From the NCBI GenBank assembly GCA_947085185.1, contig CAMTVK010000017.1:32001-96000 (forward strand): DNA of 64,000 nt. Direction: 5' to 3'. Under the pieces are notes generated by a model. That model saw only the letters and a list, made by a program, of their open reading frames with translations, ran no database searches and was not told where the DNA came from. Origin of the DNA: Candidatus Fraserbacteria bacterium. GTDB taxonomy: Bacteria; Bipolaricaulota; Bipolaricaulia; RBG-16-55-9; DRXL01. Positions 1 to 64,000 of the stretch are shown here, in pieces; position 1 is the first letter of the stretch; each line of letters opens with the position of its first letter. The translations under genes and the position numbers were made by a program.

Positions 1-584
1 GTTCTCTGGGAGTCGCCGCGCTCGCGGATGTAGACGACGTGGTCGCCCGCGGTGTAGCTATCTATGAGTATGAATTTTGTGTGTTCTTTGTTGGCCCCGG
101 CGACCCAGTTACCGTAGAGACTTGTCCCTAGATCTTCGAGCTTGAGCTTTTGGAGATCGACTCGATACGCTTGATGGAGGGGGCTGATGCGCGGGTCCAC
201 TTGGAAGAACGCATTATTTTTCTCAGCATCGCAATGGTGACAGTGCACTTGCTGGCCCTTGAACTGATCACCGAAGATGGGCTCTGGGATGCCTCCATCT
301 ATGGGGATGAAGCACGGCTGATAGTTCTCGTCGCCGTCGCGGTCGATCATCACCAAGATCTTCTTGAGTTTGGGGAAGACGTAGAACGGCTCGCCACCGA
401 TGAGGGTGGGGTTGTGCAGGGCGATATCTGGGGGCAGGAGGGGCTCCGGGACGCTGCCGCCCTTGTTCATCGCATAGAGGCTGAGTCGTCCCGAGAGATC
501 ACTGATAAAATAAATACGATTGCCCACGATCTGCGGGCTCAAGAAGAGCCGGGCCGACAGCAACGACTCGATGCGAAAGCTCAT
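1..584 (-). CDS. N-terminal part of a probable S9 family (acylaminoacyl/prolyl oligo-) peptidase, running off the window edge
   Basis: Manual translation from ATG at 584 (MSFRIESLLSARLFLSPQIVGNRIYFISDLSGRLSLYAM...DRDGDENYQ) is open to position 1. The 'D.DGDE.YQ' motif resembles S9 propeller domains. ATGA overlap with the upstream ORF. The catalytic domain is not in the window. Confidence 0.6.
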   Translation of the reverse strand, partial: MSFRIESLLSARLFLSPQIVGNRIYFISDLSGRLSLYAMNKGGSVPEPLLPPDIALHNPTLIGGEPFYVFPKLKKILVMIDRDGDENYQPCFIPIDGGIPEPIFGDQFKGQQVHCHHCDAEKNNAFFQVDPRISPLHQAYRVDLQKLKLEDLGTSLYGNWVAGANKEHTKFILIDSYTAGDHVVYIRERGDSQR

Positions 585-907
585 GTGTTCGTTCCTCCCT
601 CTTTTTGGGGTATAGGTGTTGTTTCTAAAACGGTGAGAAGCTGCTCCCCTTTCGGCGTCAGCGCAAACCAATACTCGTCTAATCGCTGACGGTTAGGATG
701 AGCAACGGGCTTCAACTCTGTCTTCGTGGGCTGATAGCACGCTATATACTCTTCCCGGATCAGTTGCCACAGGGTAGATTTGATCTCACTTTCGGGCACA
801 GCTTGCTCGAGCATCCCTCGGATCTGTTTCAGATCTTCGTAGTCGTTAGCCAGAGCGTCGATGATCTGCTCTTGCAGAGTCGTCAACTGTTCGGATTTGG
901 TGCTCAT
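581..907 (-). CDS. Hypothetical 108-aa protein, winged-helix-like, possible immunity/antitoxin
   Basis: ORF coupled by ATGA overlaps at both ends; ends in 'YWFALTPKG', typical of a wHTH wing. Confidence 0.6.
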   Translation of the reverse strand: MSTKSEQLTTLQEQIIDALANDYEDLKQIRGMLEQAVPESEIKSTLWQLIREEYIACYQPTKTELKPVAHPNRQRLDEYWFALTPKGEQLLTVLETTPIPQKEGGTNT

Positions 908-1134
908 GGTTTGACTTTCAGACCTCCCTGCCGGAAATGGTCGTGCACTATTCTACCAGATTTCTCAATGCGATGCCGCGTCACGAGTTCTCCAGTGCGT
1001 AAGTGCTTATAGACAGTCTCAATACTCCAGCCCCCGCGATATTTCCGGCCGCGAGCAGGCTCCTTGCGCTCATCGATAAGCTCCCACTCGCTAGGATCAA
1101 ACGATTGCCCCTTGGGTAAGGGTGGATAAGACAA
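904..1134 (-). CDS. Hypothetical 76-aa basic His-containing protein, possible small toxin
   Basis: TTG start with AAGGGG SD; stop overlaps the next start; H...HDHFR motif. Confidence 0.55.
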   Translation of the reverse strand: MSYPPLPKGQSFDPSEWELIDERKEPARGRKYRGGWSIETVYKHLRTGELVTRHRIEKSGRIVHDHFRQGGLKVKP

Positions 1135-1171
1135 TAGAGCCCCTTGTTTTATCCGTCGTTGCTAGTGAGCA

Positions 1172-1360
1172 TCAATCCTTAGCTTCGTCAATAGTCGTGC
1201 GCATCTGATGGATGGTCTTCTCCATCTGGTCGAGCAGATCTTCTATGGTCTCCCGATCCCACTCTTCGAGAGAATTCTCTAAGTCATCTCGTTGCTGCTT
1301 TAAGTCATCTACAAGGGGATTGAGCTTGTCAATGAGATCTTTCTTCGAGACGTAAGCCAT
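1172..1360 (-). CDS. Small acidic coiled-coil hypothetical protein
   Basis: ATG with GAGGTG SD; heptad pattern. Confidence 0.65.
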   Translation of the reverse strand: MAYVSKKDLIDKLNPLVDDLKQQRDDLENSLEEWDRETIEDLLDQMEKTIHQMRTTIDEAKD

Positions 1361-1408
1361 AGGTAGATCACCTCTGGATTACGAATTTTGAAAGAGCTTT
1401 TTATTATA

Positions 1409-2695
1409 TCAGTCTCCAGAGAACCGAGCAAAGATCGTCTCGACATGTTTGAGGTGATAGGTATAATCAAAGAGTTCATCGAGTTCTTTGGGGCTGAGCA
1501 GTCTTTGAATCTCAGGATACCGAGCCACGAGGGCTTTAAAGTCCTTGCGTTCGGCGAGAGCTTGCGCAGCGAGCCGACCGATGAGCTCATGTGCCTGCGC
1601 TCGCGCCATCCCCTTGTCTATCAGTCTCAGCAAGAGCGCTTGCGAGAAGACCGTCCCATGGCTGCGCCCAAGGTTCTCCCTCATGCGATCTGGATTGACA
1701 ATAAGCTGCTCGATCACGCCCGCCATGCGCACCAAGAGATAGTGCATAGCTAAGAAACTATCGGGGTAGATGATGCGCTCAACTGAAGAGCGAGTCAGGT
1801 CTTGCTCGTGCCAGATTGCCTGATTCTCTAGGGCAGCTAAGGCGTTCATGCGCACGACGCGCGCCAGCCCCGTCAAGGTCTCGCAGGTGCTGGGGTTTTG
1901 CTTGTGCGGCATGGAAGACGACCCATGGGGCTGGCCCTCGCGGACTTCTGAAATTTCGGTGCGATGGAGGTTTCTGATCTCCGTTGCGATCTTCTCTATC
2001 GTTCCCGCGCAGATCGCCAGGGTCGTCAGCACGTGCGCGTGTAAGTCGCGCTGCACGATCTGATTGGAGATGGGCGCAGGAGTCAGCCCTAACTTGGCGC
2101 AGACGCGCCGCTCGACTTCGGGATCTACATGCGCATACGTCCCTACAGAACCCGAAATCTTTCCCACGGAGATGAGTTGTCGCGCTTCGGTGAGACGCGT
2201 GATGTTGCGCTGCATCTCGTCGTACCAGACTAATAATTTCAGCCCGAACGTGATCGGCTCGGCGTGCATCCCGTGGGTGCGCCCGACCATGAGCGTCTTC
2301 TTGTGCTCGAACGCCCGACGCCTGAGCACTGCAGCGAGCTTGGTCGCATCGTCAATGAGAATGGTGAGGGCTTCTTTGCAGGCAAGCCCCAGCGCTGTGT
2401 CTTCGATATCATACGACGTCAGCCCGCGGTGAATATAGCGCCCTTCGGGGCCGATGCTCTCTTCTAGAGCGCGCACGAACGCCAAGAGATCGTGTCCGAT
2501 CTGGGATTCGATCTCTTTCGCTCTGGCGATGTCCAGTCGGGCTCTCTTGATGATTGCTTGGGCAGCTTCTTTGGGGATATATCCCAGTTCGGCTTGGGCT
2601 TCGGTGACCGCGAGCTCGACCTGAAGCCATCGGCGATACTTGGCTTCTTCGGTCCAGAGCTCCTTCATCGGAGGCAGAGAGTATCGTTCGATCAT
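1409..2695 (-). CDS. purB: Adenylosuccinate lyase
   Basis: MIERY start, GRTHG, GSSSMPHKQNP fumarate-lyase signature. Confidence 0.97.
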   Translation of the reverse strand: MIERYSLPPMKELWTEEAKYRRWLQVELAVTEAQAELGYIPKEAAQAIIKRARLDIARAKEIESQIGHDLLAFVRALEESIGPEGRYIHRGLTSYDIEDTALGLACKEALTILIDDATKLAAVLRRRAFEHKKTLMVGRTHGMHAEPITFGLKLLVWYDEMQRNITRLTEARQLISVGKISGSVGTYAHVDPEVERRVCAKLGLTPAPISNQIVQRDLHAHVLTTLAICAGTIEKIATEIRNLHRTEISEVREGQPHGSSSMPHKQNPSTCETLTGLARVVRMNALAALENQAIWHEQDLTRSSVERIIYPDSFLAMHYLLVRMAGVIEQLIVNPDRMRENLGRSHGTVFSQALLLRLIDKGMARAQAHELIGRLAAQALAERKDFKALVARYPEIQRLLSPKELDELFDYTYHLKHVETIFARFSGD

Positions 2696-2698
2696 GAT

Positions 2699-3901
2699 TC
2701 AAATCAATCTCAATGCTTTCCCAACTTTCTTGAACGCGTTAAGCGCAAAGTCTAGGTCTTCTTTGCTATGCATTGCCGTGACGATCGTGCGCACGCGGGC
2801 TTTGTCGCGCGCCACCATGGGAAAGACGATCTCCTGCGCGAAGACCCCCTCTTCAAAGAGTCTTTGGGCAAGCTGCTTAGCGTTGTGGCTGCTGCCCACG
2901 ATCACCGGGGTGATGGGGGTCTCGCTCGCCCCGGTGTTGAAGCCGAGTCTCTTGAGCTCCCTCTTGAAATAGTTCGCGTTCTCCCAGAGCTTTTTCACCA
3001 AGTGCTCCCCTTCGGGGCTTTCTAAAATCTCCACAGCAGCAAGCGCGGCAGCGACCACCGCCGGGGGATGGGCTGTCGAAAGCAGCCAAGGGCGAGCTTT
3101 CTGGATGAGAAATTCTATGAGAGTCTTCGAGCCGGCGATGTAGCCGCCCATTGCCCCAAGAGCTTTGCTGAGCGTGCCCATCTGGACGTCTACTCGTCCG
3201 TGCAGCCCAAAGTGATCGACGGAGCCCCGTCCAGATCTCCCCAAGACCCCCGAGGCATGGGCGTCGTCCACCATGAAGATTAACTCGAACTCTTCAGCTA
3301 TATCTGCAAGCTCTCTCAAAGGAGCGATGTCGCCGTCCATGCTGAAGACAGCATCGGTCACTAAGAGCGCCCGACGATACTTCTGCCGAGTCTCTTTGCA
3401 AAGCTGCCGGAGCACATCTACGTCGCGATGGGGCCATTTTAAAATCTCTGCGCCGCTTAAGCGACAGCCGTCAATGATCGAGCCGTGATTGAGTTCTTCA
3501 GAATAGATCGCGTCACCCTTGCCAACTAACGCGTGAATCGTCCCCAAGTTCGCGGCGAACCCGCTCTGAAAGACCAAAGTTGCCTCGACGCCCTTGAAGC
3601 GCGCAAGCTTCTCTTCTAATTGTTTGTGCAGGGTCATGGTGCCGGCGATGGGGCGGACGGCACCGGCGCCGGCGCCGTACTGATCTATCGCGTTCTTGGC
3701 AGCTTCGCGCATCTTGGGATGGTTCGTTAACCCCAGATAGTTATTCGACGAGAGGTTGACGACTTCCTTGCCGTCGAAGATGGCGCGGGCGCGCTGTTCA
3801 CTTTGGAGTGTGCGCGGCCTCCACACGAAGCCTTGCTCCTCTAAGTTTTTCAGCTCTTGATTCAAGAAGCTCAGACGATCCGTCTTGATGGGGGTTGTCA
3901 T
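2699..3901 (-). CDS. kbl: Glycine C-acetyltransferase / 8-amino-7-oxononanoate synthase family PLP enzyme
   Basis: SSNNYLGL, NHGSIIDG, DDAHASGVLG, GTLSKA (PLP lysine); start placed at ATG 3901 after GGAGGA. Confidence 0.88.
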   Translation of the reverse strand: MTTPIKTDRLSFLNQELKNLEEQGFVWRPRTLQSEQRARAIFDGKEVVNLSSNNYLGLTNHPKMREAAKNAIDQYGAGAGAVRPIAGTMTLHKQLEEKLARFKGVEATLVFQSGFAANLGTIHALVGKGDAIYSEELNHGSIIDGCRLSGAEILKWPHRDVDVLRQLCKETRQKYRRALLVTDAVFSMDGDIAPLRELADIAEEFELIFMVDDAHASGVLGRSGRGSVDHFGLHGRVDVQMGTLSKALGAMGGYIAGSKTLIEFLIQKARPWLLSTAHPPAVVAAALAAVEILESPEGEHLVKKLWENANYFKRELKRLGFNTGASETPITPVIVGSSHNAKQLAQRLFEEGVFAQEIVFPMVARDKARVRTIVTAMHSKEDLDFALNAFKKVGKALRLI

Positions 3902-3992
3902 AGGTTCCTCCCTCGGTCTATAATGTAGCACACGAGCATTTTATACGAACTGCGTCGCAGCGTCAAAAGCACGAAAGAGTAACGGAGGTTCT

Positions 3993-4385
3993 ATGCCCAA
4001 GCGCGTTGTCAAGACCGAAAGAGCCCCCGCAGCCATCGGCCCCTATTCCCAAGCGCTCGTCGCCAACGGCTTTGTTTTTGTCTCTGGACAGATCCCCATC
4101 AACCCTCAGACAGGGCAGCTCGTCACCGGCGATATCCACGCCCAAACTCGTCAGTGCTTGGAAAATCTCAAAGCCATCTTAGAAGCTGCTGGCAGCTCGA
4201 TGGGCAAGCTCGTCAAGGTCACAGTCTTTGCCAAGGATCTCCAAAATTTTCAAGCGATCAACCACGTCTATGCTGAGTATTTCAAAGAAGACCCTCCAGC
4301 TCGATCGTTTGTTGAAGTCTCGAGACTCCCTCGGGACGCCGCGATCGAGATAGAGGGGATCGCGCTGCTGGACACCAATCTTTGA
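3993..4385 (+). CDS. ridA: RidA/YjgF enamine-imine deaminase
   Basis: [27 protein letters not shown] motifs. Confidence 0.95.
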
Positions 4386-4390
4386 GCGCT

Positions 4391-5200
4391 TTAAAAGACT
4401 CCGAACGCTTTCAGCGCCGCGAGCGCACCGATGGCAACACCTAAGGCGCCGATCATCATGTTCGTCTGCATCTGGTTCTCCGCCGCGGCTAGGCGTTTCT
4501 TCAGTCCAGCAGACTCTTCTTGCAATTTCTGCATCTGCGCCGCTTGCTCCTCAAGCTGCCCTTGCAAGACAGAGAGCCCTTCTTCAGTCTTGAGGACTTT
4601 GTTGGTCAGCCCCGAAACGACATTGCCGAGCCCCTTCAGGTGCTCGCGCAGTTCCGCAATCTTCTGAGTCAGCTCGTCGGCCTTTTGGGGGTCTAGGGGC
4701 ATCTTGACCTGTTTTTCTAGCGTGCTCACGCGCTCTTGCAGCGCCATCACTTGATCGTTCAAATTCAACACCTGGCGGACACGATCTTCCATGGTCTTCA
4801 GCCGAACGTTGAGCTGGTCAATCATGCCCTCGCTCTGAAAGATTCTCGACGAGAGCAGATCGAACTTCTCTTTCGTTCCCCGGGCTAAGCCGGCAATGCT
4901 CGTCTCCAAGTTGGCGATCTTGGGCTGGATCTCGTGAGAGATCTTCTTCTCCAAGCCCTGGAGATCGCGAAGCATGCTCTCGGCTCGCTTGAGCTCGAAC
5001 GAGATCTCTTTGACGATATCCCCCAGGCCTGCGGCCTGCTGCACCTGGAACGAGAGGTCTTTGACCATCTGTTCGAGGCGCTTGAAGCCCTGCTCTAACT
5101 TGAAGACTTTCTCGGCCAGCTCGTCTTTGTCAGACTGTGCCCACACAGGCACGGCCAACGCGACCATCACGGCCAGCAGCACGATACCAAGACGCTTCAT
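4391..5200 (-). CDS. Exported long coiled-coil protein with C-terminal membrane anchor
   Basis: Signal peptide (VWA|QS), about 220 aa of heptad repeats, hydrophobic C-terminal helix; AAGGAGG SD. Confidence 0.85.
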   Translation of the reverse strand: MKRLGIVLLAVMVALAVPVWAQSDKDELAEKVFKLEQGFKRLEQMVKDLSFQVQQAAGLGDIVKEISFELKRAESMLRDLQGLEKKISHEIQPKIANLETSIAGLARGTKEKFDLLSSRIFQSEGMIDQLNVRLKTMEDRVRQVLNLNDQVMALQERVSTLEKQVKMPLDPQKADELTQKIAELREHLKGLGNVVSGLTNKVLKTEEGLSVLQGQLEEQAAQMQKLQEESAGLKKRLAAAENQMQTNMMIGALGVAIGALAALKAFGVF

Positions 5201-5376
5201 CGTCGGTTCGTCCTCCTTACATACAGTGTCATATAGTGTGCCTTAGTCTAATAGTAGTCCGAATCACGCCCAAGGACAAAGACTTTCTTAAGTGCGGACG
5301 TTGGGCACCAGACGAAGGAGCAACTTGCGCACGCCTCCCCCCCCTCTGGTATAATACGGCACCAAAGGGGGTGGCT

Positions 5377-6282
5377 ATGGCACGGGTGAGGCACATATGC
5401 GATTTATCAGAACTGACCGAATCTTTTATCAACTCTCTCGACGTCAACCCCGCCTCCATACGCACCTATCGCGAGGGGTTGAAAAATTTCCTCAAGTGGC
5501 GCAATGGCAAGCCTCCGGAAGCGTTGGTCACGCAGAGTGAGATCAAGCTCTATAAAGAATGGTTACGCCAGTGTCGTGCGGCCAACACGGTGGCGACATA
5601 TCTGGTCGCACTGAGAAGGTTCTTTCAGTACTGCGTCGCTGAGGGGGTTTATCCCGAAAACCCAGTGGACAACGTGAAGGGGATTCGGCGGCCACGCGGA
5701 CATTTACGCCAAGACATCTCGCGCGAGGGCCTGCGGGCGCTCTTCGATTCTGTCGATCGTACGACGCTCATGGGGAAGCGCGATTTTGCTATGATGAATT
5801 TAATGGCCCGCAACGGCCTGCGCGTCATCGAGATCGTGCGAGCCAACGTGGGGGACATCGAGAACCGTCGCGGGCGCCAGATCTTAAGAATTTGGGGGAA
5901 GGGCCGCGACGAGCGCGACGAGTTTGTCGTCTTGGCTGAGCCGACGGTGCAGGCGCTCGAAGAATGGCTGGCGGCGCGCGGGGGAGCCAAGTCCAGCGAC
6001 CCGCTCTTTATAGGGGTGCGGGCCCGCAACAAGGGCGGACGCCTCACCACCCGCCAGGTCAACCGTATTATCAATAGATATTTGATCAAGACCGGGCTAA
6101 AGAGTGAGAAGATCTCTCCGCACAGCCTGCGGCACAGCTTCGTGACCCTTGCGATCCAAGGGGGGGCTTCTATCATCGAGGCACAGATCGCCGCAAGACA
6201 TCGTTCCATCGAGACGACACGGGTCTACTTTCACGAGCACGACCGCTTGGAATCCCCTACGGAGGACAAGATCTTGATCTAA
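5377..6282 (+). CDS. Tyrosine recombinase (XerC/XerD-like)
   Basis: SAM-like N-domain, GLR, GKG, HSLRH and RH..IETT.VY catalytic residues; TATAAT at 5350-5355 supports a start at 5371/5377. Confidence 0.93.
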   Translation: MARVRHICDLSELTESFINSLDVNPASIRTYREGLKNFLKWRNGKPPEALVTQSEIKLYKEWLRQCRAANTVATYLVALRRFFQYCVAEGVYPENPVDNVKGIRRPRGHLRQDISREGLRALFDSVDRTTLMGKRDFAMMNLMARNGLRVIEIVRANVGDIENRRGRQILRIWGKGRDERDEFVVLAEPTVQALEEWLAARGGAKSSDPLFIGVRARNKGGRLTTRQVNRIINRYLIKTGLKSEKISPHSLRHSFVTLAIQGGASIIEAQIAARHRSIETTRVYFHEHDRLESPTEDKILI

Positions 6283-6308
6283 GTCCGTTAAGTTTTCTTA
6301 ACGGACTT
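6281..6308. other. dif-like recombination site (11-6-11 perfect inverted repeat)
   Basis: AAGTCCGTTAA-GTTTTC-TTAACGGACTT overlapping the recombinase stop codon; no U-tract on either strand. Confidence 0.55.
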
Positions 6309-6419
6309 ATGGTGCTCGCACAAGACCAAATAAAAAGCCCGCAGTTGGCTTCCGGCTCTTTATATGGAGGGGGATTAAGCTAGGGGGCGGAAGCCAAAAG
6401 AGGCGTGCTTGAGGGCGTG

Positions 6420-6448
6420 TTGACAAGATTTGCCCTTTGTATTAAGCT
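6420..6448 (+). promoter_or_regulatory. Sigma70-type promoter of corA
   Basis: TTGACA-17 bp-TAAGCT. Confidence 0.65.
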
Positions 6449-6462
6449 CTAAGCTGCTGGAG

Positions 6463-7443
6463 GTGAGACACCTGCGAACGTTTGTCTACGAAGAAGGTCA
6501 GGGATTGCTGACCGATCTCCCTCTCTCCGAGCTTGCGGCCAAGGTCGGCCAAGCCGGGGTGACGTTCTGGCTGGACTTTCCTAGACCAGAAGCCCCTGAA
6601 ATCCAGAAGATGGGAGAGCTGTTCAACCTCCATCCCCTCGCGATCGAAGACTTGCTCACCCCTCAGTATCGCCCCAAGATAGATACCTACGATAACGGGT
6701 TGATGATCGTGTTGCGCGACGCCGACGTAGATCGCATCGAGAAGAACATGAGCGCCCTGGAGCTCGATCTCTTCTTGGGGAGAAATTTTCTCATCACCGT
6801 GCACGCTGAGCGCATGGAGTGCATCGAGATGGCCATTGCGCGGCTCAACGGTGCGGCCGCGCGCATCCTCGGCCGCGGCCCTGATTACTTGGCTCATACG
6901 ATCATTGATCTCTTAGTTGATGGCAACTTGCAGTTGCTCAGCTGGCTCGATGAGGAGATCAACGAGCTGGAAGAGGCGATCTTCAGCAACCCCGATAAAG
7001 CCGCGCTGCACCGTGCCACAAAGTTGCGCAAGAATATCATCTATCTCCAGCGGGTCTTGGGACCGCAGCTCGAATTGATCCGTCGTCTCTCAGGCGACGA
7101 CCTGCCGTTCATCAAGAAGAGCCTGCGCGTCTATTTCCGCGATGTCTACGATAACCTGGCCCGCATCAACGATCTCATCTTCACCTATCGCGAAGTGATC
7201 TCCACCGATATGGCCATCCATCAAGCGCTCATCTCCAACAAGCTCAACGAGATCATGAAGACGTTGACGATCATTGCCACGATCTTCCTCCCCTTGACGT
7301 TCATCGCGAGCATCTACGGCATGAACTTTGAGTTCATGCCGGAGCTGCGCTATCCATGGGGATATCCTGCGGTGCTTGGTGTGATGGGGCTTTTGGGGGG
7401 CCTTATGTTCTGGTGGTTCAAGCGTCGGGGGTGGTTCGAGTGA
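6463..7443 (+). CDS. corA: Magnesium/cobalt transporter CorA
   Basis: LHPLAIED, RPK, YGMNF signature, MPEL, two C-terminal TM helices; exact start uncertain. Confidence 0.95.
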   Translation: MRHLRTFVYEEGQGLLTDLPLSELAAKVGQAGVTFWLDFPRPEAPEIQKMGELFNLHPLAIEDLLTPQYRPKIDTYDNGLMIVLRDADVDRIEKNMSALELDLFLGRNFLITVHAERMECIEMAIARLNGAAARILGRGPDYLAHTIIDLLVDGNLQLLSWLDEEINELEEAIFSNPDKAALHRATKLRKNIIYLQRVLGPQLELIRRLSGDDLPFIKKSLRVYFRDVYDNLARINDLIFTYREVISTDMAIHQALISNKLNEIMKTLTIIATIFLPLTFIASIYGMNFEFMPELRYPWGYPAVLGVMGLLGGLMFWWFKRRGWFE

Positions 7444-8077
7444 GCTTCGTGAGCAAGAGCCACAGGCCATCTCCAGCTTGCCCAACTCTCACTGCCCCAA
7501 AGCGCTGAGCTTGCTTGATCCATCTTCGGACCAGCCAGCCTGGCACCCGTGACCCCGAGGTGAACGCGATCACCATCTGGCCTCCCGGCCGCAAGACGCG
7601 CGCCATCTCCGCAAAGTGCGGCGGCCCGTTGTGCAGCGTGACCAGATCAAAGCTCTCATCCGCAAATGGCAGCCTCGCCGTGTCCGCCCGCACAAATTCA
7701 ACGTGAAGCACGCGGGTTCGCGCTTGAGCCAGCATCTCTTCCGCTAAGTCCGTCGCGATGATCTTCGCGTCTGGGAAGAGTTTTTTTAGCTTGTGTGCGA
7801 CAAAGCCCGTCCCGGTGTTGACGTCAAGAATCTCTTGAGGGTGCACGGAGAGGGCGTGCAGTCCTGCTTCGAGGGCTTGGGCGTAGCGCGCCCCTTCAAG
7901 CTCTATGACCAGAGCGTCGTAGTGTTGCGCCTGATGCCGATAGTGCCACGCATTCAGCCGCTCGTACCAGCTGGGGAAGCCCTTGACAAAGAGCAAGCTC
8001 ATCACTATATAGGAGAGATCAATGAGCGGGCTGATGATTCTCTGCTGGATCCAACGGCGCCTATGCTTTGGGGTCAT
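7418..8077 (-). CDS. Class I SAM-dependent methyltransferase
   Basis: ILDVNTGTG, LPFADESFD, RVLRPGG. Confidence 0.9.
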   Translation of the reverse strand: MTPKHRRRWIQQRIISPLIDLSYIVMSLLFVKGFPSWYERLNAWHYRHQAQHYDALVIELEGARYAQALEAGLHALSVHPQEILDVNTGTGFVAHKLKKLFPDAKIIATDLAEEMLAQARTRVLHVEFVRADTARLPFADESFDLVTLHNGPPHFAEMARVLRPGGQMVIAFTSGSRVPGWLVRRWIKQAQRFGAVRVGQAGDGLWLLLTKLTRTTPDA

Positions 8078-8400
8078 AGCTCTGCCCGGACTTGCTCATA
8101 CAGCCATCTTAGATAATCTTCGCTCCCAGCGACTACAGGGACAGCCAAGATCTCCGGCACCTCGTACGAGTGCAATGCTTTGATGGTCTCTTCTATCTGA
8201 GCAAAGAACTTTCTCTCTGTCTTCGCAATGCAAAGCCATTCTTCGGATTGTTCGATCCTTCCCTGCCACCAGTACGAGCTCTCAATTGGCCCTATAACCT
8301 GCACGCACCCGACAAGACGCTTCTCCAACAATGCCATGGCGATCTTCTCGCCCTCTTCCTTGCTCGCGACCGTTGTGACAACCTGAACGTACTCTGACAT
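8074..8400 (-). CDS. cutA: Divalent-cation tolerance protein CutA
   Basis: SYWWQG, HSYEVPEI, YLRW. Confidence 0.95.
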   Translation of the reverse strand: MSEYVQVVTTVASKEEGEKIAMALLEKRLVGCVQVIGPIESSYWWQGRIEQSEEWLCIAKTERKFFAQIEETIKALHSYEVPEILAVPVVAGSEDYLRWLYEQVRAEL

Positions 8401-8407
8401 AGGATGC

Positions 8408-9037
8408 TCACGCTGCTAACTCTTTAAGAAATCTTAGCACGACAGCGATCTCGTCTTCGGCGAGAGACTTTTCGGCGCGCGCTAGGCTCAGCACGTCGTC
8501 CCAGGTGACGAGCGAGTAGAGCGCGATCCCGTGCGCGCGCAGGGTATCGCGCGCTCTGTGCAGCCCGGCCTCGCGCGAAAGATATTCGAACACACAGAGA
8601 CAGTGCTGCACCGTGCCCCCGGCACTCTCGATCCCTCGCTTGAAATTGAGCTTGCTCCCCCCATCAGTGACCAAATCTTCGACGAGCAAGACGCGCTGCC
8701 CCGACTCTAAGACGCCCTCGATTTGAGAAGACTTTCCGTAGCCCTTAGGCTCTTTACGCACGTAGATCATGGGCCTGCTGAGCTTCTCAGCTAAGAGCGC
8801 GGCATAGGCGATCCCCGCCGTCTCGCCCCCGGCAATGACGTCTATCTTGGAGAGCCCAATGCGCTCTTGAGCGATCTGCGCGAACGACTCGATAATCTGC
8901 GTGCGAATCTGGGGGAAGGAGATGAGGCGCCGCACGTCCACATAGACCGGCGAGAGCCGCCCCGACGCAAGCCGAAACGGTTCGTGTGGGCGAATCTGCA
9001 CCGAACGAGTCCGCAAGAGCTGCTGCGCTAGGTTCAT
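8408..9037 (-). CDS. pyrE: Orotate phosphoribosyltransferase
   Basis: FRLASGRLSPVYVD, RKEPKGYG, LVEDLVTDGGS. Confidence 0.95.
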   Translation of the reverse strand: MNLAQQLLRTRSVQIRPHEPFRLASGRLSPVYVDVRRLISFPQIRTQIIESFAQIAQERIGLSKIDVIAGGETAGIAYAALLAEKLSRPMIYVRKEPKGYGKSSQIEGVLESGQRVLLVEDLVTDGGSKLNFKRGIESAGGTVQHCLCVFEYLSREAGLHRARDTLRAHGIALYSLVTWDDVLSLARAEKSLAEDEIAVVLRFLKELAA

Positions 9038-9045
9038 CGCGAAAT

Positions 9046-9074
9046 ATCATACTTATCCGAAAGGAGGCAGTCAA
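9046..9074 (-). promoter_or_regulatory. Sigma70-type promoter, leaderless pyrE transcript
   Basis: TTGACT-17 bp-TATGAT, 8 nt before the ATG, no SD. Confidence 0.7.
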
Positions 9075-9145
9075 GAGCTCCATTTGCCTTCCCCTAGGAA
9101 GCTTGCTATAAATAAGTCATCGAAAACATCTTGAGGGAGGTTCGT

Positions 9146-11992
9146 ATGAGACAATGTGCCGTCGGTGTGCTGATGTTGGGAATCGTCGCGATCTTCTCGC
9201 TGGGGCCACTAGCTCAGGCTGTTCAGAAGCTCGAGCCCGTAGTGATACCCGGGCTGAGCGCCTCGGTCACGGTCATTCAAGACAAGTACGGGATTCCGCA
9301 TGTCTTCGCGCAGAATGCGCTAGACTTATACCGAGTTGTGGGATGGCTCCACGCGCGTGATCGGCTCTGGCAGATGGATAACTTACGGCGCACGGCCAAC
9401 GGCACGCTCGCGGAGTTGCTCGGTCCACGAGCGCTCTCTCAAGACGTCGCGTTGAGAACGCTGGGCATCCGTCGCGCCGCGGAGCTGAGCGAAAAGCTCC
9501 TCACCAAAGAGATTCGTGCAGAGCTAGAAGCCTACGTCGCCGGTGTCAATGCGTATATTCAAAAGATCAACGAGACCGGGCAGCTCCCCCCAGAGTACAA
9601 AGAGATCGAAGTCACAAGAGTCGCTCCCTGGACGCTGCTTGACACCCTCGCCATGGGCAAGCTCCTGACGTTCGATCTCTCCTTTGATATTGACGCGTCC
9701 AACGTGCTCACGTATTTTAAGTACCGAGAAGTAGGGGGCAAGCGGGGATTTAATGGGCATGCGCTCTTCTTTGAGGATCTCTTCCGGTCGGCGCCTTCCG
9801 ATCCGGCGACGATCTTGGGGAGCGCTACCGGGCGTTTGGCGTCCGGGCCGTCTTGGAGTTCAGCACTGCCGGAGCTCTCCCCGACCGTGCTCTCTCTCTT
9901 AGCGGAGTTCGTGGAGCGATTGCGCGAGATCGAGTTCTTTGAGCCGATCTTCCGTGGTGCGGAGCTCATGGAGAGCGGCAGCAACTGGTGGCTCATCTCT
10001 GGCAAGCTCACCGCCAGCGGGTATCCCATTCTTGCCAACGACCCCCATCTGGGGTTGGACATGCCCGGCGTCTGGTACGCGATCCATCAGAAGTCTGCCG
10101 ACGGCATCAACGTTGTGGGCACGACCTTCCCTGGCATCCCCTACGTGATCTTGGGGCACAACGAGAGGATCGCCTGGTCGGCGACGGTCAATCCCCTGGA
10201 CGAGACGGATATGTACCAAGAATCGGTCGTCGCGCGAGATGGCAAGCTCTTCAGCAATTACCAAGGGAAGCTCGAGCCCCTCGTCACTCTCGAAGAATCA
10301 TATAGAGTCAACAGAGTGGGCGACGGTCAGCTCGATAACTTCGAAGACGCGCCCAAGACCACAACGTACATTATCCCGCGGCACGGCCCCGTAGTCAGTC
10401 TCGATCTTGCGAGCGGCCAAGCCGTGACCATTCAGTACACGGGTTTTTATGCTACGCAAGAGTTCAGGACATTTCGTCTGTGGAACCGCGCTCAAAATCT
10501 GGAGCAGTTCCAAGAAGGGATCAAGTACTTCGACGTAGGCTCTCAAAATTGGGGCTATGCGGATGTCGCGGGCAACATCGCGTACTTCACTGGGGCCGAA
10601 GCTCCCTTGCGGGAGGACTTGGAGCGCGGCGCAGCTGCGTTTGGGTTGCCGCCGTTCTTCGTGCGCGACGGAACAGGGTCTGCCGGCCACGAGTGGGTCG
10701 CCCTTCAAGGGCAGCCTGAAGAGGGGCATTCGATCCCCTTCGCTATACTGCCCATCAGCGAGATGCCCCAGACGATCAACCCGCCCTCAGGGTTTATTGT
10801 GAGCGCCAATAATGACCCCGTCGGTGTTACAGTAGACAACGATCCGCTCAACCAGAAGCGCCCCGGCAGCAACGCGATCTATTACTTAGACTGGACCTAC
10901 GACATCGGCTTCCGCGCCGGCAGGATCACCGAGCTCATCAAACAAAAAGTCGCCAAGGGCGAGAAGTTTTCCGTCGAAGACATCATGAAGATCCAGTCGG
11001 ACACGGCCTCGCTCATCGCGCGGCGGCTTGTGCCCTTTATCACCGAAGCCCTCAAGAACGCGCGCGACGAGTCCGCCCCAGATGAGCTGAAGGCACTCCT
11101 GCAAGACGCGCGCGTGCTCGAAGCTCTCGAAAGATATCTCTCGAAGTGGAGCTTCGCCACCCCTACGGGTCTCCCCGAGGGCTTCGATGAGAACGACTCT
11201 GTCGGTACCGACGGCAAGAGCTTTTCGCTCAACACCCCCTCCGAAGCCGAGATCACCGACAGCGTCGCCACAACGATCTTTAACGTCTGGCTGAGCGTCT
11301 TCATTCGTAGAGTCATTGACGACACATTGGATCGCTTGGACAAGACGATGCCCAAGCCCGGCGGGTTCTTCGCCGTGAAGGCTCTTATCAATCTTTTAGA
11401 GAGATTCCCGAAGAAGCATGGCAAGGGGGAGTCGGACGTGGACTTCTTCGATGTGCCTGAGCTCTTCTTGGCCCCTGAAGAAGAGCGCGACTGGCTCATC
11501 TTGAAGAGCTTGCAAGAGGCTCTCGATCTCTTAAAGGGCGACGCGTTCGCGGTGGCGTACAACAAATCTGAGGAGCTCTCGGAGTATCGTTGGGGGAAGA
11601 TCCATCGCATTACTTTCAAGAACGCGTTGCACCCTCAGACGAATAAGTTCAGCATTCCGCCGGCGGTCTACTCTCAGCCGGAGTACGCCGATGGGCTGCC
11701 GGTGGACGGGACGCTCGCGGCCGTGGACGTCGCCAACTACAACGTGAAGGGCACATCAGCAAAGGACTTTGGGTTCAGCCGCGGGCCGTCGCAACGCCAT
11801 ATCGTCGAGCTCAACCCCAACGGGATCAGGGCGTGGAACGCGCTGCCTACTGGTCAAAGCGGGGTGGTGAACACACCGCACTTTGGGGATCTGCTCGCCT
11901 ATTGGCTTGTGAACGATTACTACCCGGTGCTCTTCACCGACGAGGAGGTCAAAGCGAACGCCGAGTCCGAGCAAGAGTTTCGCGGGAGCTGA
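9146..11992 (+). CDS. Exported penicillin acylase family (Ntn-hydrolase, S45) protein
   Basis: Signal peptide, D.YGIPHV, HARDRLWQMD, G|SNWW nucleophile, LANDPHL, GQSG...PHFGD. Confidence 0.95.
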   Translation: MRQCAVGVLMLGIVAIFSLGPLAQAVQKLEPVVIPGLSASVTVIQDKYGIPHVFAQNALDLYRVVGWLHARDRLWQMDNLRRTANGTLAELLGPRALSQDVALRTLGIRRAAELSEKLLTKEIRAELEAYVAGVNAYIQKINETGQLPPEYKEIEVTRVAPWTLLDTLAMGKLLTFDLSFDIDASNVLTYFKYREVGGKRGFNGHALFFEDLFRSAPSDPATILGSATGRLASGPSWSSALPELSPTVLSLLAEFVERLREIEFFEPIFRGAELMESGSNWWLISGKLTASGYPILANDPHLGLDMPGVWYAIHQKSADGINVVGTTFPGIPYVILGHNERIAWSATVNPLDETDMYQESVVARDGKLFSNYQGKLEPLVTLEESYRVNRVGDGQLDNFEDAPKTTTYIIPRHGPVVSLDLASGQAVTIQYTGFYATQEFRTFRLWNRAQNLEQFQEGIKYFDVGSQNWGYADVAGNIAYFTGAEAPLREDLERGAAAFGLPPFFVRDGTGSAGHEWVALQGQPEEGHSIPFAILPISEMPQTINPPSGFIVSANNDPVGVTVDNDPLNQKRPGSNAIYYLDWTYDIGFRAGRITELIKQKVAKGEKFSVEDIMKIQSDTASLIARRLVPFITEALKNARDESAPDELKALLQDARVLEALERYLSKWSFATPTGLPEGFDENDSVGTDGKSFSLNTPSEAEITDSVATTIFNVWLSVFIRRVIDDTLDRLDKTMPKPGGFFAVKALINLLERFPKKHGKGESDVDFFDVPELFLAPEEERDWLILKSLQEALDLLKGDAFAVAYNKSEELSEYRWGKIHRITFKNALHPQTNKFSIPPAVYSQPEYADGLPVDGTLAAVDVANYNVKGTSAKDFGFSRGPSQRHIVELNPNGIRAWNALPTGQSGVVNTPHFGDLLAYWLVNDYYPVLFTDEEVKANAESEQEFRGS

Positions 11993-12056
11993 GGCGCGTC
12001 CCCAAGCTGCCGGTGGATACTAATTCGCCGGCTCTACGGGGCTTTGTTGGTCGCGT

Positions 12057-13763
12057 CTATCTCTTCCGGAAGATGACGGCGAGAAACTCTTGCACCCCGT
12101 AGGCATTGGCCGTAAACGCCTCGACATTCCCTAAAGCCTCTGAAGCCGCCAAGATCGCCTTGCGGCTCCACAGAGGCACGATCGGCAGCTCCTCAGCCAT
12201 GATCTTTTGGAGTTCAGAGGCTAGCGCCTTCCGCTTGGCAAAATCGAACTCAAAGTTGGCTTGGTTGATCAGTTCGTCTATCTTTTTCTCGTACTCGAAG
12301 GGATCCTTCGCCCCGGAGAGGTGCCAAAAGCGACCCGGGCTTGACGAAAGATAAAAGCTTGCGTTCAGGAAAGGATCGCTTAGGTGTGTCGTGCCCGCGA
12401 TAGCAGCCACAAATTGCCCGCCCCGCAGCCTCGTGCTAAACTCTGCGAAGGGGACGGCTTTGAAATCCGCTTTTACCCCAAGCCTCCTTAGCCCCTCAAC
12501 GATGAATCTTGCAGCCGCGACGCGGATCGGGTTGTTGTCGTTGGTGATCAACTCGAACTCCAGCTGCTTGCCGGGCGCAAGATTGCGAATGCCGTCGCGG
12601 TCGGTGTCCTTCAACCCCAGCCGGTCCAGCTTTTCGGCAGCCGCCTTGAGATCGTAGTCATACTTGGGGATATTGGGCTCATAATAGGGCGAGAGGCGAT
12701 TGACTGTGCCAAACCAAGGCTCTCCCAAGTCCCTGAGCACTTCTTTGATGACGCGCTTGCGGTCAATCGTCTGGGCAATGGCCTGACGGAAGAGCTTCTC
12801 CCGGAAGACCTTGCGCAAGTCCGGGTCAGTCACGTCGTGATTGAAGGCCCAGAAGTCGAAGCTGTACTCCGGCCCGTCCACGATGAGCTTGAAGCCTCTG
12901 GGCAGCTTTAAGTCGAAAGTCTCTTCGGCTTTCAGGGTGAGTAGGTCAAGCTCGCCGCGTCCCAAGCGCGCTAGTTCTTCCGCTCGACTAGGCGCAATCT
13001 TGGCGATCACTTTATCGAGATAGGGCAACTGTTGGTTCTTGGAGTCCACTTTCCAGTAGAAGGGATTGCGCTCTAAGATCAGCTCCGTTGCGGGGGTGTA
13101 CTTGACGAGCTTGAAGGGCCCGGCCCCGGCGATCTCCCCCAAGGGTGTAGCCAGCGGCCAAGCCTCGCTGAACTTCCCTTGGGCGACGATGCCGGCTAAT
13201 TTATGCTTGGGCAGCACCGGCATGGTGAAGAAGAAGCCCGAGAGTATTGCCGCCGGCAACATGGGGAGCGGGGCTCCGACCGTCATCACGATCGTTGTCT
13301 CATCAAAGGCTTTAACCTCCAGCGGGATCAAGCCTGGAATCTGGTTCTTGGGATCAAGGATGACATCTTTATAAGTGAAGAGGACGTCTTCGGCCTTGAG
13401 GTCGTCGCCGTCCCAGAATTTTAAGCCCTTGCGCAAGACAAACTTCACGCTCTTTCTGTCAGGGGAGACTTCGTAGCTGATGGCCAAAGCCGGCTCGATC
13501 ATGCCGGTCACCGGGTTGACTTCTAGGAGCCCGGCGTGGGTCAGATTGATTAACGGATTGGCGGGGCTCCAGGTCGTGATGGGATTAAAAGATTTGGGAT
13601 CGCTTATCGAAATTACAATTTGTCCGCCGCGCTTGCCGATCTCTTTGAGCACCGGCTCCTTCACGACCTTGGGTTGGCCGGAGGCTATTGGGGCTGCTAG
13701 ACAGAGAATGATTATGGCTGACAATGTCGCAAGACTAAGAACTGCTAAGTTTCTCTTGATCAT
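12057..13763 (-). CDS. ABC transporter substrate-binding protein (peptide/nickel, family 5)
   Basis: DPKSFNP, PALA.SYEVS.D...FVLRKGLKFWDG, GAGPFKL, LPYLD; GGAGGTG SD before ATG 13763. Confidence 0.93.
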   Translation of the reverse strand: MIKRNLAVLSLATLSAIIILCLAAPIASGQPKVVKEPVLKEIGKRGGQIVISISDPKSFNPITTWSPANPLINLTHAGLLEVNPVTGMIEPALAISYEVSPDRKSVKFVLRKGLKFWDGDDLKAEDVLFTYKDVILDPKNQIPGLIPLEVKAFDETTIVMTVGAPLPMLPAAILSGFFFTMPVLPKHKLAGIVAQGKFSEAWPLATPLGEIAGAGPFKLVKYTPATELILERNPFYWKVDSKNQQLPYLDKVIAKIAPSRAEELARLGRGELDLLTLKAEETFDLKLPRGFKLIVDGPEYSFDFWAFNHDVTDPDLRKVFREKLFRQAIAQTIDRKRVIKEVLRDLGEPWFGTVNRLSPYYEPNIPKYDYDLKAAAEKLDRLGLKDTDRDGIRNLAPGKQLEFELITNDNNPIRVAAARFIVEGLRRLGVKADFKAVPFAEFSTRLRGGQFVAAIAGTTHLSDPFLNASFYLSSSPGRFWHLSGAKDPFEYEKKIDELINQANFEFDFAKRKALASELQKIMAEELPIVPLWSRKAILAASEALGNVEAFTANAYGVQEFLAVIFRKR

Positions 13764-13817
13764 GGGCCACCTCCCATAATTTTGTGCTTTGCTCAACACC
13801 GTTTCGACGCCGAGGGA

Positions 13818-16738
13818 TCACGGTCTCTTGAGAGCAAACTTCACAAAGCTCCGGCCTTGAGTCTCCGGTCCGAGGATCGGCTGGGCATAACCTGCCGTGA
13901 CCTCGACCGACAAGCTGGCAAGCGGGAGAACTATGAAGTTCAACTCCACTCCCACCTCCGCCTTGAGAGAGTCCAAAGGCTCTTCTATCGTCCAGGCGCG
14001 GCCCCCGCGCACGAAGAGACTTATCCTGATCTGATCCAGCTTGGCTAAGTTCAAAAGCGAGAAGTCGAGATCTCGTGCCAGAGGCGGCAAGCGGAGCCGC
14101 AACTCGCCAAAAGCCTTCCGATCTCCAAGCTCGCGCCCTTTGAAAGATTCTAGCTCGGTCAGTGTGAACTTAAACGGCTCTGGCAGCATCCCTAGCCCCG
14201 CTCCTCCCATCACCGTTGCATCCAGATAGACCCACGGTGCCAATCGAAAACGCTTGAAGCCTGTCCAGCTCAGCCGCCAGAAGGGTTCATCATTCCGTTG
14301 CTCGCCCAACTGCTGGCCCACTTGCAGGGAGAAGGTGTGCTGCATGAAAAGCTGGTATAGATCGGAGCGAATGTAGTCTACCCCAACAAAGCTCACCAGC
14401 CTAGAGAGTTCTCCCCGGGCTCCCATCGAGACCTTCACGGTGTTAGCCGGCCACCAGTAGCGCCCGGCTACTGTGACGAGTGGGTGTTCATAGAACGTCC
14501 AACTGAAGCTGAGTCGCAGGTCTAAGTTCCCTGCTCGGGTAGCGGGATCGAATTGGGTCAGGCTTGTCCGTATCTCCAGGGTATCCACGCCGAAGCTTCG
14601 GCCCCCGTCTACCCTGAAGATCCCTATAGCGTTCCAGCGGAACTGCTTGTTGGTGTCAACTGCAGGGAGCAGGGAGAGACTCCATTGCTGATCGGTCCGA
14701 AAACGCCCGGAGATTCCTAACGGCGATATATCAATTACATAAGCGTCCAAAGGGAGCTTGTCTTTAATTTCACCGCCGACGAAGGGCCAATGGACTAAAA
14801 TCCGTTGAGGGAAATGATTGTTAAAGCGGTTGATGTCCGGGCTCATCTCCTGCGGATCAACATGGACTGCTTTGATAGGCGATGAACTCTTGAAGGTGAC
14901 CGTTCCTTGCGGGGCGTCTCCCACCCACTTAGTCTCTAGCACTTCCCCTTGAGCAGTTGTAGCGCGTACCGTAACGGGATAATTCGCATCGCCCTGCTTG
15001 CTCAAGAAAATGGTCGTCTCATAGCCTTCAGAGATCTTTTGAGATGCAAAGCGCTCGACAGCTATGTCTAAGAAGCAAGCTCCGTAGAGCCAACAATCAA
15101 AGAAATCTTTGAGATCTTGCCCTGAGAGCTCCTCGGCCACCACGCGGAAGGCCTCCGTTGTAATGATCTTATGGCGGTAGCGGTTATAAGCTTCTCGGAT
15201 GACAGTAAAGAATGTCTCGCGGCCCAGTAGGCCCTCCAGAGCGCGTAATACTAAGTAACCCTTGTTGTAGATGCGTACTCCAGCGGCGTTCAGATAATCA
15301 AGCTTCTTGTGCGGTTTAACAATCGCTTCATCCCAGCCCCTCTGGAAGACCTTAAGATAGGGTAGCTCAAGGGTGTGACGGCGCGCATTCAGGAAACCAA
15401 CTTGAGACTTGAGGAGTTGCTCCAACAGCCCCGGGCCCAGGTGATTGAAGAGATTAGGCTCGAAAGCCCCGTATTTGGCCTCGAAGTAGGTGAAGGTAAA
15501 GTAATGGGCAAAGGCTTCAGCGAGCCAACCCTCTGCACTCCAATCACTCCATGTGCCAAGGCCCCACCACAGGTGGGCTAGCTCGTGGGCTACAAGCAGC
15601 TCCAGGTTGCGATCAAGAAAGCCGGGGACAGGGATGTCTTTCAAGCGGTAGGCTGAACTCCCTAAGACGATGATCCCATCCGTGGCCGTCCCGACGAAGC
15701 CGTAGAGGCCGGAGGCGGGCCGCTCGGCGATTACTAATCGCTTGTATCCAGAGGGGCCAAAGCGTTCTGTGTAGAAGTCTAATACTTCTGCAGCATAAGC
15801 GGCCGCCAAGCGCCCATAGCTCTCCCCACCCGGCAGATAATACGAATCAATCACGACGTCGCGATGGTGGAGGCGATAGAGCTCTAGCCCTTTGCCAATG
15901 AGGAGCAACACAGAGCGAACAGGAATGTCACTGCTGAGGCGAACGATCTTCCACTCGTTCTCTTGAGCGACGATCTCTTGCTCTTCCGCTCCGCTGACCA
16001 CGGTGAAGTCGCGTGGCACCCTCAATTCGACATCGTGATAGGCTGCTGGAAGCACGAACTGCTCCTGTTCAATGACTTGGGGTGGGATGGCTATTGGGTG
16101 CCAACCGAAGCGCCAGAGATAGACCCCGTTGTAAAAGACGCCATCTCCCCCGAGGCCCCCATCTGTCCAAGCAGTATGGGTGAACTTGCTCTCAAACTCG
16201 ATTTGGATCACAGCGCGTTCCCCTGGGGTGAGAGGCTGAAGCAGCTTGACCCGGAGCACAGTGTCTTCCAGCGAGAAGGTCCATAAGATTGGATCACAGC
16301 GCGTTCCCCTGGGGTGAGAGGCTGAAGCAGCTTGACCCGGAGCACAGTGTCTTCCAGCGAGAAGGTCCATAAGAAGGGCCGCATCGCCTCCAGCCGGAAG
16401 CGCAATGGTTGGCCGTGGGAGTCGGCCACAGACAGGATCTTCGTCCAGGTTGGGTCGAAGCCATTGGGATAAGTCTCATCTATATAGGCTGGGTGTCGGT
16501 AGGGATTGGGGTGTCGGGCCAAGTTGCCCAAAAGCCAGAAGGTGACTGTCTCCAGCGTTTGGCCCGTATCGTTGAAGTAGTCTAGTACCAAGCTCCCGCT
16601 GAGCGTCTGCCGCGCCGGATCGAAAACCACACTGATTTTGTACCGACTGAAATCAGCTTGAGCGCGGGCAGAAGAAGCCCAGACAACGCAAACCAATCCT
16701 AAAATCAAGAGACTAGCTACCGCTTTTCTCATACGCAC
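13818..16738 (-). pseudogene. M1 family (gluzincin) aminopeptidase with C-terminal beta-rich domain, frameshifted by an 86-bp tandem duplication
   Basis: ORFs 16208-16738 and 13818-16370 together are colinear with the intact paralogue at 36489-39284; HELAH...E motif, IYNKG. Confidence 0.85.
16203..16374. repeat. Perfect 86-bp tandem duplication
   Basis: 16203-16288 is identical to 16289-16374 (ttggatcacagc...ggtccataaga). Confidence 0.95.
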
Positions 16739-16812
16739 ATGTAAGACTCCTCCTTGGGATACTAAATTTGTTCGTTAGCTATCAATATATAGCCTTAACC
16801 TGCCCCCTGTCC

Positions 16813-16850
16813 ATGAACCAGTTCAAGCTTTCTCCTTGAACTAGTTCAAG
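16813..16850 (-). promoter_or_regulatory. Two Crp/Fnr-type boxes upstream of the M1 peptidase-SBP operon
   Basis: ATGAACCAGTTCAA (16813-16826) and perfect palindrome CTTGAACTAGTTCAAG (16835-16850), TTGA-N6-TCAA geometry; next to a Crp/Fnr gene. Confidence 0.65.
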
Positions 16851-16858
16851 GACACACG

Positions 16859-17430
16859 TCACGCTTTTTGCCCAAAGTGCTTTAGGAAGCGGAAAATCGC
16901 TCGACGCTTACGCGGGGGGGGGGAGGCAATGAGCTGCCGCAGGCCCGCCTCGTCCAGAATCACCAGCTCACCCCGCCGGTAGACAATCAGCCCGCGCTCT
17001 TGCAGGCTGCCCAGCTTCTTGCAGACCCACTCCGGCGTGTTCCCCAGCATCTCCGCGATCTCCACTTGCGTCAAGGGCAAGTCAATCACCAGCCCGCGCT
17101 CACCCTTGCAGCCGTACTGCTCACCAAGCTGCAAGATCAGCCCAACCAGCCGCTCGTGCGTCCCAAGATACGCCAGCTCAGCCAAGCGCACCCGCAGCTC
17201 TTTGACTTCACCGGCTAGTCTCCTCTGAATCCCCAGTGCGATAGATGAGTTTCGCCTCAATAGCTCCTGAAAGTCTGCAGAGCTGAGCCAGCCCACAACA
17301 GAATCGGCCAATGCCTGCGCCGAGACGCTGCTAGTTTTCGCATCTTTGGCAGCCCGGTCATCTCAGGGAGACCCGTGGCTTTGCACCCCCTCCTCGCAGA
17401 GGGTTCGCCTTGAACAAAGATGGCAGTGGA
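16859..17430 (-). pseudogene. Crp/Fnr family transcriptional regulator, 5' part degraded
   Basis: C-terminal LTQVEIAEMLGNTPEWVCKKL HTH is intact in 16859-17311; N-terminal remnant AIFVQGEP lies in another frame upstream of an in-frame TGA. Confidence 0.7.
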
Positions 17431-17571
17431 AGATTACCACAAAAGGGCTGAAAAGACAAGACAGCCCCTGCGCCAAGAGATCGTTACCGGAACGTTTTGG
17501 TACAACCATGTGGTCGCCCCTACAAACTTTTTCGTGGTTCGTTTGTATAATATACTCAAGGAGCGAGCGGC

Positions 17572-20500
17572 ATGGCGCGGCTGGAGATTCGACTCTTGGG
17601 CGACGTTGAGGCCCGGCTCGATGGAGCGCTTTTGAGATTTCCCACTCAGAAGGCCCAAGAACTCTTCGCTTATCTTGCGCTTCACCATGAGCATGCCCAT
17701 CCGCGCTTGGCCTTGGCGGCTCTGCTTTGGCCGGAATCCGACGAAGAGAAAGCAAAAGTCAACTTGCGCAAGACGCTCTCCCGCCTACGCTCGCTGTTTG
17801 TGCAAGATGAGCACTGGCTGGACTTCTCCGGCAGTGCCGTGCGCTTAAAAACCCAAGAGTGCTGGATCGACACAGCAGAATTCGAGCGCCTGATCGCGCT
17901 CTCGCCCGGTGACCCAAAAGAAAGCGAGAGAGCCTTAGAAGACGCCGTCGCGCTCTATCGCGGCCCGTTCTTGCAGGGAGTCTATGAAGACTGGGCACTC
18001 ATAGAAGCCGAGCGCTTCCGGACGCTCTATCTTGAAGCTTTGGAGAGGCTTGCCAGTGCCTATCAGGCCCGCGAAGCCCATGAGAAAGCTCTTCAGACCT
18101 GGAAGCAAGTACTCACTGTGGTGCCGTGGCATGAGCGGGCGCATCGGGAGCTCATGACGCTCTATGCCCGCACCGGAGACCGCACCGCAGCCCTTCATCA
18201 ATATAGAGAGTACTGCTCAGCTCTTCAGAGGGAGCTGGGCATCCCTCCACTCCCTGAGACTCAGTCCCTGTACGAGAAGATTTTACAAGGGGCTCTGCCA
18301 GAGCCAGCTCGGATCGTTGCGCTTCCCAGGGAAATCCCATTTGTCGGGCGCGAGCGCGAGTGTCATGTGCTGCAGACCCTGTGGCAGCAGGTCTGTCAAG
18401 GGGAAGGACAATCTGTGATGCTCGGGGGCGAGGCCGGCGTGGGCAAGACCCGCTTGGTGGAGCACTTTATAGAGCTCGCAGCAAGAAGAGAGATCACAGT
18501 GCTCCGCGGCGCCGCCTCCACGAACGAGTTGCCCTACGCGCCCTTGCTCCAAGCCGTGCGCGCGGGTCTTCGCTCTATCCCCGTGGCTCAGCTCTCCCAG
18601 CTGCCCAGGCTCTACCGGAGCGAGCTGGCGCCCTTTGTCCCAGAGCTCTCTGAGCGCTTCCCCGATCTCACGCCCAATCCGGTTCTGCCGCCCGCCCAGG
18701 GCAAAGCCCGCTGGTTCGCGGCTCTGTGTGGGTGTTTTGAGCTCTTGGCTCGCGAGCGCCCGGTGATACTCTTTCTTGATGATCTGCACTGGGCCGATGA
18801 CGCGACTTTCGAGCTCTTGAGCTATGTGATGGCGCACCTGAAGTCTTCCAGAATCTTCCTGATCGGCACGTATCGTCTTGAGGAGACCGCGCGTGCACCC
18901 CTGCGCCAGTGGCTCGCTACTGTTGGGGCAGCACGCGCGTATCAGCCGCTGATTCTGAACCGACTCTCACAAGAAGAGGCCAATCTCTTGCTCCAGCGCT
19001 GGCTGGGCGGCAAGACGGATGCGCTCGCCGCTGCTCTTTATAACCAGACTGAAGGGAACCCGCTCTTTCTCATGGAGCTGGTCCATTCGCTGATGCGCAG
19101 CGGGGCGCTGGTCCAAGATGAAGGAGGGCGCTGGGGGCTGACCGTTGGGGAGATCGGCTCTGCGCATCTGTCGGAGAGCCTTCGTGGAGTGATCGACGCT
19201 TCGGTGCAGCGCGTGCCGCAGCATGCCCAAAATCTGATAGGGTTGGCGGCCGTGCTCGGGCGTGCCTTCGAGCTGCCGGTTCTCAAAGAGATCCTGCGTC
19301 AGCCCGAAGGGAAGATCCTGGAGCATCTGGAGCACCTTCAGGCCGCGGGCTTGATCGGTGAGCGTGCGGGGCGCTATCAGTTCCATCACGAGCTGATCAG
19401 ACAAGCCGTCTACGAGGAGCTGCGCCCCGATCGCAGAAGGCTGTGGCACCGCAAGGTCGGGCAGGCGTTGGAAGAGCTCTATCCGGAGCGCTCAGACGAA
19501 CTCGCTGGGGAGCTGGCGGAGCATTATGAGCGGGCGCAGCTTTGGGCAAGAGCTATACACTATGCGATGCGGGCTGGGGCGCGCGCCGCACGCTCCTACG
19601 CCTATGGCGAAGCCCAGAGATTCTACGCCAAGGCCATCGAGCTCTGTGAAGCTTTCGCGAGCAGAAAAGCGCTCTCTGTCCGGTGGCAGCACACCCGGCT
19701 CGAGCTCTACCGGCGCTATCTCAGCCGTGAGGTCTTCCCCACGATCTATGATCTCAGGAGGGCACCTCAGGAGCTGCGCCGCCACATAGCGCAGATGATC
19801 GCGGTCGCGCAAGAGCTCAAAGATATGAAGGCCCTCTGCGAGGCGTACCAGCATCAAGCGAGATTAGAGTTAGCCGCTGGACAGCCCAAAGCCGCTCAAG
19901 ACGTCATGCGTCATGCTTTAGCTGTGGCGCGGCGGGCTCACGATCCCGCGCTGCAAGCCGATGTCCTGCAAGGGGTGGCGAGCATGCGCGCCCGCTGTGG
20001 CGAGTATCGTCAGGCTATGATCGAATATCAACGATATGTTGAGGCCCTGGCCCCCTTGGGCGATGCGCGACGATTGGGCTATGCTCTCAATGATTTAGCG
20101 CTCACCCAGCGGGCTTGTGGAGATTTTGCGCAAGCGCAGAAGACCCTCAAGAGGGCCAACGAGCAGTTCCAGCGGGCGGGGGATCTGTGGGGGCAGGCGG
20201 CCGTCGCGGACAACCTCGGTTGTATCTGGCGTGATCTGGGGCGCTATGCGGAAGCGGAGAGCTCGCTGCAGCGTGCGCTCGAGCTCAATCAAGCGACCGG
20301 GGACCATCGTGGGGTGGGGTGCAGTCTTGTAGATTTAGGGACTTTGCGGAACGATCAAGGGCGCTATGAGGAAGCCCTGGAGTTTCTTGATCGGGTCGTG
20401 GCGATGGTGGATCAACCGGGCATGAAGGGGCTAGAGATCGAGGCATGCTCGGAGAAGGCGCGGGCGCACCTGGGGCGAGGGGAGCTGGCGCTCGCGCTGG

Positions 20501-20754
20501 AGTATTCGACGCGCGCGATGCGATTGTTAGAGGCGCATGGGGGCGTAATCGAGCAAGCGTACAGATTCTACTTTACCCACGCTTGTATTTTACAGCAGTT
20601 GGGGCAGCAGGCCGAGGCGCGGCGTTATCTCAAGGGAGCTTGCAAGCGCTTGCAGCAAGCGGCTGGGCAAGCTCCCACTGCCGAGCTGCGCGAAAATTTT
20701 CTGCACAATGTGCCTCTGCATCGTCAGATCCTGGCAGCTTACTATAATCAATAG
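17572..20754 (+). CDS. SARP/BTAD - AAA (STAND) ATPase - TPR transcriptional regulator (AfsR/DnrI-like)
   Basis: N-terminal wHTH (LEIRLLG...LLWPE), BTAD (LYRGPFL...W; ERAHRELM), FVGRERE, Walker A GEAGVGKT, Walker B LFLDDLHWAD, GNPLFL, C-terminal TPRs. Confidence 0.93.
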   Translation: MARLEIRLLGDVEARLDGALLRFPTQKAQELFAYLALHHEHAHPRLALAALLWPESDEEKAKVNLRKTLSRLRSLFVQDEHWLDFSGSAVRLKTQECWIDTAEFERLIALSPGDPKESERALEDAVALYRGPFLQGVYEDWALIEAERFRTLYLEALERLASAYQAREAHEKALQTWKQVLTVVPWHERAHRELMTLYARTGDRTAALHQYREYCSALQRELGIPPLPETQSLYEKILQGALPEPARIVALPREIPFVGRERECHVLQTLWQQVCQGEGQSVMLGGEAGVGKTRLVEHFIELAARREITVLRGAASTNELPYAPLLQAVRAGLRSIPVAQLSQLPRLYRSELAPFVPELSERFPDLTPNPVLPPAQGKARWFAALCGCFELLARERPVILFLDDLHWADDATFELLSYVMAHLKSSRIFLIGTYRLEETARAPLRQWLATVGAARAYQPLILNRLSQEEANLLLQRWLGGKTDALAAALYNQTEGNPLFLMELVHSLMRSGALVQDEGGRWGLTVGEIGSAHLSESLRGVIDASVQRVPQHAQNLIGLAAVLGRAFELPVLKEILRQPEGKILEHLEHLQAAGLIGERAGRYQFHHELIRQAVYEELRPDRRRLWHRKVGQALEELYPERSDELAGELAEHYERAQLWARAIHYAMRAGARAARSYAYGEAQRFYAKAIELCEAFASRKALSVRWQHTRLELYRRYLSREVFPTIYDLRRAPQELRRHIAQMIAVAQELKDMKALCEAYQHQARLELAAGQPKAAQDVMRHALAVARRAHDPALQADVLQGVASMRARCGEYRQAMIEYQRYVEALAPLGDARRLGYALNDLALTQRACGDFAQAQKTLKRANEQFQRAGDLWGQAAVADNLGCIWRDLGRYAEAESSLQRALELNQATGDHRGVGCSLVDLGTLRNDQGRYEEALEFLDRVVAMVDQPGMKGLEIEACSEKARAHLGRGELALALEYSTRAMRLLEAHGGVIEQAYRFYFTHACILQQLGQQAEARRYLKGACKRLQQAAGQAPTAELRENFLHNVPLHRQILAAYYNQ

Positions 20755-20828
20755 CACTCATCGTGTGATGCTGACGGCAAGACCGTCCATCACCGTGGCT
20801 TTTTGCTGATTTTCGTGGGCTTTTCGTG

Positions 20829-20862
20829 TTGTCACGCTTTTGTCACGCCCCAGGGATATACT
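20829..20862 (+). promoter_or_regulatory. SARP-type promoter: 9-bp direct repeats with 11-bp period, 8 nt upstream of a -10 box
   Basis: TTGTCACGC at 20829-20837 and 20840-20848; TATACT at 20857-20862; ATG at 20870. Confidence 0.7.
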
Positions 20863-20869
20863 CGTCCTA

Positions 20870-21148
20870 ATGATCCATATGTTCGAGCTCTACAAGCCAG
20901 GGAGTGTCCCCGATGAGCGGCTCTGCGCGCTGATGCAGCAGGCGCGCCGCAGTGCTCTCCAGATTGAGGGCGTCTACGACCTGGCGCTCTACCAGACCGA
21001 TCGGGACGGGCTCTGGCAGTGCAGCGTGGATGTGGAGGACGCACAGACGTGGGAGCACGTGCGCGCGCGCGTGCAGCGGCTTCTGGAGGAGCTCAAGGCT
21101 CTGGGAGTGGAGATCGTTCATGAGGACCAGTGGGAGCGGCGCGTCTAG
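20870..21148 (+). CDS. Small hypothetical alpha/beta protein (leaderless)
   Basis: 92-aa ORF with good codon usage, starting 7 nt after TATACT. Confidence 0.75.
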   Translation: MIHMFELYKPGSVPDERLCALMQQARRSALQIEGVYDLALYQTDRDGLWQCSVDVEDAQTWEHVRARVQRLLEELKALGVEIVHEDQWERRV

Positions 21149-21178
21149 AGATTTTCAGATCCTAAGGAGGGATCAACG

Positions 21179-22297
21179 ATGTTCAAGTGCACCAAGCAGG
21201 TCGGAGCGGTCGTGCGGTCGTTCGGTCTCGGCGTGTTGGCGTTCGCGGTGCTGGTCGGGCTGACGGTCTCGGCGCAGCAACAGCAGTTGGCTCAGCCGGT
21301 CACACAAATTAAGATCGTCCCGGAGAAGCCGTCTCCCAATGACGAGATCAAGATCGAGCTGTCGGGGACCTTCCCCAATTTTTGCGCTCCGGATTCCGCC
21401 ACGGCCCAGGTCGAGCTCAACCAAGTGACGATTGAGACATCCAACGTGAGCCAGTTCTGTGCCGAAGGGGAGACCAAGTGGAGCCTGAGCGTCCCTGTAG
21501 GCAAGAAGCTCGAAGCCGGCCCCTATCGCGTGCTGGTGCTCTTCAGGATGACCAAGGAGCCGCCGGACTTCTTGCTGGGCATGGCGCGCTTCGATGTCGC
21601 CGAGAAGAGCGGAAGCGCCGATCAAGCTGGTCAACCGAGCCCATTGGTCCCATTCACCTTCCTGCCCGTGGTCCAGACGCCCGACAAGAACACCGTCGTC
21701 CCAGTGTCCTTTCGCGTGACCACCGTCAGGGGCGGCAAGAGCAATGGCGATAATCGAATCGGGGGGACGGTGGGCGTCTCAGTCGGCGAGGTGGTCACGC
21801 TCAGCAATATCAGCACGGCGAAGAGCCAAACTTTTCGTGTTACAGGCTGCCAGGCTCAAGACGTTCGGGTCGAAGGTGGTTGCCGTCCTCCTTTTCCGCC
21901 CAAGGAGATCAAGCTGGAGATCACCGGGCCGGATCCGTACTTGGAGCTGTTCATCGAGCAGACAGAGCTGCCGGACTTGGCGGTGCGCATCAGTGCTAAC
22001 GTGCGGCGCTACACCGAGATGGAGCAGGTCTTCTGTGACATCACCGTCCTCACGACAGCCAGTAATCTCGGCAAGGGACCGGCCGGAGCAGTGGCATTGA
22101 GTACTAAGATCAATACCAGCAAATCACAAGTCTTTCGCTACGGGATGGGCAGCGACGGCGGCAATGCGACACAGGTGGATTTCTTGACCCGCCTGCGCCC
22201 CGGATCGTATCCGTTAGAAGCTGAAGTCGAGAGCCTCAGCATCAAGGAGAGCAATACGGCGAACAACAAGGCGAGCCAGGTCGCGGTCTGTCGGTAG
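21179..22297 (+). CDS. Secreted beta-rich protein with CARDB/Ig-like C-terminal domain
   Basis: TAAGGAGG SD, signal peptide (VSA|QQ), LPDL...IKESNTANN CARDB-like motif, Cys pairs. Confidence 0.85.
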   Translation: MFKCTKQVGAVVRSFGLGVLAFAVLVGLTVSAQQQQLAQPVTQIKIVPEKPSPNDEIKIELSGTFPNFCAPDSATAQVELNQVTIETSNVSQFCAEGETKWSLSVPVGKKLEAGPYRVLVLFRMTKEPPDFLLGMARFDVAEKSGSADQAGQPSPLVPFTFLPVVQTPDKNTVVPVSFRVTTVRGGKSNGDNRIGGTVGVSVGEVVTLSNISTAKSQTFRVTGCQAQDVRVEGGCRPPFPPKEIKLEITGPDPYLELFIEQTELPDLAVRISANVRRYTEMEQVFCDITVLTTASNLGKGPAGAVALSTKINTSKSQVFRYGMGSDGGNATQVDFLTRLRPGSYPLEAEVESLSIKESNTANNKASQVAVCR

Positions 22298-22411
22298 ATA
22301 CGCAGCAAACTGAATCAAAAAGGAGCGTGAACTACAATGCTACAAAGTCTTATGACGGGCTTAGCAAAGTCGTTCAATCTACTTCACATCACCACCAGGA
22401 GGGTGATTCAG

Positions 22412-23209
22412 ATGACGTTCGTCACGAAGCAGAACGCCGGCTTACTGAAGTCGGTGCGCAGTTGGGGAGTGCTGGGGTTGCTCCTGGTGCTCGCGGTATT
22501 TGTTCTTGTTCAGAACGCCCAGACTCAGGTAGGTACTGATGGGATTATACCACCTGGCGGCTATGTAGCGGCCAGTGAACCTGGTGGTGCGCGAATCTTG
22601 GGCGATCAGGGAAACCTTCCGACCAATCCGGCTATCGGTTTCTTCAGCACCTGTCCGTCACCACCGACGGTGCGCTGCAATGATGGCGGGGGCGGCAACG
22701 GCATCTTCAGACCGCTCGCCAACGTCATGGCCTTTGCTACCTCAAGTCAAGAGCGGATGAGGATTGGCCCTGGTGGCTGGGTCGCCATCGGTGCCACGGC
22801 TCCGTCCGCAGGCGCGCTGCTCACCGTCAACGGACACATTCATGCCGCCGGAAACATTACTGGCGCCGCCAAGATGTTCGTGCAGGCTCATCCCCTTGAC
22901 CAAACCAAAGAGATCGTCTATGTCTCTCTGGAAGGGCCGGAGGCCGGCACCTACATTCGCGGCACGGCGCAGCTCACTAACGGCGAAGCAGTCATTGAAC
23001 TGCCGGAGCACTTCAGCTTGGTCACCAATGACCAAGGCTTGACGGTGCAGCTCACGCCGTTTGGTGAGTTGCTCCAGCTCTACGTCGTGGAGAAGAGCGC
23101 CAAGCGAATCGTCGTGCGCGAAGCGAATGGCAAGAGTGGGCAGTTCGATTATCTCGTGCAAGGTGTACGCAAGGGATATGAGAACCATCAAGTAATCCGG
23201 GACAAGTAG
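22412..23209 (+). CDS. Secreted protein with tail-fibre-like segment and conserved C-terminal domain
   Basis: AGGAGG SD before ATG 22412; signal peptide; ERMRI..G.VAIG repeat; K.FVQ.HP....KEIVYVSLEGPEAGTYIRG domain. Confidence 0.85.
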   Translation: MTFVTKQNAGLLKSVRSWGVLGLLLVLAVFVLVQNAQTQVGTDGIIPPGGYVAASEPGGARILGDQGNLPTNPAIGFFSTCPSPPTVRCNDGGGGNGIFRPLANVMAFATSSQERMRIGPGGWVAIGATAPSAGALLTVNGHIHAAGNITGAAKMFVQAHPLDQTKEIVYVSLEGPEAGTYIRGTAQLTNGEAVIELPEHFSLVTNDQGLTVQLTPFGELLQLYVVEKSAKRIVVREANGKSGQFDYLVQGVRKGYENHQVIRDK

Positions 23210-23230
23210 TAGGCAGGATTAGAATGTAAA

Positions 23231-23261
23231 CGGGCGTCCGGGCCGCGCGCTCGGACGCCCG
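23231..23261 (+). repeat. Hairpin repeat copy R1 (first hairpin only)
   Basis: CGGGCGTCCGGGC-cgcgc-GCTCGGACGCCCG. Confidence 0.85.
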
Positions 23262-23305
23262 CCCCAAGCCAGAACGAACAGATCTAATAAAAGGAGTGAT
23301 AGACG

Positions 23306-23962
23306 ATGAAGTTCATCAAGACGAACGCCGGCTTCCTGAAGTCGGCGCGCAGTTGGGGAGTGCTGGGCTTGGTCCTGGCGCTCGCGTTCACGTTCGGATA
23401 TGCGCAGAGACCATTGCCATTGCCGTCTCTTATAGCTCTGCCTCCGGTTCCACCGCTGGCAGAGAAATTGGCTGGGTTAGGTCTTACTCATCCAGACCAG
23501 TTGGATGAGGCAACACGGAAACTAGATGCTCCTGCTCGCCTGCTGAATTTCAACCTAGCGACCCCTATGGACTTCTCAGCTATTCCAGGATTAGGAAAAG
23601 GTGTTTATGTCCCCATTCAGATAGCTAAAAGAGAAGGCGGTCGGCCCTCGCTGTACTTTCTTTCTCCTGGAGAGAAAACACTGGCGGGGATCTTCCTGGT
23701 CGGTGATGGGATGATGCTCAGATACATCACACGGGCAAGCGGACGTGGCGTACCTGCCCAAACCGGCGATGTCTATATAGAAGAGTGGACAAGTCGTGAA
23801 GGACAAGCGGTTTTCAAAGCCGAAGGAAAACTTGAGGTTACGGATCCTAAAACAGGATCAGGACGACTGGTTACGGAAGGACCCATATCGGGTCTTAGGA
23901 TAAGGATAAGGTGCACGTGGACAAATTGGAGTCAAACTCTCATCTGCGAAATCATACTCTGA
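23306..23962 (+). CDS. Secreted hypothetical protein sharing its leader with the 22412 gene
   Basis: AAGGAG SD; NAGFLKSARSWGVLGL leader; AT-richer mature region. Confidence 0.85.
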   Translation: MKFIKTNAGFLKSARSWGVLGLVLALAFTFGYAQRPLPLPSLIALPPVPPLAEKLAGLGLTHPDQLDEATRKLDAPARLLNFNLATPMDFSAIPGLGKGVYVPIQIAKREGGRPSLYFLSPGEKTLAGIFLVGDGMMLRYITRASGRGVPAQTGDVYIEEWTSREGQAVFKAEGKLEVTDPKTGSGRLVTEGPISGLRIRIRCTWTNWSQTLICEIIL

Positions 23963-23980
23963 GGGACGCACTGGAGGATA

Positions 23981-24068
23981 GGGCATCCGGGCACACGCTC
24001 GGACGCCTGCTCAACGAAATCACGGACGGATCGGCGGGGGCCGGGCGGAAACACGCTCGGCCCCTGTG
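23981..24068 (+). repeat. Double-hairpin repeat copy R2
   Basis: GGGCATCCGGGC-acac-GCTCGGACGCCT...AACGAAATCACGGACGGATCGGCG...GGGGCCGGGC-loop-GCTCGGCCCC-TGTG. Confidence 0.9.
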
Positions 24069-24072
24069 CGCT

Positions 24073-24483
24073 TTAGGCGATTGGCATTACGATCACGTCT
24101 TTGGCCAAGATCGGCCTTTTGGTCGTCCCGTCTCGGCTAAACTCGATCAGCCCGGCCATCCGCAGTGCCCGTAGATCGCGCGACACACTCTCTAAGCTGC
24201 GCCTCACGGCCCGCGCCAGCTCGGAGACCGAAGTGATCTCTTTGCTCCGCAAAGTTCGCAACAGCTCCAGACGCCTTGGGGTCAGTATCCGATGCTGGGC
24301 CTGCTCGGATAAAGAGAGCACGATCAACCGATCCGGAGCTAAGTCGGGCTGTGCCAACGCCCCGCGCAACAGATGTCCAAAAAACTCCAAAGCCGCGTCT
24401 GCGCGCGCGCTCAGCTTACGAGAGTTTCTTGGCTCTTTTGAACCTCTCAAGGTAATCCCTCTAGTTCGCTTTAAGATCTTCAT
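24073..24483 (-). CDS. HTH DNA-binding protein (HVO_A0114-like), putative antitoxin
   Basis: ILTPRRLELL...SVSELARAVRRSLESVSRDLRAL...GLI...KRP pattern. Confidence 0.8.
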   Translation of the reverse strand: MKILKRTRGITLRGSKEPRNSRKLSARADAALEFFGHLLRGALAQPDLAPDRLIVLSLSEQAQHRILTPRRLELLRTLRSKEITSVSELARAVRRSLESVSRDLRALRMAGLIEFSRDGTTKRPILAKDVIVMPIA

Positions 24484-24739
24484 AGGCTGCCGTTAAAGCT
24501 TCTGCCGGACTCTTGCCGGCGAAAGGCCGGCGTTCCCTATGCTCCTCCGAAATCCAGAACTTGTGACAATGAATGTATCCATGCGCGCTATCGCAGCGGT
24601 AGACATCCCAGCTTGCTTCTTCCGTTTCATATGCGAGATTCACGCTGAACTGCGTCACTTGACCCTTGGAGATGCGGAACCACACGTCGATTCGGACACC
24701 CGCCTCCTCCAGAAAGACCGTCCAGTGCTTCCGTTTCAA
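24461..24739 (-). CDS. Putative toxin with R.D.AHG..H motif (DUF7718/DUF6516-like), possibly truncated by a TAG
   Basis: YRCDSAHGYIHCH; overlaps the HTH gene; promoter TTGACA-17-TAAGCT at 24749-24777. Confidence 0.7.
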   Translation of the reverse strand: MKRKHWTVFLEEAGVRIDVWFRISKGQVTQFSVNLAYETEEASWDVYRCDSAHGYIHCHKFWISEEHRERRPFAGKSPAEALTAAYEDLKAN

Positions 24740-24802
24740 AGCAAGAACAGCTTAGCATACTTAACGCGCAATGTCAAGCTAAGGCGACGCAGAGGATATG
24801 AT

Positions 24803-24897
24803 GGCCTCCGGGCCGAGCGCTCGGGCGCCCCGCTCGCGAAATCAAGAACGACTCAGCGGGGGCCGGGCAGCAGTGCGCTCGGCCCCTGTGGCTTTTT
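24803..24897 (+). repeat. Double-hairpin repeat copy R3
   Basis: GGCCTCCGGGC-cgagc-GCTCGGGCGCCC...CGAAATCA...GGGGCCGGGC-loop-GCTCGGCCCC-TGTGGCTTTTT. Confidence 0.9.
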
Positions 24898-24968
24898 GGG
24901 GCTTGTGACACATCGCTTTTTAGGAGAGGGAGACTACAGTGCGGCCCGCCATCAAAATCTGTGAACGG

Positions 24969-25751
24969 CTATCGCTTCCTCCGCCGGGGAGGCCTAGCCC
25001 TCTCCACCGCCGGCTGATACGAAGCAACGAGCAACATCTCTTCCCCAGCAGCCTCTAGCGCCGACAGATCAATAAAGTAGCCGAACATCAGCGGCACTGG
25101 CTCCCCCGGCAACTGCGGCGCTATCGTTTGCAGCAGCCTCTGAAACTGCTGTACCTCGCGGGCGTAGATGCGCGATTTCACTTCCCCTAGCACTACCACC
25201 CGACGCTTAGCGCGCCGCCCTTCCCCGTAGAGATCGACCTCGACCACCTGCCCATCGGCTTGAAAGAGGCGGCGTTCCAAGCGCTCCACCGTGATTCCAT
25301 AACGCTTTTGGAGATAGCCCGGCAGCACCAGGCGGGCGATATCTTCTAAGCCATAGCCGATATTCTCGGCCAGGGCGCCCACTTGAGTGGCCAACTGCTG
25401 CAGGGCCTGCTCGGTGCGGGCCTGAGCTTCGGCCAGCCGCGTCAGAGCTGCTTCGACACGGTCCATGCGCTGCTCGGTGCGGGCTTGCGCCTGAGCCAAT
25501 TGCTCGAGGCGCTGCTCGGTGCGGGCTTGCGCTTGAGCCAATTGCTCGAGGCGCTGCTCGGTGCGGGCTTGCGCCTGAGCCAACTGCTCGAGGCGCTGCT
25601 CGGTGCGGGCTTGCGCGGCTGCCAGTTGAGCCACCGTCTGGCTGAGCCGGTCGAAGTCCTCGCGGCCAACACGGATATCTTTGAGCCGGTCGTCTACCAC
25701 GGTGACGATGGCCCGATACATCTCGGCGGTCAGGCCCGAAGATTCTGCCAT
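24969..25751 (-). CDS. Coiled-coil repeat protein with C-terminal PD-(D/E)XK-like domain (DUF3782-like)
   Basis: LAQAQARTEQRLEQ 14-aa repeats; GYGLED, EVDLYG...LGEVKSR nuclease-like motif. Confidence 0.85.
   Translation of the reverse strand: MAESSGLTAEMYRAIVTVVDDRLKDIRVGREDFDRLSQTVAQLAAAQARTEQRLEQLAQAQARTEQRLEQLAQAQARTEQRLEQLAQAQARTEQRMDRVEAALTRLAEAQARTEQALQQLATQVGALAENIGYGLEDIARLVLPGYLQKRYGITVERLERRLFQADGQVVEVDLYGEGRRAKRRVVVLGEVKSRIYAREVQQFQRLLQTIAPQLPGEPVPLMFGYFIDLSALEAAGEEMLLVASYQPAVERARPPRRRKR
25467..25616. repeat. 42-bp coding tandem repeat (about 3.6 copies)
   Basis: GCGCTGCTCGGTGCGGGCTTGCGC recurs at 25467, 25509, 25551 and 25593. Confidence 0.93.
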
Positions 25752-25793
25752 AATTATAATAATAGTCTATGTCGGTCACGCCCGCAAGCGACG

Positions 25794-25890
25794 GGGCGTC
25801 CGGGCCAAGCGCTCGGGCGCCCGCCCAACGAAATCACGGACGGATCGGCGAGGGCCGGGCGGTAAGCACGCTCGGCCCCCTTGGCTTTTT
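25794..25890 (+). repeat. Double-hairpin repeat copy R4 (terminator-like 3' end)
   Basis: GGGCGTCCGGGC-caagc-GCTCGGGCGCCC GCCCAACGAAATCACGGACGGATCGGCG AGGGCCGGGC-loop-GCTCGGCCCC CTTGGCTTTTT. Confidence 0.9.
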
Positions 25891-25994
25891 ATTTCCTGAT
25901 GAGATCTTACCCCATGCGCTTGCCCACAAGGTTTGCCCAGCTGCGGTGCCGCTGCTGTTGCTATGCTCCGCTTTGGTGTCTATAATAGCCCGCT

Positions 25995-26639
25995 ATGAAT
26001 GGCTTTTACAAGGCTCGCGTTTTTCTGGTCCGTCACGGCGAAACCCAATGGAACGCGGAGCTGCGCGTCATGGGGCAATTGGACATCCCGCTCAACGAGC
26101 GTGGTCGCGCCCAAGCGCGCCGCACCGCACAGCTGCTCGCACGCGAACAGCTCGCTGCGATCTACTCGAGCGATCTGGGGCGCGCCGTGGAGACAGCTCA
26201 GATCATCGCCGCCCCACATCGCCTGGACGTGATCACCATTCCGGAGCTACGCGAGGCATACTATGGCGCTTGGGAAGGCCTCACCAGACAAGAAGTCCTC
26301 GAAAGATTCCCCCAAGAGTATCAGAGGCGCCGAACTGATCCAGAAAACTTTCGCCCCTCCGGCGGGGAGAGCCGCCGAGAGCTCTATGAGCGCGCGTCAA
26401 AAATTTTCTCTGACCTTGTCGCTCGTCACCCCCATCAAAAGATTCTGATAGTGAGCCACGGCGGAACGATTCGGGCGATCCTGCGCTTCGTGTTGGGCCT
26501 TGGCCCAGGCAACGGGCACTTCGCTGTAGACAATTGCGGGATCACGATCATTGACAGGGAAGAAGACGACTCTTACGAAGTCTTCACAGTGAACTCTGTC
26601 TTCCATCTTGGGGAGCTGCGCACGGAGGATTTTTTCTGA
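25995..26639 (+). CDS. Histidine phosphatase (phosphoglycerate mutase family)
   Basis: LVRHGETQWN, SSDL.RA, GES, VSHGG. Confidence 0.95.
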   Translation: MNGFYKARVFLVRHGETQWNAELRVMGQLDIPLNERGRAQARRTAQLLAREQLAAIYSSDLGRAVETAQIIAAPHRLDVITIPELREAYYGAWEGLTRQEVLERFPQEYQRRRTDPENFRPSGGESRRELYERASKIFSDLVARHPHQKILIVSHGGTIRAILRFVLGLGPGNGHFAVDNCGITIIDREEDDSYEVFTVNSVFHLGELRTEDFF

Positions 26640-27822
26640 GCCCCCCTACAACCGCCATCACCGGCCAGCCGCATAGCGACAGCCCCTCATAGGGCGACCA
26701 CCCGCACTTGCTCTGCACATCAGCTCGCGTGATCGTCTTCTTTCTCTCAGGGTCAACGACGACAAGATCCGCATCCAACCCCACGACGAGCTCCCCTTTG
26801 GCAAGCCCAAAGCGCCTCGCAGGATTTCGACAACAGACCTCGACCAGCCGCAAGAGCGAAAATCTCTTGCTCTGGACAGCATCAAAGAGCAGCGGCAGCA
26901 GAAATTCTACTCCCGGCACCCCCGCAGGCGCCCTCTCATACCCGACGCTCTTCTCTTCGATCGTATGCGGTGCATGGTCAGTCGCAACTATATCTATCAA
27001 GCCCTCATGCAGCGCCCACCAGAGAAATTCTCGGTCTTCTTCGGGCGCCAATGGGGGGTTCATCTTGAGCCACGCCCCGCGCTGCTCCCGATCTTTTGCC
27101 GTGAAGTACAGATAGTGCGGGCACGTCTCACACGAGACGTCTATCTTCGATTCTTTTGCTTCTAGGATCGCTTCGACAGCCCGCTGCGTCGTCACGTGCG
27201 CGATGTGCAGTTTTGTCTCAAAAGCTGCCGCCAGATCGAGCACATAGAGAATATCGTCCACTTCGTGACGGGTGACGTCTGTGGGGTCGCCGTCGCGCTG
27301 CGCGTGCACGGTGAGCGTCTTTTTGGTCTCTGCGACGATCTTGAAGATCTCACGGTGCAGCTTCTTATCGCTAATAACTAAGTGCCCTGTCGTTTCGCCC
27401 AGATAGAGCTTGAACGCCTCCACGTGCGTGGCAAGTCTTCCTAATTCTCGAAAATTCTCTGTGGTGATCGCGCCGTAGAGAAAAGCATTAACTGCAGAAG
27501 CTGCAGCGCGGCGCCGGTAGTCGCGCACGCGCTCGACTGTATCTAATGGCGGATCGGTGTTGGGCATGGCGAAGACCGTCGTCACCCCGCCGCTGAGCGC
27601 CGCACGCCCCAGCGACCCCCAATCTTCTTTGTGAGATTGTCGGAGATCGCGCGCGTGCACGTGCACATCAATAAGCCCCGGCAGCACGAGCTTCCCGGAA
27701 CAGTCTATTTTCTCATCTCCATCGAGATGGCGCCCGACGGCACGGATCTTCTCATCGAACGCGATGTCGAACTTCTTGAGCTCCCCGTCTATGAAGATCT
27801 CAGCATTCGTGAGAACAGTCAT
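26584..27822 (-). CDS. pyrC: Dihydroorotase
   Basis: PGLIDVHVHAR, MPNT.P, CPHYL, KMNPPL, ATDHAPH; adjacent to pyrD. Confidence 0.9.
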   Translation of the reverse strand: MTVLTNAEIFIDGELKKFDIAFDEKIRAVGRHLDGDEKIDCSGKLVLPGLIDVHVHARDLRQSHKEDWGSLGRAALSGGVTTVFAMPNTDPPLDTVERVRDYRRRAAASAVNAFLYGAITTENFRELGRLATHVEAFKLYLGETTGHLVISDKKLHREIFKIVAETKKTLTVHAQRDGDPTDVTRHEVDDILYVLDLAAAFETKLHIAHVTTQRAVEAILEAKESKIDVSCETCPHYLYFTAKDREQRGAWLKMNPPLAPEEDREFLWWALHEGLIDIVATDHAPHTIEEKSVGYERAPAGVPGVEFLLPLLFDAVQSKRFSLLRLVEVCCRNPARRFGLAKGELVVGLDADLVVVDPERKKTITRADVQSKCGWSPYEGLSLCGWPVMAVVGGLRKNPPCAAPQDGRQSSL

Positions 27823-28763
27823 ATCTCCTTCACCTGCCCGATGATCTCTTCTACGCTCGAGAAGCCGTTCTCTGCGAGCCACCTTTGAATCCCTGACCAG
27901 AGCTTCTCAAAAGCGTGCGGCCCCTCCCATAGAAAGAGCGTCCCGATCTGGATCACAGAAGCCCCAGCGAGAAAGTGCTTGATCGCATCTTCGGGCTTGG
28001 TAATGCCTCCCACACCCCACACGGCAATTGGGGCTCTGTGTCTCTGAAAGAATCTATAGAAGCGATGGACTTCTGCGAGAGCGATGGGCAGCACCGCCGG
28101 GCCGCCCAAGCCCCCAAAGCCCTCGTTGGGCCGAATAACTTTTGTTCGAGTCTTTATGTCAATATCGAGCGTCAACGGCTCGGAATTGATCGTCGCTATA
28201 TAAGAGATCTCAAAATCGAGCAGCGTTCGAGCGATCTCCTCAAAGAGCTTAGGGGCGTTGTTGTACGGCGACAGTTTCACCCCAATGGGGATCTTCACAG
28301 CGCGCGTCACCGCGTCTAAGAGGGCGCGCACGCTCGGCGGATCCATCGCGATAGGGACGTCTTCCAAATTCGGGCACGAGAGATTGAGCTCAAGAGCATC
28401 AGCGCCGGCTCTCTCCATGGCGAGAGCGATCTCGCAGAATTGTTCTATGGGGGGAAGCTCGTGCTGGCAGCGCGCGCTGGCGATGCTCGCAATGATGGGT
28501 TTTCCGAACTCTTTGAGCTTGGGAATGATCGTGGCGTATTCTCTATAGCCCAAATTGGGCAGGCCCATCGAGTTGAGCGAGCCGATCTGATTATCTAAGT
28601 ATGGGCGGAGTCTGGGTTCGGGGTTGCCCTGGCGGGGACAATGGGTCATGCTCTTGGTGACGACGGCTCCGGAGGCCGAGCGCGCGATGCGCTCCAGCTC
28701 TTCGTATGTCACCGAGTTGGGCCCCGACGCATTGGCGATAGGAGGATAGAGTTTGATCTCCAT
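27819..28763 (-). CDS. pyrD: Dihydroorotate dehydrogenase, class 1A-like
   Basis: ANASG, SLNSMGLPNLG, NLSCPN, GFGGLGG; start at ATG 28763, 9 nt after TATAAT. Confidence 0.92.
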   Translation of the reverse strand: MEIKLYPPIANASGPNSVTYEELERIARSASGAVVTKSMTHCPRQGNPEPRLRPYLDNQIGSLNSMGLPNLGYREYATIIPKLKEFGKPIIASIASARCQHELPPIEQFCEIALAMERAGADALELNLSCPNLEDVPIAMDPPSVRALLDAVTRAVKIPIGVKLSPYNNAPKLFEEIARTLLDFEISYIATINSEPLTLDIDIKTRTKVIRPNEGFGGLGGPAVLPIALAEVHRFYRFFQRHRAPIAVWGVGGITKPEDAIKHFLAGASVIQIGTLFLWEGPHAFEKLWSGIQRWLAENGFSSVEEIIGQVKEI

Positions 28764-28785
28764 GCTAGGGAGATTATAGCGTCTT

Positions 28786-29505
28786 CTAGCGCGGGCTGCC
28801 AAAATACCCGTTCATAAACCCGATCTCACTGGGGGGCCAGACTTTCAAAAACGGCTCCCCAATAAAATTTTTCTCGTACACGAACGGGAAGTCCCAGAAG
28901 CGTCCGTCTAAGCTATTGCGGCTGTTGTCTCCTAACACAAAATAGTGCCCCGGCGGGACTGTCAACACCTGATCGCCCATCTTCCCCGAATTATAGTAAC
29001 ATCGGCGCTCCGGATTGGGATGATTTGGATGATTGAACGCATCGTCGATCATGGGGACGCCGTTGACGTAGACATAACAATCTTTGATCTGAACGGTCTG
29101 CCCGCCCACGGCGATCAGCCTCTTGACGTAGCGCACCCAGCGCGGAGCTTCGTCGGTCCCCTCGTTGTGCCAGAAGACAATGATATCGCCGGGCTTGGGC
29201 TTGCGAAAATAGAACGAGATCTTATCGACAAAGAACGAGCTGCCCGGCATGATCGTGGGCTCCATCGAGCCTGTGGGCACGCGCATCCGCACGATGACAA
29301 AATTCATGGTGATGAGCGCTAAAGCTATAGCCACGACGATGATCTGCAGCCAGTCTAGGGCCCACTCAACGCTGGGGCTGGTCTTGATCCCACGCCGATT
29401 GAGCAGCTGAGCCAGCCACGGCTTGGGGCGCTCCTCCTCAGGGACTATCTCGACGCGGGGAGCCTCACTGGGAACGGGATCGGTGGGCTTGAGATCGTCA
29501 GACAT
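28786..29505 (-). CDS. lepB: Signal peptidase I
   Basis: GSMEPT, YVKRLIA, GDNSRNSLDGR. Confidence 0.96.
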   Translation of the reverse strand: MSDDLKPTDPVPSEAPRVEIVPEEERPKPWLAQLLNRRGIKTSPSVEWALDWLQIIVVAIALALITMNFVIVRMRVPTGSMEPTIMPGSSFFVDKISFYFRKPKPGDIIVFWHNEGTDEAPRWVRYVKRLIAVGGQTVQIKDCYVYVNGVPMIDDAFNHPNHPNPERRCYYNSGKMGDQVLTVPPGHYFVLGDNSRNSLDGRFWDFPFVYEKNFIGEPFLKVWPPSEIGFMNGYFGSPR

Positions 29506-29858
29506 TACTTGGTGCTGGCTTCAAGGGCTTGCCGGCGTAGATAGTTCAAGCGCGCCCGACGCGCACGCCCACGCTCGACCACTTCGATCTTGGCGATCCG
29601 CGGCGAATACAGCGGAAAGATCTTCTCGACGCCGATCCCCGAGGAGACCTTTCTCACGGTGAACGTCTTGCTCGTGCCGCTGCCGGCACATTTTATGACG
29701 ATCCCCTCAAAGATTTGGATGCGCTCGCGGCCCTCTTTGCCGCCCTCGCCACCTTCGATCACGCGCTCGTGAACGCGGATCGTATCTCCGGGACGAAACT
29801 CCGGAAGGTCCTTCTTCATGAACTCTTCCTCGATCTGACGAATGAGGTTCATGTCCAT
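29505..29858 (-). CDS. rplS: 50S ribosomal protein L19
   Basis: [40 protein letters not shown]. Confidence 0.98.
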
Positions 29859-29871
29859 AGCAGCTCACCCC

Positions 29872-30444
29872 TTACGTTCTTTCGTAGTCGCGTCGTCCGC
29901 GCAACCGATCTAAAATAATAGCGACTGCCGCGCGCACCGACAAGTGATTGTACTCCGTCGGCCCCCAGATCGGGGGTAAGAAGTAATCAACCCGATCCAG
30001 CACTTCCAGGGCCAATCCCCACCCGGTCCCAAAGAGCACATAGACGGGGCGGGGATCGGTCTCGATCAGCTCATGAAGCTGCTTGTAGCTGATGCGTGTC
30101 CCCGGCAGCTCTCGAGCATCGGTGCCCACAAGCACCGGGGCGAGGCCCTCGCGCTCGAGGACTTCTTTAAGACTGGTCTCCAGCTTATCAACAACGCGGG
30201 CCAGTTGCAAGGCCGGCCGTCGGTATGCGACATCCGGCTCGGCCTTGAGCCAGAAATCTATCAGTTTCTGGGCGATAGCCTGTTGGCTGGGCAAGGGGGT
30301 GACGATAAAAAACTGTGCGACGTTATACGTACAAGCGCTGCGCGCGATATCCGTCACATCAATGGGGGTGATCATCGTCGTGACGATCTTATCATGGCGA
30401 TCTCGACAGGGGTAGTGCACCAACCCAATATAGAGATTGCCCAT
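29872..30444 (-). CDS. SPOUT RNA methyltransferase (TrmD C-terminal-associated family)
   Basis: LVHYP, DIARS..TY, FGTGWGL, YNHLSVRAAVAIILDRL. Confidence 0.9.
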   Translation of the reverse strand: MGNLYIGLVHYPCRDRHDKIVTTMITPIDVTDIARSACTYNVAQFFIVTPLPSQQAIAQKLIDFWLKAEPDVAYRRPALQLARVVDKLETSLKEVLEREGLAPVLVGTDARELPGTRISYKQLHELIETDPRPVYVLFGTGWGLALEVLDRVDYFLPPIWGPTEYNHLSVRAAVAIILDRLRGRRDYERT

Positions 30445-30454
30445 ATGGACCTCT

Positions 30455-30485
30455 CCCCTGCCCTCCTAGGGGAGGAGGGCAGGGG
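30455..30485. repeat. GC-rich intergenic palindrome (REP-like hairpin)
   Basis: CCCCTGCCCTCCT-agggg-AGGAGGGCAGGGG, 13-bp perfect stem. Confidence 0.8.
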
Positions 30486-30492
30486 GTGGAGG

Positions 30493-31176
30493 TTAGGTTC
30501 CTTTCAAGAGATCCGGCCTGTTTTTCAGAGTCTTCTCCAGCGCCGCGCGACGGCGGAACTCTTCAATTTTTTTGTGATCGCCCGTGAGCAAGACCTCGGG
30601 GACACGCAAGCCGCGAAACTCCGGGGGACGCGTATATTGAGGTGGCCCCAGAAGTCTTTCGTTATAGAACGAATCGTGCTCGAGTGACTCGTGCTTGCCC
30701 ACAACCCCAGGCACCAATCGGGCCACACACTCCGCGACGACCGCTGCGGCCGCCTCGCCTCCACTGAGGACATAATCCCCGATAGAGAGCTCATCCGTGC
30801 AGATGTGCAAGACGCGCTCGTCCACGCCCTCATAGCGCCCACACAGCAATATAATCGCGTGCTCTTTGGCGAGCTCTTTAGCGATCTGCTGCGTAAAAAG
30901 CCTGCCCTGAGCTGACAGCAGAATAACTCTTGGCTCGACGGTGAGTTGGCTCTTGATAAATTCTACAGCGCGGAAGAACGGCTCCGGCTTTAAGACCATC
31001 CCCGGGCCGCCACCATAGGGACGGTCATCGACCTGACGATGCTTATCCGCCGTGAAATCCCGGAGATTATGAAGATAGATCTGGAGAATACCAGCCTGGC
31101 GCGCCGCACCGATCACACCCGCGGCGAAGAATCCCTCAAGCATATGGGGAAAGATCGTGACTATGTCAATGCGCAT
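30493..31176 (-). CDS. trmD: tRNA (guanine37-N1)-methyltransferase
   Basis: VDDRPYGGGPGMV, CGRYEGVDER, SIGDYVLSGGE, YTRP. Confidence 0.98.
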   Translation of the reverse strand: MRIDIVTIFPHMLEGFFAAGVIGAARQAGILQIYLHNLRDFTADKHRQVDDRPYGGGPGMVLKPEPFFRAVEFIKSQLTVEPRVILLSAQGRLFTQQIAKELAKEHAIILLCGRYEGVDERVLHICTDELSIGDYVLSGGEAAAAVVAECVARLVPGVVGKHESLEHDSFYNERLLGPPQYTRPPEFRGLRVPEVLLTGDHKKIEEFRRRAALEKTLKNRPDLLKGT

Positions 31177-31483
31177 GGCGCATCCGCGGTCGGCCATGCC
31201 GGCGCCTGTCGCGCTTGGCCGCACGCGGCGGTGGTACCGGCCGCGCCTCGATCACGTCTAAGATCACTTCCTTGCCGAGCGTCGCCCCAATTGCCCCTAG
31301 CACATCCCGAATCGCCTCAGCCGTCCGACCGTTCCGTCCCACCAGCCGCCCCATCTCCTCTGGCGCAACGCTGATCGTGAAGATATCGGCCTTGGGTGTC
31401 TCGATGCGCTCGAGCGTGATCTTCTGTGGCGCGTCCACGAGCGCCCGAATGAGATAATGTAAAGCCTCGAATATCCGGTTCAC
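31166..31483 (-). CDS. khpA: KH-domain RNA-binding protein
   Basis: MGRLVGRNGRTAEAIR; canonical position after rpsP. Confidence 0.9.
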   Translation of the reverse strand: MNRIFEALHYLIRALVDAPQKITLERIETPKADIFTISVAPEEMGRLVGRNGRTAEAIRDVLGAIGATLGKEVILDVIEARPVPPPRAAKRDRRRHGRPRMRHAH

Positions 31484-31755
31484 ACGCGTGCTTTGCTCTG
31501 GCGCTGCTTGTGAAATTCAGCCAGGATGCCCTTCTTGGACAGCAGATGCCGCGCTGTCTGCGTCGGTTGCGCTCCCAGACCTAACCACATCAGCGCCTTG
31601 GCCGTGTCAATCTCATACTGCCCGTGCAAGACGTCGTACCACCCTAAATCTGCAACTACCCGACTGTCGCGCTGTCGCGACTCCTCAATCACCACGATCC
31701 GATACGACGGCTGCGACCGTCGCCCGGTCCGCTTGAGCCTGATCTTGACAGCCAT
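31480..31755 (-). CDS. rpsP: 30S ribosomal protein S16
   Basis: MAVKIRLKRTG...YRIVV, WL..GAQPT. Confidence 0.98.
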   Translation of the reverse strand: MAVKIRLKRTGRRSQPSYRIVVIEESRQRDSRVVADLGWYDVLHGQYEIDTAKALMWLGLGAQPTQTARHLLSKKGILAEFHKQRQSKARV

Positions 31756-31786
31756 AGCTTCTCGTTCCTCCTCAAAGATATATGAG

Positions 31787-33088
31787 CTATCCCAACGGCG
31801 TCTGTCCAAAGGGAAATCTTCTCCCCTTGAGGTGCTTCATCGTCTTTTTCGCCTCTTCAAAGCGCTTCAAGAGCTTGTTCACATCGCTCACCTGCGTGCC
31901 GCTCCCCAAAGCGATGCGCTTCTTGCGCTTGCCGTTCAGAATCTCGGGCTTGCGGCGCTCTTGTGGGGTCATCGAATTAATAATAGCCTCGACTTTGATG
32001 AGCGCCTTCTCGTCTACTTCGACCTTCTGCATCCCCGGAATCTTTTCTAATAATTTTGTGATCGGCCCCAGGCGACGCAGCTGTTGAATCTGCTCGCGAA
32101 AGTCTTCGAGCGTAAAGCTCTCTTTCTCAAGCTTTTTCACGAACTCTTCGGCCTTCTTGGCATCAACGCGGGCTTCGGCCTCCTCAATGAGCGAGAGAAT
32201 ATCGCCCATGCCCAAGATGCGCTCGGCCATCCGGTCGGGATGAAAGACTTCTAAGTCTTCGAGCTTCTCGCCGACCCCGATAAATTTGATGGGCCGTCCG
32301 GTCACGGTGACCATAGAGAGCGCGGCGCCGCCGCGCGCGTCCCCGTCGAGCTTTGTCAGAATAATTCCCGTGAGCTTCAGGCGCGCCTCGAACGTCTGGG
32401 CGATAGTGACGGCCTCTTGGCCCGTCATAGCGTCGGCCACTAAGAGAATCTCTGTGGGCCGGAGCTTCTCTTTCATGGCCACAAGCTCTGCCATGAGCTC
32501 TTCGTTGATCTGCAAGCGCCCGGCAGTATCTATAATTAAGACGTCACAAGAGCTTTTGCGCGCTTCGATGAGGGCCCTCTCCGCGACTTCAAGGGGGGTG
32601 CGGCCTTCGGCGTAGACGGGACAGCCGAGCTTGGTCCCCAGCTGCTTGAGCTGCTCGATAGCCGCGGGGCGCTGGAGGTCTGTCGCCGCGAGCAAGACTC
32701 TCTTCTGACGTTTTTCCGTGAGATACTTGGCGAGCTTCCCGGACATCGTCGTCTTGCCCGAGCCTTGCAGACCGACTAATAAGAGCACGCTGGGCCAACT
32801 GGTCAGCGCCAGATCGGCGCGCATGCCCCCAAGGATCTGAACTAACTCATCTCGGACGATCTTGACGATCTGCTGGCCCGGAGTCAGGCTTTCGAGAATC
32901 TTCGTGCCCAAGGCTTTGTGCTTGACGTCATCTATGAATTTCTTGACGACTTTATAATGGACGTCGGCTTCGAGCAGGGCGAGCCGGATGGCCCTCAGGC
33001 CCTCGTCCAAGTCCTTCTCGGTGAGGGCGCCGCGCCGGCGTAACTGCGTCAAAATGTGATTCAGCTTCTCAGTCAGCGTGTTGAACAT
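31787..33088 (-). CDS. ffh: Signal recognition particle protein
   Basis: ALLEADV, GLQGSGKTT, DTAGR, TKLDGDARGG, SMTPQER, RIALGSG. Confidence 0.98.
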   Translation of the reverse strand: MFNTLTEKLNHILTQLRRRGALTEKDLDEGLRAIRLALLEADVHYKVVKKFIDDVKHKALGTKILESLTPGQQIVKIVRDELVQILGGMRADLALTSWPSVLLLVGLQGSGKTTMSGKLAKYLTEKRQKRVLLAATDLQRPAAIEQLKQLGTKLGCPVYAEGRTPLEVAERALIEARKSSCDVLIIDTAGRLQINEELMAELVAMKEKLRPTEILLVADAMTGQEAVTIAQTFEARLKLTGIILTKLDGDARGGAALSMVTVTGRPIKFIGVGEKLEDLEVFHPDRMAERILGMGDILSLIEEAEARVDAKKAEEFVKKLEKESFTLEDFREQIQQLRRLGPITKLLEKIPGMQKVEVDEKALIKVEAIINSMTPQERRKPEILNGKRKKRIALGSGTQVSDVNKLLKRFEEAKKTMKHLKGRRFPFGQTPLG

Positions 33089-33108
33089 ACCGATCGGAGT
33101 GGCTGTTG

Positions 33109-33137
33109 ATTGTACCGTATATTCACGGCGCTGTCAA
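33109..33137 (-). promoter_or_regulatory. Sigma70-type promoter of the ffh operon
   Basis: TTGACA-17 bp-TACAAT. Confidence 0.8.
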
Positions 33138-34475
33138 TCTCTTGCTTAGGGATCTCTCGAGAAACTGCGTATCGAACTCCCCGGCCATAAACTCCGGGCT
33201 GGAGACGATCTCCAGACAGAGATCGCGTGTCGTCTTGATCCCCTCAAGCTCAAAGCGCTTGAGCGCGTTGATCATCTTGAGAATGGCTTCGTGGCGCGTC
33301 TGCCCGTGTACGATCAGCTTTGCTACAAGAGAATCATAGTAGGGGGTGATAACGAGCCCATCGAAGATCGCTGTGTCCAGGCGCACCCCATGCCCGCCCG
33401 GCAGCGCCTTGATTCTCACGGTTCCAGACGACGGCGCAAAGTTTCTCGTCGGGTCCTCGGCGTTCAGGCGACATTCGATCGCGTGCCCTTGCAGTGGGAT
33501 ATCTTTTTGGGTATAGCCGAGCGGCTCGCCCGCGGCGATGCGGATCTGCTCTTTGACTAAATTCTTGCCCACGCGCACCTCCGAGACGGGGTGCTCGACC
33601 TGGACCCGCGCATTGATCTCAATGAAGTAAAACTCTTCGCCGGAGACCAAGAACTCCACGGTTCCGGCGTTCTGGTAGTCAAGCGCGTGCGCGGCGCGGA
33701 TCGCGGCATCCCAGAGCGCTTGGCGCATCTGTGCGCTGAGCGCCGGCGCGGGCGACTCTTCGATCAATTTTTGGTAGCGTCGCTGGATCGAGCACTCCCG
33801 CTCCCCCCAATGCACGATGTTCCCGTAATTATCAGCCAATATCTGCACTTCGACATGTCGGGCGTTGGGGAGGTATCTTTCGATATAGAGAGTAGGGTCG
33901 CCGAAGGCCGCTTCGGCCTCGCGCTGCGCTGCACGGAATTTCTCCAAAAGCTCCGACTCATGAGAGATAATGCGCATGCCGCGCCCTCCCCCTCCCGCCG
34001 AGGCCTTCAACAGCACCGGATACCCGATCTGCTCGACAGCTCTTCTGAGATCTGCTTCGGACTTGAGGGCCTCAGAGCCGGGGACGACGGGCACTCCCGC
34101 AGCGCGGACAGCGTCCTTGGCACGCAGCTTGTCCCCAGCCTGCCGCACCGTCTCATAGCGAGGGCCGATGAACGTCACGTGCGATGCCTCGCAGACCTCG
34201 ACAAAGTGAGGGTCTTCCGCCAAAAACCCGTAGCCAGGATGGACCGCGTCGGCGCGCGTGACCTCAGCAACACTCATGACTGCTGCGATCTTTAAGTACG
34301 AGTGCTGAGCCGGAGCCGGACCGATACAGTACGCCTCATCGGCGAGACGCACGTGCAAGGACTGCCGATCAGCCTCAGAGAAGATCGCCACCGTGAGCAC
34401 GCCCAGCTCGTGCGCCGCCTCAATAATGCGCACCGCGATCTCCCCACGATTGGCCACGAGAATCTTCTTGAACAT
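33123..34475 (-). CDS. accC: Biotin carboxylase
   Basis: KILVANRGEIA, HPGYGFLAE, GGGGRGMR, ERECSIQRR, QVEHPV, YYDS. Confidence 0.97.
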   Translation of the reverse strand: MFKKILVANRGEIAVRIIEAAHELGVLTVAIFSEADRQSLHVRLADEAYCIGPAPAQHSYLKIAAVMSVAEVTRADAVHPGYGFLAEDPHFVEVCEASHVTFIGPRYETVRQAGDKLRAKDAVRAAGVPVVPGSEALKSEADLRRAVEQIGYPVLLKASAGGGGRGMRIISHESELLEKFRAAQREAEAAFGDPTLYIERYLPNARHVEVQILADNYGNIVHWGERECSIQRRYQKLIEESPAPALSAQMRQALWDAAIRAAHALDYQNAGTVEFLVSGEEFYFIEINARVQVEHPVSEVRVGKNLVKEQIRIAAGEPLGYTQKDIPLQGHAIECRLNAEDPTRNFAPSSGTVRIKALPGGHGVRLDTAIFDGLVITPYYDSLVAKLIVHGQTRHEAILKMINALKRFELEGIKTTRDLCLEIVSSPEFMAGEFDTQFLERSLSKRLTAP

Positions 34476-34476
34476 C

Positions 34477-34911
34477 TTATGGGCGAATGACCATTAACGG
34501 TTGCCCGTACTCTACAGGCTTACCGTCTTCTACGAGGATTTTTTCGACGACCCCAGCGTGCTCCGACTTGATCTCGTTCATCACTTTCATCGCTTCGATA
34601 ATGCAGAGCGTATCGCCCTTCTCGACGCGATCCCCAACCTCGACGTAGGGCGGCTCGGTGGGTGCAGGCCGCCGATAGAACATCCCCACAAGTGGCGATG
34701 TGATCGTCCTCAACTCGGAGCTCTCTGCCCTTGGTTCTGGACTGTGGGCTTTAGGAGTCTCAGATGTGAGACCTCCAAGCTGAGAGTGGATCTGGGCTCG
34801 TGTCCCTTCTTTCCGCAACGTCAAGCGCGCTCCCTCACGCTCTAAGATGAGCTCCGAGAGCGACGACTGCTCGAAGATCTCTATAAGGGCACGAATCTCT
34901 TGGGCGTCCAT
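34477..34911 (-). CDS. accB: Biotin carboxyl carrier protein
   Basis: SPLVGMFY, IEAMKVMNEI. Confidence 0.97.
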   Translation of the reverse strand: MDAQEIRALIEIFEQSSLSELILEREGARLTLRKEGTRAQIHSQLGGLTSETPKAHSPEPRAESSELRTITSPLVGMFYRRPAPTEPPYVEVGDRVEKGDTLCIIEAMKVMNEIKSEHAGVVEKILVEDGKPVEYGQPLMVIRP

Positions 34912-35029
34912 AATCCCTCCCGCAGATGACTTTCTAAGATACTTGATAGGAGGCTAGGTTTGCAAAGCGAGCACGGCGAACTTATAATCGAGATTGCAAC
35001 ACTGCCTTGCGTTGGTGATAGTTCTCATT

Positions 35030-36463
35030 ATGAGTATAAGTTGGGGATTGACGCTCTTAGCGGTGCTGACCGTCTTGTCATTCTGCTTCTCGGTCTCCGA
35101 GATGGCTATCGCGTCGGTCAGCCGGCTGCGCCTCAAGACGATGATCCGTGAGCGCCCACACCAAGCGCGCGCTCTGCAAGCGCTCTACGATGACCCGACC
35201 TCGCTCATCACTGCCTTGGCGATCGCCAATAATTTCGTCAATCTATTTGCCAGCTCCATCGCCACGGTGCTCACGCTTCAGCTCTTGCCCTCGCTCAGTG
35301 GGTCTGAGACCGCCGTTGTGGCTACGCTCCTGATCACCATCTATTTATTGATCTTTGGGGAGATCACGCCTAAACAGTTGGGCAAGAACAATGCCGAGCG
35401 CTTGACACCTTTTGTAGTTGTGCCGCTCTACTGGCTCTCCATAGTGTTGCGCCCACTGACCCGAGCGTTCCAAGGGATAGCCAATGGGCTCCTGCGACTG
35501 CTCCCACAGCAGTATCGCACGCGCGAGCCCATCCACGTGAGCGAAGATCAAATTAAGCTCCTGATAGAGCTCAGCGAGGAGCGCGGGATGCTCGAAGAAG
35601 AAGAGGGCGAGATGATCCGACGCATCTTGGTCTATGACGACTTGGTCGCTCGGCAGGTCATGGTGCCGCGCACGCACGTCGTGGCTATCGAGATCCATAC
35701 CCCGCTCGCCGAGGTGCGCGAGATCATCGCGCGAGAAGGACACTCTCGCTACCCCGTCTACGAGCGCAGCTTGGACAATATTCGGGGGATCTTGCATGCC
35801 AAAGATCTGTTGCGCTTCGGGTACGCCGAAAAACAGAAGCTTGACGAGTACAAGAAGAAAGTTCAAGACGAGCTCCCCAGACGCCTCAAAGAGGCCAAGA
35901 CCCCCGAGGAGATCACCAAGCTCACCGAAGAGAAGGCGTTCTATGAGAGCGAGATTCGCCGATTGCGAGAGCTCTTGAGCGAAGCGCGGCTGGAGCACAT
36001 CATCAGACCGGCGTTCTTCACCGCGCCTAACAAGCCGATCCGCAAGCTCCTGCGCGACTTCCAAAAGAATAAGAAGCACATGGCCATCGTGGTCGATGAG
36101 TACGGCGGCCTGATGGGGGTCGTCACTCTCGAAGATATTTTGGAGGAGATCGTGGGGGAGATCCGGGACGAATACGACGAGCCTGAAGAGAAGAGAGCCG
36201 CATTGCAGATCAAACAGCTGTCACCCACGGTCTATCTTGTAGACGGAGAGACGCCCCTCGATGAGCTCAACGCGCGGCTGTCGTTGGAGTTACCGGTATC
36301 AGAAGCCGTGACGATTGGCGGGTTGCTGTTGCATCGGTTGGCCGAAATTCCTAAAGTAGGCACGACGCTCACCATTGATGGCGCGCGCATCAGTGTCGCT
36401 GAAGCGACTGAAAAAGAGGTGCGCAAGGTGCGCCTCGAAGTCTTGGCGATGTCTAAAGTATAA
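35030..36463 (+). CDS. HlyC/CorC (CNNM-CBS-CorC) family transporter
   Basis: FSVSEMA, IFGEITPK, MVPR, HSRYPVY, VVDEYGG...LEDILEEIVGEIRDEYD. Confidence 0.95.
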   Translation: MSISWGLTLLAVLTVLSFCFSVSEMAIASVSRLRLKTMIRERPHQARALQALYDDPTSLITALAIANNFVNLFASSIATVLTLQLLPSLSGSETAVVATLLITIYLLIFGEITPKQLGKNNAERLTPFVVVPLYWLSIVLRPLTRAFQGIANGLLRLLPQQYRTREPIHVSEDQIKLLIELSEERGMLEEEEGEMIRRILVYDDLVARQVMVPRTHVVAIEIHTPLAEVREIIAREGHSRYPVYERSLDNIRGILHAKDLLRFGYAEKQKLDEYKKKVQDELPRRLKEAKTPEEITKLTEEKAFYESEIRRLRELLSEARLEHIIRPAFFTAPNKPIRKLLRDFQKNKKHMAIVVDEYGGLMGVVTLEDILEEIVGEIRDEYDEPEEKRAALQIKQLSPTVYLVDGETPLDELNARLSLELPVSEAVTIGGLLLHRLAEIPKVGTTLTIDGARISVAEATEKEVRKVRLEVLAMSKV

Positions 36464-36488
36464 TCTCTACAGGAGGCAAAGAGGCACC

Positions 36489-39284
36489 ATGACCAGGGCC
36501 ATACGAAGAGTCTGGGTTGTGATGTGGGGTGTCGTGTTCGCTGTCTCTCTCGCGTGGGCGCAGCAGGCCCAGCACGATCGGTATCTGGTACAAGTCTCGT
36601 TGGACCCTGAAGACCGTCTGATCTCCGGGACGGCGACTATTGATTATACAAACGATTCTCAGACGGCACTCTCAGCACTGTATTTCTTGCTGATGCCCAA
36701 TTACAGCAGGGAGCCCAATCCCCATCTTGCTCCGGCAGTGCTCGATAGCGCTTACTGGAGCGGCTTTGATCCCGCTTGGATGAAAGTCTTTTCCGTCAAG
36801 ACACCCGATGGCACGGCACTGCGTTTCGCGTTGGAGCGTGGGCCCGATTGGTTCCAGACGTACTCGCTGGACGAGACGCTCCTGCGCATAGACTTGCTTC
36901 AACCTCTTGAGCCTGGCCAAAGATTGACGGTGGTCATCGAGTTTGAGACGAAGTTTCCGCATATCACTGGGCCGGATGAGGGCTTTCATAACGGGATCTT
37001 CACGTGGCGCTTCGGCTGGAGCCCCGTCCCCGTGCCCGCTTCCGAACTGATAGACGGACGCTATATCGCCCCAAGACCGTACTATAAGTTTCTCATGCCC
37101 GCGGCTCTGTATGAGCTGGAGCTGACGCTCCCCACCGAGTACACCGTGGCTGCGGGGGCCGATCGCCAAACGGAAGAGCCCCATCCTGAGCTGAAAGGCC
37201 AGAAGATCGTGCGAGTCTCTTCGGATGTCCCGGTGCGCTCCATCCCCATCCACATTGGAGAGAAGCTCAAGAAATATGAGCTCACCGAAGAGATCCCCAT
37301 CTTGGTCTACTATCGTCCAGGGCACGAGGCCAACGCCCGACTGCTCGCAACCTACGCCCAAGAGATCTTGCAATACTATCAGGTGCACTTCGGGCCGTAC
37401 GACTATAAGCGTCTCGTCATCGTCGAGTCTTCGTCCGATGGGTACTTTGGCATGGCTGCCGACGGCTTTATTATATTGGGCAGCTCGTTCTTCTTCGAGA
37501 AGGACTTGGGAGTAGCGGGGATGCTCGATCGGTTGACAGAATATATCCTCGCTCACGAGATAGCCCATCAATGGTGGGGCATCGGGATCGGGGTAGACTT
37601 GAACGCCGAGAATTTTCTCTCCGAGGCGTTTGCGGAGTATCTTGCCATCACATACTTTGAGGAGAAGTACGGGGAGTTCGGCCCCAATCTCATCCAGATG
37701 GAGCGCTCGGGGCTGTTAGAGAGATTCATTCAGTCGCAGTTGGGGTATCTCAATCTGCGTCGGCACTTGAGCGAGTTGCCCTATGTGCTGACGTACAAAG
37801 ATCGTTTCGATGAAGCGATCATCAAACCTCAGCAAGATGTGCGCTATGCGAACTATAGCGCGGTGCGGCTGTACAATAAGGGCTATCTCGTCTTGCGGGC
37901 GTTGCGCGGGCTCCTTGGGCACGAGACGATGAATCAAATCCTCCAAGCAGCACACGCCCGCTGGGCCCATAAAGTGATCAGTGTCGCGGAGTTTGAGAAC
38001 TTAGTCGAAGAGATCTCCGGGCAAGATTTTACAGAATTCTTCCAAGCGTGGCTCCATCGTGACGACGAGCCCACGCTCTATCTCGATTACGCCGTCACCA
38101 AGGTCGAGACGATCCCCCTCGAGCAGCGCTCCGATGACCGGTATCTCGTGCGCGTCACCTTGGAGCGCAAAGGGTCTATCAGCATGCCTGTCACGGTCGT
38201 GGCCGTCTCGGAGCTCGACGAGGAGTTCACCTACGTGTATGCGAGCGCTAAGCCCTCGGAGACTTGGGAGTTCCGCACCAAGCACCCCATCAAAGAGGTG
38301 CGCGTCGATCCGAAAGAGATCACTCCCGACGTCAATCGTCTGAATAATTATTTCCCTCAGCGGACGCGGGTCATCACCAACGGGGATAACGACCTGCCCT
38401 TGGACGCGTATCTCGTTCGCGTGAACCCGCTGGGACAGACAGTCGAGATCGGTTTCTTGAACGAATATCGCATTCTCATCGCCAACGGCTACGCCGCGGG
38501 ATGGCTCAATCTTGGGCGTGGGACGGTCGTCTCCGCTGCGGTGGCCCCCACGGGGACTGATATCTTCGGGGTGGTGAGCATCAGTTGGCTCTCGTTTGCC
38601 CAGCCCAATATAGGCTACCGTGGGGTCTACTGGGTGCCTCAAGAGCGCTTTGCGCTCACCGTCGCGCGAGTGCTCGACGCTCCGGAGGGGCCGACGGGCC
38701 CGGTTCTCCCCGTTGTCTTTGCCGCGTTCGATTACCAGCGCAGCGATGCGCTCCAGGGGCTCTATGCGCTGGGGCTGTCTCTGCGCCAGGGGCTTGATTT
38801 CTCTCAGCTCTCGCTGCAGGGGATCACGCGGATTCGTCTCTGGCCCAATGTCTATCTTGACGTGGCAGGGGACTTGGGGATGGGCTTCAACACTCGCGGA
38901 AGCTTTCGCTTTACTCTGAGCGAACTGAGCAGCTTCAAGAGCGTGAAGGGCTTCCCATTCACGGATCGGTTCCGGTGGCTGGGGTACGCTGAACTGAACT
39001 TCCCGCTCCAGCGCGAGATGGGATACAATCTCTTGAATCTCGCCTTGATCAACAAGCTCGACCAAGCGATCTACGTCATAGCTGCTCGCACGGCATCGAC
39101 GTTTGAGAGTTGGCTCAAGGCCGAAGATGCTAAAGTCGAAGCGGGCATTGAATTTCGCCTGCGCGGCACAAGCATAGGGGGGTTGCTGCCCTTCACGCTG
39201 CTGCTGCGCATCAGTTACCCAGTTGTTGGAGCTGCTCGGCAAGAGCAGATTCTATCTATCGGTATTGGAGTGGCGTTTGAATAA
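36489..39284 (+). CDS. Exported M1 family aminopeptidase fused to a C-terminal beta-barrel-like domain
   Basis: Signal peptide, HEIAHQWWG...LSEAFA, LYNKG, VRVDP...DVNRLNN; amphipathic beta strands ending GIGVAFE. Confidence 0.88.
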   Translation: MTRAIRRVWVVMWGVVFAVSLAWAQQAQHDRYLVQVSLDPEDRLISGTATIDYTNDSQTALSALYFLLMPNYSREPNPHLAPAVLDSAYWSGFDPAWMKVFSVKTPDGTALRFALERGPDWFQTYSLDETLLRIDLLQPLEPGQRLTVVIEFETKFPHITGPDEGFHNGIFTWRFGWSPVPVPASELIDGRYIAPRPYYKFLMPAALYELELTLPTEYTVAAGADRQTEEPHPELKGQKIVRVSSDVPVRSIPIHIGEKLKKYELTEEIPILVYYRPGHEANARLLATYAQEILQYYQVHFGPYDYKRLVIVESSSDGYFGMAADGFIILGSSFFFEKDLGVAGMLDRLTEYILAHEIAHQWWGIGIGVDLNAENFLSEAFAEYLAITYFEEKYGEFGPNLIQMERSGLLERFIQSQLGYLNLRRHLSELPYVLTYKDRFDEAIIKPQQDVRYANYSAVRLYNKGYLVLRALRGLLGHETMNQILQAAHARWAHKVISVAEFENLVEEISGQDFTEFFQAWLHRDDEPTLYLDYAVTKVETIPLEQRSDDRYLVRVTLERKGSISMPVTVVAVSELDEEFTYVYASAKPSETWEFRTKHPIKEVRVDPKEITPDVNRLNNYFPQRTRVITNGDNDLPLDAYLVRVNPLGQTVEIGFLNEYRILIANGYAAGWLNLGRGTVVSAAVAPTGTDIFGVVSISWLSFAQPNIGYRGVYWVPQERFALTVARVLDAPEGPTGPVLPVVFAAFDYQRSDALQGLYALGLSLRQGLDFSQLSLQGITRIRLWPNVYLDVAGDLGMGFNTRGSFRFTLSELSSFKSVKGFPFTDRFRWLGYAELNFPLQREMGYNLLNLALINKLDQAIYVIAARTASTFESWLKAEDAKVEAGIEFRLRGTSIGGLLPFTLLLRISYPVVGAARQEQILSIGIGVAFE

Positions 39285-41698
39285 TGCGCGTCCCGTGTAG
39301 ATGGCTGACGGAGTTCGTCTCGGTCTCTCTCGAGCAAGCTTTTGTGGAGGAGCTTGCGGAGCGGCTGACGCTGGCAGGGTTGGAAGTCGCTGCTGTCGAG
39401 CGCGTGGGAAGACCTGAGGGCGTCATCGTTGGGAGGATCGTGTCGGTCAGCCCCCATAAAGGCGCCGACCGACTCAAGATCTGCGAAGTCTCTGTAGGGC
39501 GCGAGACAATGCAGTTAGTCTCAGGCGCGCCCAATCTCACGGAAAATGCGTTAGTGCCGGTCATTCGTTCCGGAGGACGGCTGCCCAACGGGCAAGCCGT
39601 CGAGGCCGTCGTCTTCCGTGGCGCACGATCCGAGGGGATGATCTGCTCCCGCGCCGAGCTAGGGCTCGAAGAGAAATCCTCCGGGGTGTGGATCTTAGAG
39701 CCGGAGCTGGGCTGTCAAGTCGGCCACGACTTTGCTCAGTATCTTGAATTCGATGACTTTATTTTAGTTTTAGAGACAAAATCTAATAGACCCGATGCGC
39801 TGAGCGTGCTCGGGGTCGCCCGCGAGATCAGCGCGCTCTACGATCTCGATCTGAAAAAGCCAGAGACAACCGTCAGCGAGGGCATGGAGAAGATCGAGTC
39901 TCTTGCTTCAGTCGAGATCGAGGACGCGCAGGGCTGCCCGCGCTACGCAGCTCGTATCTTTAGCGATCTGCGCTGGGGGCCGTCTCCGTTAAAGATTCAG
40001 CATAGATTGGTGAAGGGCGGGCTGCGCCCTATCAGTAACATTGTCGACGCGACAAATTACGTGTTGTTAGAACTGGGGCACCCTACGCACGCGTTCGACT
40101 ATGAGAAGCTCGAGGGGCACAAGATCATAGTACGTCGAGCGCGCCCCACCGAGAAGATCACGACGCTCGATGGCATAGAGCGCGCGCTTAGCGTCCATGA
40201 TTTAGTGATTGCGGACGCGCGCAAGCCCGTGGCTGTCGCTGGGGTCATGGGCGGAGCCGACAGCGAAGTCTCGGAGCAGACCCACAGAGTCTTGCTCGAA
40301 TCGGCGTATTTCGATGCGATCTCTATTCGGCGGACGTCCAAGCGCCTTGGGTTGCGCACCGAAGCCAGCCACCGCTTCGAGCGCGACATGGATCCAGATA
40401 TTCTCATTGCCGCTTTAGATCGAGTAGGAATGCTGTTGCAGCACTGGGGATCGTGCTCTGTTGCGCGTGGCGTGATAGACGTCTATCCGAAGAAGATCGA
40501 GCGTCGCGCGGCGGTGCTGCGGGCCGCGCGCATCGAGAAGATTCTTGGGGTCTCTATTCCCGGTGAGCGCGTGGAAAACATCTTAAAGCGCCTTGAATTC
40601 TCTGTCGAGCGCGAGGGGCCTGATCGCTGGCGCGTCGAAGTTCCAAGCTTTCGAAGAGAAGTGGAACGCGAGATAGATCTCATCGAAGAGATTGGGCGCA
40701 TCTACGGCTATGAGAAGATCCCTGCGGAGCGTCCGGCGCTCCCCTTGGCAGCGGGCCGCCGCGAGCGTGTCGAAGAACTCAAAGACAGAATCAGAAAGAT
40801 TCTCACGGGGCTGGGAGTGAGCGAGGCCGTCAACTTCGGGTTTCTCTCCAAGGAAGACAGCGAGATCTTTGGAATTGTGGCGAGCGATCTTGTGCAGTTG
40901 CGCAACCCCATGAGTGATGAGTCCTATGCGCTGCGGCCGACCCTGTGGCCAGGGCTGGTCCATAATCTCCAGCATAATGCGTACCAACAAGTCGATGGTG
41001 TTCGGCTCTTTGAGATCGGCAAAGTCTTTCGCCGTGAAGGGAGCATGGTGCGTGAGCGCTTAGCTGTAGGGGTGGTCGTGGCCGGACGTGCCCTGGTGCC
41101 CTTGCAGGGGCGCGCGCAGCTCTATGACTTCTATGACGTGAAGGGGATAGCCGAGACGCTCTTGATGGAGCTTGGGCTGAAGAATTTTTCGTTTGAGCCA
41201 AGCCATGAAAAAGCCTTGCATCCCACGCGCCAGGCGCTCCTCAAAGCCAAAGACGATGTGCTCGGCATTCTGGGTGAGCTGCACCCGGATATCGCGCAGC
41301 ATTACGATCTGCCCTGGCGAGTGTATCTGCTTGAGATGCATCTCGAAGAGATCTACCAACGGTTGCAGACGCTCTCGATGCCGTTATGGTCAGAGGTGCA
41401 ACAGAAGATAACCCCAAGATATCCTGCGTCACGGCGTGATCTGTCGTTGCTGGTCCCAGAAAGTGTGCCCGAAGCGCAGGTGCGTCGGATCTTGGAGAGC
41501 GAGCGTCGGGTGGAGCGCGTCTTCCTGTACGACTTATATAGGGGCGATCAGATCCCCCAGGGCATGAAGAGCTTGACGTATGAGATCACGTTCAGGGATT
41601 GGAACAAGACGCTCAGCGACGAAGAAGTCCACGAGATGGTCGAGCGCATGGCCGCACGGCTGCGAGATGAGCTAGGTGTCCAGATCAGAAGGGAGTGA
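39284..41698 (+). CDS. pheT: Phenylalanine--tRNA ligase beta subunit
   Basis: GAPN, SEGMICS, NRPDALS..GVAREI, VDATNY, HAFD, RFER, DLIEEIGRIYGY, RRDLS. Confidence 0.98.
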   Translation: MRVPCRWLTEFVSVSLEQAFVEELAERLTLAGLEVAAVERVGRPEGVIVGRIVSVSPHKGADRLKICEVSVGRETMQLVSGAPNLTENALVPVIRSGGRLPNGQAVEAVVFRGARSEGMICSRAELGLEEKSSGVWILEPELGCQVGHDFAQYLEFDDFILVLETKSNRPDALSVLGVAREISALYDLDLKKPETTVSEGMEKIESLASVEIEDAQGCPRYAARIFSDLRWGPSPLKIQHRLVKGGLRPISNIVDATNYVLLELGHPTHAFDYEKLEGHKIIVRRARPTEKITTLDGIERALSVHDLVIADARKPVAVAGVMGGADSEVSEQTHRVLLESAYFDAISIRRTSKRLGLRTEASHRFERDMDPDILIAALDRVGMLLQHWGSCSVARGVIDVYPKKIERRAAVLRAARIEKILGVSIPGERVENILKRLEFSVEREGPDRWRVEVPSFRREVEREIDLIEEIGRIYGYEKIPAERPALPLAAGRRERVEELKDRIRKILTGLGVSEAVNFGFLSKEDSEIFGIVASDLVQLRNPMSDESYALRPTLWPGLVHNLQHNAYQQVDGVRLFEIGKVFRREGSMVRERLAVGVVVAGRALVPLQGRAQLYDFYDVKGIAETLLMELGLKNFSFEPSHEKALHPTRQALLKAKDDVLGILGELHPDIAQHYDLPWRVYLLEMHLEEIYQRLQTLSMPLWSEVQQKITPRYPASRRDLSLLVPESVPEAQVRRILESERRVERVFLYDLYRGDQIPQGMKSLTYEITFRDWNKTLSDEEVHEMVERMAARLRDELGVQIRRE

Positions 41699-42582
41699 GT
41701 ATGCTCATCGCGCGTACTATTGCTGAGACGCGCGCGGCCCTCAGCCACGCTCGCGCCCACGGCAAGCGCATTGGCTTTGTGCCCACCATGGGGTATCTGC
41801 ACGAGGGGCACCTGAAGCTCATAGATATAGCGCGGCAACACAGCGACTTTGTCGTGGTCAGCATCTTCGTCAACCCCACGCAGTTTGGTCCTACGGAAGA
41901 CTTTGCCCAATACCCTAGAGACTTCGAGCGCGATCGCAAGCTCTGCGAGGCGCGCGGCACAGATCTCATCTTCGCTCCAGAAGTCTCGGAGATGTACCCC
42001 GAACGCTCGCTTATCACATTTCAGATTGAAAAATTAGCCGATCATCTCTGTGGGGCACGGCGACCGGGGCACTTTGCCGGGGTCGTCTTGGTGGTGAGCA
42101 AGCTTTTGCATATTATTCAGCCCGATATTGCCGTGTTCGGACAAAAAGACGCACAGCAGCTCATTATTATTAAGAGACTCGTCCAAGACTTGAACTTCCC
42201 CGTCAAGATTATCGCTGCCCCCACGGTGCGCGAGCGCGACGGCTTGGCCATGAGCAGCCGGAATGTCTATTTAGATCCTGAGCAGCGGGCGCAGAGCGCC
42301 GTGCTCTATAAGTCTCTGCAAAGAGCTAAAGATCTTATCACATCTGGGGAGCGCGACGCAAAGAGAGTCATCGTCGAGATAGAACGAGTGATCGCGACGG
42401 CGAGTGCAGCCCAGATAGACTATATCGAGATCGTGCGTGTCGCCGACTTGCAGCCCATCGAGAAGCTAGAGGGGCTCGTTTTGATCGCGCTGGCGGTCTA
42501 CTTCGGCAGGGCGAGATTAATAGATAATATGATACTCGACGTGAGCGCCCACGCCGTGCGCGAGATCCCTGCTCTTTCTTAG
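41695..42582 (+). CDS. panC: Pantoate--beta-alanine ligase
   Basis: VPTMGYLHEGH, SIFVNPTQF, FGQKDAQQ, GLAMSSRN, RLIDN. Confidence 0.98.
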   Translation: MSMLIARTIAETRAALSHARAHGKRIGFVPTMGYLHEGHLKLIDIARQHSDFVVVSIFVNPTQFGPTEDFAQYPRDFERDRKLCEARGTDLIFAPEVSEMYPERSLITFQIEKLADHLCGARRPGHFAGVVLVVSKLLHIIQPDIAVFGQKDAQQLIIIKRLVQDLNFPVKIIAAPTVRERDGLAMSSRNVYLDPEQRAQSAVLYKSLQRAKDLITSGERDAKRVIVEIERVIATASAAQIDYIEIVRVADLQPIEKLEGLVLIALAVYFGRARLIDNMILDVSAHAVREIPALS

Positions 42583-42588
42583 AATCTT

Positions 42589-43287
42589 CTATGTATGCTC
42601 TCGCAGTGACTCTATAACGAGGGTGATCTCGCCCTTGACCGTTGGGCGCTTCCGGAGAGTTTCGAGCACTTCAGCTGCCGTCCCTCGCACTATCTCTTCG
42701 TGGATTTTCGTGAGCTCGCGACAGAGCGCGATCTGTCTGTCCGAGAGAAGCTCGCTCATCACTTCAAGAGTGTCGAGCACACGATGGGGGGATTCGTAGA
42801 GCACGATCGTTCGGGGTTCTTGGGCAAGGTGCGCGAAAAACTCGCGCTTCGCTTTGGACTTCTTCGGCGGCACCCCTGCAAAGACGAAGCTCTCGCTAGA
42901 AAATCCCGAGACGATCAACGCGGTGATGAGCGCCGTCGGCCCAGGAATGGGTATCACTGAGATATTCTCGGCGATAGCGCGCCGGACCAGCCCATATCCT
43001 GGATCGGAGATCAGCGGGGTTCCTGCGTCGCAGATGAGTGCGATCCGTGCCCCCTCTTTGAGCTTCTCTATAAAATATTCGACGCGCTCGCGCTCCACCC
43101 CACGATATAAGCTGCGCCCGAAGGGCTTTTCAATCCCATAGTGAGCCAAGAGCTGTCGGGAGCGCCGCGTGTCTTCGGCGATGATGAGATCGCACTCTTT
43201 GAGAATCCTCAATGCCCGCAGCGTGATGTCCTCTAGGTTTCCAATGGGCGTGGCGACAATATACAGAGTGCCGGTTGCATGACTCAC
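42589..43287 (-). CDS. rsmI: 16S rRNA C1402 2'-O-methyltransferase
   Basis: LYIVATPIGNLEDIT, AEDTR, DAGTPLISDPG, YESPHR, RELTKIHEE; GTG start 6 nt after TATGAT. Confidence 0.96.
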   Translation of the reverse strand: MSHATGTLYIVATPIGNLEDITLRALRILKECDLIIAEDTRRSRQLLAHYGIEKPFGRSLYRGVERERVEYFIEKLKEGARIALICDAGTPLISDPGYGLVRRAIAENISVIPIPGPTALITALIVSGFSSESFVFAGVPPKKSKAKREFFAHLAQEPRTIVLYESPHRVLDTLEVMSELLSDRQIALCRELTKIHEEIVRGTAAEVLETLRKRPTVKGEITLVIESLREHT

Positions 43288-43333
43288 AAGACCATCATAG
43301 AATACTGTCGGGAGTCTATGCAAGGAGGAAGAG

Positions 43334-44405
43334 ATGTTGCAGGAACTTCGCGATCGTTTGAACCAGATCGCTGATCGCCTTTGACTTAGCTGCACTCGAA
43401 GCTGAGCTCAAGAGCCTCGAAGACCAAATGAGTGCTCCTGGCTTTTGGGAGGACAAGCACCGTGCCAAACTGATCGCTCAACAAGTGGAGCAGAAGCGTC
43501 GTATCATCCAGAAATATAAAGCCCTCGAGACGCAGCTGGATGATCTGGAAGTGCTGGAGGAGCTCGGCAAGGCCGAGGATGACCCTTCAGTCGAGCGAGA
43601 AGTTCAGCTGGGCACGCAAGAGTTGGAGAAGCGTTTGGCAGCGCTAGAGCTCGAAGCTTTTCTCAACGAGCCCTACGATGCGAACGATTGTTATCTGTCT
43701 ATCAATGCTGGCGCCGGGGGCACGGACGCCCAAGATTGGGCTGAGATGCTCCTGAGAATGTATCTGAGATATATCGAGCGGCGCGGTTGGCGCGCGAGCA
43801 TCATCGAAGTGAGCCCCGGAGAGGTCGCGGGGATCAAGAGCGCCACGGTCGAAGTTCAGGGGCCCTATGCGTATGGGTATTTGAAAGCCGAGCGCGGCGT
43901 CCATCGTTTGGTGAGGATCTCCCCGTTTGATGCCAACGCCCGACGGCATACGTCGTTTGCTGCCGTGACGGTCGTTCCTAAGGTCGAGGAAGCTGATGTC
44001 GAGATTCGCCCTGAAGATCTCAAGGTGGACACGTTTCGTGCTGGAGGCGCTGGGGGGCAGTACGTCAACAAGACCGAATCGGCCGTAAGGATTACGCACT
44101 TGCCCACGGGGATCGTGGTGACGTGTCAGCGGGAGCGTAGTCAACAACAGAACAAAGAGATCGCGCTCGAAGTCTTAGCGGCGCGGCTCTATGAGCTGAA
44201 GCTGCGCGAAAAAGAGCAAGAGATCGCGAAAGTGCGCGGGGAGCTGCGTTCGATCGAGTGGGGCAGTCAGATTCGTTCGTATGTCTTGCAGCCGTATCAA
44301 TTAGTCAAAGACCATCGTACGGAGATTGAAGTGGGCAATGTGCAGGCTGTTTTGGACGGCGAGCTCGATCTCTTCATTGAGGGGTATCTAAGACGGAAGC
44401 GCTAG
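43334..44405 (+). CDS. prfB: Peptide chain release factor 2, with programmed +1 frameshift at CTT-TGA-C (43379-43385)
   Basis: AAGGAGG SD, ATG 43334, 16 codons ending CTT TGA; the +1 frame continues DLAALE... into the ORF with SPF and GGQ motifs. Confidence 0.96.
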
Positions 44406-44410
44406 CTCTT

Positions 44411-45184
44411 GTGCTGTTCTTCGCGGCCATTGCCATCGGGTGGGTGGCGAGCATGGTCGGGGTCGGTGGTGGGATTTTTATGGTCCCGCTACTCGTCTTT
44501 TTGAATCTTGTCGGCACCACACAAGAAGCCGTGGGCACAAGCTTGGCCGCGATTGTGTTTAACTCGATCTCCAGCACAGTCGCCTACTCTCGCCAGAAGA
44601 AAATAGACTATAGATTCGCGCTGGCGCTGCTGCCGCTGGCATTGGTAGGGGCCTGGCTTGGCGCGTTTCTCACGGAGTTCGTCTCGAGTGATGTTTTAGC
44701 TATTGCGTTTGGGGCGCTCTTGCTCTATGTTTCTGGGCTGATGCTCGCGGGGAGGGAGCCCAAAGAGCTGGGGCTCTTGCTGCGGCGTGGCCTTGACCCC
44801 CAGGGGAATCCCAAGCCCGCGCTGGGGGCGCTGGTAGGACTTATTGCTGGGATTGCTGCGGGGTTTTTCGGGATCGGCGGGGGGATCGTGATGGTGCCAG
44901 CTATGAATATCTTTTTGGGAGTAGATATTGTCAGCGCTGTTGCCACGAGTCTCTTTGTCATGGGGCCGTCGTCGCTCATCGCGGCGATCACGCATTTTTT
45001 TCAGGGCAATCTTCACATAGATTTAGCGATCCCGTTAGCGCTCGGAATTATCATTGGGGCGCAGCTGGGAGCGTGGAGCACGACGAGGGTCTCGAAGATC
45101 TTTCTCAGACGATTCTTTGGGGTAGTATTGCTCTACTCGGCGATCAATATGATTGGGAAGGGCGTGCGCGGTTTGATATTATAG
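44411..45184 (+). CDS. Sulfite exporter TauE/SafE family membrane protein
   Basis: GVGGG..MVP, AVGTSL and duplicated GIGGG..MVP, AVATSL. Confidence 0.92.
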   Translation: MLFFAAIAIGWVASMVGVGGGIFMVPLLVFLNLVGTTQEAVGTSLAAIVFNSISSTVAYSRQKKIDYRFALALLPLALVGAWLGAFLTEFVSSDVLAIAFGALLLYVSGLMLAGREPKELGLLLRRGLDPQGNPKPALGALVGLIAGIAAGFFGIGGGIVMVPAMNIFLGVDIVSAVATSLFVMGPSSLIAAITHFFQGNLHIDLAIPLALGIIIGAQLGAWSTTRVSKIFLRRFFGVVLLYSAINMIGKGVRGLIL

Positions 45185-45189
45185 ATTCT

Positions 45190-45825
45190 ATGAAAATCGC
45201 TATTGACGGTCCAGCTGGGTCGGGCAAGACGAGCGTCGCCCGCACGCTGGCTCAGCACTTTGGGTGTCTCTTTGTGAACACCGGCGCGATGTACCGGGCT
45301 GTGGCTCTTGGGCTCTCCCAAGGGCTGAAACTCTCTGAAGTACAGATAGAAATCCGCCCCGATGAGCGCGTCTTGCTCAACGGCTCGGACGTCACAGATA
45401 AGCTCTATACCCCAGAGATAGATGAACTTGCTTCTCAAGTCGCAGCTCGACCTGAAGTCCGAGAGGTTCTCATCGCCCAGCAGCGGGCGCTCGCCCGCGA
45501 CCGCGACGTCGTCATGGAGGGGCGCGATATCGGCTCGGTCGTCCTTCCCGATGCCGACGTCAAGATCTACCTTGAGGCTTCTGTGGAAGAGCGCGCGCGA
45601 CGCCGCTGTCAGGAGCGCCCCAACCAGCCCTATGAAGACGTGTTGGCCCAGCTGCGCGCGCGCGACGCCCGCGACGGTCAAGGCTTCGGGCGCTTGCAGA
45701 TCGCCCCAGATACTCTAGTTATTCGCACTGATGGCCGCACCCTCGACGATGTCATTGCCGAGGCCGTGCGGGCCGTGGAGTCGGCGTTGCAGAAGCGGGG
45801 ACTGTCTGGTAAACTGAACGGGTGA
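45190..45825 (+). CDS. cmk: Cytidylate kinase
   Basis: IAIDGPAGSGK, TGAMYRAVA, VMEGRDIG, RDARD. Confidence 0.96.
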   Translation: MKIAIDGPAGSGKTSVARTLAQHFGCLFVNTGAMYRAVALGLSQGLKLSEVQIEIRPDERVLLNGSDVTDKLYTPEIDELASQVAARPEVREVLIAQQRALARDRDVVMEGRDIGSVVLPDADVKIYLEASVEERARRRCQERPNQPYEDVLAQLRARDARDGQGFGRLQIAPDTLVIRTDGRTLDDVIAEAVRAVESALQKRGLSGKLNG

Positions 45826-46487
45826 ACGCGGCCGAAGCCATCAAGGGGTTCTTCTACTGGCTCCTGGCACCTGTCTTGGGTGTGGTCGTGCGGGCCTTGT
45901 TTCGGTTGCGGGTGCGCGGCCTGGAGAACCTCCCTCAGCACGGTGGATTTCTCTTGGTAGCGCGCCATCGCAGCTACTGGGATATCCCGCTGCTTATAAC
46001 TGTGCTGGGCCATCGGCGTCGCATCTACTTTGTCGCGCGCAAGACGCTGCTGGACGAGAACCCTTTCCTGGCCTTCTGGGTGCGCCACTACGCGATTCCA
46101 ATCAATCGGGAACACTTTCAGGTGGAGGACTTGCGCAAGGTGCTTGAAGCCATCAGATCGGGTAAGATCGTGGGGATCTTCCCCGAGGGGACAACTCAGA
46201 ACCCCCAACGGGCTCATCCGGGGGTCATTCGCTTTGCCGAGCGCACCGGCAGCGAGTTCGTCGCGGTGCGCTTTGAAGCCCGCGGGCCCTATCCCCCTAA
46301 ATATCCGTTCCGCTGGCCTCAGATCACAGCATATATTAGCACGCCGTTCAGCTTGAGAGATTTGGAGTTCGATCTGACCGGGACGGAAAGCCGTCATGAA
46401 CGCTATCAAAAGCTCGCGGATCTCTTGATGGAGCGTATAGATCGCGTGGAGCTGGAACGTGCCCCAATATTTCAGGAGGGCCTATGA
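45822..46487 (+). CDS. plsC: 1-acyl-sn-glycerol-3-phosphate acyltransferase
   Basis: HRSYWD (HX4D), IFPEGT. Confidence 0.9.
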   Translation: MNAAEAIKGFFYWLLAPVLGVVVRALFRLRVRGLENLPQHGGFLLVARHRSYWDIPLLITVLGHRRRIYFVARKTLLDENPFLAFWVRHYAIPINREHFQVEDLRKVLEAIRSGKIVGIFPEGTTQNPQRAHPGVIRFAERTGSEFVAVRFEARGPYPPKYPFRWPQITAYISTPFSLRDLEFDLTGTESRHERYQKLADLLMERIDRVELERAPIFQEGL

Positions 46488-47428
46488 TGAATTCCGCAAA
46501 ACCGACGATCAAGATCGCGCGCAGCGCCGGGTGGTGCTTTGGCGTAGAGCGCATCGTGCAGATGGCTGAGAAGCTCTTGGACGAGACGCCCGACGGCCCA
46601 GTTTACTGTCTAGGAGAACTGATTCACAACCCACAAGAAGTTGCGCGGCTGCGTGCCAAGGGGATGGTCTTCGTCACCTCTCACGAAGAGTTGCCTCCGC
46701 TGAAGCCAGAGCAAAGACGCAAAGTCTTGATTCGCGCTCACGGCGTCGCCCCGGCGGTCAAGAGGGCTTTGCGCCAGAAGGGCTATGAGATCTATGATGG
46801 GACCTGCCCGTTGGTGACCATCCCCCAGAAGTTCGCGCGCGAGCTTGCCGAACAGGGCTATAGGGTCGTCATCATGGGGCATAGAGAACATCCGGAGATC
46901 CAGGGAATCTTGGGGTATCTGGACGGTCTGAACGTCCAGAGAGACGTGATCACCGGTCCAGAGGAGCTAGAAAAACTCAAATTAAAAGCGTCGGATCGGG
47001 TGGGGTTGATCTCACAGACGACTCACCCTTACGAAAAATTCGCCCAATTGATCGGGGAGGTCTTAAAATATTGCTTGGAGGTTCGGGCGTATAATACAAT
47101 CTGTCAGGCGACGTTTGACCGTCAGGACGCCATCAGGGAGCTGGCGCAAGAGTGCGATCTCGTCATTGTCATTGGCGGGCGCAAGAGCTCCAACACGTGT
47201 CGGCTAGCGGAGATCGCATCTCAGTACACGACGTGCTATCATATTGAGGACGTATCTGAACTGAAAGGAGAGTGGTTTGTGGGGAGAAAGCACATAGGGA
47301 TCTCGGCGGGGGCATCCACCCCCATGTGGTGTCTTGAAGCAGTCCGATCGGCCATTGAGCGGATCACTGGTACGCAGAGGCCGGAAATCCTCGAGAGCGT
47401 GAAACACTCTCGGCAAACAAGCGGGTGA
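46484..47428 (+). CDS. ispH: 4-hydroxy-3-methylbut-2-enyl diphosphate reductase
   Basis: AGWCFGV, IHN, RAHG, TCP.V, TICQAT..RQ, SSNT, AGASTP. Confidence 0.97.
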   Translation: MMNSAKPTIKIARSAGWCFGVERIVQMAEKLLDETPDGPVYCLGELIHNPQEVARLRAKGMVFVTSHEELPPLKPEQRRKVLIRAHGVAPAVKRALRQKGYEIYDGTCPLVTIPQKFARELAEQGYRVVIMGHREHPEIQGILGYLDGLNVQRDVITGPEELEKLKLKASDRVGLISQTTHPYEKFAQLIGEVLKYCLEVRAYNTICQATFDRQDAIRELAQECDLVIVIGGRKSSNTCRLAEIASQYTTCYHIEDVSELKGEWFVGRKHIGISAGASTPMWCLEAVRSAIERITGTQRPEILESVKHSRQTSG

Positions 47429-47434
47429 TCGAAC

Positions 47435-49144
47435 ATGTCTGAGGAACTCGAGCAAAAGGACACAGGCGAACTCTCTCAGATGGAAGCATTGTTGGATGAC
47501 CAAGACGTGTTGACGTACTCGCGCGGGGATATCTTGCGTGGGCGGGTCGTCCAAGTCAGTGACCAAGGGGTCTTAGTAGATATTGGGTACAAATCTGAAG
47601 CATTGATGAAGCCCACGGAGCTCGCGCCCTTTCACAAGGCTCCGCTCCAACCTGGAGACGAGATCGAAGTGCTCATCACGTATATTGACGAAGAAGAGGG
47701 CACGATCCACGTCTCCGAGAAAGCCGCGCTCTACGAGAAGCGCATCAGTGAGCTAGAGCGCGCCTATCGTCAGAGGCTCCCGATCACGGGCACGATCGAG
47801 GACGAGGTCAAAGATGCGGGCTATCACGTCAATCTCTTGAAGTCGGGGATTCGTGCGTTCCTGCCCGGCTCGCATTTGGGCGAGGATTTGGCTCCCCGCA
47901 TTGAAGAGCTGCGCGGCAAGGAAGTGCCGTTCATTATCTTAGAACTAGACCGACGGGAACGCAATCTCGTCGTCTCGCATCGGGAGTATCTGAAGGAGCT
48001 GGAGCGCCAGCGCAAGGACGAGCTCTTCACCAAGCTCCAGCCCGGCCAGGTCATCGAGGGCACGATCAAGAGCATCGTGGACTTTGGGATCTTCGTGGAC
48101 ATCGGGGGCTTTGAAGGGCTGGTGCATCGTTCCGAGATCAGCTGGAAGGACATCCCTGTGCCACCCAACACCTACAAAGTGGGCGACAAGGTCACCGTGA
48201 AGGTCCTGGGGGTCGATCGAGAGAGGGAGCGCATCTCGCTCTCGATCAAACAGTTGCGCCCTGACCCGTGGATCGGCCTCAAGCACCGCTATCCTGCGGG
48301 GACCAAGACCACCGGCACGGTCGTCAGCTTGACGGACTTTGGCGCGTTCGTGCGCATCGAAGAAGATGTCGAGGGCTTGGTGCACATCTCTGAGCTGTCG
48401 TGGGGGTATCCTGAGCATCCCAAAGAGGTCGTCAAGGTGGGCCAGCAGGTCGAGGTTGTCGTGCTGGACGTCAACGAGCAAGAGCGGCGCGTCAGCCTCT
48501 CTATGAAGCGCGTCCACCCCGATCCGTGGGAGAAGATCGAAGAAAAATATCCTGAGGGCAGCATCGTTCAGGGGCGGGTGACCAAGCTTGCGGACTTTGG
48601 GGCATTCGTCCATCTAGAGGACGGCGTGGAAGCGCTCTTGCACATCTCCGAGATGAGCTGGGACAAAGTGAACAAGCCCAGCGATGTGGTCAAGGAGGGG
48701 CAAGAGATCACGGCAAAAGTGATCAAGTCCGACGCGAGCAAGCGCAAGATTCGCTTGAGCCTCAAGGAGCTGCAAGAAGACCCATGGCACAAGTTCTTGG
48801 AGAGCTATTCTGTGGGCTCCATCGTCGAAGGCCCGATCACGGAGCTCAAGGACTTTGGTGCGTTTATGAAGATCACCGACGACGTTGAGGGGCTCATTCA
48901 CGTCTCGGAGATCACCGAAGAGCGCATCTCGACTCCTGCAGATGTCTTGCAGGTGGGGCAGACGGTGAAGGCGCGCATCATCGGGATCAATGAAGAGAAG
49001 CGTCAGGTGCGGCTCTCCATGCGCAATGTGCACCGGCAAGAGCGCCTGGTCACCAGCGAAGATGCTGGTCACGAAGCGATCACGATGGGCGAACGTGTGA
49101 AGGGCCTGAAAGAGCTGCTTAAAGAAAAGCCGAAGAGTTCTTAA
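47435..49144 (+). CDS. rpsA: 30S ribosomal protein S1
   Basis: Six S1 repeats (DFGAFV...EGLVHISE). Confidence 0.97.
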   Translation: MSEELEQKDTGELSQMEALLDDQDVLTYSRGDILRGRVVQVSDQGVLVDIGYKSEALMKPTELAPFHKAPLQPGDEIEVLITYIDEEEGTIHVSEKAALYEKRISELERAYRQRLPITGTIEDEVKDAGYHVNLLKSGIRAFLPGSHLGEDLAPRIEELRGKEVPFIILELDRRERNLVVSHREYLKELERQRKDELFTKLQPGQVIEGTIKSIVDFGIFVDIGGFEGLVHRSEISWKDIPVPPNTYKVGDKVTVKVLGVDRERERISLSIKQLRPDPWIGLKHRYPAGTKTTGTVVSLTDFGAFVRIEEDVEGLVHISELSWGYPEHPKEVVKVGQQVEVVVLDVNEQERRVSLSMKRVHPDPWEKIEEKYPEGSIVQGRVTKLADFGAFVHLEDGVEALLHISEMSWDKVNKPSDVVKEGQEITAKVIKSDASKRKIRLSLKELQEDPWHKFLESYSVGSIVEGPITELKDFGAFMKITDDVEGLIHVSEITEERISTPADVLQVGQTVKARIIGINEEKRQVRLSMRNVHRQERLVTSEDAGHEAITMGERVKGLKELLKEKPKSS

Positions 49145-49149
49145 AGTTT

Positions 49150-49770
49150 GTGGCAGCGGCTCTCATGGACTGGCAAGCCATTGGGGCAGCGGTCGGTTGT
49201 TATCTCATCGGCTCTGTGCCCTTCAGTTATTTGATCGCCCGTGTGAAGCGCATAGACATTCGTGAGCATGGCAGCGGCAACGTCGGCGCGACCAACGTCA
49301 CGCGTGTGGTGGGTGTGGGCTATGGGGTCCTTGCGCTTGTGGGGGATGTCGGCAAGGGGGTTGCTGCCGCGTGGCTGACGAGCGTCCTGGGCGTTCCCCT
49401 ATGGCTTTCTGGGCTGGCAGTCGTGGGGCATAATTGGAGCATCTGGCTCAAGTTCACCGGGGGCAAGGGCGTCGCTACGACGATTGGGCTGTTATTATCT
49501 TTCTCTTGGCAGACGCTTGTGGTGACGCTCGCAATTTGGGCAGTGACGGTACTGGTGACGCGCTACGTCGCCGTCGGCTCGATGGTAGCGCTGCTGTTAG
49601 TGCCCGTTGTGCTCTATTTCTTTCAAGCGCCGTCGGTGAATTGGGAGATTTCCGGGCTTTTTGGCGTGTTGGGGCTGATGGCGGTCTGGCAGCATCGCAG
49701 GAATATTCAGAGAATTCTGCAGGGGCAGGAGAGCAAGGTCTTTCAAAAGCGTGCCAAGCCCCTCTCTTGA
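49150..49770 (+). CDS. plsY: Glycerol-3-phosphate acyltransferase
   Basis: GSGNVGATN, D.GKG, GH, GGKGVAT, HRRNI.R. Confidence 0.96.
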   Translation: MAAALMDWQAIGAAVGCYLIGSVPFSYLIARVKRIDIREHGSGNVGATNVTRVVGVGYGVLALVGDVGKGVAAAWLTSVLGVPLWLSGLAVVGHNWSIWLKFTGGKGVATTIGLLLSFSWQTLVVTLAIWAVTVLVTRYVAVGSMVALLLVPVVLYFFQAPSVNWEISGLFGVLGLMAVWQHRRNIQRILQGQESKVFQKRAKPLS

Positions 49771-49890
49771 TACGGCCGTAGCCTGAGCTCTTTAGGCTGG
49801 ATTCCCCTCGGTCTCTGCAACTACCCGCCACCACCTGCACCTGTGCCCGCTTTGCTCTTGTTCACGTCTTAGGCTATACTCAGAACGTCA

Positions 49891-50184
49891 ATGAAAGTTA
49901 AAGTCTTTTCGCTGACTCGTTACGTGGAAGAAGCTCTAAAGAGAGCCGAATACTTCCAAGATGAGAGTGGCGCTGTGATCGCTCGGGTGCCTGAGGCGTC
50001 CGGCTTTTTCGCTCAAGGGGGCAGCTTTGAAGAAGCCCGTGAGAACTTGCGCGATGTCATTGAAGGTAATATTCTGCTAGCCCTGCAACTAGGTCTGGAA
50101 ATCCCACGGATCGAGGGGGTAGAAATCGAGGAGCTTCTGGTTTCTAGGCCTTCGCATCAGCATGGCAAGGCTCACGCCACTTAA
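49891..50184 (+). CDS. hicB: HicB family antitoxin
   Basis: ARVPE..GFFAQG.SFEEARENL.D...LGLEIP. Confidence 0.88.
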   Translation: MKVKVFSLTRYVEEALKRAEYFQDESGAVIARVPEASGFFAQGGSFEEARENLRDVIEGNILLALQLGLEIPRIEGVEIEELLVSRPSHQHGKAHAT

Positions 50185-50387
50185 GCCTAGGGACGTGATA
50201 CGCAAGTTGCGGAAGCTCGGCTTTGTCGGCCCATTCCGAGGGGGCAAACATTCCCGGATGGTGCATTTCCAGACAGGGCAGATCATCCCGATCCCTATGC
50301 ACAAAGGCCGAGATGTCAAGGTAGGGCTCATCCGAGAGATCATTCGAGAGCTGGGAATCTCGCCAAGAGGATTGGATTCAGCTCTAA
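50162..50387 (+). pseudogene. hicA: HicA family toxin with an apparent 1-bp insertion near the 3' end
   Basis: VIRKLRKLGF..RGGKH...IPMH.GRD...GLI..I; the natural ending EDWIQL-TAA (50385-50387) is in the +1 frame. Confidence 0.75.
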
Positions 50388-51155
50388 TTAGCTCTGAATT
50401 TCTGCGAGTCTCGCCATCTGCGCGAACGCTTCCGGGTCAAGTGACGCGCCGCCGACGAGTGCCCCATCTATATTCGGCTGCTGCATAAAGCCCTCAAAGT
50501 TTTCGGGCTTGACGCTCCCCCCGTAGAGAATCCGGATCTGTTGCGCGATCTTTTGATTCGAAAGCTGGGCCAACAGCTCGCGAATAAAGAGCGCGCTTGC
50601 TTCGGCTTCGTTGGGCTCTGCGTTGACCCCCGTCCCGATGGCCCAGATGGGCTCATACGCGACCACGAAATCTTTCGTGAGCGCTAGCCCCGCAAGCGCT
50701 CCACGAATCTGTGCGTCGAGTACGCTTTGGGTCCGCCCAACGTGACGCTCTTCTAGAGTTTCGCCAACGCAGAGAATTGGGATCAGCTCAGCGTCGAGCG
50801 CAGCTTTGAGCTTCTTATTGATAAGTGCGTCTGTTTCGCCAAAGAGCCGTCGGCGCTCCGAGTGCCCCACGATCACATAAGTACAGCCTAGGTCCTTGAG
50901 CATCACAGGGGAGATCTCGCCCGTGAACGCCCCCTCGCCCTCATAGAAGAGATTCTGCGCAGCGAGCTTGATCGGAGTCCCTTGGAGCTTTTGCCCTACG
51001 CTCTCTAAGAGCGTGAACGGCGGCGCGAGCGCCAGCTCCACCGCGCTGATCGTCCGGACACGCTCCCTGAACACCCTCAGATACTCTCGCGCTTGAGCGC
51101 GCACAAAGTACATCTTCCAGTTGGCTACGAGCAGCTTGCGGCGTTGTGAGCTCAT
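50388..51155 (-). CDS. tpiA: Triosephosphate isomerase
   Basis: ANWKM, GAFTGEIS, GHSERR, AYEPIWAIGTG, YGGSVK, LVGGASL. Confidence 0.98.
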   Translation of the reverse strand: MSSQRRKLLVANWKMYFVRAQAREYLRVFRERVRTISAVELALAPPFTLLESVGQKLQGTPIKLAAQNLFYEGEGAFTGEISPVMLKDLGCTYVIVGHSERRRLFGETDALINKKLKAALDAELIPILCVGETLEERHVGRTQSVLDAQIRGALAGLALTKDFVVAYEPIWAIGTGVNAEPNEAEASALFIRELLAQLSNQKIAQQIRILYGGSVKPENFEGFMQQPNIDGALVGGASLDPEAFAQMARLAEIQS

Positions 51156-51238
51156 AGATACGCTTATTATACGCTTTGGGCTCTGCGCGATCAAAAGCCC
51201 ATTTGCTTTAAGGCCGTGGGGGTGCTAATATTAAAGCA

Positions 51239-52114
51239 ATGGGACAGCAACCGCGCCAAGGGTGGGCTGAAGTCATTGGAGCTCTTGGGTTTCTAGTCGT
51301 CCTCTTCGTCTCAATCTTGGGATGGGATACACTGCTCAGCTTGATAGGAGGTCTGGCTATGCCGACAACGGCGCTCATCATCGTGCTGGCTATCGTCGTG
51401 CTCTTTTTGCTCAACGCGATCAAGATCGTTCGGGAATACGAGCGCGTCGTGATCTTTCGTCTGGGGCGGCTGCAGGGGGCCAAAGGGCCGGGGCTCTTCT
51501 TCATCATCCCCATCGTCGATCAAGTGGTCAAAGTAGACCTACGCGTGGTGACGTTCGATGTGCCACCCCAAGAAGTGATCACTCGAGACAATGTGACGGT
51601 AAACGTGAACGCGATCGTCTTCTTCAGGGTGATGTCCCCCGAAGCGGCGATCACCCAAGTCGAAGATTATCTGCAAGCGACGTCGCAAATTGCGCAGACG
51701 ACCCTGCGCAGCGTCTTAGGCCAAGTCGAGTTGGACGAGCTCTTAGCGGAGCGCGAGAAGCTCAACAAGCAATTACAGATGATCATTGACGAGCAGACCG
51801 ATCCGTGGGGGATCAAAGTGAAGGCCGTCGAGATTAAAGACGTGCGCATCCCGCAGGAGATGCAGCGGGCGATCGCGCGTCAAGCTGAGGCGGAACGCGA
51901 ACGACGCAGCAAAGTTATCAACGCTGAGGGCGAGCTCCAAGCCGCGACGAAGCTCCGTGAAGCTGCTGAAATTCTCACACAAAACCCCGCGTCGCTCCAG
52001 CTGCGCTATCTCCAGACGTTGATAGATATCTCGTCGGAGCGCAACACGAGCACGATCGTCTTCCCGCTCCCTGTGGACTTGATGAAGGCGTTCATGGCGC
52101 GGGATGAGAAGTAA
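51239..52114 (+). CDS. SPFH/band 7 (stomatin-like) protein
   Basis: [43 protein letters not shown]; alternative start at 51359. Confidence 0.95.
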
Positions 52115-54959
52115 GGACAGGAAGGGCAGGGCTCAAGAGACGCTTCAGGAACTGCCCCGTGTAAGACTGGGAGGCTTGAGCGACTTCTTCGGGGGTACCT
52201 TGGGCGACGATCTGGCCTCCGGCGTCGCCCCCTTCGGGCCCTAAGTCAAGAATATAGTCTGCCGTCTTGATCACGTCGAGATTGTGCTCGATGACGATCA
52301 CTGTGTTGCCCGCGTCTACTAATCTATGGAGCACGTCGAGCAATTTCTCGATATCTGCGAGGTGCAGCCCTGTGGTGGGCTCGTCTAGGATATAGAGTGT
52401 GCGTCCGGTGTCGCGCTTGCTCAGTTCTGTAGCGAGCTTGACGCGCTGAGCCTCGCCCCCAGAAAGCTGCGTCGCCGGCTGCCCCAGCTGAATGTACCCC
52501 AATCCTACATCGTAGAGCGTCTGGAGCTTTCTCTTGATCGCCGGGTGATGTGCAAAGAACGCCAGGGCTTCTTCGACGGTCATCGCCAAGACATCGGCGA
52601 TGTTCTTCTCTTTGTAGCGAATTTCGAGAGTCTCGCGATTGTAGCGTTGGCCCTTGCAGACTTCGCAGGGGACGTAGACGTCGGGCAGAAAGTGCATCTC
52701 TATTTTGATTAAGCCGTCGCCCTTGCAGGCCTCGCACCGGCCGCCCTTGACGTTGAAGCTGAACCGTCCGGGCTTATACCCGCGGGCGCGGGCTTCGGGC
52801 ACCAGCGCGAAGAGTTTTCGAATATCGTCGAAAAGCCCCGTGTATGTCGCTGGGTTGGAGCGAGGCGTGCGCCCGATGGGCGCTTGGTCTATTTCTATAA
52901 TTTTGTCTATCTGCTCCAGCCCTAAGATATCGTCGTGTGCGCCGGGGCGCTCCGTGACATATCCCAAGCGCTGGGCCACCCCGCGATAGAGAATCTCATC
53001 GATGAGGGTGCTCTTGCCTGAGCCCGATACCCCCGTCACGCACACAAAGATCCCCAACGGGATTCTTACTGTGAGATTCTTTAAGTTGTGCTGGCGCGCG
53101 CCCACGATAGTCAAGAAGCCCGTGGGAGTGCGGCGTCTTTTGGGGATGGCAATCTGGCGTTGCCCACTCAAGAACTGCCCCGTGATCGAATGCGGGTTCT
53201 GACAGATATCTTCGACGGTGCCTGTAGCGACGATCTGCCCGCCGTGCTTGCCCGCCCCCGGCCCGATATCTACGATAAAGTCCGCTTCTCGAATAGTCTC
53301 TTCGTCGTGTTCGACAACGATCACAGTGTTTCCCAAGTCGCGCAGCCCTTTGAGCGTCCGGAGCAAGCGCACGTTGTCTCTCTGGTGGAGCCCGATGCTG
53401 GGTTCATCTAAGATATAGAGTACACCGACTAACCCCGAGCCGACCTGGGTGGCCAGGCGAATTCGTTGGGCCTCGCCGCCGGCGAGCGTCCCTGCAGGAC
53501 GATCTAGCGTCAGATACTCCAGCCCGACGTCTATGAGAAACTTCAGTCTAGTCTTGATCTCTTTCAAAACTTGATGGGCGATTCTCCTCTCGCGCTCGGT
53601 CAACTCCAGCTCCGAGAAGAACTTATACGCGTCTTTCACCGAGAGAGCGCAGACGTCCATAATGTTCTTCCCCGCGATCGTCACGGAGAGACTCTCTGGG
53701 CGCAGGCGCTTGCCCGCGCACGCTACACACGGGCGCTTGCTCATGTATTGCTCGATCTCCTCACGAGCCCAGTCGGATTCGGCTTCTCTGTAGGCGCGCT
53801 CAAGCGCTGGGATCAGCCCTTCGTAGTAGTCCATAAAGTAGCGCGTCCGCCCGTAGCGATTCGTATACGGGAAAGTGACGGGGATGCCGTTGGTGCCATA
53901 GAGCAAGATATCGAGCTGCTCTTTGGGGAGCTTGCCCAAGGGCTTTTCGGGATCGATCTTATACATCTTGCAGACGCCCAAGAGCACACCCCAGAGCCAT
54001 TTGCTCTGACGATCGGCCCAGGGGATGAGCCCACCGTCTTTCAGAGATTTTCTCGGCTCGATGACCAAGGTGGGATCGATCTCCATCTTAAAACCCAAGC
54101 CCGTGCACGTGGGACACGACCCAAAGGGGCTATTGAACGAGAAGAGTCTTGGCTCGATCTTGTCGTAGCTGATCCCGCAATCTGGGCAGGCAAACTGCTC
54201 GCTGAAGAGAATCTCTCTCTTTTGATCAACGATGTCAACGAGCACTAATCCGTGAGCTTTTTTGAGTGCGGTCTCGACGGCGTCGGCGATTCGTGTCTTG
54301 GTATCTGTGCGAACGACGATGCGGTCTACGACGACTTCGATAGTATGTTTTTTCTTTTTATCGAGGGTGATCTCATCAGCAGAGAGATCTTTGATCTCGC
54401 CGTTGACGCGCACGCGGGCGAAGCCCTCTTTTCTTAATGCTTCGAAGACTCTTTTGTATTCGCCCTTGCGCCCGCGGGCGATGGGGGAGAGAATCTGAAT
54501 CTTGGTGCCCTCGCCCAGTTCTAAAATTTGATCGACGATCTGTTGAGCAGTCTGCTGGGCGATGGGGCGGCCGCACTTATAGCAATGGGGCTTGCCAATG
54601 CGCGCAAAGAGCAATCGCAGATAGTCATAAATCTCTGTCACGGTGCCTACAGTCGAGCGCGGGTTTTTGTGTACTGTCTTCTGATCTATAGAGATCGCGG
54701 GGGAGAGCCCTTCGATAGAATCTACGTCGGGTTTATCCATCTGGCCTAAGAACTGTCGGGCGTACGCGGAGAGCGACTCGACGTAGCGTCGCTGGCCCTC
54801 GGCGTATATCGTATCAAACGCGAGCGACGACTTGCCCGACCCAGAAATTCCAGTGAAGACGATGAGCTTATTTCTGGGCAGCTCTAGGTCTATATTTTTG
54901 AGATTATGCTCGCGCGCGCCGCGAATGATGATCTTCTCGGTGCTCACGTTAATATCCAA
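52092..54959 (-). CDS. uvrA: Excinuclease ABC subunit A
   Basis: [30 protein letters not shown], two ABC cassettes, zinc fingers; start may be GTG 54947. Confidence 0.99.
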
Positions 54960-55097
54960 GGGAGATCATACCCTAAACTCAGGTAAGGCGCAAAACGGCC
55001 CCTGATCGGACTGCATTAGCTTTTGTTGAAAGCTTGTTGCAAGCTCCGGCAGCCCGTTTGATATAATTAAGCTAAACCTCGTATGGGAGGGAGATCA

Positions 55098-56258
55098 ATG
55101 AAGCGATCTATTAGTGTGCTTTTCGCGATACTCACCGTGCTCTACGCGGACGCAGCGCTGGCGCAAAAGCCCAAAGGCCTGACGCTCTCGACCGAATACC
55201 CGGCTCAGTCCGTCCAAGCCGGCGAGACCGTCATCATCACGCTCACATTGACCAATCGCGGGCTGGCGCCGCAGATCGTGCGCGTGCAGATGAAGCAAGT
55301 CGCCGAAGGCTGGAAGGCTTCGCTTTTGGGGGGAGGCCGCCCCGTCCAAGCCGTCTACGTGGACACCGATAGCTCGGCTTCGCTGAGCTTGAAGCTGGAG
55401 CCGCCTGCAGGCGTAGCCACGGGGATATATCGCTTCGTCGTGCTCGCTCAGGGCCAGGGAGCCCAAAGTGAACTCCCCATTGAGCTCACTGTCGAAGCCC
55501 AGCTGCCCCCAAAGTTCGAATTTGAAGCAGAGCTGCCCACACGCCGCGGCCCCTCAACTTCGACCTTTCGCTACTCGGCAACACTGACCAACAAGGGCGA
55601 ACAAGAGACGACCGTCAACCTCGAGGCCGACGCCCCCGAGGGCTTTGAGGTGACGTTCAAGTTGCGCTTCGGCAGCGAGGAAGTCACGAGCTTCCCCATC
55701 AAAGCCGGCGAGTCCAAGAGCCTCGACGTTGAAGTGCGACCTCCACGCCAGGCCCAAGCCGGCGAATATCCCATCACCGTGAGAGCTCTGGGAGGCCAAG
55801 CGCAAGCGACCCTCACCTTGAAAGCCGTCATCACAGGCCAAGCCGATCTTGAGGTCACCACTCCCGACGGGCGGCTGTCGGCCCAGGCGACCGCCGGACG
55901 GGAGCAGCGCTTAAAGCTCATCGTGCGCAACCGGGGCAGCGCCCCCGCCCGCGACGTCGAGCTCAGCTCGTTTCCCCCCGTCGGATGGACCGTCGAATTC
56001 GAGCCCAAGACTATCGCAGAGATCCCTGCAGACCCGGACAGATTCGCCGAAGTGACGGCGAAGATTAAGCCCTCCGAGAAGACCATCGCCGGGGATTATA
56101 TGCTGACGATCACCGCGCGCAGTGAGAATATCTCAAACTCTAAGGACCTGCGCATCACCGTGGTGACGTCCACGCTGTGGGGCATTGTCGGGATTGGGAT
56201 TATCGTCATCGCGCTGGGGGCGGTCGGATGGGCCGTCTCGCGCTTTGGGCGCAGATAA
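55098..56258 (+). CDS. Exported NEW3/Ig-like domain protein with C-terminal TM anchor, ABC-associated
   Basis: Signal peptide, three beta-sandwich repeats (AGEYPITV, AGDYMLTI), TM helix + FGRR. Confidence 0.88.
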   Translation: MKRSISVLFAILTVLYADAALAQKPKGLTLSTEYPAQSVQAGETVIITLTLTNRGLAPQIVRVQMKQVAEGWKASLLGGGRPVQAVYVDTDSSASLSLKLEPPAGVATGIYRFVVLAQGQGAQSELPIELTVEAQLPPKFEFEAELPTRRGPSTSTFRYSATLTNKGEQETTVNLEADAPEGFEVTFKLRFGSEEVTSFPIKAGESKSLDVEVRPPRQAQAGEYPITVRALGGQAQATLTLKAVITGQADLEVTTPDGRLSAQATAGREQRLKLIVRNRGSAPARDVELSSFPPVGWTVEFEPKTIAEIPADPDRFAEVTAKIKPSEKTIAGDYMLTITARSENISNSKDLRITVVTSTLWGIVGIGIIVIALGAVGWAVSRFGRR

Positions 56259-56261
56259 ACT

Positions 56262-57209
56262 ATGAGCGAGTTCGTCATCGAAACTCAGAATCTCACGAAG
56301 CGCTATAGCGACGTCGTCGCCGTAGACCATCTGAATTTACAGATTCGCGCTGGGGAGATCTTCGGGATATTGGGGCCCAACGGCTCGGGGAAGACCACGA
56401 CCATTCTGATGCTGTTGGGGTTGACCGAGCCGACTGAGGGCTGGGCCCGCGTCTTGGGCTTTGACCCAATGCGCCAGCCGTTGGAAGTCAAGTCGCGCGT
56501 GGGGTATCTCCCCGACCAAGTGGGCTTCTATGACGAGCTCACCGCCCGAGAGAATCTCGCATACATCGCGAAGCTTAACGGGGTGGCGCGCCCTGTTGCC
56601 CACAGAAGGATCACCGAAGCGCTGGAGCGCATGGGGCTTGCAGAGGTCGCAGATCGTCGCGTAGGGACGTTCTCGCGCGGGATGCGCCAGCGCCTGGGCG
56701 TTGCAGAGATCTTGCTGAAGCATCCCCAAGTGATTATCTTGGACGAGCCAACCCTGGGGCTCGATCCCGAAGCCGCCCACGAATTTTTAGAGATCATTCG
56801 CGCCTTCAAACAAGAGAAGATCACAGTGCTGCTTGCGTCGCATTTGTTACACCAAGTGCAAGCTGTCTGTGATCGTGTCGGGCTGTTCTCTCAAGGAAAG
56901 ATGGTCCTTGAGGGCACGGTTGCAGAGCTGGCGCGGCAGGTCTTGGGCGGGGCCTATCGCGTGCACGTGCGAGCTGTTGGCTCCAATGTGAGCGAAGCTC
57001 TGAGAAAAATCCCAGGCGCCGTGCGCGTCCATAAGCTCGACGGTGATCTCTACCAAGTCGAAGCTCAAGAAGACCTCCGTGCGGCAGCAGCCCGCGCGGC
57101 CGTCCAAGCGGGGGCGCAGCTCCTTGCGCTGGGGCTAGAGGAGCCCAGTTTGGACGAGATCTATCAACGATATTTTCAAGGGGTGACGGCTCATGAGACC
57201 CAGTCGTGA
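56262..57209 (+). CDS. ABC transporter ATP-binding protein
   Basis: [24 protein letters not shown]. Confidence 0.96.
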
Positions 57210-58140
57210 AGGCTCGCCGTGGCGCGGGGTGTGGGTCGTGGTCGCAAAAGAGATGGCTGATCACCTAACAAGCGTGCGCATGGGCATTCTCGAGCTGGTC
57301 GTGCTGCTGACGGCAGCCGTGACAATCTATCTCGCGCTGCAGAATCTCTCCTCGAGTTCTGATGCGTTTCTATTCTTGCGGCTCTTCACAACGATGCCCT
57401 CGGACTCGCCCATCCCGGCGTTCGTGGGCTTTTTAGGGTTTTTAGTGCCGTTGATCGCGATTGCCCTGGGGTTTGACGCGGTGAACGGGGAGTTTCACAG
57501 AAGGACGCTCTCGCGGGTCTTGGCCCAGCCGATCTATCGTGATGCTCTTCTGTTTGGGAAATTTTTAGGAGGGCTCTGCACACTGGCGCTGGTGCTGACT
57601 GCGATTTGGTTGATGATCATAGGGTTGGGGCTCTTTCGCTTGGGGGTGCCTCCGACAGGAGAGGAGGTCGCCCGAGGGCTGCTCTTTCTGCTGGCGACCA
57701 TAGCCTATGGCGGCGTGTGGCTTGGGATCGCTCTGGTCTTTTCGATCCAATTTCGTCAACCGGCAACAGCGGCACTCGCTGCCATCGCCGTCTGGCTCTT
57801 CTTCATGGTCTTCTGGGGGATGATCGTCGACTTAGTCGCCCAAGTACTGATACGTGATGAACTGCGTCAGCTTGAGCTTAAGCTCTTCTTGGCGCGGCTG
57901 TCGCCCAACACGCTCTACACTGAAGTGATCTTTGCTGTGCTGAACCCGGCGGTGCGGGCGTTTGGGCCGCTGCTGCCCATTCAGTTCATTCAACTTCAGG
58001 GGTGGGGCGTGCCCACGCCATTGCCGCTCAGTCAGAGCTTGCTGCTTATCTGGCCGCAGCTGACGGGGCTGATCGCTGCGACGATCGTGCTCTTTGCCAT
58101 AAGCTACGTGCTCTTCCAGCGCCAAGAGATCCGGGCATAA
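57193..58140 (+). CDS. ABC-2 type transporter permease
   Basis: [11 protein letters not shown]...TL..VLAQPI.R..LLFGKF, six TMs, FQRQEI. Confidence 0.94.
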
Positions 58141-58179
58141 ATAATCAAGCTGAGTCTGGGAGTGCCATGGCTTCTTACC

Positions 58180-58557
58180 TCAGCTTTTGAGGATCGCATG
58201 CAGGATCACACTCACAATGCTGATGAGCAGCGCGCCTAGTAGTGCCCAGCCGAAACTCTCTATCACGAACGCTGGGACAAGTATCGTAGTCAGCCAGAGT
58301 ATCCCCGCGTTGATCACGATCAAGAAGAGCCCAAGGGTGACGAGCGTCGCGGGCAGCGTCAAAAATATAATAATCGGGCGCACCAGGGCATTGAGCAACC
58401 CCAATACCAACCCAACGAGAACCACCGTGCTCAGATAGTCTGCCCCTTCGATGCGAATATGGGGCTGGAGCAACCAAGTTGTGACAGCGACAGCGGCTGT
58501 CGCGACGACCCAGCGTATGATAAACCGAAGGATGATGCCGTCGGACACAGTGATCAC
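58180..58557 (-). CDS. Phage holin family (4-TM, YvlD-like) membrane protein
   Basis: LGLLNALVRP...LTLP...TLGLFLIVINA, F.WALLGALLIS. Confidence 0.9.
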   Translation of the reverse strand: MITVSDGIILRFIIRWVVATAAVAVTTWLLQPHIRIEGADYLSTVVLVGLVLGLLNALVRPIIIFLTLPATLVTLGLFLIVINAGILWLTTILVPAFVIESFGWALLGALLISIVSVILHAILKS

Positions 58558-58658
58558 CGTAAGAGTATCTTACCAAAAGAGAACAGACGGTGCACAGATC
58601 TTGGCTTTCGCGTCGCCAGTGGGTAGAATAACATTCAAGATTACGCGAGGAGGTTTTG

Positions 58659-60173
58659 ATGGAAATTTCAATGGCCAGGAGCATAGAAGTCTTCAACCCT
58701 GCTACGGGGCAGAAGATCGCCGATGTGCCGATCACTCTGCCAGAAGAGGTAGGTGCTGCCGTCCTGCGGGCACGCCAAGCGTTTCAAGCATGGCGCATGC
58801 TCTCGGTGGCGCAGCGGGCACGCTATCTGTATGCCGCTCGCGACTGGATCGTTGATCACCAAGGCGAAATTATAGATATCATCTGCGCTGAGACGGGCAA
58901 ACCCCGCACCGAAGCGCTCGTCGCTGAGGTCTTCTATTGCTGTGACCTCTTGGGATTTTATGCGAAGAACTCTGAGCGCTATCTCAGGGATGAGCTTCGC
59001 AGCACGCATTTATTAAAAACTAAACGCGTCTATGTGCTCTATCAGCCGTTAGGCGTCGTGGGGGTAATCTCGCCCTGGAATTATCCGTTCACGCTGGCGA
59101 TGGGCGATGTTGTGCCCGCGCTCATGGCCGGCAATGCCGTGATTTTGAAACCGTCAGAGTATACGCCGATGACGGGGCTCTTGGTCGAGCGCATCTTCCG
59201 TGAAGTAGGACTCCCTCAAGGGGTGCTGCAGACCCTCTGCGGCTACGGCGACACCGGTGCGGCTTTGGTAGATCATTGCGACGGAATCGCGTTTACAGGG
59301 TCAGTTGCGACCGGCAAGCAAGTCGCCGAACGCGCCGCCAAGCGGCTCATTCCTGTGCTCTTGGAGTTGGGCGGCAAAGATCCCATGATCGTCTTAAGAG
59401 ACGCTGATCTAGAACGCGCGGCAAACGCGTGCGTCTGGGGCGCGCTGAGCAATGCCGGCCAGACGTGTATGTCCGTAGAACGCGTCTACGTCGAAGCCCC
59501 AGTCTACGACGAGTTCGTGAAGAAAGTCGTGGAGAAGGTGAAGAACTTGCGTCAGGGCAATGAAAGACGCTTCGGCGAAGTTGACATCGGACCGTTGACG
59601 ATTCTGGAGCAACTGGAGACCGTCGAGCGCCATGTGCGCGATGCTGTCGAGAAGGGCGCGAAGATCCTCGTCGGCGGGACGCGCAAAGACGGGCTTTTCT
59701 TTGAGCCCACGGTCTTGGTGAACGTGGATCACTCCATGCAGATCATGCGGGAAGAGACGTTTGGGCCGGTGATCCCTATTATGAAGGTCAACTCCGTCGA
59801 AGAAGCCCTGCAGTTGGCGAACGATTCGATCTATGGGCTGTCGGCGAGCGTGTTCACGAGAGATAAAGCGCTGGGGATGCATCTTGCTCGTCGTATTGAA
59901 GCGGGCAACGTCTGCGTGAATGATTGTATCACAAACTTTGCGATTCTTGAGGCGCCCTATGGAGGGGCCAAGCAGAGCGGGCTTGGGCGGCGCCACGGCG
60001 AGTGGGGTCTGAGACAGTTTACTTGGCCTCAGACGGTCGTCGTCGATAGATTTGGTCTCAAGCGCGAGCTCTTTTGGTATCCGTACAGTGAAAGAGTGGC
60101 GCGCTGGATCTCGCGAGCGATCCGAGTGCTCTACCGTCGAGGCTGGCGCGAAAAATTCTCTGCGGGGAGGTAA
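58659..60173 (+). CDS. Aldehyde dehydrogenase family protein
   Basis: ISPWNYP, LKPSE, FTGS, LELGGKDP, NAGQTC, EETFGP. Confidence 0.96.
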   Translation: MEISMARSIEVFNPATGQKIADVPITLPEEVGAAVLRARQAFQAWRMLSVAQRARYLYAARDWIVDHQGEIIDIICAETGKPRTEALVAEVFYCCDLLGFYAKNSERYLRDELRSTHLLKTKRVYVLYQPLGVVGVISPWNYPFTLAMGDVVPALMAGNAVILKPSEYTPMTGLLVERIFREVGLPQGVLQTLCGYGDTGAALVDHCDGIAFTGSVATGKQVAERAAKRLIPVLLELGGKDPMIVLRDADLERAANACVWGALSNAGQTCMSVERVYVEAPVYDEFVKKVVEKVKNLRQGNERRFGEVDIGPLTILEQLETVERHVRDAVEKGAKILVGGTRKDGLFFEPTVLVNVDHSMQIMREETFGPVIPIMKVNSVEEALQLANDSIYGLSASVFTRDKALGMHLARRIEAGNVCVNDCITNFAILEAPYGGAKQSGLGRRHGEWGLRQFTWPQTVVVDRFGLKRELFWYPYSERVARWISRAIRVLYRRGWREKFSAGR

Positions 60174-60175
60174 CG

Positions 60176-61342
60176 GTGTCCCAAGTTCTTTCTCGTCGGC
60201 GCTGGATACTCGTTGGCGCTTCTGCGGTGATTGCTGTTCTGATGGCGATCTTGGTGGTGATGGTCTCTCCCCAGGACGTGACGGTGTGTGCGTCGGGGTG
60301 CTCGTTCTCGCAGATCCAGTCGGCCCTGGATGCCGTGCGTGCCGGCAGCACCTTGCACATTCAACCCGGAACGTATAGAGAGAATCTTCAGATTGCGAAG
60401 CGGGTGCAGCTCATCGGCTCAGAAGGAGCTGTGCTCGAAGGCCAGATCACTATTGCTCAAGCCAAGAACGTCTCGATCACGGCTTTGACAGTGCGTGGGG
60501 CTGTGCAGATCGAAGAGAGTCGCAACGTCGTGATCACCAAGAGCACGATCTCGGAAAGCCCAGACGTCGGAGTTTCTGTAATCTCAAGTAGAGATATCTC
60601 TCTTATTGAGAACGCGATCGTGGGGAACGCCGGCGACGGCGTGAGAGTCCAAGGGGCTACTGTGCGGCTCTCACGGAACATGATTGGGGGCAACAAGGGC
60701 TACGGGATTGCTGCCGACGGCGCCTCTCAGCTCTCGGGGGATGGGAACCGCAATGGCTATCGGGTCCCTGGAGATTTTCAGACGATCCAAGAAGCAATTG
60801 ACGCTTGGGCCGCAGGGATGGGCATCAACGGCCTAGGCGACGTCAACGAAAACGTCCCCAAAGAATTGCTCACGGGCGACGGGGTTATCTTCGTCGCACC
60901 GGGGATATACAAAGAGCGATTAACAATTCGCGATAAGAATATACGCATTCGCGGGGCCGACCGCGATAGTGTCATAGTAGACGGCACGGGCTTAGGAGAC
61001 GTGGACGGCATCACGCTTCGCGGCACGACAAAAGCTTTTATTGAGAATATGACGGTGCGGAACTTCCGCGACGACGGCATAGACGCCGAGGGCCAGATCG
61101 AGCTGACGCTGCGCAATATGATCTTAGAGGGCAACGGCAGCACCGGCATAGAGGTCGCCCACACCGACGTCAAAGTGTGGCTCACCAAGAGCATAATCAG
61201 GAACAATCGCACCTATGGGCTCTGGGCCCTGAGCGCTCAAAATATCGTCGAATGTCGCAGCACAACCGTGACGGGAAACACAAACGATTACGGGGGATTG
61301 GGGGGGTCGGCTGCAGTCGAGCTAGCTCAGAAGTGCCAATAG
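60176..61342 (+). CDS. Membrane-anchored/exported right-handed beta-helix protein
   Basis: N-terminal hydrophobic helix; two IQ.A.DA...PG.Y.E modules; Asn-ladder repeats. Confidence 0.85.
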
Positions 61343-61358
61343 CGATATAATCACTCGT

Positions 61359-62024
61359 ATGTTTGAGAAGCTGTGGAGTCGTATGCGGCGGCGCATGGCG
61401 CTCTATAAGCCCAAGCGCTTTCGCGATCACTACGAATATGCGGCGTTCTTTGACGCTCGGAATATTGTCTTAGTCGGCGACGACATGGCGGTCTTAGAGT
61501 ACCCCAACGAAGAAGTCCAGCAGAAGATCTTTCGTCATGCAACAGAGAAATTCGATCTCGCAGACAGAACGATCTTGGACGTCGGGTGTGGGCTGGGGTA
61601 TCTCAAAAAATATTTAGACGCGCAGGGCGTGCGCTATCGCTCGTACTGGGGAGTAGATCTGAGCGAGAAGATGGTCGCTGGGGCGCGCCAGCGCTTTGGC
61701 CCCTATTTTGAGAGGCGCGACGTGCTCGCTCAGCCCTTCTCAGAGAGCGAGTTCGATGTGGTCTTCTTGCTCAGTGTCTTAGGCTATCCCATCGGTGATG
61801 ACCCCTTCGGGTATATGAGCGCATTATTACGAGAGCTCTTTCGGATCGCGCGCGAGGGGTTGGTCTTCACGCACTTAGCGCCGGGGCGGCGTCACGAGAG
61901 CTCAGACTTCACGGTCGCCCCAGAAGATATGGCCGAGTGGTGTCGCAGGAATCTCACTCCTCATGTGATCGTTGACGACACCTTAGAGCTAGTCACGTAT
62001 GTGGTCGCGGTACGCAAAGGGTGA
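61359..62024 (+). CDS. Class I SAM-dependent methyltransferase
   Basis: [18 protein letters not shown]. Confidence 0.9.
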
Positions 62025-62026
62025 AT

Positions 62027-62063
62027 CACGGAAGGCACGGAATGATGTACGGAAAGCACGGAA
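62027..62063 (+). repeat. Four short direct repeats (C/T)ACGGAA upstream of aspS
   Basis: Copies at 62027, 62036, 62048 and 62057. Confidence 0.75.
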
Positions 62064-62090
62064 AAAGACTAAGAGACGAAGGAGCGAGCT

Positions 62091-63851
62091 ATGGAGCGCA
62101 CAGCAGAATGCGGCAGGCTGAGCACAAGAGATGTCGGCAAGACAGTGTCGTTGATGGGGTGGGTCCATCGGCGCCGTGACCTTGGGGGCTTGATCTTTAT
62201 TGATCTGCGTGATCGTTCCGGAGTGGTGCAGTTGCTTTTCAACCCAGAGCAGCGCGCCTATGCTCAGGCTCGGGAGCTCAATCGAGAAGATGTGATCTAC
62301 GTTCATGGCACGGTCACGGCGCGTCCGCCTGAGACTATCAATCCGAAGTTGCCCACGGGAGAGGTCGAAGTCCGGGTTGAAGACGTAAAAGTTCTCAATC
62401 ACTCTAAAACCCCGCCCTTTGCTATTGATGTCGTGGACGCCGCACAGGAGGCCCAAGAACTGGTGCGACTCGAATATCGCTATTTAGATCTTAGGCGCCC
62501 AGAGCTGCAGAAGAACTTTGCCCTGCGCCATCGAGTTTTTCTAGATATCCGAAATTTCTTGAGCGAGCGCGGCTTTTATGAGATCGAGACGCCCATGCTC
62601 ACCAAGTCTACCCCAGAAGGAGCGCGCGATTATCTTGTGCCAAGCCGCACGTTTCCGGGAAAATTCTTTGCGCTCCCACAGTCGCCCCAGCTCTTTAAAC
62701 AACTCTTGATGGTCGCCGGCTTTGAGAAGTACTTTCAGATCGCCCGGTGCTTTCGTGACGAGGACCTGCGGGCCGATCGCCAGCCCGAATTCACCCAGCT
62801 CGATTTAGAGATGAGCTTCGTCTTCGACGAGCGCCCCATTGTCGAGCTCATCGAAGAGCTCATATGCTTTCTGTTTGAGAGGCATCTGGGGGTGCATCTG
62901 GAGCGCCCCTTCCCCAAGTTGAGCTATGCTGAAGCCATGGAGCGCTACGGCTCAGACAAGCCCGACTTGCGCTTCGGCTTAGAGCTGGTTGATCTCTCTC
63001 AAACCCTGGGGAGTTCAGAATTTCGCATCTTCTCCGAGACCCTCAAAAACGGGGGAGTCATCAAGGGGCTCTCTCTGAGTGGTGGAGCCAAGTACTCGCG
63101 CAGTGCCCTTGCCGAGCTTGAAAGACAGGCGCAGGCCCTGGGGGCCAAGGGGGTGCTGTGGGCCAAGTTCACCGATCAGGGGATAGAGTCGCCCATCGCC
63201 AAGTTTCTCACTAGACAGATCGTCGCGCAGCTGCAGCAGACCACGGGCGCTCGCGCAGGCGATCTGGTGTTGATGATCGCTGGGGAGCGCCGCGCGACGA
63301 ACACGGTGTTGGGCGCTGTGCGCTTGGAGCTGGCACGCCGGGAAGGGCTCATCCCGAAAGAGCAGAGAAAATTCTGTTGGATCTTGGATTTTCCGCTCTT
63401 CCAGTGGGACGAGCAAGAGCAAAGACTGGTGAGCGAGCACCATCCGTTTACGTCGCCCAAGAGCACCGACATTGAGCTTTTAGATCGAGAGCCCCTCAAG
63501 GTGCGCGCCAACGCCTATGATTTTGTGCTCAACGGTGTGGAGCTGGGCGGGGGCAGCATTCGTATTCACCATCGTGAGCTGCAGCAGAAGATCTTCGATC
63601 TGTTAGGGTTGACCAAAGAAGAGACCGAAGCGAAGTTTGGGTTCTTCTTGCGGGCATTAGAGTATGGAGCGCCGCCCCACGGTGGGATTGCCCTGGGGTT
63701 AGACCGGTTGATTATGTTGATGGCTGGGGCGGATTCTATCCGTGATGTCATCACTTTCCCTAAGACGAGCACGGCCTATTGTCCATTGACCGGAGCTCCG
63801 GTAGAAGTGAGCGAAAAACAGCTGCGCGAGCTAGGAATCAGGGTAGCTTAA
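62091..63851 (+). CDS. aspS: Aspartate--tRNA ligase
   Basis: [60 protein letters not shown]. Confidence 0.98.
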
Positions 63852-63853
63852 GC

Positions 63854-64000
63854 ATGTGCACCCGGTGGCGTTCTGTGATCCCTGTTGTCGTTGTGCTCTC
63901 GCTGGTGCTTTTAGCTGCGGGGATTTCGCGCGTCTCGTTTGTCGGGACGCGCTACGGCCCGCAGGAGGAATCTGGAGAGGAACCCACCGGTGCTGTGCAG
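63854..64000 (+). CDS. Start of an exported/membrane protein (partial)
   Basis: ATG 2 nt after the aspS stop; MCTRWRSVIPVVVVLSLVLLAAG hydrophobic leader; open to the window end. Confidence 0.55.
   Translation, partial: MCTRWRSVIPVVVVLSLVLLAAGISRVSFVGTRYGPQEESGEEPTGAVQ

What the first reader, a model, noticed from the sequence alone, without database searches (positions are those of the whole stretch)
22412..23390. Conserved leader module fused to unrelated payloads (polymorphic secreted proteins)
Seen in sequence: genes 22412 and 23306 share about 80 nt of highly similar DNA encoding NAG(L/F)LKS(V/A)RSWGVLGL.L.LA. They then diverge completely around the predicted cleavage site, and the mature region of 23306 is visibly more AT-rich than its leader. 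Gene 21179 has a more distant version (MFKCTKQVGAVVRSFGLGVL). Signal peptides normally diverge faster than mature domains, so this is the reverse of expectation. Inference: payloads are swapped behind a fixed leader by recombination, or the leader is a dedicated export/processing signal.
Basis: partly seen in the sequence, partly recalled or inferred. Interest (0 to 1): 0.7.

Follow-up and report, generated by a model that had tools for sequence, protein, structure and literature searches.

The report
Swappable secreted genes behind shared leader
In an uncultured Bipolaricaulota bacterium and its relatives, unrelated genes begin with the same DNA module encoding a predicted export signal; the gene behind it differs even between otherwise near-identical DNA, likely by recombination at the shared module, and an adjacent sensor-type regulator likely switches the set on.

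Summary
Confirmed and extended. The leaders of 22412 and 23306 are 86% identical over 85 nt, while their mature parts are unrelated (phage-tail-fibre-like versus a predicted beta-barrel; profile match 0.1%). The leader recurs in 13 of 35 genomes of the order; 31 leader genes fall into 18 mature-region clusters. Identity collapses at one codon position. Two metagenome contigs are 99.96% identical up to the leader, carry different payloads, then rejoin at 100%. The array lies behind a promoter with an 11-bp direct-repeat box of SARP geometry, next to a BTAD-AAA-TPR (AfsR-like) regulator. Best reading: homology-anchored payload exchange in a regulated secreted-protein array (0.7). A dedicated export pathway is unlikely: the same payloads use ordinary signal peptides elsewhere. 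No integrase or attC was found. Closest known: Borrelia erp genes. This scan noted the same leader-and-hairpin arrays before in another genome (e1-899775); the regulator/box link and the strain-level swap were not in the lines shown to me. New variant of a known kind; interest 0.5.

The parts
17572..20754 (+). AfsR-like large SARP regulator (BTAD + AAA_16 + TPR), 1060 aa; likely activator of the array
   Evidence: Pfam BTAD E 3e-29, AAA_16 E 1e-30, TPR; AfsR NCBIfam match far below its cut-off; OmpR-type HTH not detected by Pfam; similar regulators precede the array in relatives
20830..20847 (+). direct-repeat box, 7+4+7 nt (11-bp period); predicted operator
20857..20862 (+). predicted -10 hexamer TATACT, 9 nt after the second heptamer
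   Evidence: 37 of 44 distinct boxes have TAnnnT at this exact offset
20870..21148 (+). small ORF (92 aa) that travels with the locus; function unknown
   Evidence: homologues at the same loci in G001, G007, G008, G009, G012; no family
21179..22297 (+). predicted secreted protein 1 (372 aa), distant leader, C-terminal CARDB-like Ig domain
   Evidence: E 1.4e-4, just under cut-off; orthologues in G006 and G014
22317..22380 (+). likely decayed, in-frame copy of ribosome site plus first half of the leader
   Evidence: aligns with intact leaders; also upstream of leader genes in G015 and L128
22412..22498 (+). leader copy A: predicted Sec signal-peptide n/h region; predicted hairpins 22435-22456 and 22467-22492
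22412..23209 (+). predicted secreted protein 2 (265 aa), phage-tail-fibre-like payload
   Evidence: PHROG 17490 E 5e-16, 28536 E 9e-13, 9942 tail fibre E 6e-4; nearest Atlas clusters all viral; 413 homologues, mostly C-terminal half
23231..23305 (+). junction module: GC hairpin (23231-23261) + linker + ribosome site, the left half of the repeated element running into a leader
   Evidence: fold z -3.05; hairpin+UTR+leader 88% identical over 157 nt to a junction in L131
23306..23389 (+). leader copy B; predicted hairpins 23326-23347 and 23358-23383
23306..23962 (+). predicted secreted protein 3 (218 aa), uncharacterised family, predicted beta-barrel, foreign-looking codon use
   Evidence: 141 relatives; AlphaFold2 pLDDT 97; best structural Z 7.8 to generic beta-barrels; GC3 0.43
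23978..24075 (+). full two-hairpin repeat, copy 1 (end of array; terminator-like)
   Evidence: fold z -4.7; found only at this locus in this genome
24073..24739 (-). toxin-antitoxin-like pair (DUF7718 + HVO_A0114 HTH) between two repeat copies
   Evidence: TA role recalled, not tested
24800..24897 (+). full two-hairpin repeat, copy 2
24969..25751 (-). coiled-coil heptad-repeat protein between two repeat copies
25790..25890 (+). full two-hairpin repeat, copy 3

Best explanation
The shared leader is part of a reusable gene front end (hairpin, ribosome site, predicted signal peptide) that heads many unrelated genes in Bipolaricaulota and likely serves as the recombination anchor at which payloads are exchanged, in an array likely activated by the adjacent AfsR-like regulator. 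Steps: (1) shown: same front end, unrelated payloads, one breakpoint zone, allelic swap in near-identical DNA, orphan, fused and tandem leader copies; (2) inferred: incoming DNA pairs at a leader/junction repeat and resolves at a second shared repeat (ordinary homologous exchange) or at micro-homology (homology-facilitated illegitimate capture), so a foreign gene gains expression and Sec export in one step; (3) inferred: frequent exchange plus selection on two mRNA hairpins keeps the leader alike at silent sites; (4) inferred: the BTAD-AAA-TPR protein binds the 11-bp repeat box and turns on the surface/secreted set in response to an unknown signal.
For: 31 leader genes, 18 mature-region clusters, one of them a leader fused to the next gene's start. 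Among 51 pairs of long leaders with different payloads, nucleotide identity per codon is 0.56-1.00 up to codon +11 from the Trp, 0.35 at +12 and 0.21-0.36 from +15. L135 and L136 are 99.96% identical over 2560 nt to the leader end, differ in payload, and are 100% identical over 636 nt after. A contig of run X6 carries a 22412 homologue joined directly to the end repeat, without the 23306 unit (side 39 nt), and contigs of X5, X7, X8 leave the window's sequence at 22497-22499 or 23386. The 23306 payload sits behind the 22412-type front end in G015. GC3 falls from 0.89/0.93 to 0.44/0.40 across the two junctions. Four-fold sites: leaders of G000 vs G014 48/59 and 54/65 identical, against 0.40 of 407 sites in 3 shared genes and 101/267 in the regulator. 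Box: 52 matches in 21 of 35 genomes vs 3 for the reversed control; 37 of 44 distinct boxes have a -10-like hexamer at a fixed offset, 21 of 44 lie within 2 kb of a regulator match; this is the SARP geometry described in PMC10936776 and PMC5930380 (passages).
Against: No recombination was observed directly; all evidence is comparative, from metagenome assemblies, and L135/L136 are two contigs whose reads I could not inspect. Several joints have sides under 30 nt and may come from other repeat copies. Members were first found by DNA search, which inflates silent-site identity; against G015/G010 leaders it is only 5/11-8/13 versus 0.44 background. Leader folding energy is not unusual against dinucleotide shuffles (z -0.87, -0.80), RNAalifold recovers only hairpin 2 with 0 of 10 double changes, and pairs with a double change are 4 vs 3.2 shuffled (184/500). 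23 of 44 boxes had no regulator within 2 kb in the DNA held, so another OmpR/PhoB-type factor could bind them. Binding, export and expression are untested.
Confidence: 0.7

Rival explanations
1. The hairpins in the leader and between genes are sites for a structure-recognising recombinase (attC- or REP-like), making this an integron-like cassette system that inserts units site-specifically.
For: Half element - gene - full element at 23231/23978, and TA-like and coiled-coil genes each bracketed by same-orientation copies; the repeat occurs only at this locus in G000; sharp breakpoint zone; top strands fold better than bottom strands as DNA; TA-like modules recur at these loci.
Against: No recombinase beside the array: nearest is a XerC/D-like ORF at 5137-6282, 52 bits vs 265 cut-off for integron integrase; no Y1 transposase found in G000; no RYYYAAC/GTTRRRY ends by eye (recalled definition); breakpoints vary (end of h-region, after the cleavage site, within a Gln/Pro linker); no excised circle seen (contigs only).
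Confidence: 0.12
2. The leader is conserved mainly because its mRNA hairpins pace translation or protect the transcript during export; recombination is a by-product of having conserved repeats.
For: 90.7% of 572 cells pair vs 38.5-43.9% in slid controls, 18 double-change cells vs 6.4 shuffled; codon-randomised controls give 6.3 of 10 and 4.6 of 7 pairs vs 9.6 and 6.7 observed; G-U pairs are on the sense strand; Gly codon GGA in 19 of 19 leaders vs 13% genome-wide. Not exclusive of the best explanation.
Against: Structure was chosen from these same, related sequences; overall stability is ordinary; 21179 and other leader families at the same loci lack or were not shown to have it; no RNA data.
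Confidence: 0.3
3. The peptide is a dedicated sorting signal (like YSIRK or ESPR leaders, recalled) for a lineage-specific export route.
For: Conserved RSWG(V/A)LG motif before the h-region; restricted to one order in my searches.
Against: Among 264 fetched proteins only 5 score above 50 bits on the leader profile, the next 5.2; other relatives of the payloads have unrelated signal peptides or none; the n-region is absent in short forms; silent sites are conserved; no secretion gene co-occurs at the loci read.
Confidence: 0.08
4. Simple tandem duplication followed by fast divergence of the mature parts.
For: The genes are adjacent and co-oriented.
Against: Each payload has its own widespread family, different predicted folds and no profile similarity.
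Confidence: 0.02

Closest known systems
Borrelia burgdorferi erp (OspE/OspF/Elp) genes with the upstream homology box
   Same: One promoter/operator + leader sequence joined to many independently derived external parts, reshuffled by recombination, co-regulated (PMC10016077, passages).
   Different: erp genes are lipoproteins on cp32 prophages of a pathogen; here no lipobox Cys, chromosomal tandem arrays in free-living Bipolaricaulota, predicted hairpins inside the leader codons and between genes, and an adjacent SARP-STAND regulator. No sequence relationship was tested or is expected.
C-terminal displacement / homology-facilitated illegitimate recombination arrays (Rhs, CDI, Vibrio cholerae T6SS effector-immunity arrays)
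   Same: A conserved 5' anchor lets unrelated 3' parts be captured, building arrays with leftovers (PMC5361080, passages).
   Different: Anchor is only about 85-190 nt and encodes a signal peptide; payloads are whole surface-type proteins; no toxin domain or immunity gene was found; leftovers are orphan leaders rather than orphan C-termini.
AfsR / large SARP regulators and their promoters
   Same: BTAD-NTPase-TPR architecture; heptamer repeats with 4-nt spacer, 11-bp period, 8-9 nt before -10 (PMC10936776, PMC5930380, passages).
   Different: Outside Actinomycetota; predicted targets are variable secreted-protein arrays, not antibiotic clusters; heptamer is T(G/T)TCACG; binding untested.
Integron cassette arrays / CALINs (recalled)
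   Same: Variable single-gene units and TA-like pairs between directly repeated imperfect palindromes.
   Different: No integron integrase, no attC end motifs seen; the repeat supplies ribosome site and signal peptide, so cassettes are gene fusions.

Membership tests
erp-like conserved-front-end surface gene family (works like) | shared leader on non-homologous mature proteins | tested here: met
erp-like conserved-front-end surface gene family (works like) | shared promoter/operator upstream | tested here: met
   conserved box and -10 upstream of the arrays; function not assayed
Borrelia erp (membership) | lipoprotein leader with lipidated Cys, on cp32 prophage | tested here: not met
   no Cys at the leader end; housekeeping neighbours; leader pattern 0 matches in viral contigs
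Integron | integron integrase next to the array | tested here: not met
   nearest tyrosine recombinase 14.5 kb upstream, 52 bits vs 265 cut-off; two more on contig C30 not classified
Integron | attC sites (RYYYAAC...GTTRRRY, bottom-strand hairpin) | tested here: inconclusive
   end motifs not seen by eye, no Rfam match; no attC model was run
Large SARP (AfsR-like) regulon | BTAD + NTPase + TPR regulator | tested here: met
   not an AfsR equivalog by score; N-terminal OmpR-type HTH not detected by Pfam
Large SARP (AfsR-like) regulon | 11-bp-period direct repeats about 8 bp upstream of -10 | tested here: met
   37 of 44 boxes with hexamer 9 nt after the heptamer, usually 8 after a following C
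Large SARP (AfsR-like) regulon | regulator binds the box and activates transcription | not testable with these tools
   needs binding or transcription assay
Polymorphic toxin system | C-terminal toxin domain with downstream immunity gene | tested here: inconclusive
   of 19 payloads from relatives scanned, 8 match LamG, DUF11, SdrD_B, GEVED or DUF4114 and 11 match nothing; no toxin family; none for the three window genes
Sec/SPase I signal peptide | basic n-region, hydrophobic h-region, small-residue cleavage site | tested here: inconclusive
   pattern present by eye and payload homologues have signal-like starts at the same place; SignalP not available; no twin-Arg, lipobox or prepilin motif seen (motifs recalled)

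The most novel reading that the evidence does not exclude
An integrase-free cassette system in which the recombination site is a hairpin written into signal-peptide codons, so that every captured foreign gene (phage fibres included) becomes a secreted protein and falls under a STAND-type sensor-activator: an inducible, evolvable surface repertoire across Bipolaricaulota.
Probability: 0.15. Interest if true: 0.85.

Novelty: new variant of a known kind. Interest (0 to 1): 0.5.

Why it matters
It shows, in a phylum without cultured models, how foreign or phage-derived genes can be turned into exported proteins in one recombination step, and it offers candidate targets and an operator for the abundant, unexplained AfsR-like STAND regulators of this group (up to 42 BTAD matches in one genome). 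The box, the leader hairpins and the allelic swap are each directly testable.

Tried and rejected
Simple duplication: rejected. Further close leader copies elsewhere in this genome: none; weak profile hits at C6 (an ABC-type binding protein start) and C17:31306 are not counted as members; DNA hits in G038 and G002 are unrelated genes. Rfam on 20700-26000: no match at E<=1. Viral contigs: 0 matches to the leader pattern. Single-sequence model of 22412 was poor (pLDDT 36), so its fold search is only a hint. 23306: no Foldseek PDB match at E<=0.001, no Z>=8, no Atlas hit; this does not show a new fold. The loose motif TCACG-N6-TCACG is not enriched within this genome alone (10 vs 4-18 for other spacers), and the generic promoter scan missed the site. 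No RNA holder listed among sequencing runs. No joints in runs X1, X2, X3, X5 at likeness 85. G020_C11 was dropped (wrong start coordinate). Paper searches (listings only) showed no description of this system; the library lacks most subscription journals and I opened no supplements.

Full report
Observation. The two leaders are real and far beyond chance: 88% over 74 nt ungapped, 85 nt at 85.9%, E 5e-22, with no third close copy in the assembly. In a crude baseline of 180 signal/TM-start ORFs of this genome only 5 pairs share N-terminal DNA, and three of the other four go on in similar mature sequence. A contig of run X1 spans both junctions without a difference (X1 may be the source). The organism belongs to Bipolaricaulota by its relatives: the nearest named homologue of 23306 is so labelled, and 7 of 9 genome records with the leader pattern are titled Acetothermia, Bipolaricaulota or Fraserbacteria; the other 2 bear other labels that I did not resolve.

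The payloads are unrelated. 21179 ends in a CARDB-like domain. 22412 resembles phage tail-fibre proteins (PHROG 17490, 28536, 9942; viral Atlas clusters), and most of its 413 homologues match the C-terminal half. 23306 belongs to an unnamed family of 141 representatives and folds confidently (pLDDT 97) into a beta-barrel with only generic matches (best Z 7.8; none by Foldseek). Profile comparisons give 0.1-0.4%. Of 264 fetched proteins only 5 carry the leader (above 50 bits, next 5.2); other relatives of the payloads start with unrelated signal-like peptides or none. So the leader was attached to these payloads within this lineage.

The leader is a family. A profile of 17 leaders matched 13 of 35 genomes of the order, up to 8 times in G014, weak hits included; a DNA search matched 14 of 61 relatives, 2 of them spurious; an exact pattern found 12 metagenome stretches and 0 viral ones. 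31 distinct leader genes with more than 60 residues after the Trp fall into 18 clusters by their first 125 or so mature residues, one being a leader fused onto the next gene's start. Payloads with Pfam matches (8 of 19 scanned) are LamG, DUF11, SdrD_B, GEVED, DUF4114 proteins, themselves domain mosaics. Identity among 51 pairs of long leaders with different payloads stays at 0.56-1.00 per codon to position +11 from the Trp, then falls to 0.35 and to 0.21-0.36 from +15. GC3 drops from 0.89 to 0.44 (22412) and from 0.93 to 0.40 (23306) across the junction; the 23306 payload (0.43) is below the genome's first percentile, 0.52.

Traces of exchange. L135 and L136 are 99.96% identical over 2560 nt up to the leader end, hold different payloads, and are 100% identical over 636 nt afterwards; L136 also has a 77-nt tandem leader. 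I could not check their reads, so a chimera is not excluded, but both payload arrangements have counterparts in G008 and G012. The 23306 payload lies behind the 22412-type front end in G015. In run X6 a 920-nt contig with a 22412 homologue joins the end repeat without the 23306 unit (side 39 nt); other such joints have sides of 27-30 nt and are weak; contigs of X5, X7 and X8 leave the window's sequence at 22497-22499 or 23386. Orphan or truncated leaders occur in G014, G020 and L131, and a decayed in-frame copy sits at 22317-22380 in the window.

The module is larger than the leader. 23231-23389 (hairpin, linker, ribosome site, leader) is 88% identical over 157 nt to a junction in L131, where such units separate successive payloads. 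The hairpin is the left half of a two-hairpin repeat present three times at 23978-25890, nowhere else in this genome, and after payload genes in relatives; its right half looks like a terminator. Silent sites of the leader are conserved: G000 vs G014 48/59 and 54/65 four-fold sites, against 0.40 in 3 shared genes and 0.38 in the regulator; Gly is GGA in 19 of 19 leaders vs 13% genome-wide. Against this, members were first found by DNA search, and G015/G010 leaders give only 5/11-8/13. Prompted by an earlier scan note (e1-899775), I folded the leaders: two hairpins are predicted in most. Across 34 sequences 90.7% of 572 cells pair, vs 38.5-43.9% when slid, with 18 double-change cells vs 6.4 shuffled, but only 4 pairs with double changes vs 3.2; codon-randomised controls give 6.3/10 and 4.6/7 vs 9.6 and 6.7 observed. 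RNAalifold keeps only hairpin 2, with no double change, and total stability is ordinary (z about -0.8). The structure is likely but not proven to be selected.

Regulation. The array follows a BTAD-AAA-TPR gene here and in many relatives. Between them lies T(G/T)TCACG-N4-T(G/T)TCACG; a looser form has 52 matches in 21 of 35 genomes vs 3 for the reversed control. Of 44 distinct boxes in the DNA I held (fetched because of the box or the leader, so not an unbiased sample), 37 have a TAnnnT hexamer exactly 9 nt downstream and 21 lie within 2 kb of a regulator match. SARP operators are heptamer repeats with 4-nt spacers, 11-bp period, 8 bp from the -10 (PMC10936776, PMC5930380; passages only). That the neighbour binds this box is inference; PhoB/OmpR-type boxes have a similar geometry (recalled).

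Mechanism. Most likely (0.7) the repeated front ends and end hairpins act as homology anchors: a second shared repeat gives gene replacement, insertion or loss, micro-homology gives capture of new genes, as proposed for Vibrio T6SS arrays (PMC5361080, passages). A site-specific system (0.12) fits the half-site/full-site layout but lacks an integrase and a single breakpoint. An RNA role for the hairpins (0.3) can hold alongside either. A dedicated export route (0.08) fits poorly.

Comparison and verdict. The closest known case is Borrelia erp, where one promoter/leader was joined to many unrelated external parts (PMC10016077, passages); this works like erp but is not a member. Six paper searches (listings only, no supplements) showed no description in Bipolaricaulota. 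This scan has noted the same leader-and-hairpin arrays in another genome and analogous modules in other lineages (unchecked AI notes, seen as a few lines). New variant of a known kind; interest 0.5.

Noticed in passing
window 16203-16374: Exact 86-nt tandem duplication that splits the 5' part of a peptidase-M1-like gene (13818-16738, minus); assembly artefact or frameshift.
   Followed up: no
window 20857-20870: The predicted -10 ends 7 nt before the ATG of the small ORF, so that ORF may be leaderless; its homologues sit at either end of the variable region in relatives.
   Followed up: partly
L029 (G015) and L030 (G010): The same payload is 98% identical (217/223 four-fold sites) in genomes of two genera: very recent transfer or binning overlap.
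   Followed up: partly
L033, L036, L099, L100, L107, L135: Other recurring leader families (starting MFSS.. and MRK..) occupy the same regulator-adjacent loci.
   Followed up: no
L109-L114 (G024): Nine boxes in one genome with 27 BTAD matches; those fetched mostly precede large predicted secreted proteins, often far from a regulator: a possible genome-wide regulon.
   Followed up: partly
L022, L029, L030, L101, L104: A sigma/anti-sigma-like gene trio and TA-like pairs recur inside these arrays (labels by eye).
   Followed up: no
window 23306-23962: Unnamed protein family (141 representatives) with a confident beta-barrel model and no clear solved relative.
   Followed up: partly
window 25390-25629: 42-nt tandem repeats encoding the coiled coil of ORF 24969-25751; a similar protein lies next to an orphan leader in L026.
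   Followed up: no
window 28786-33088: Signal peptidase- and Ffh-like genes lie 5-9 kb downstream in the usual ribosomal cluster (by eye); also near the G006 locus but not the others read, probably coincidence.
   Followed up: no
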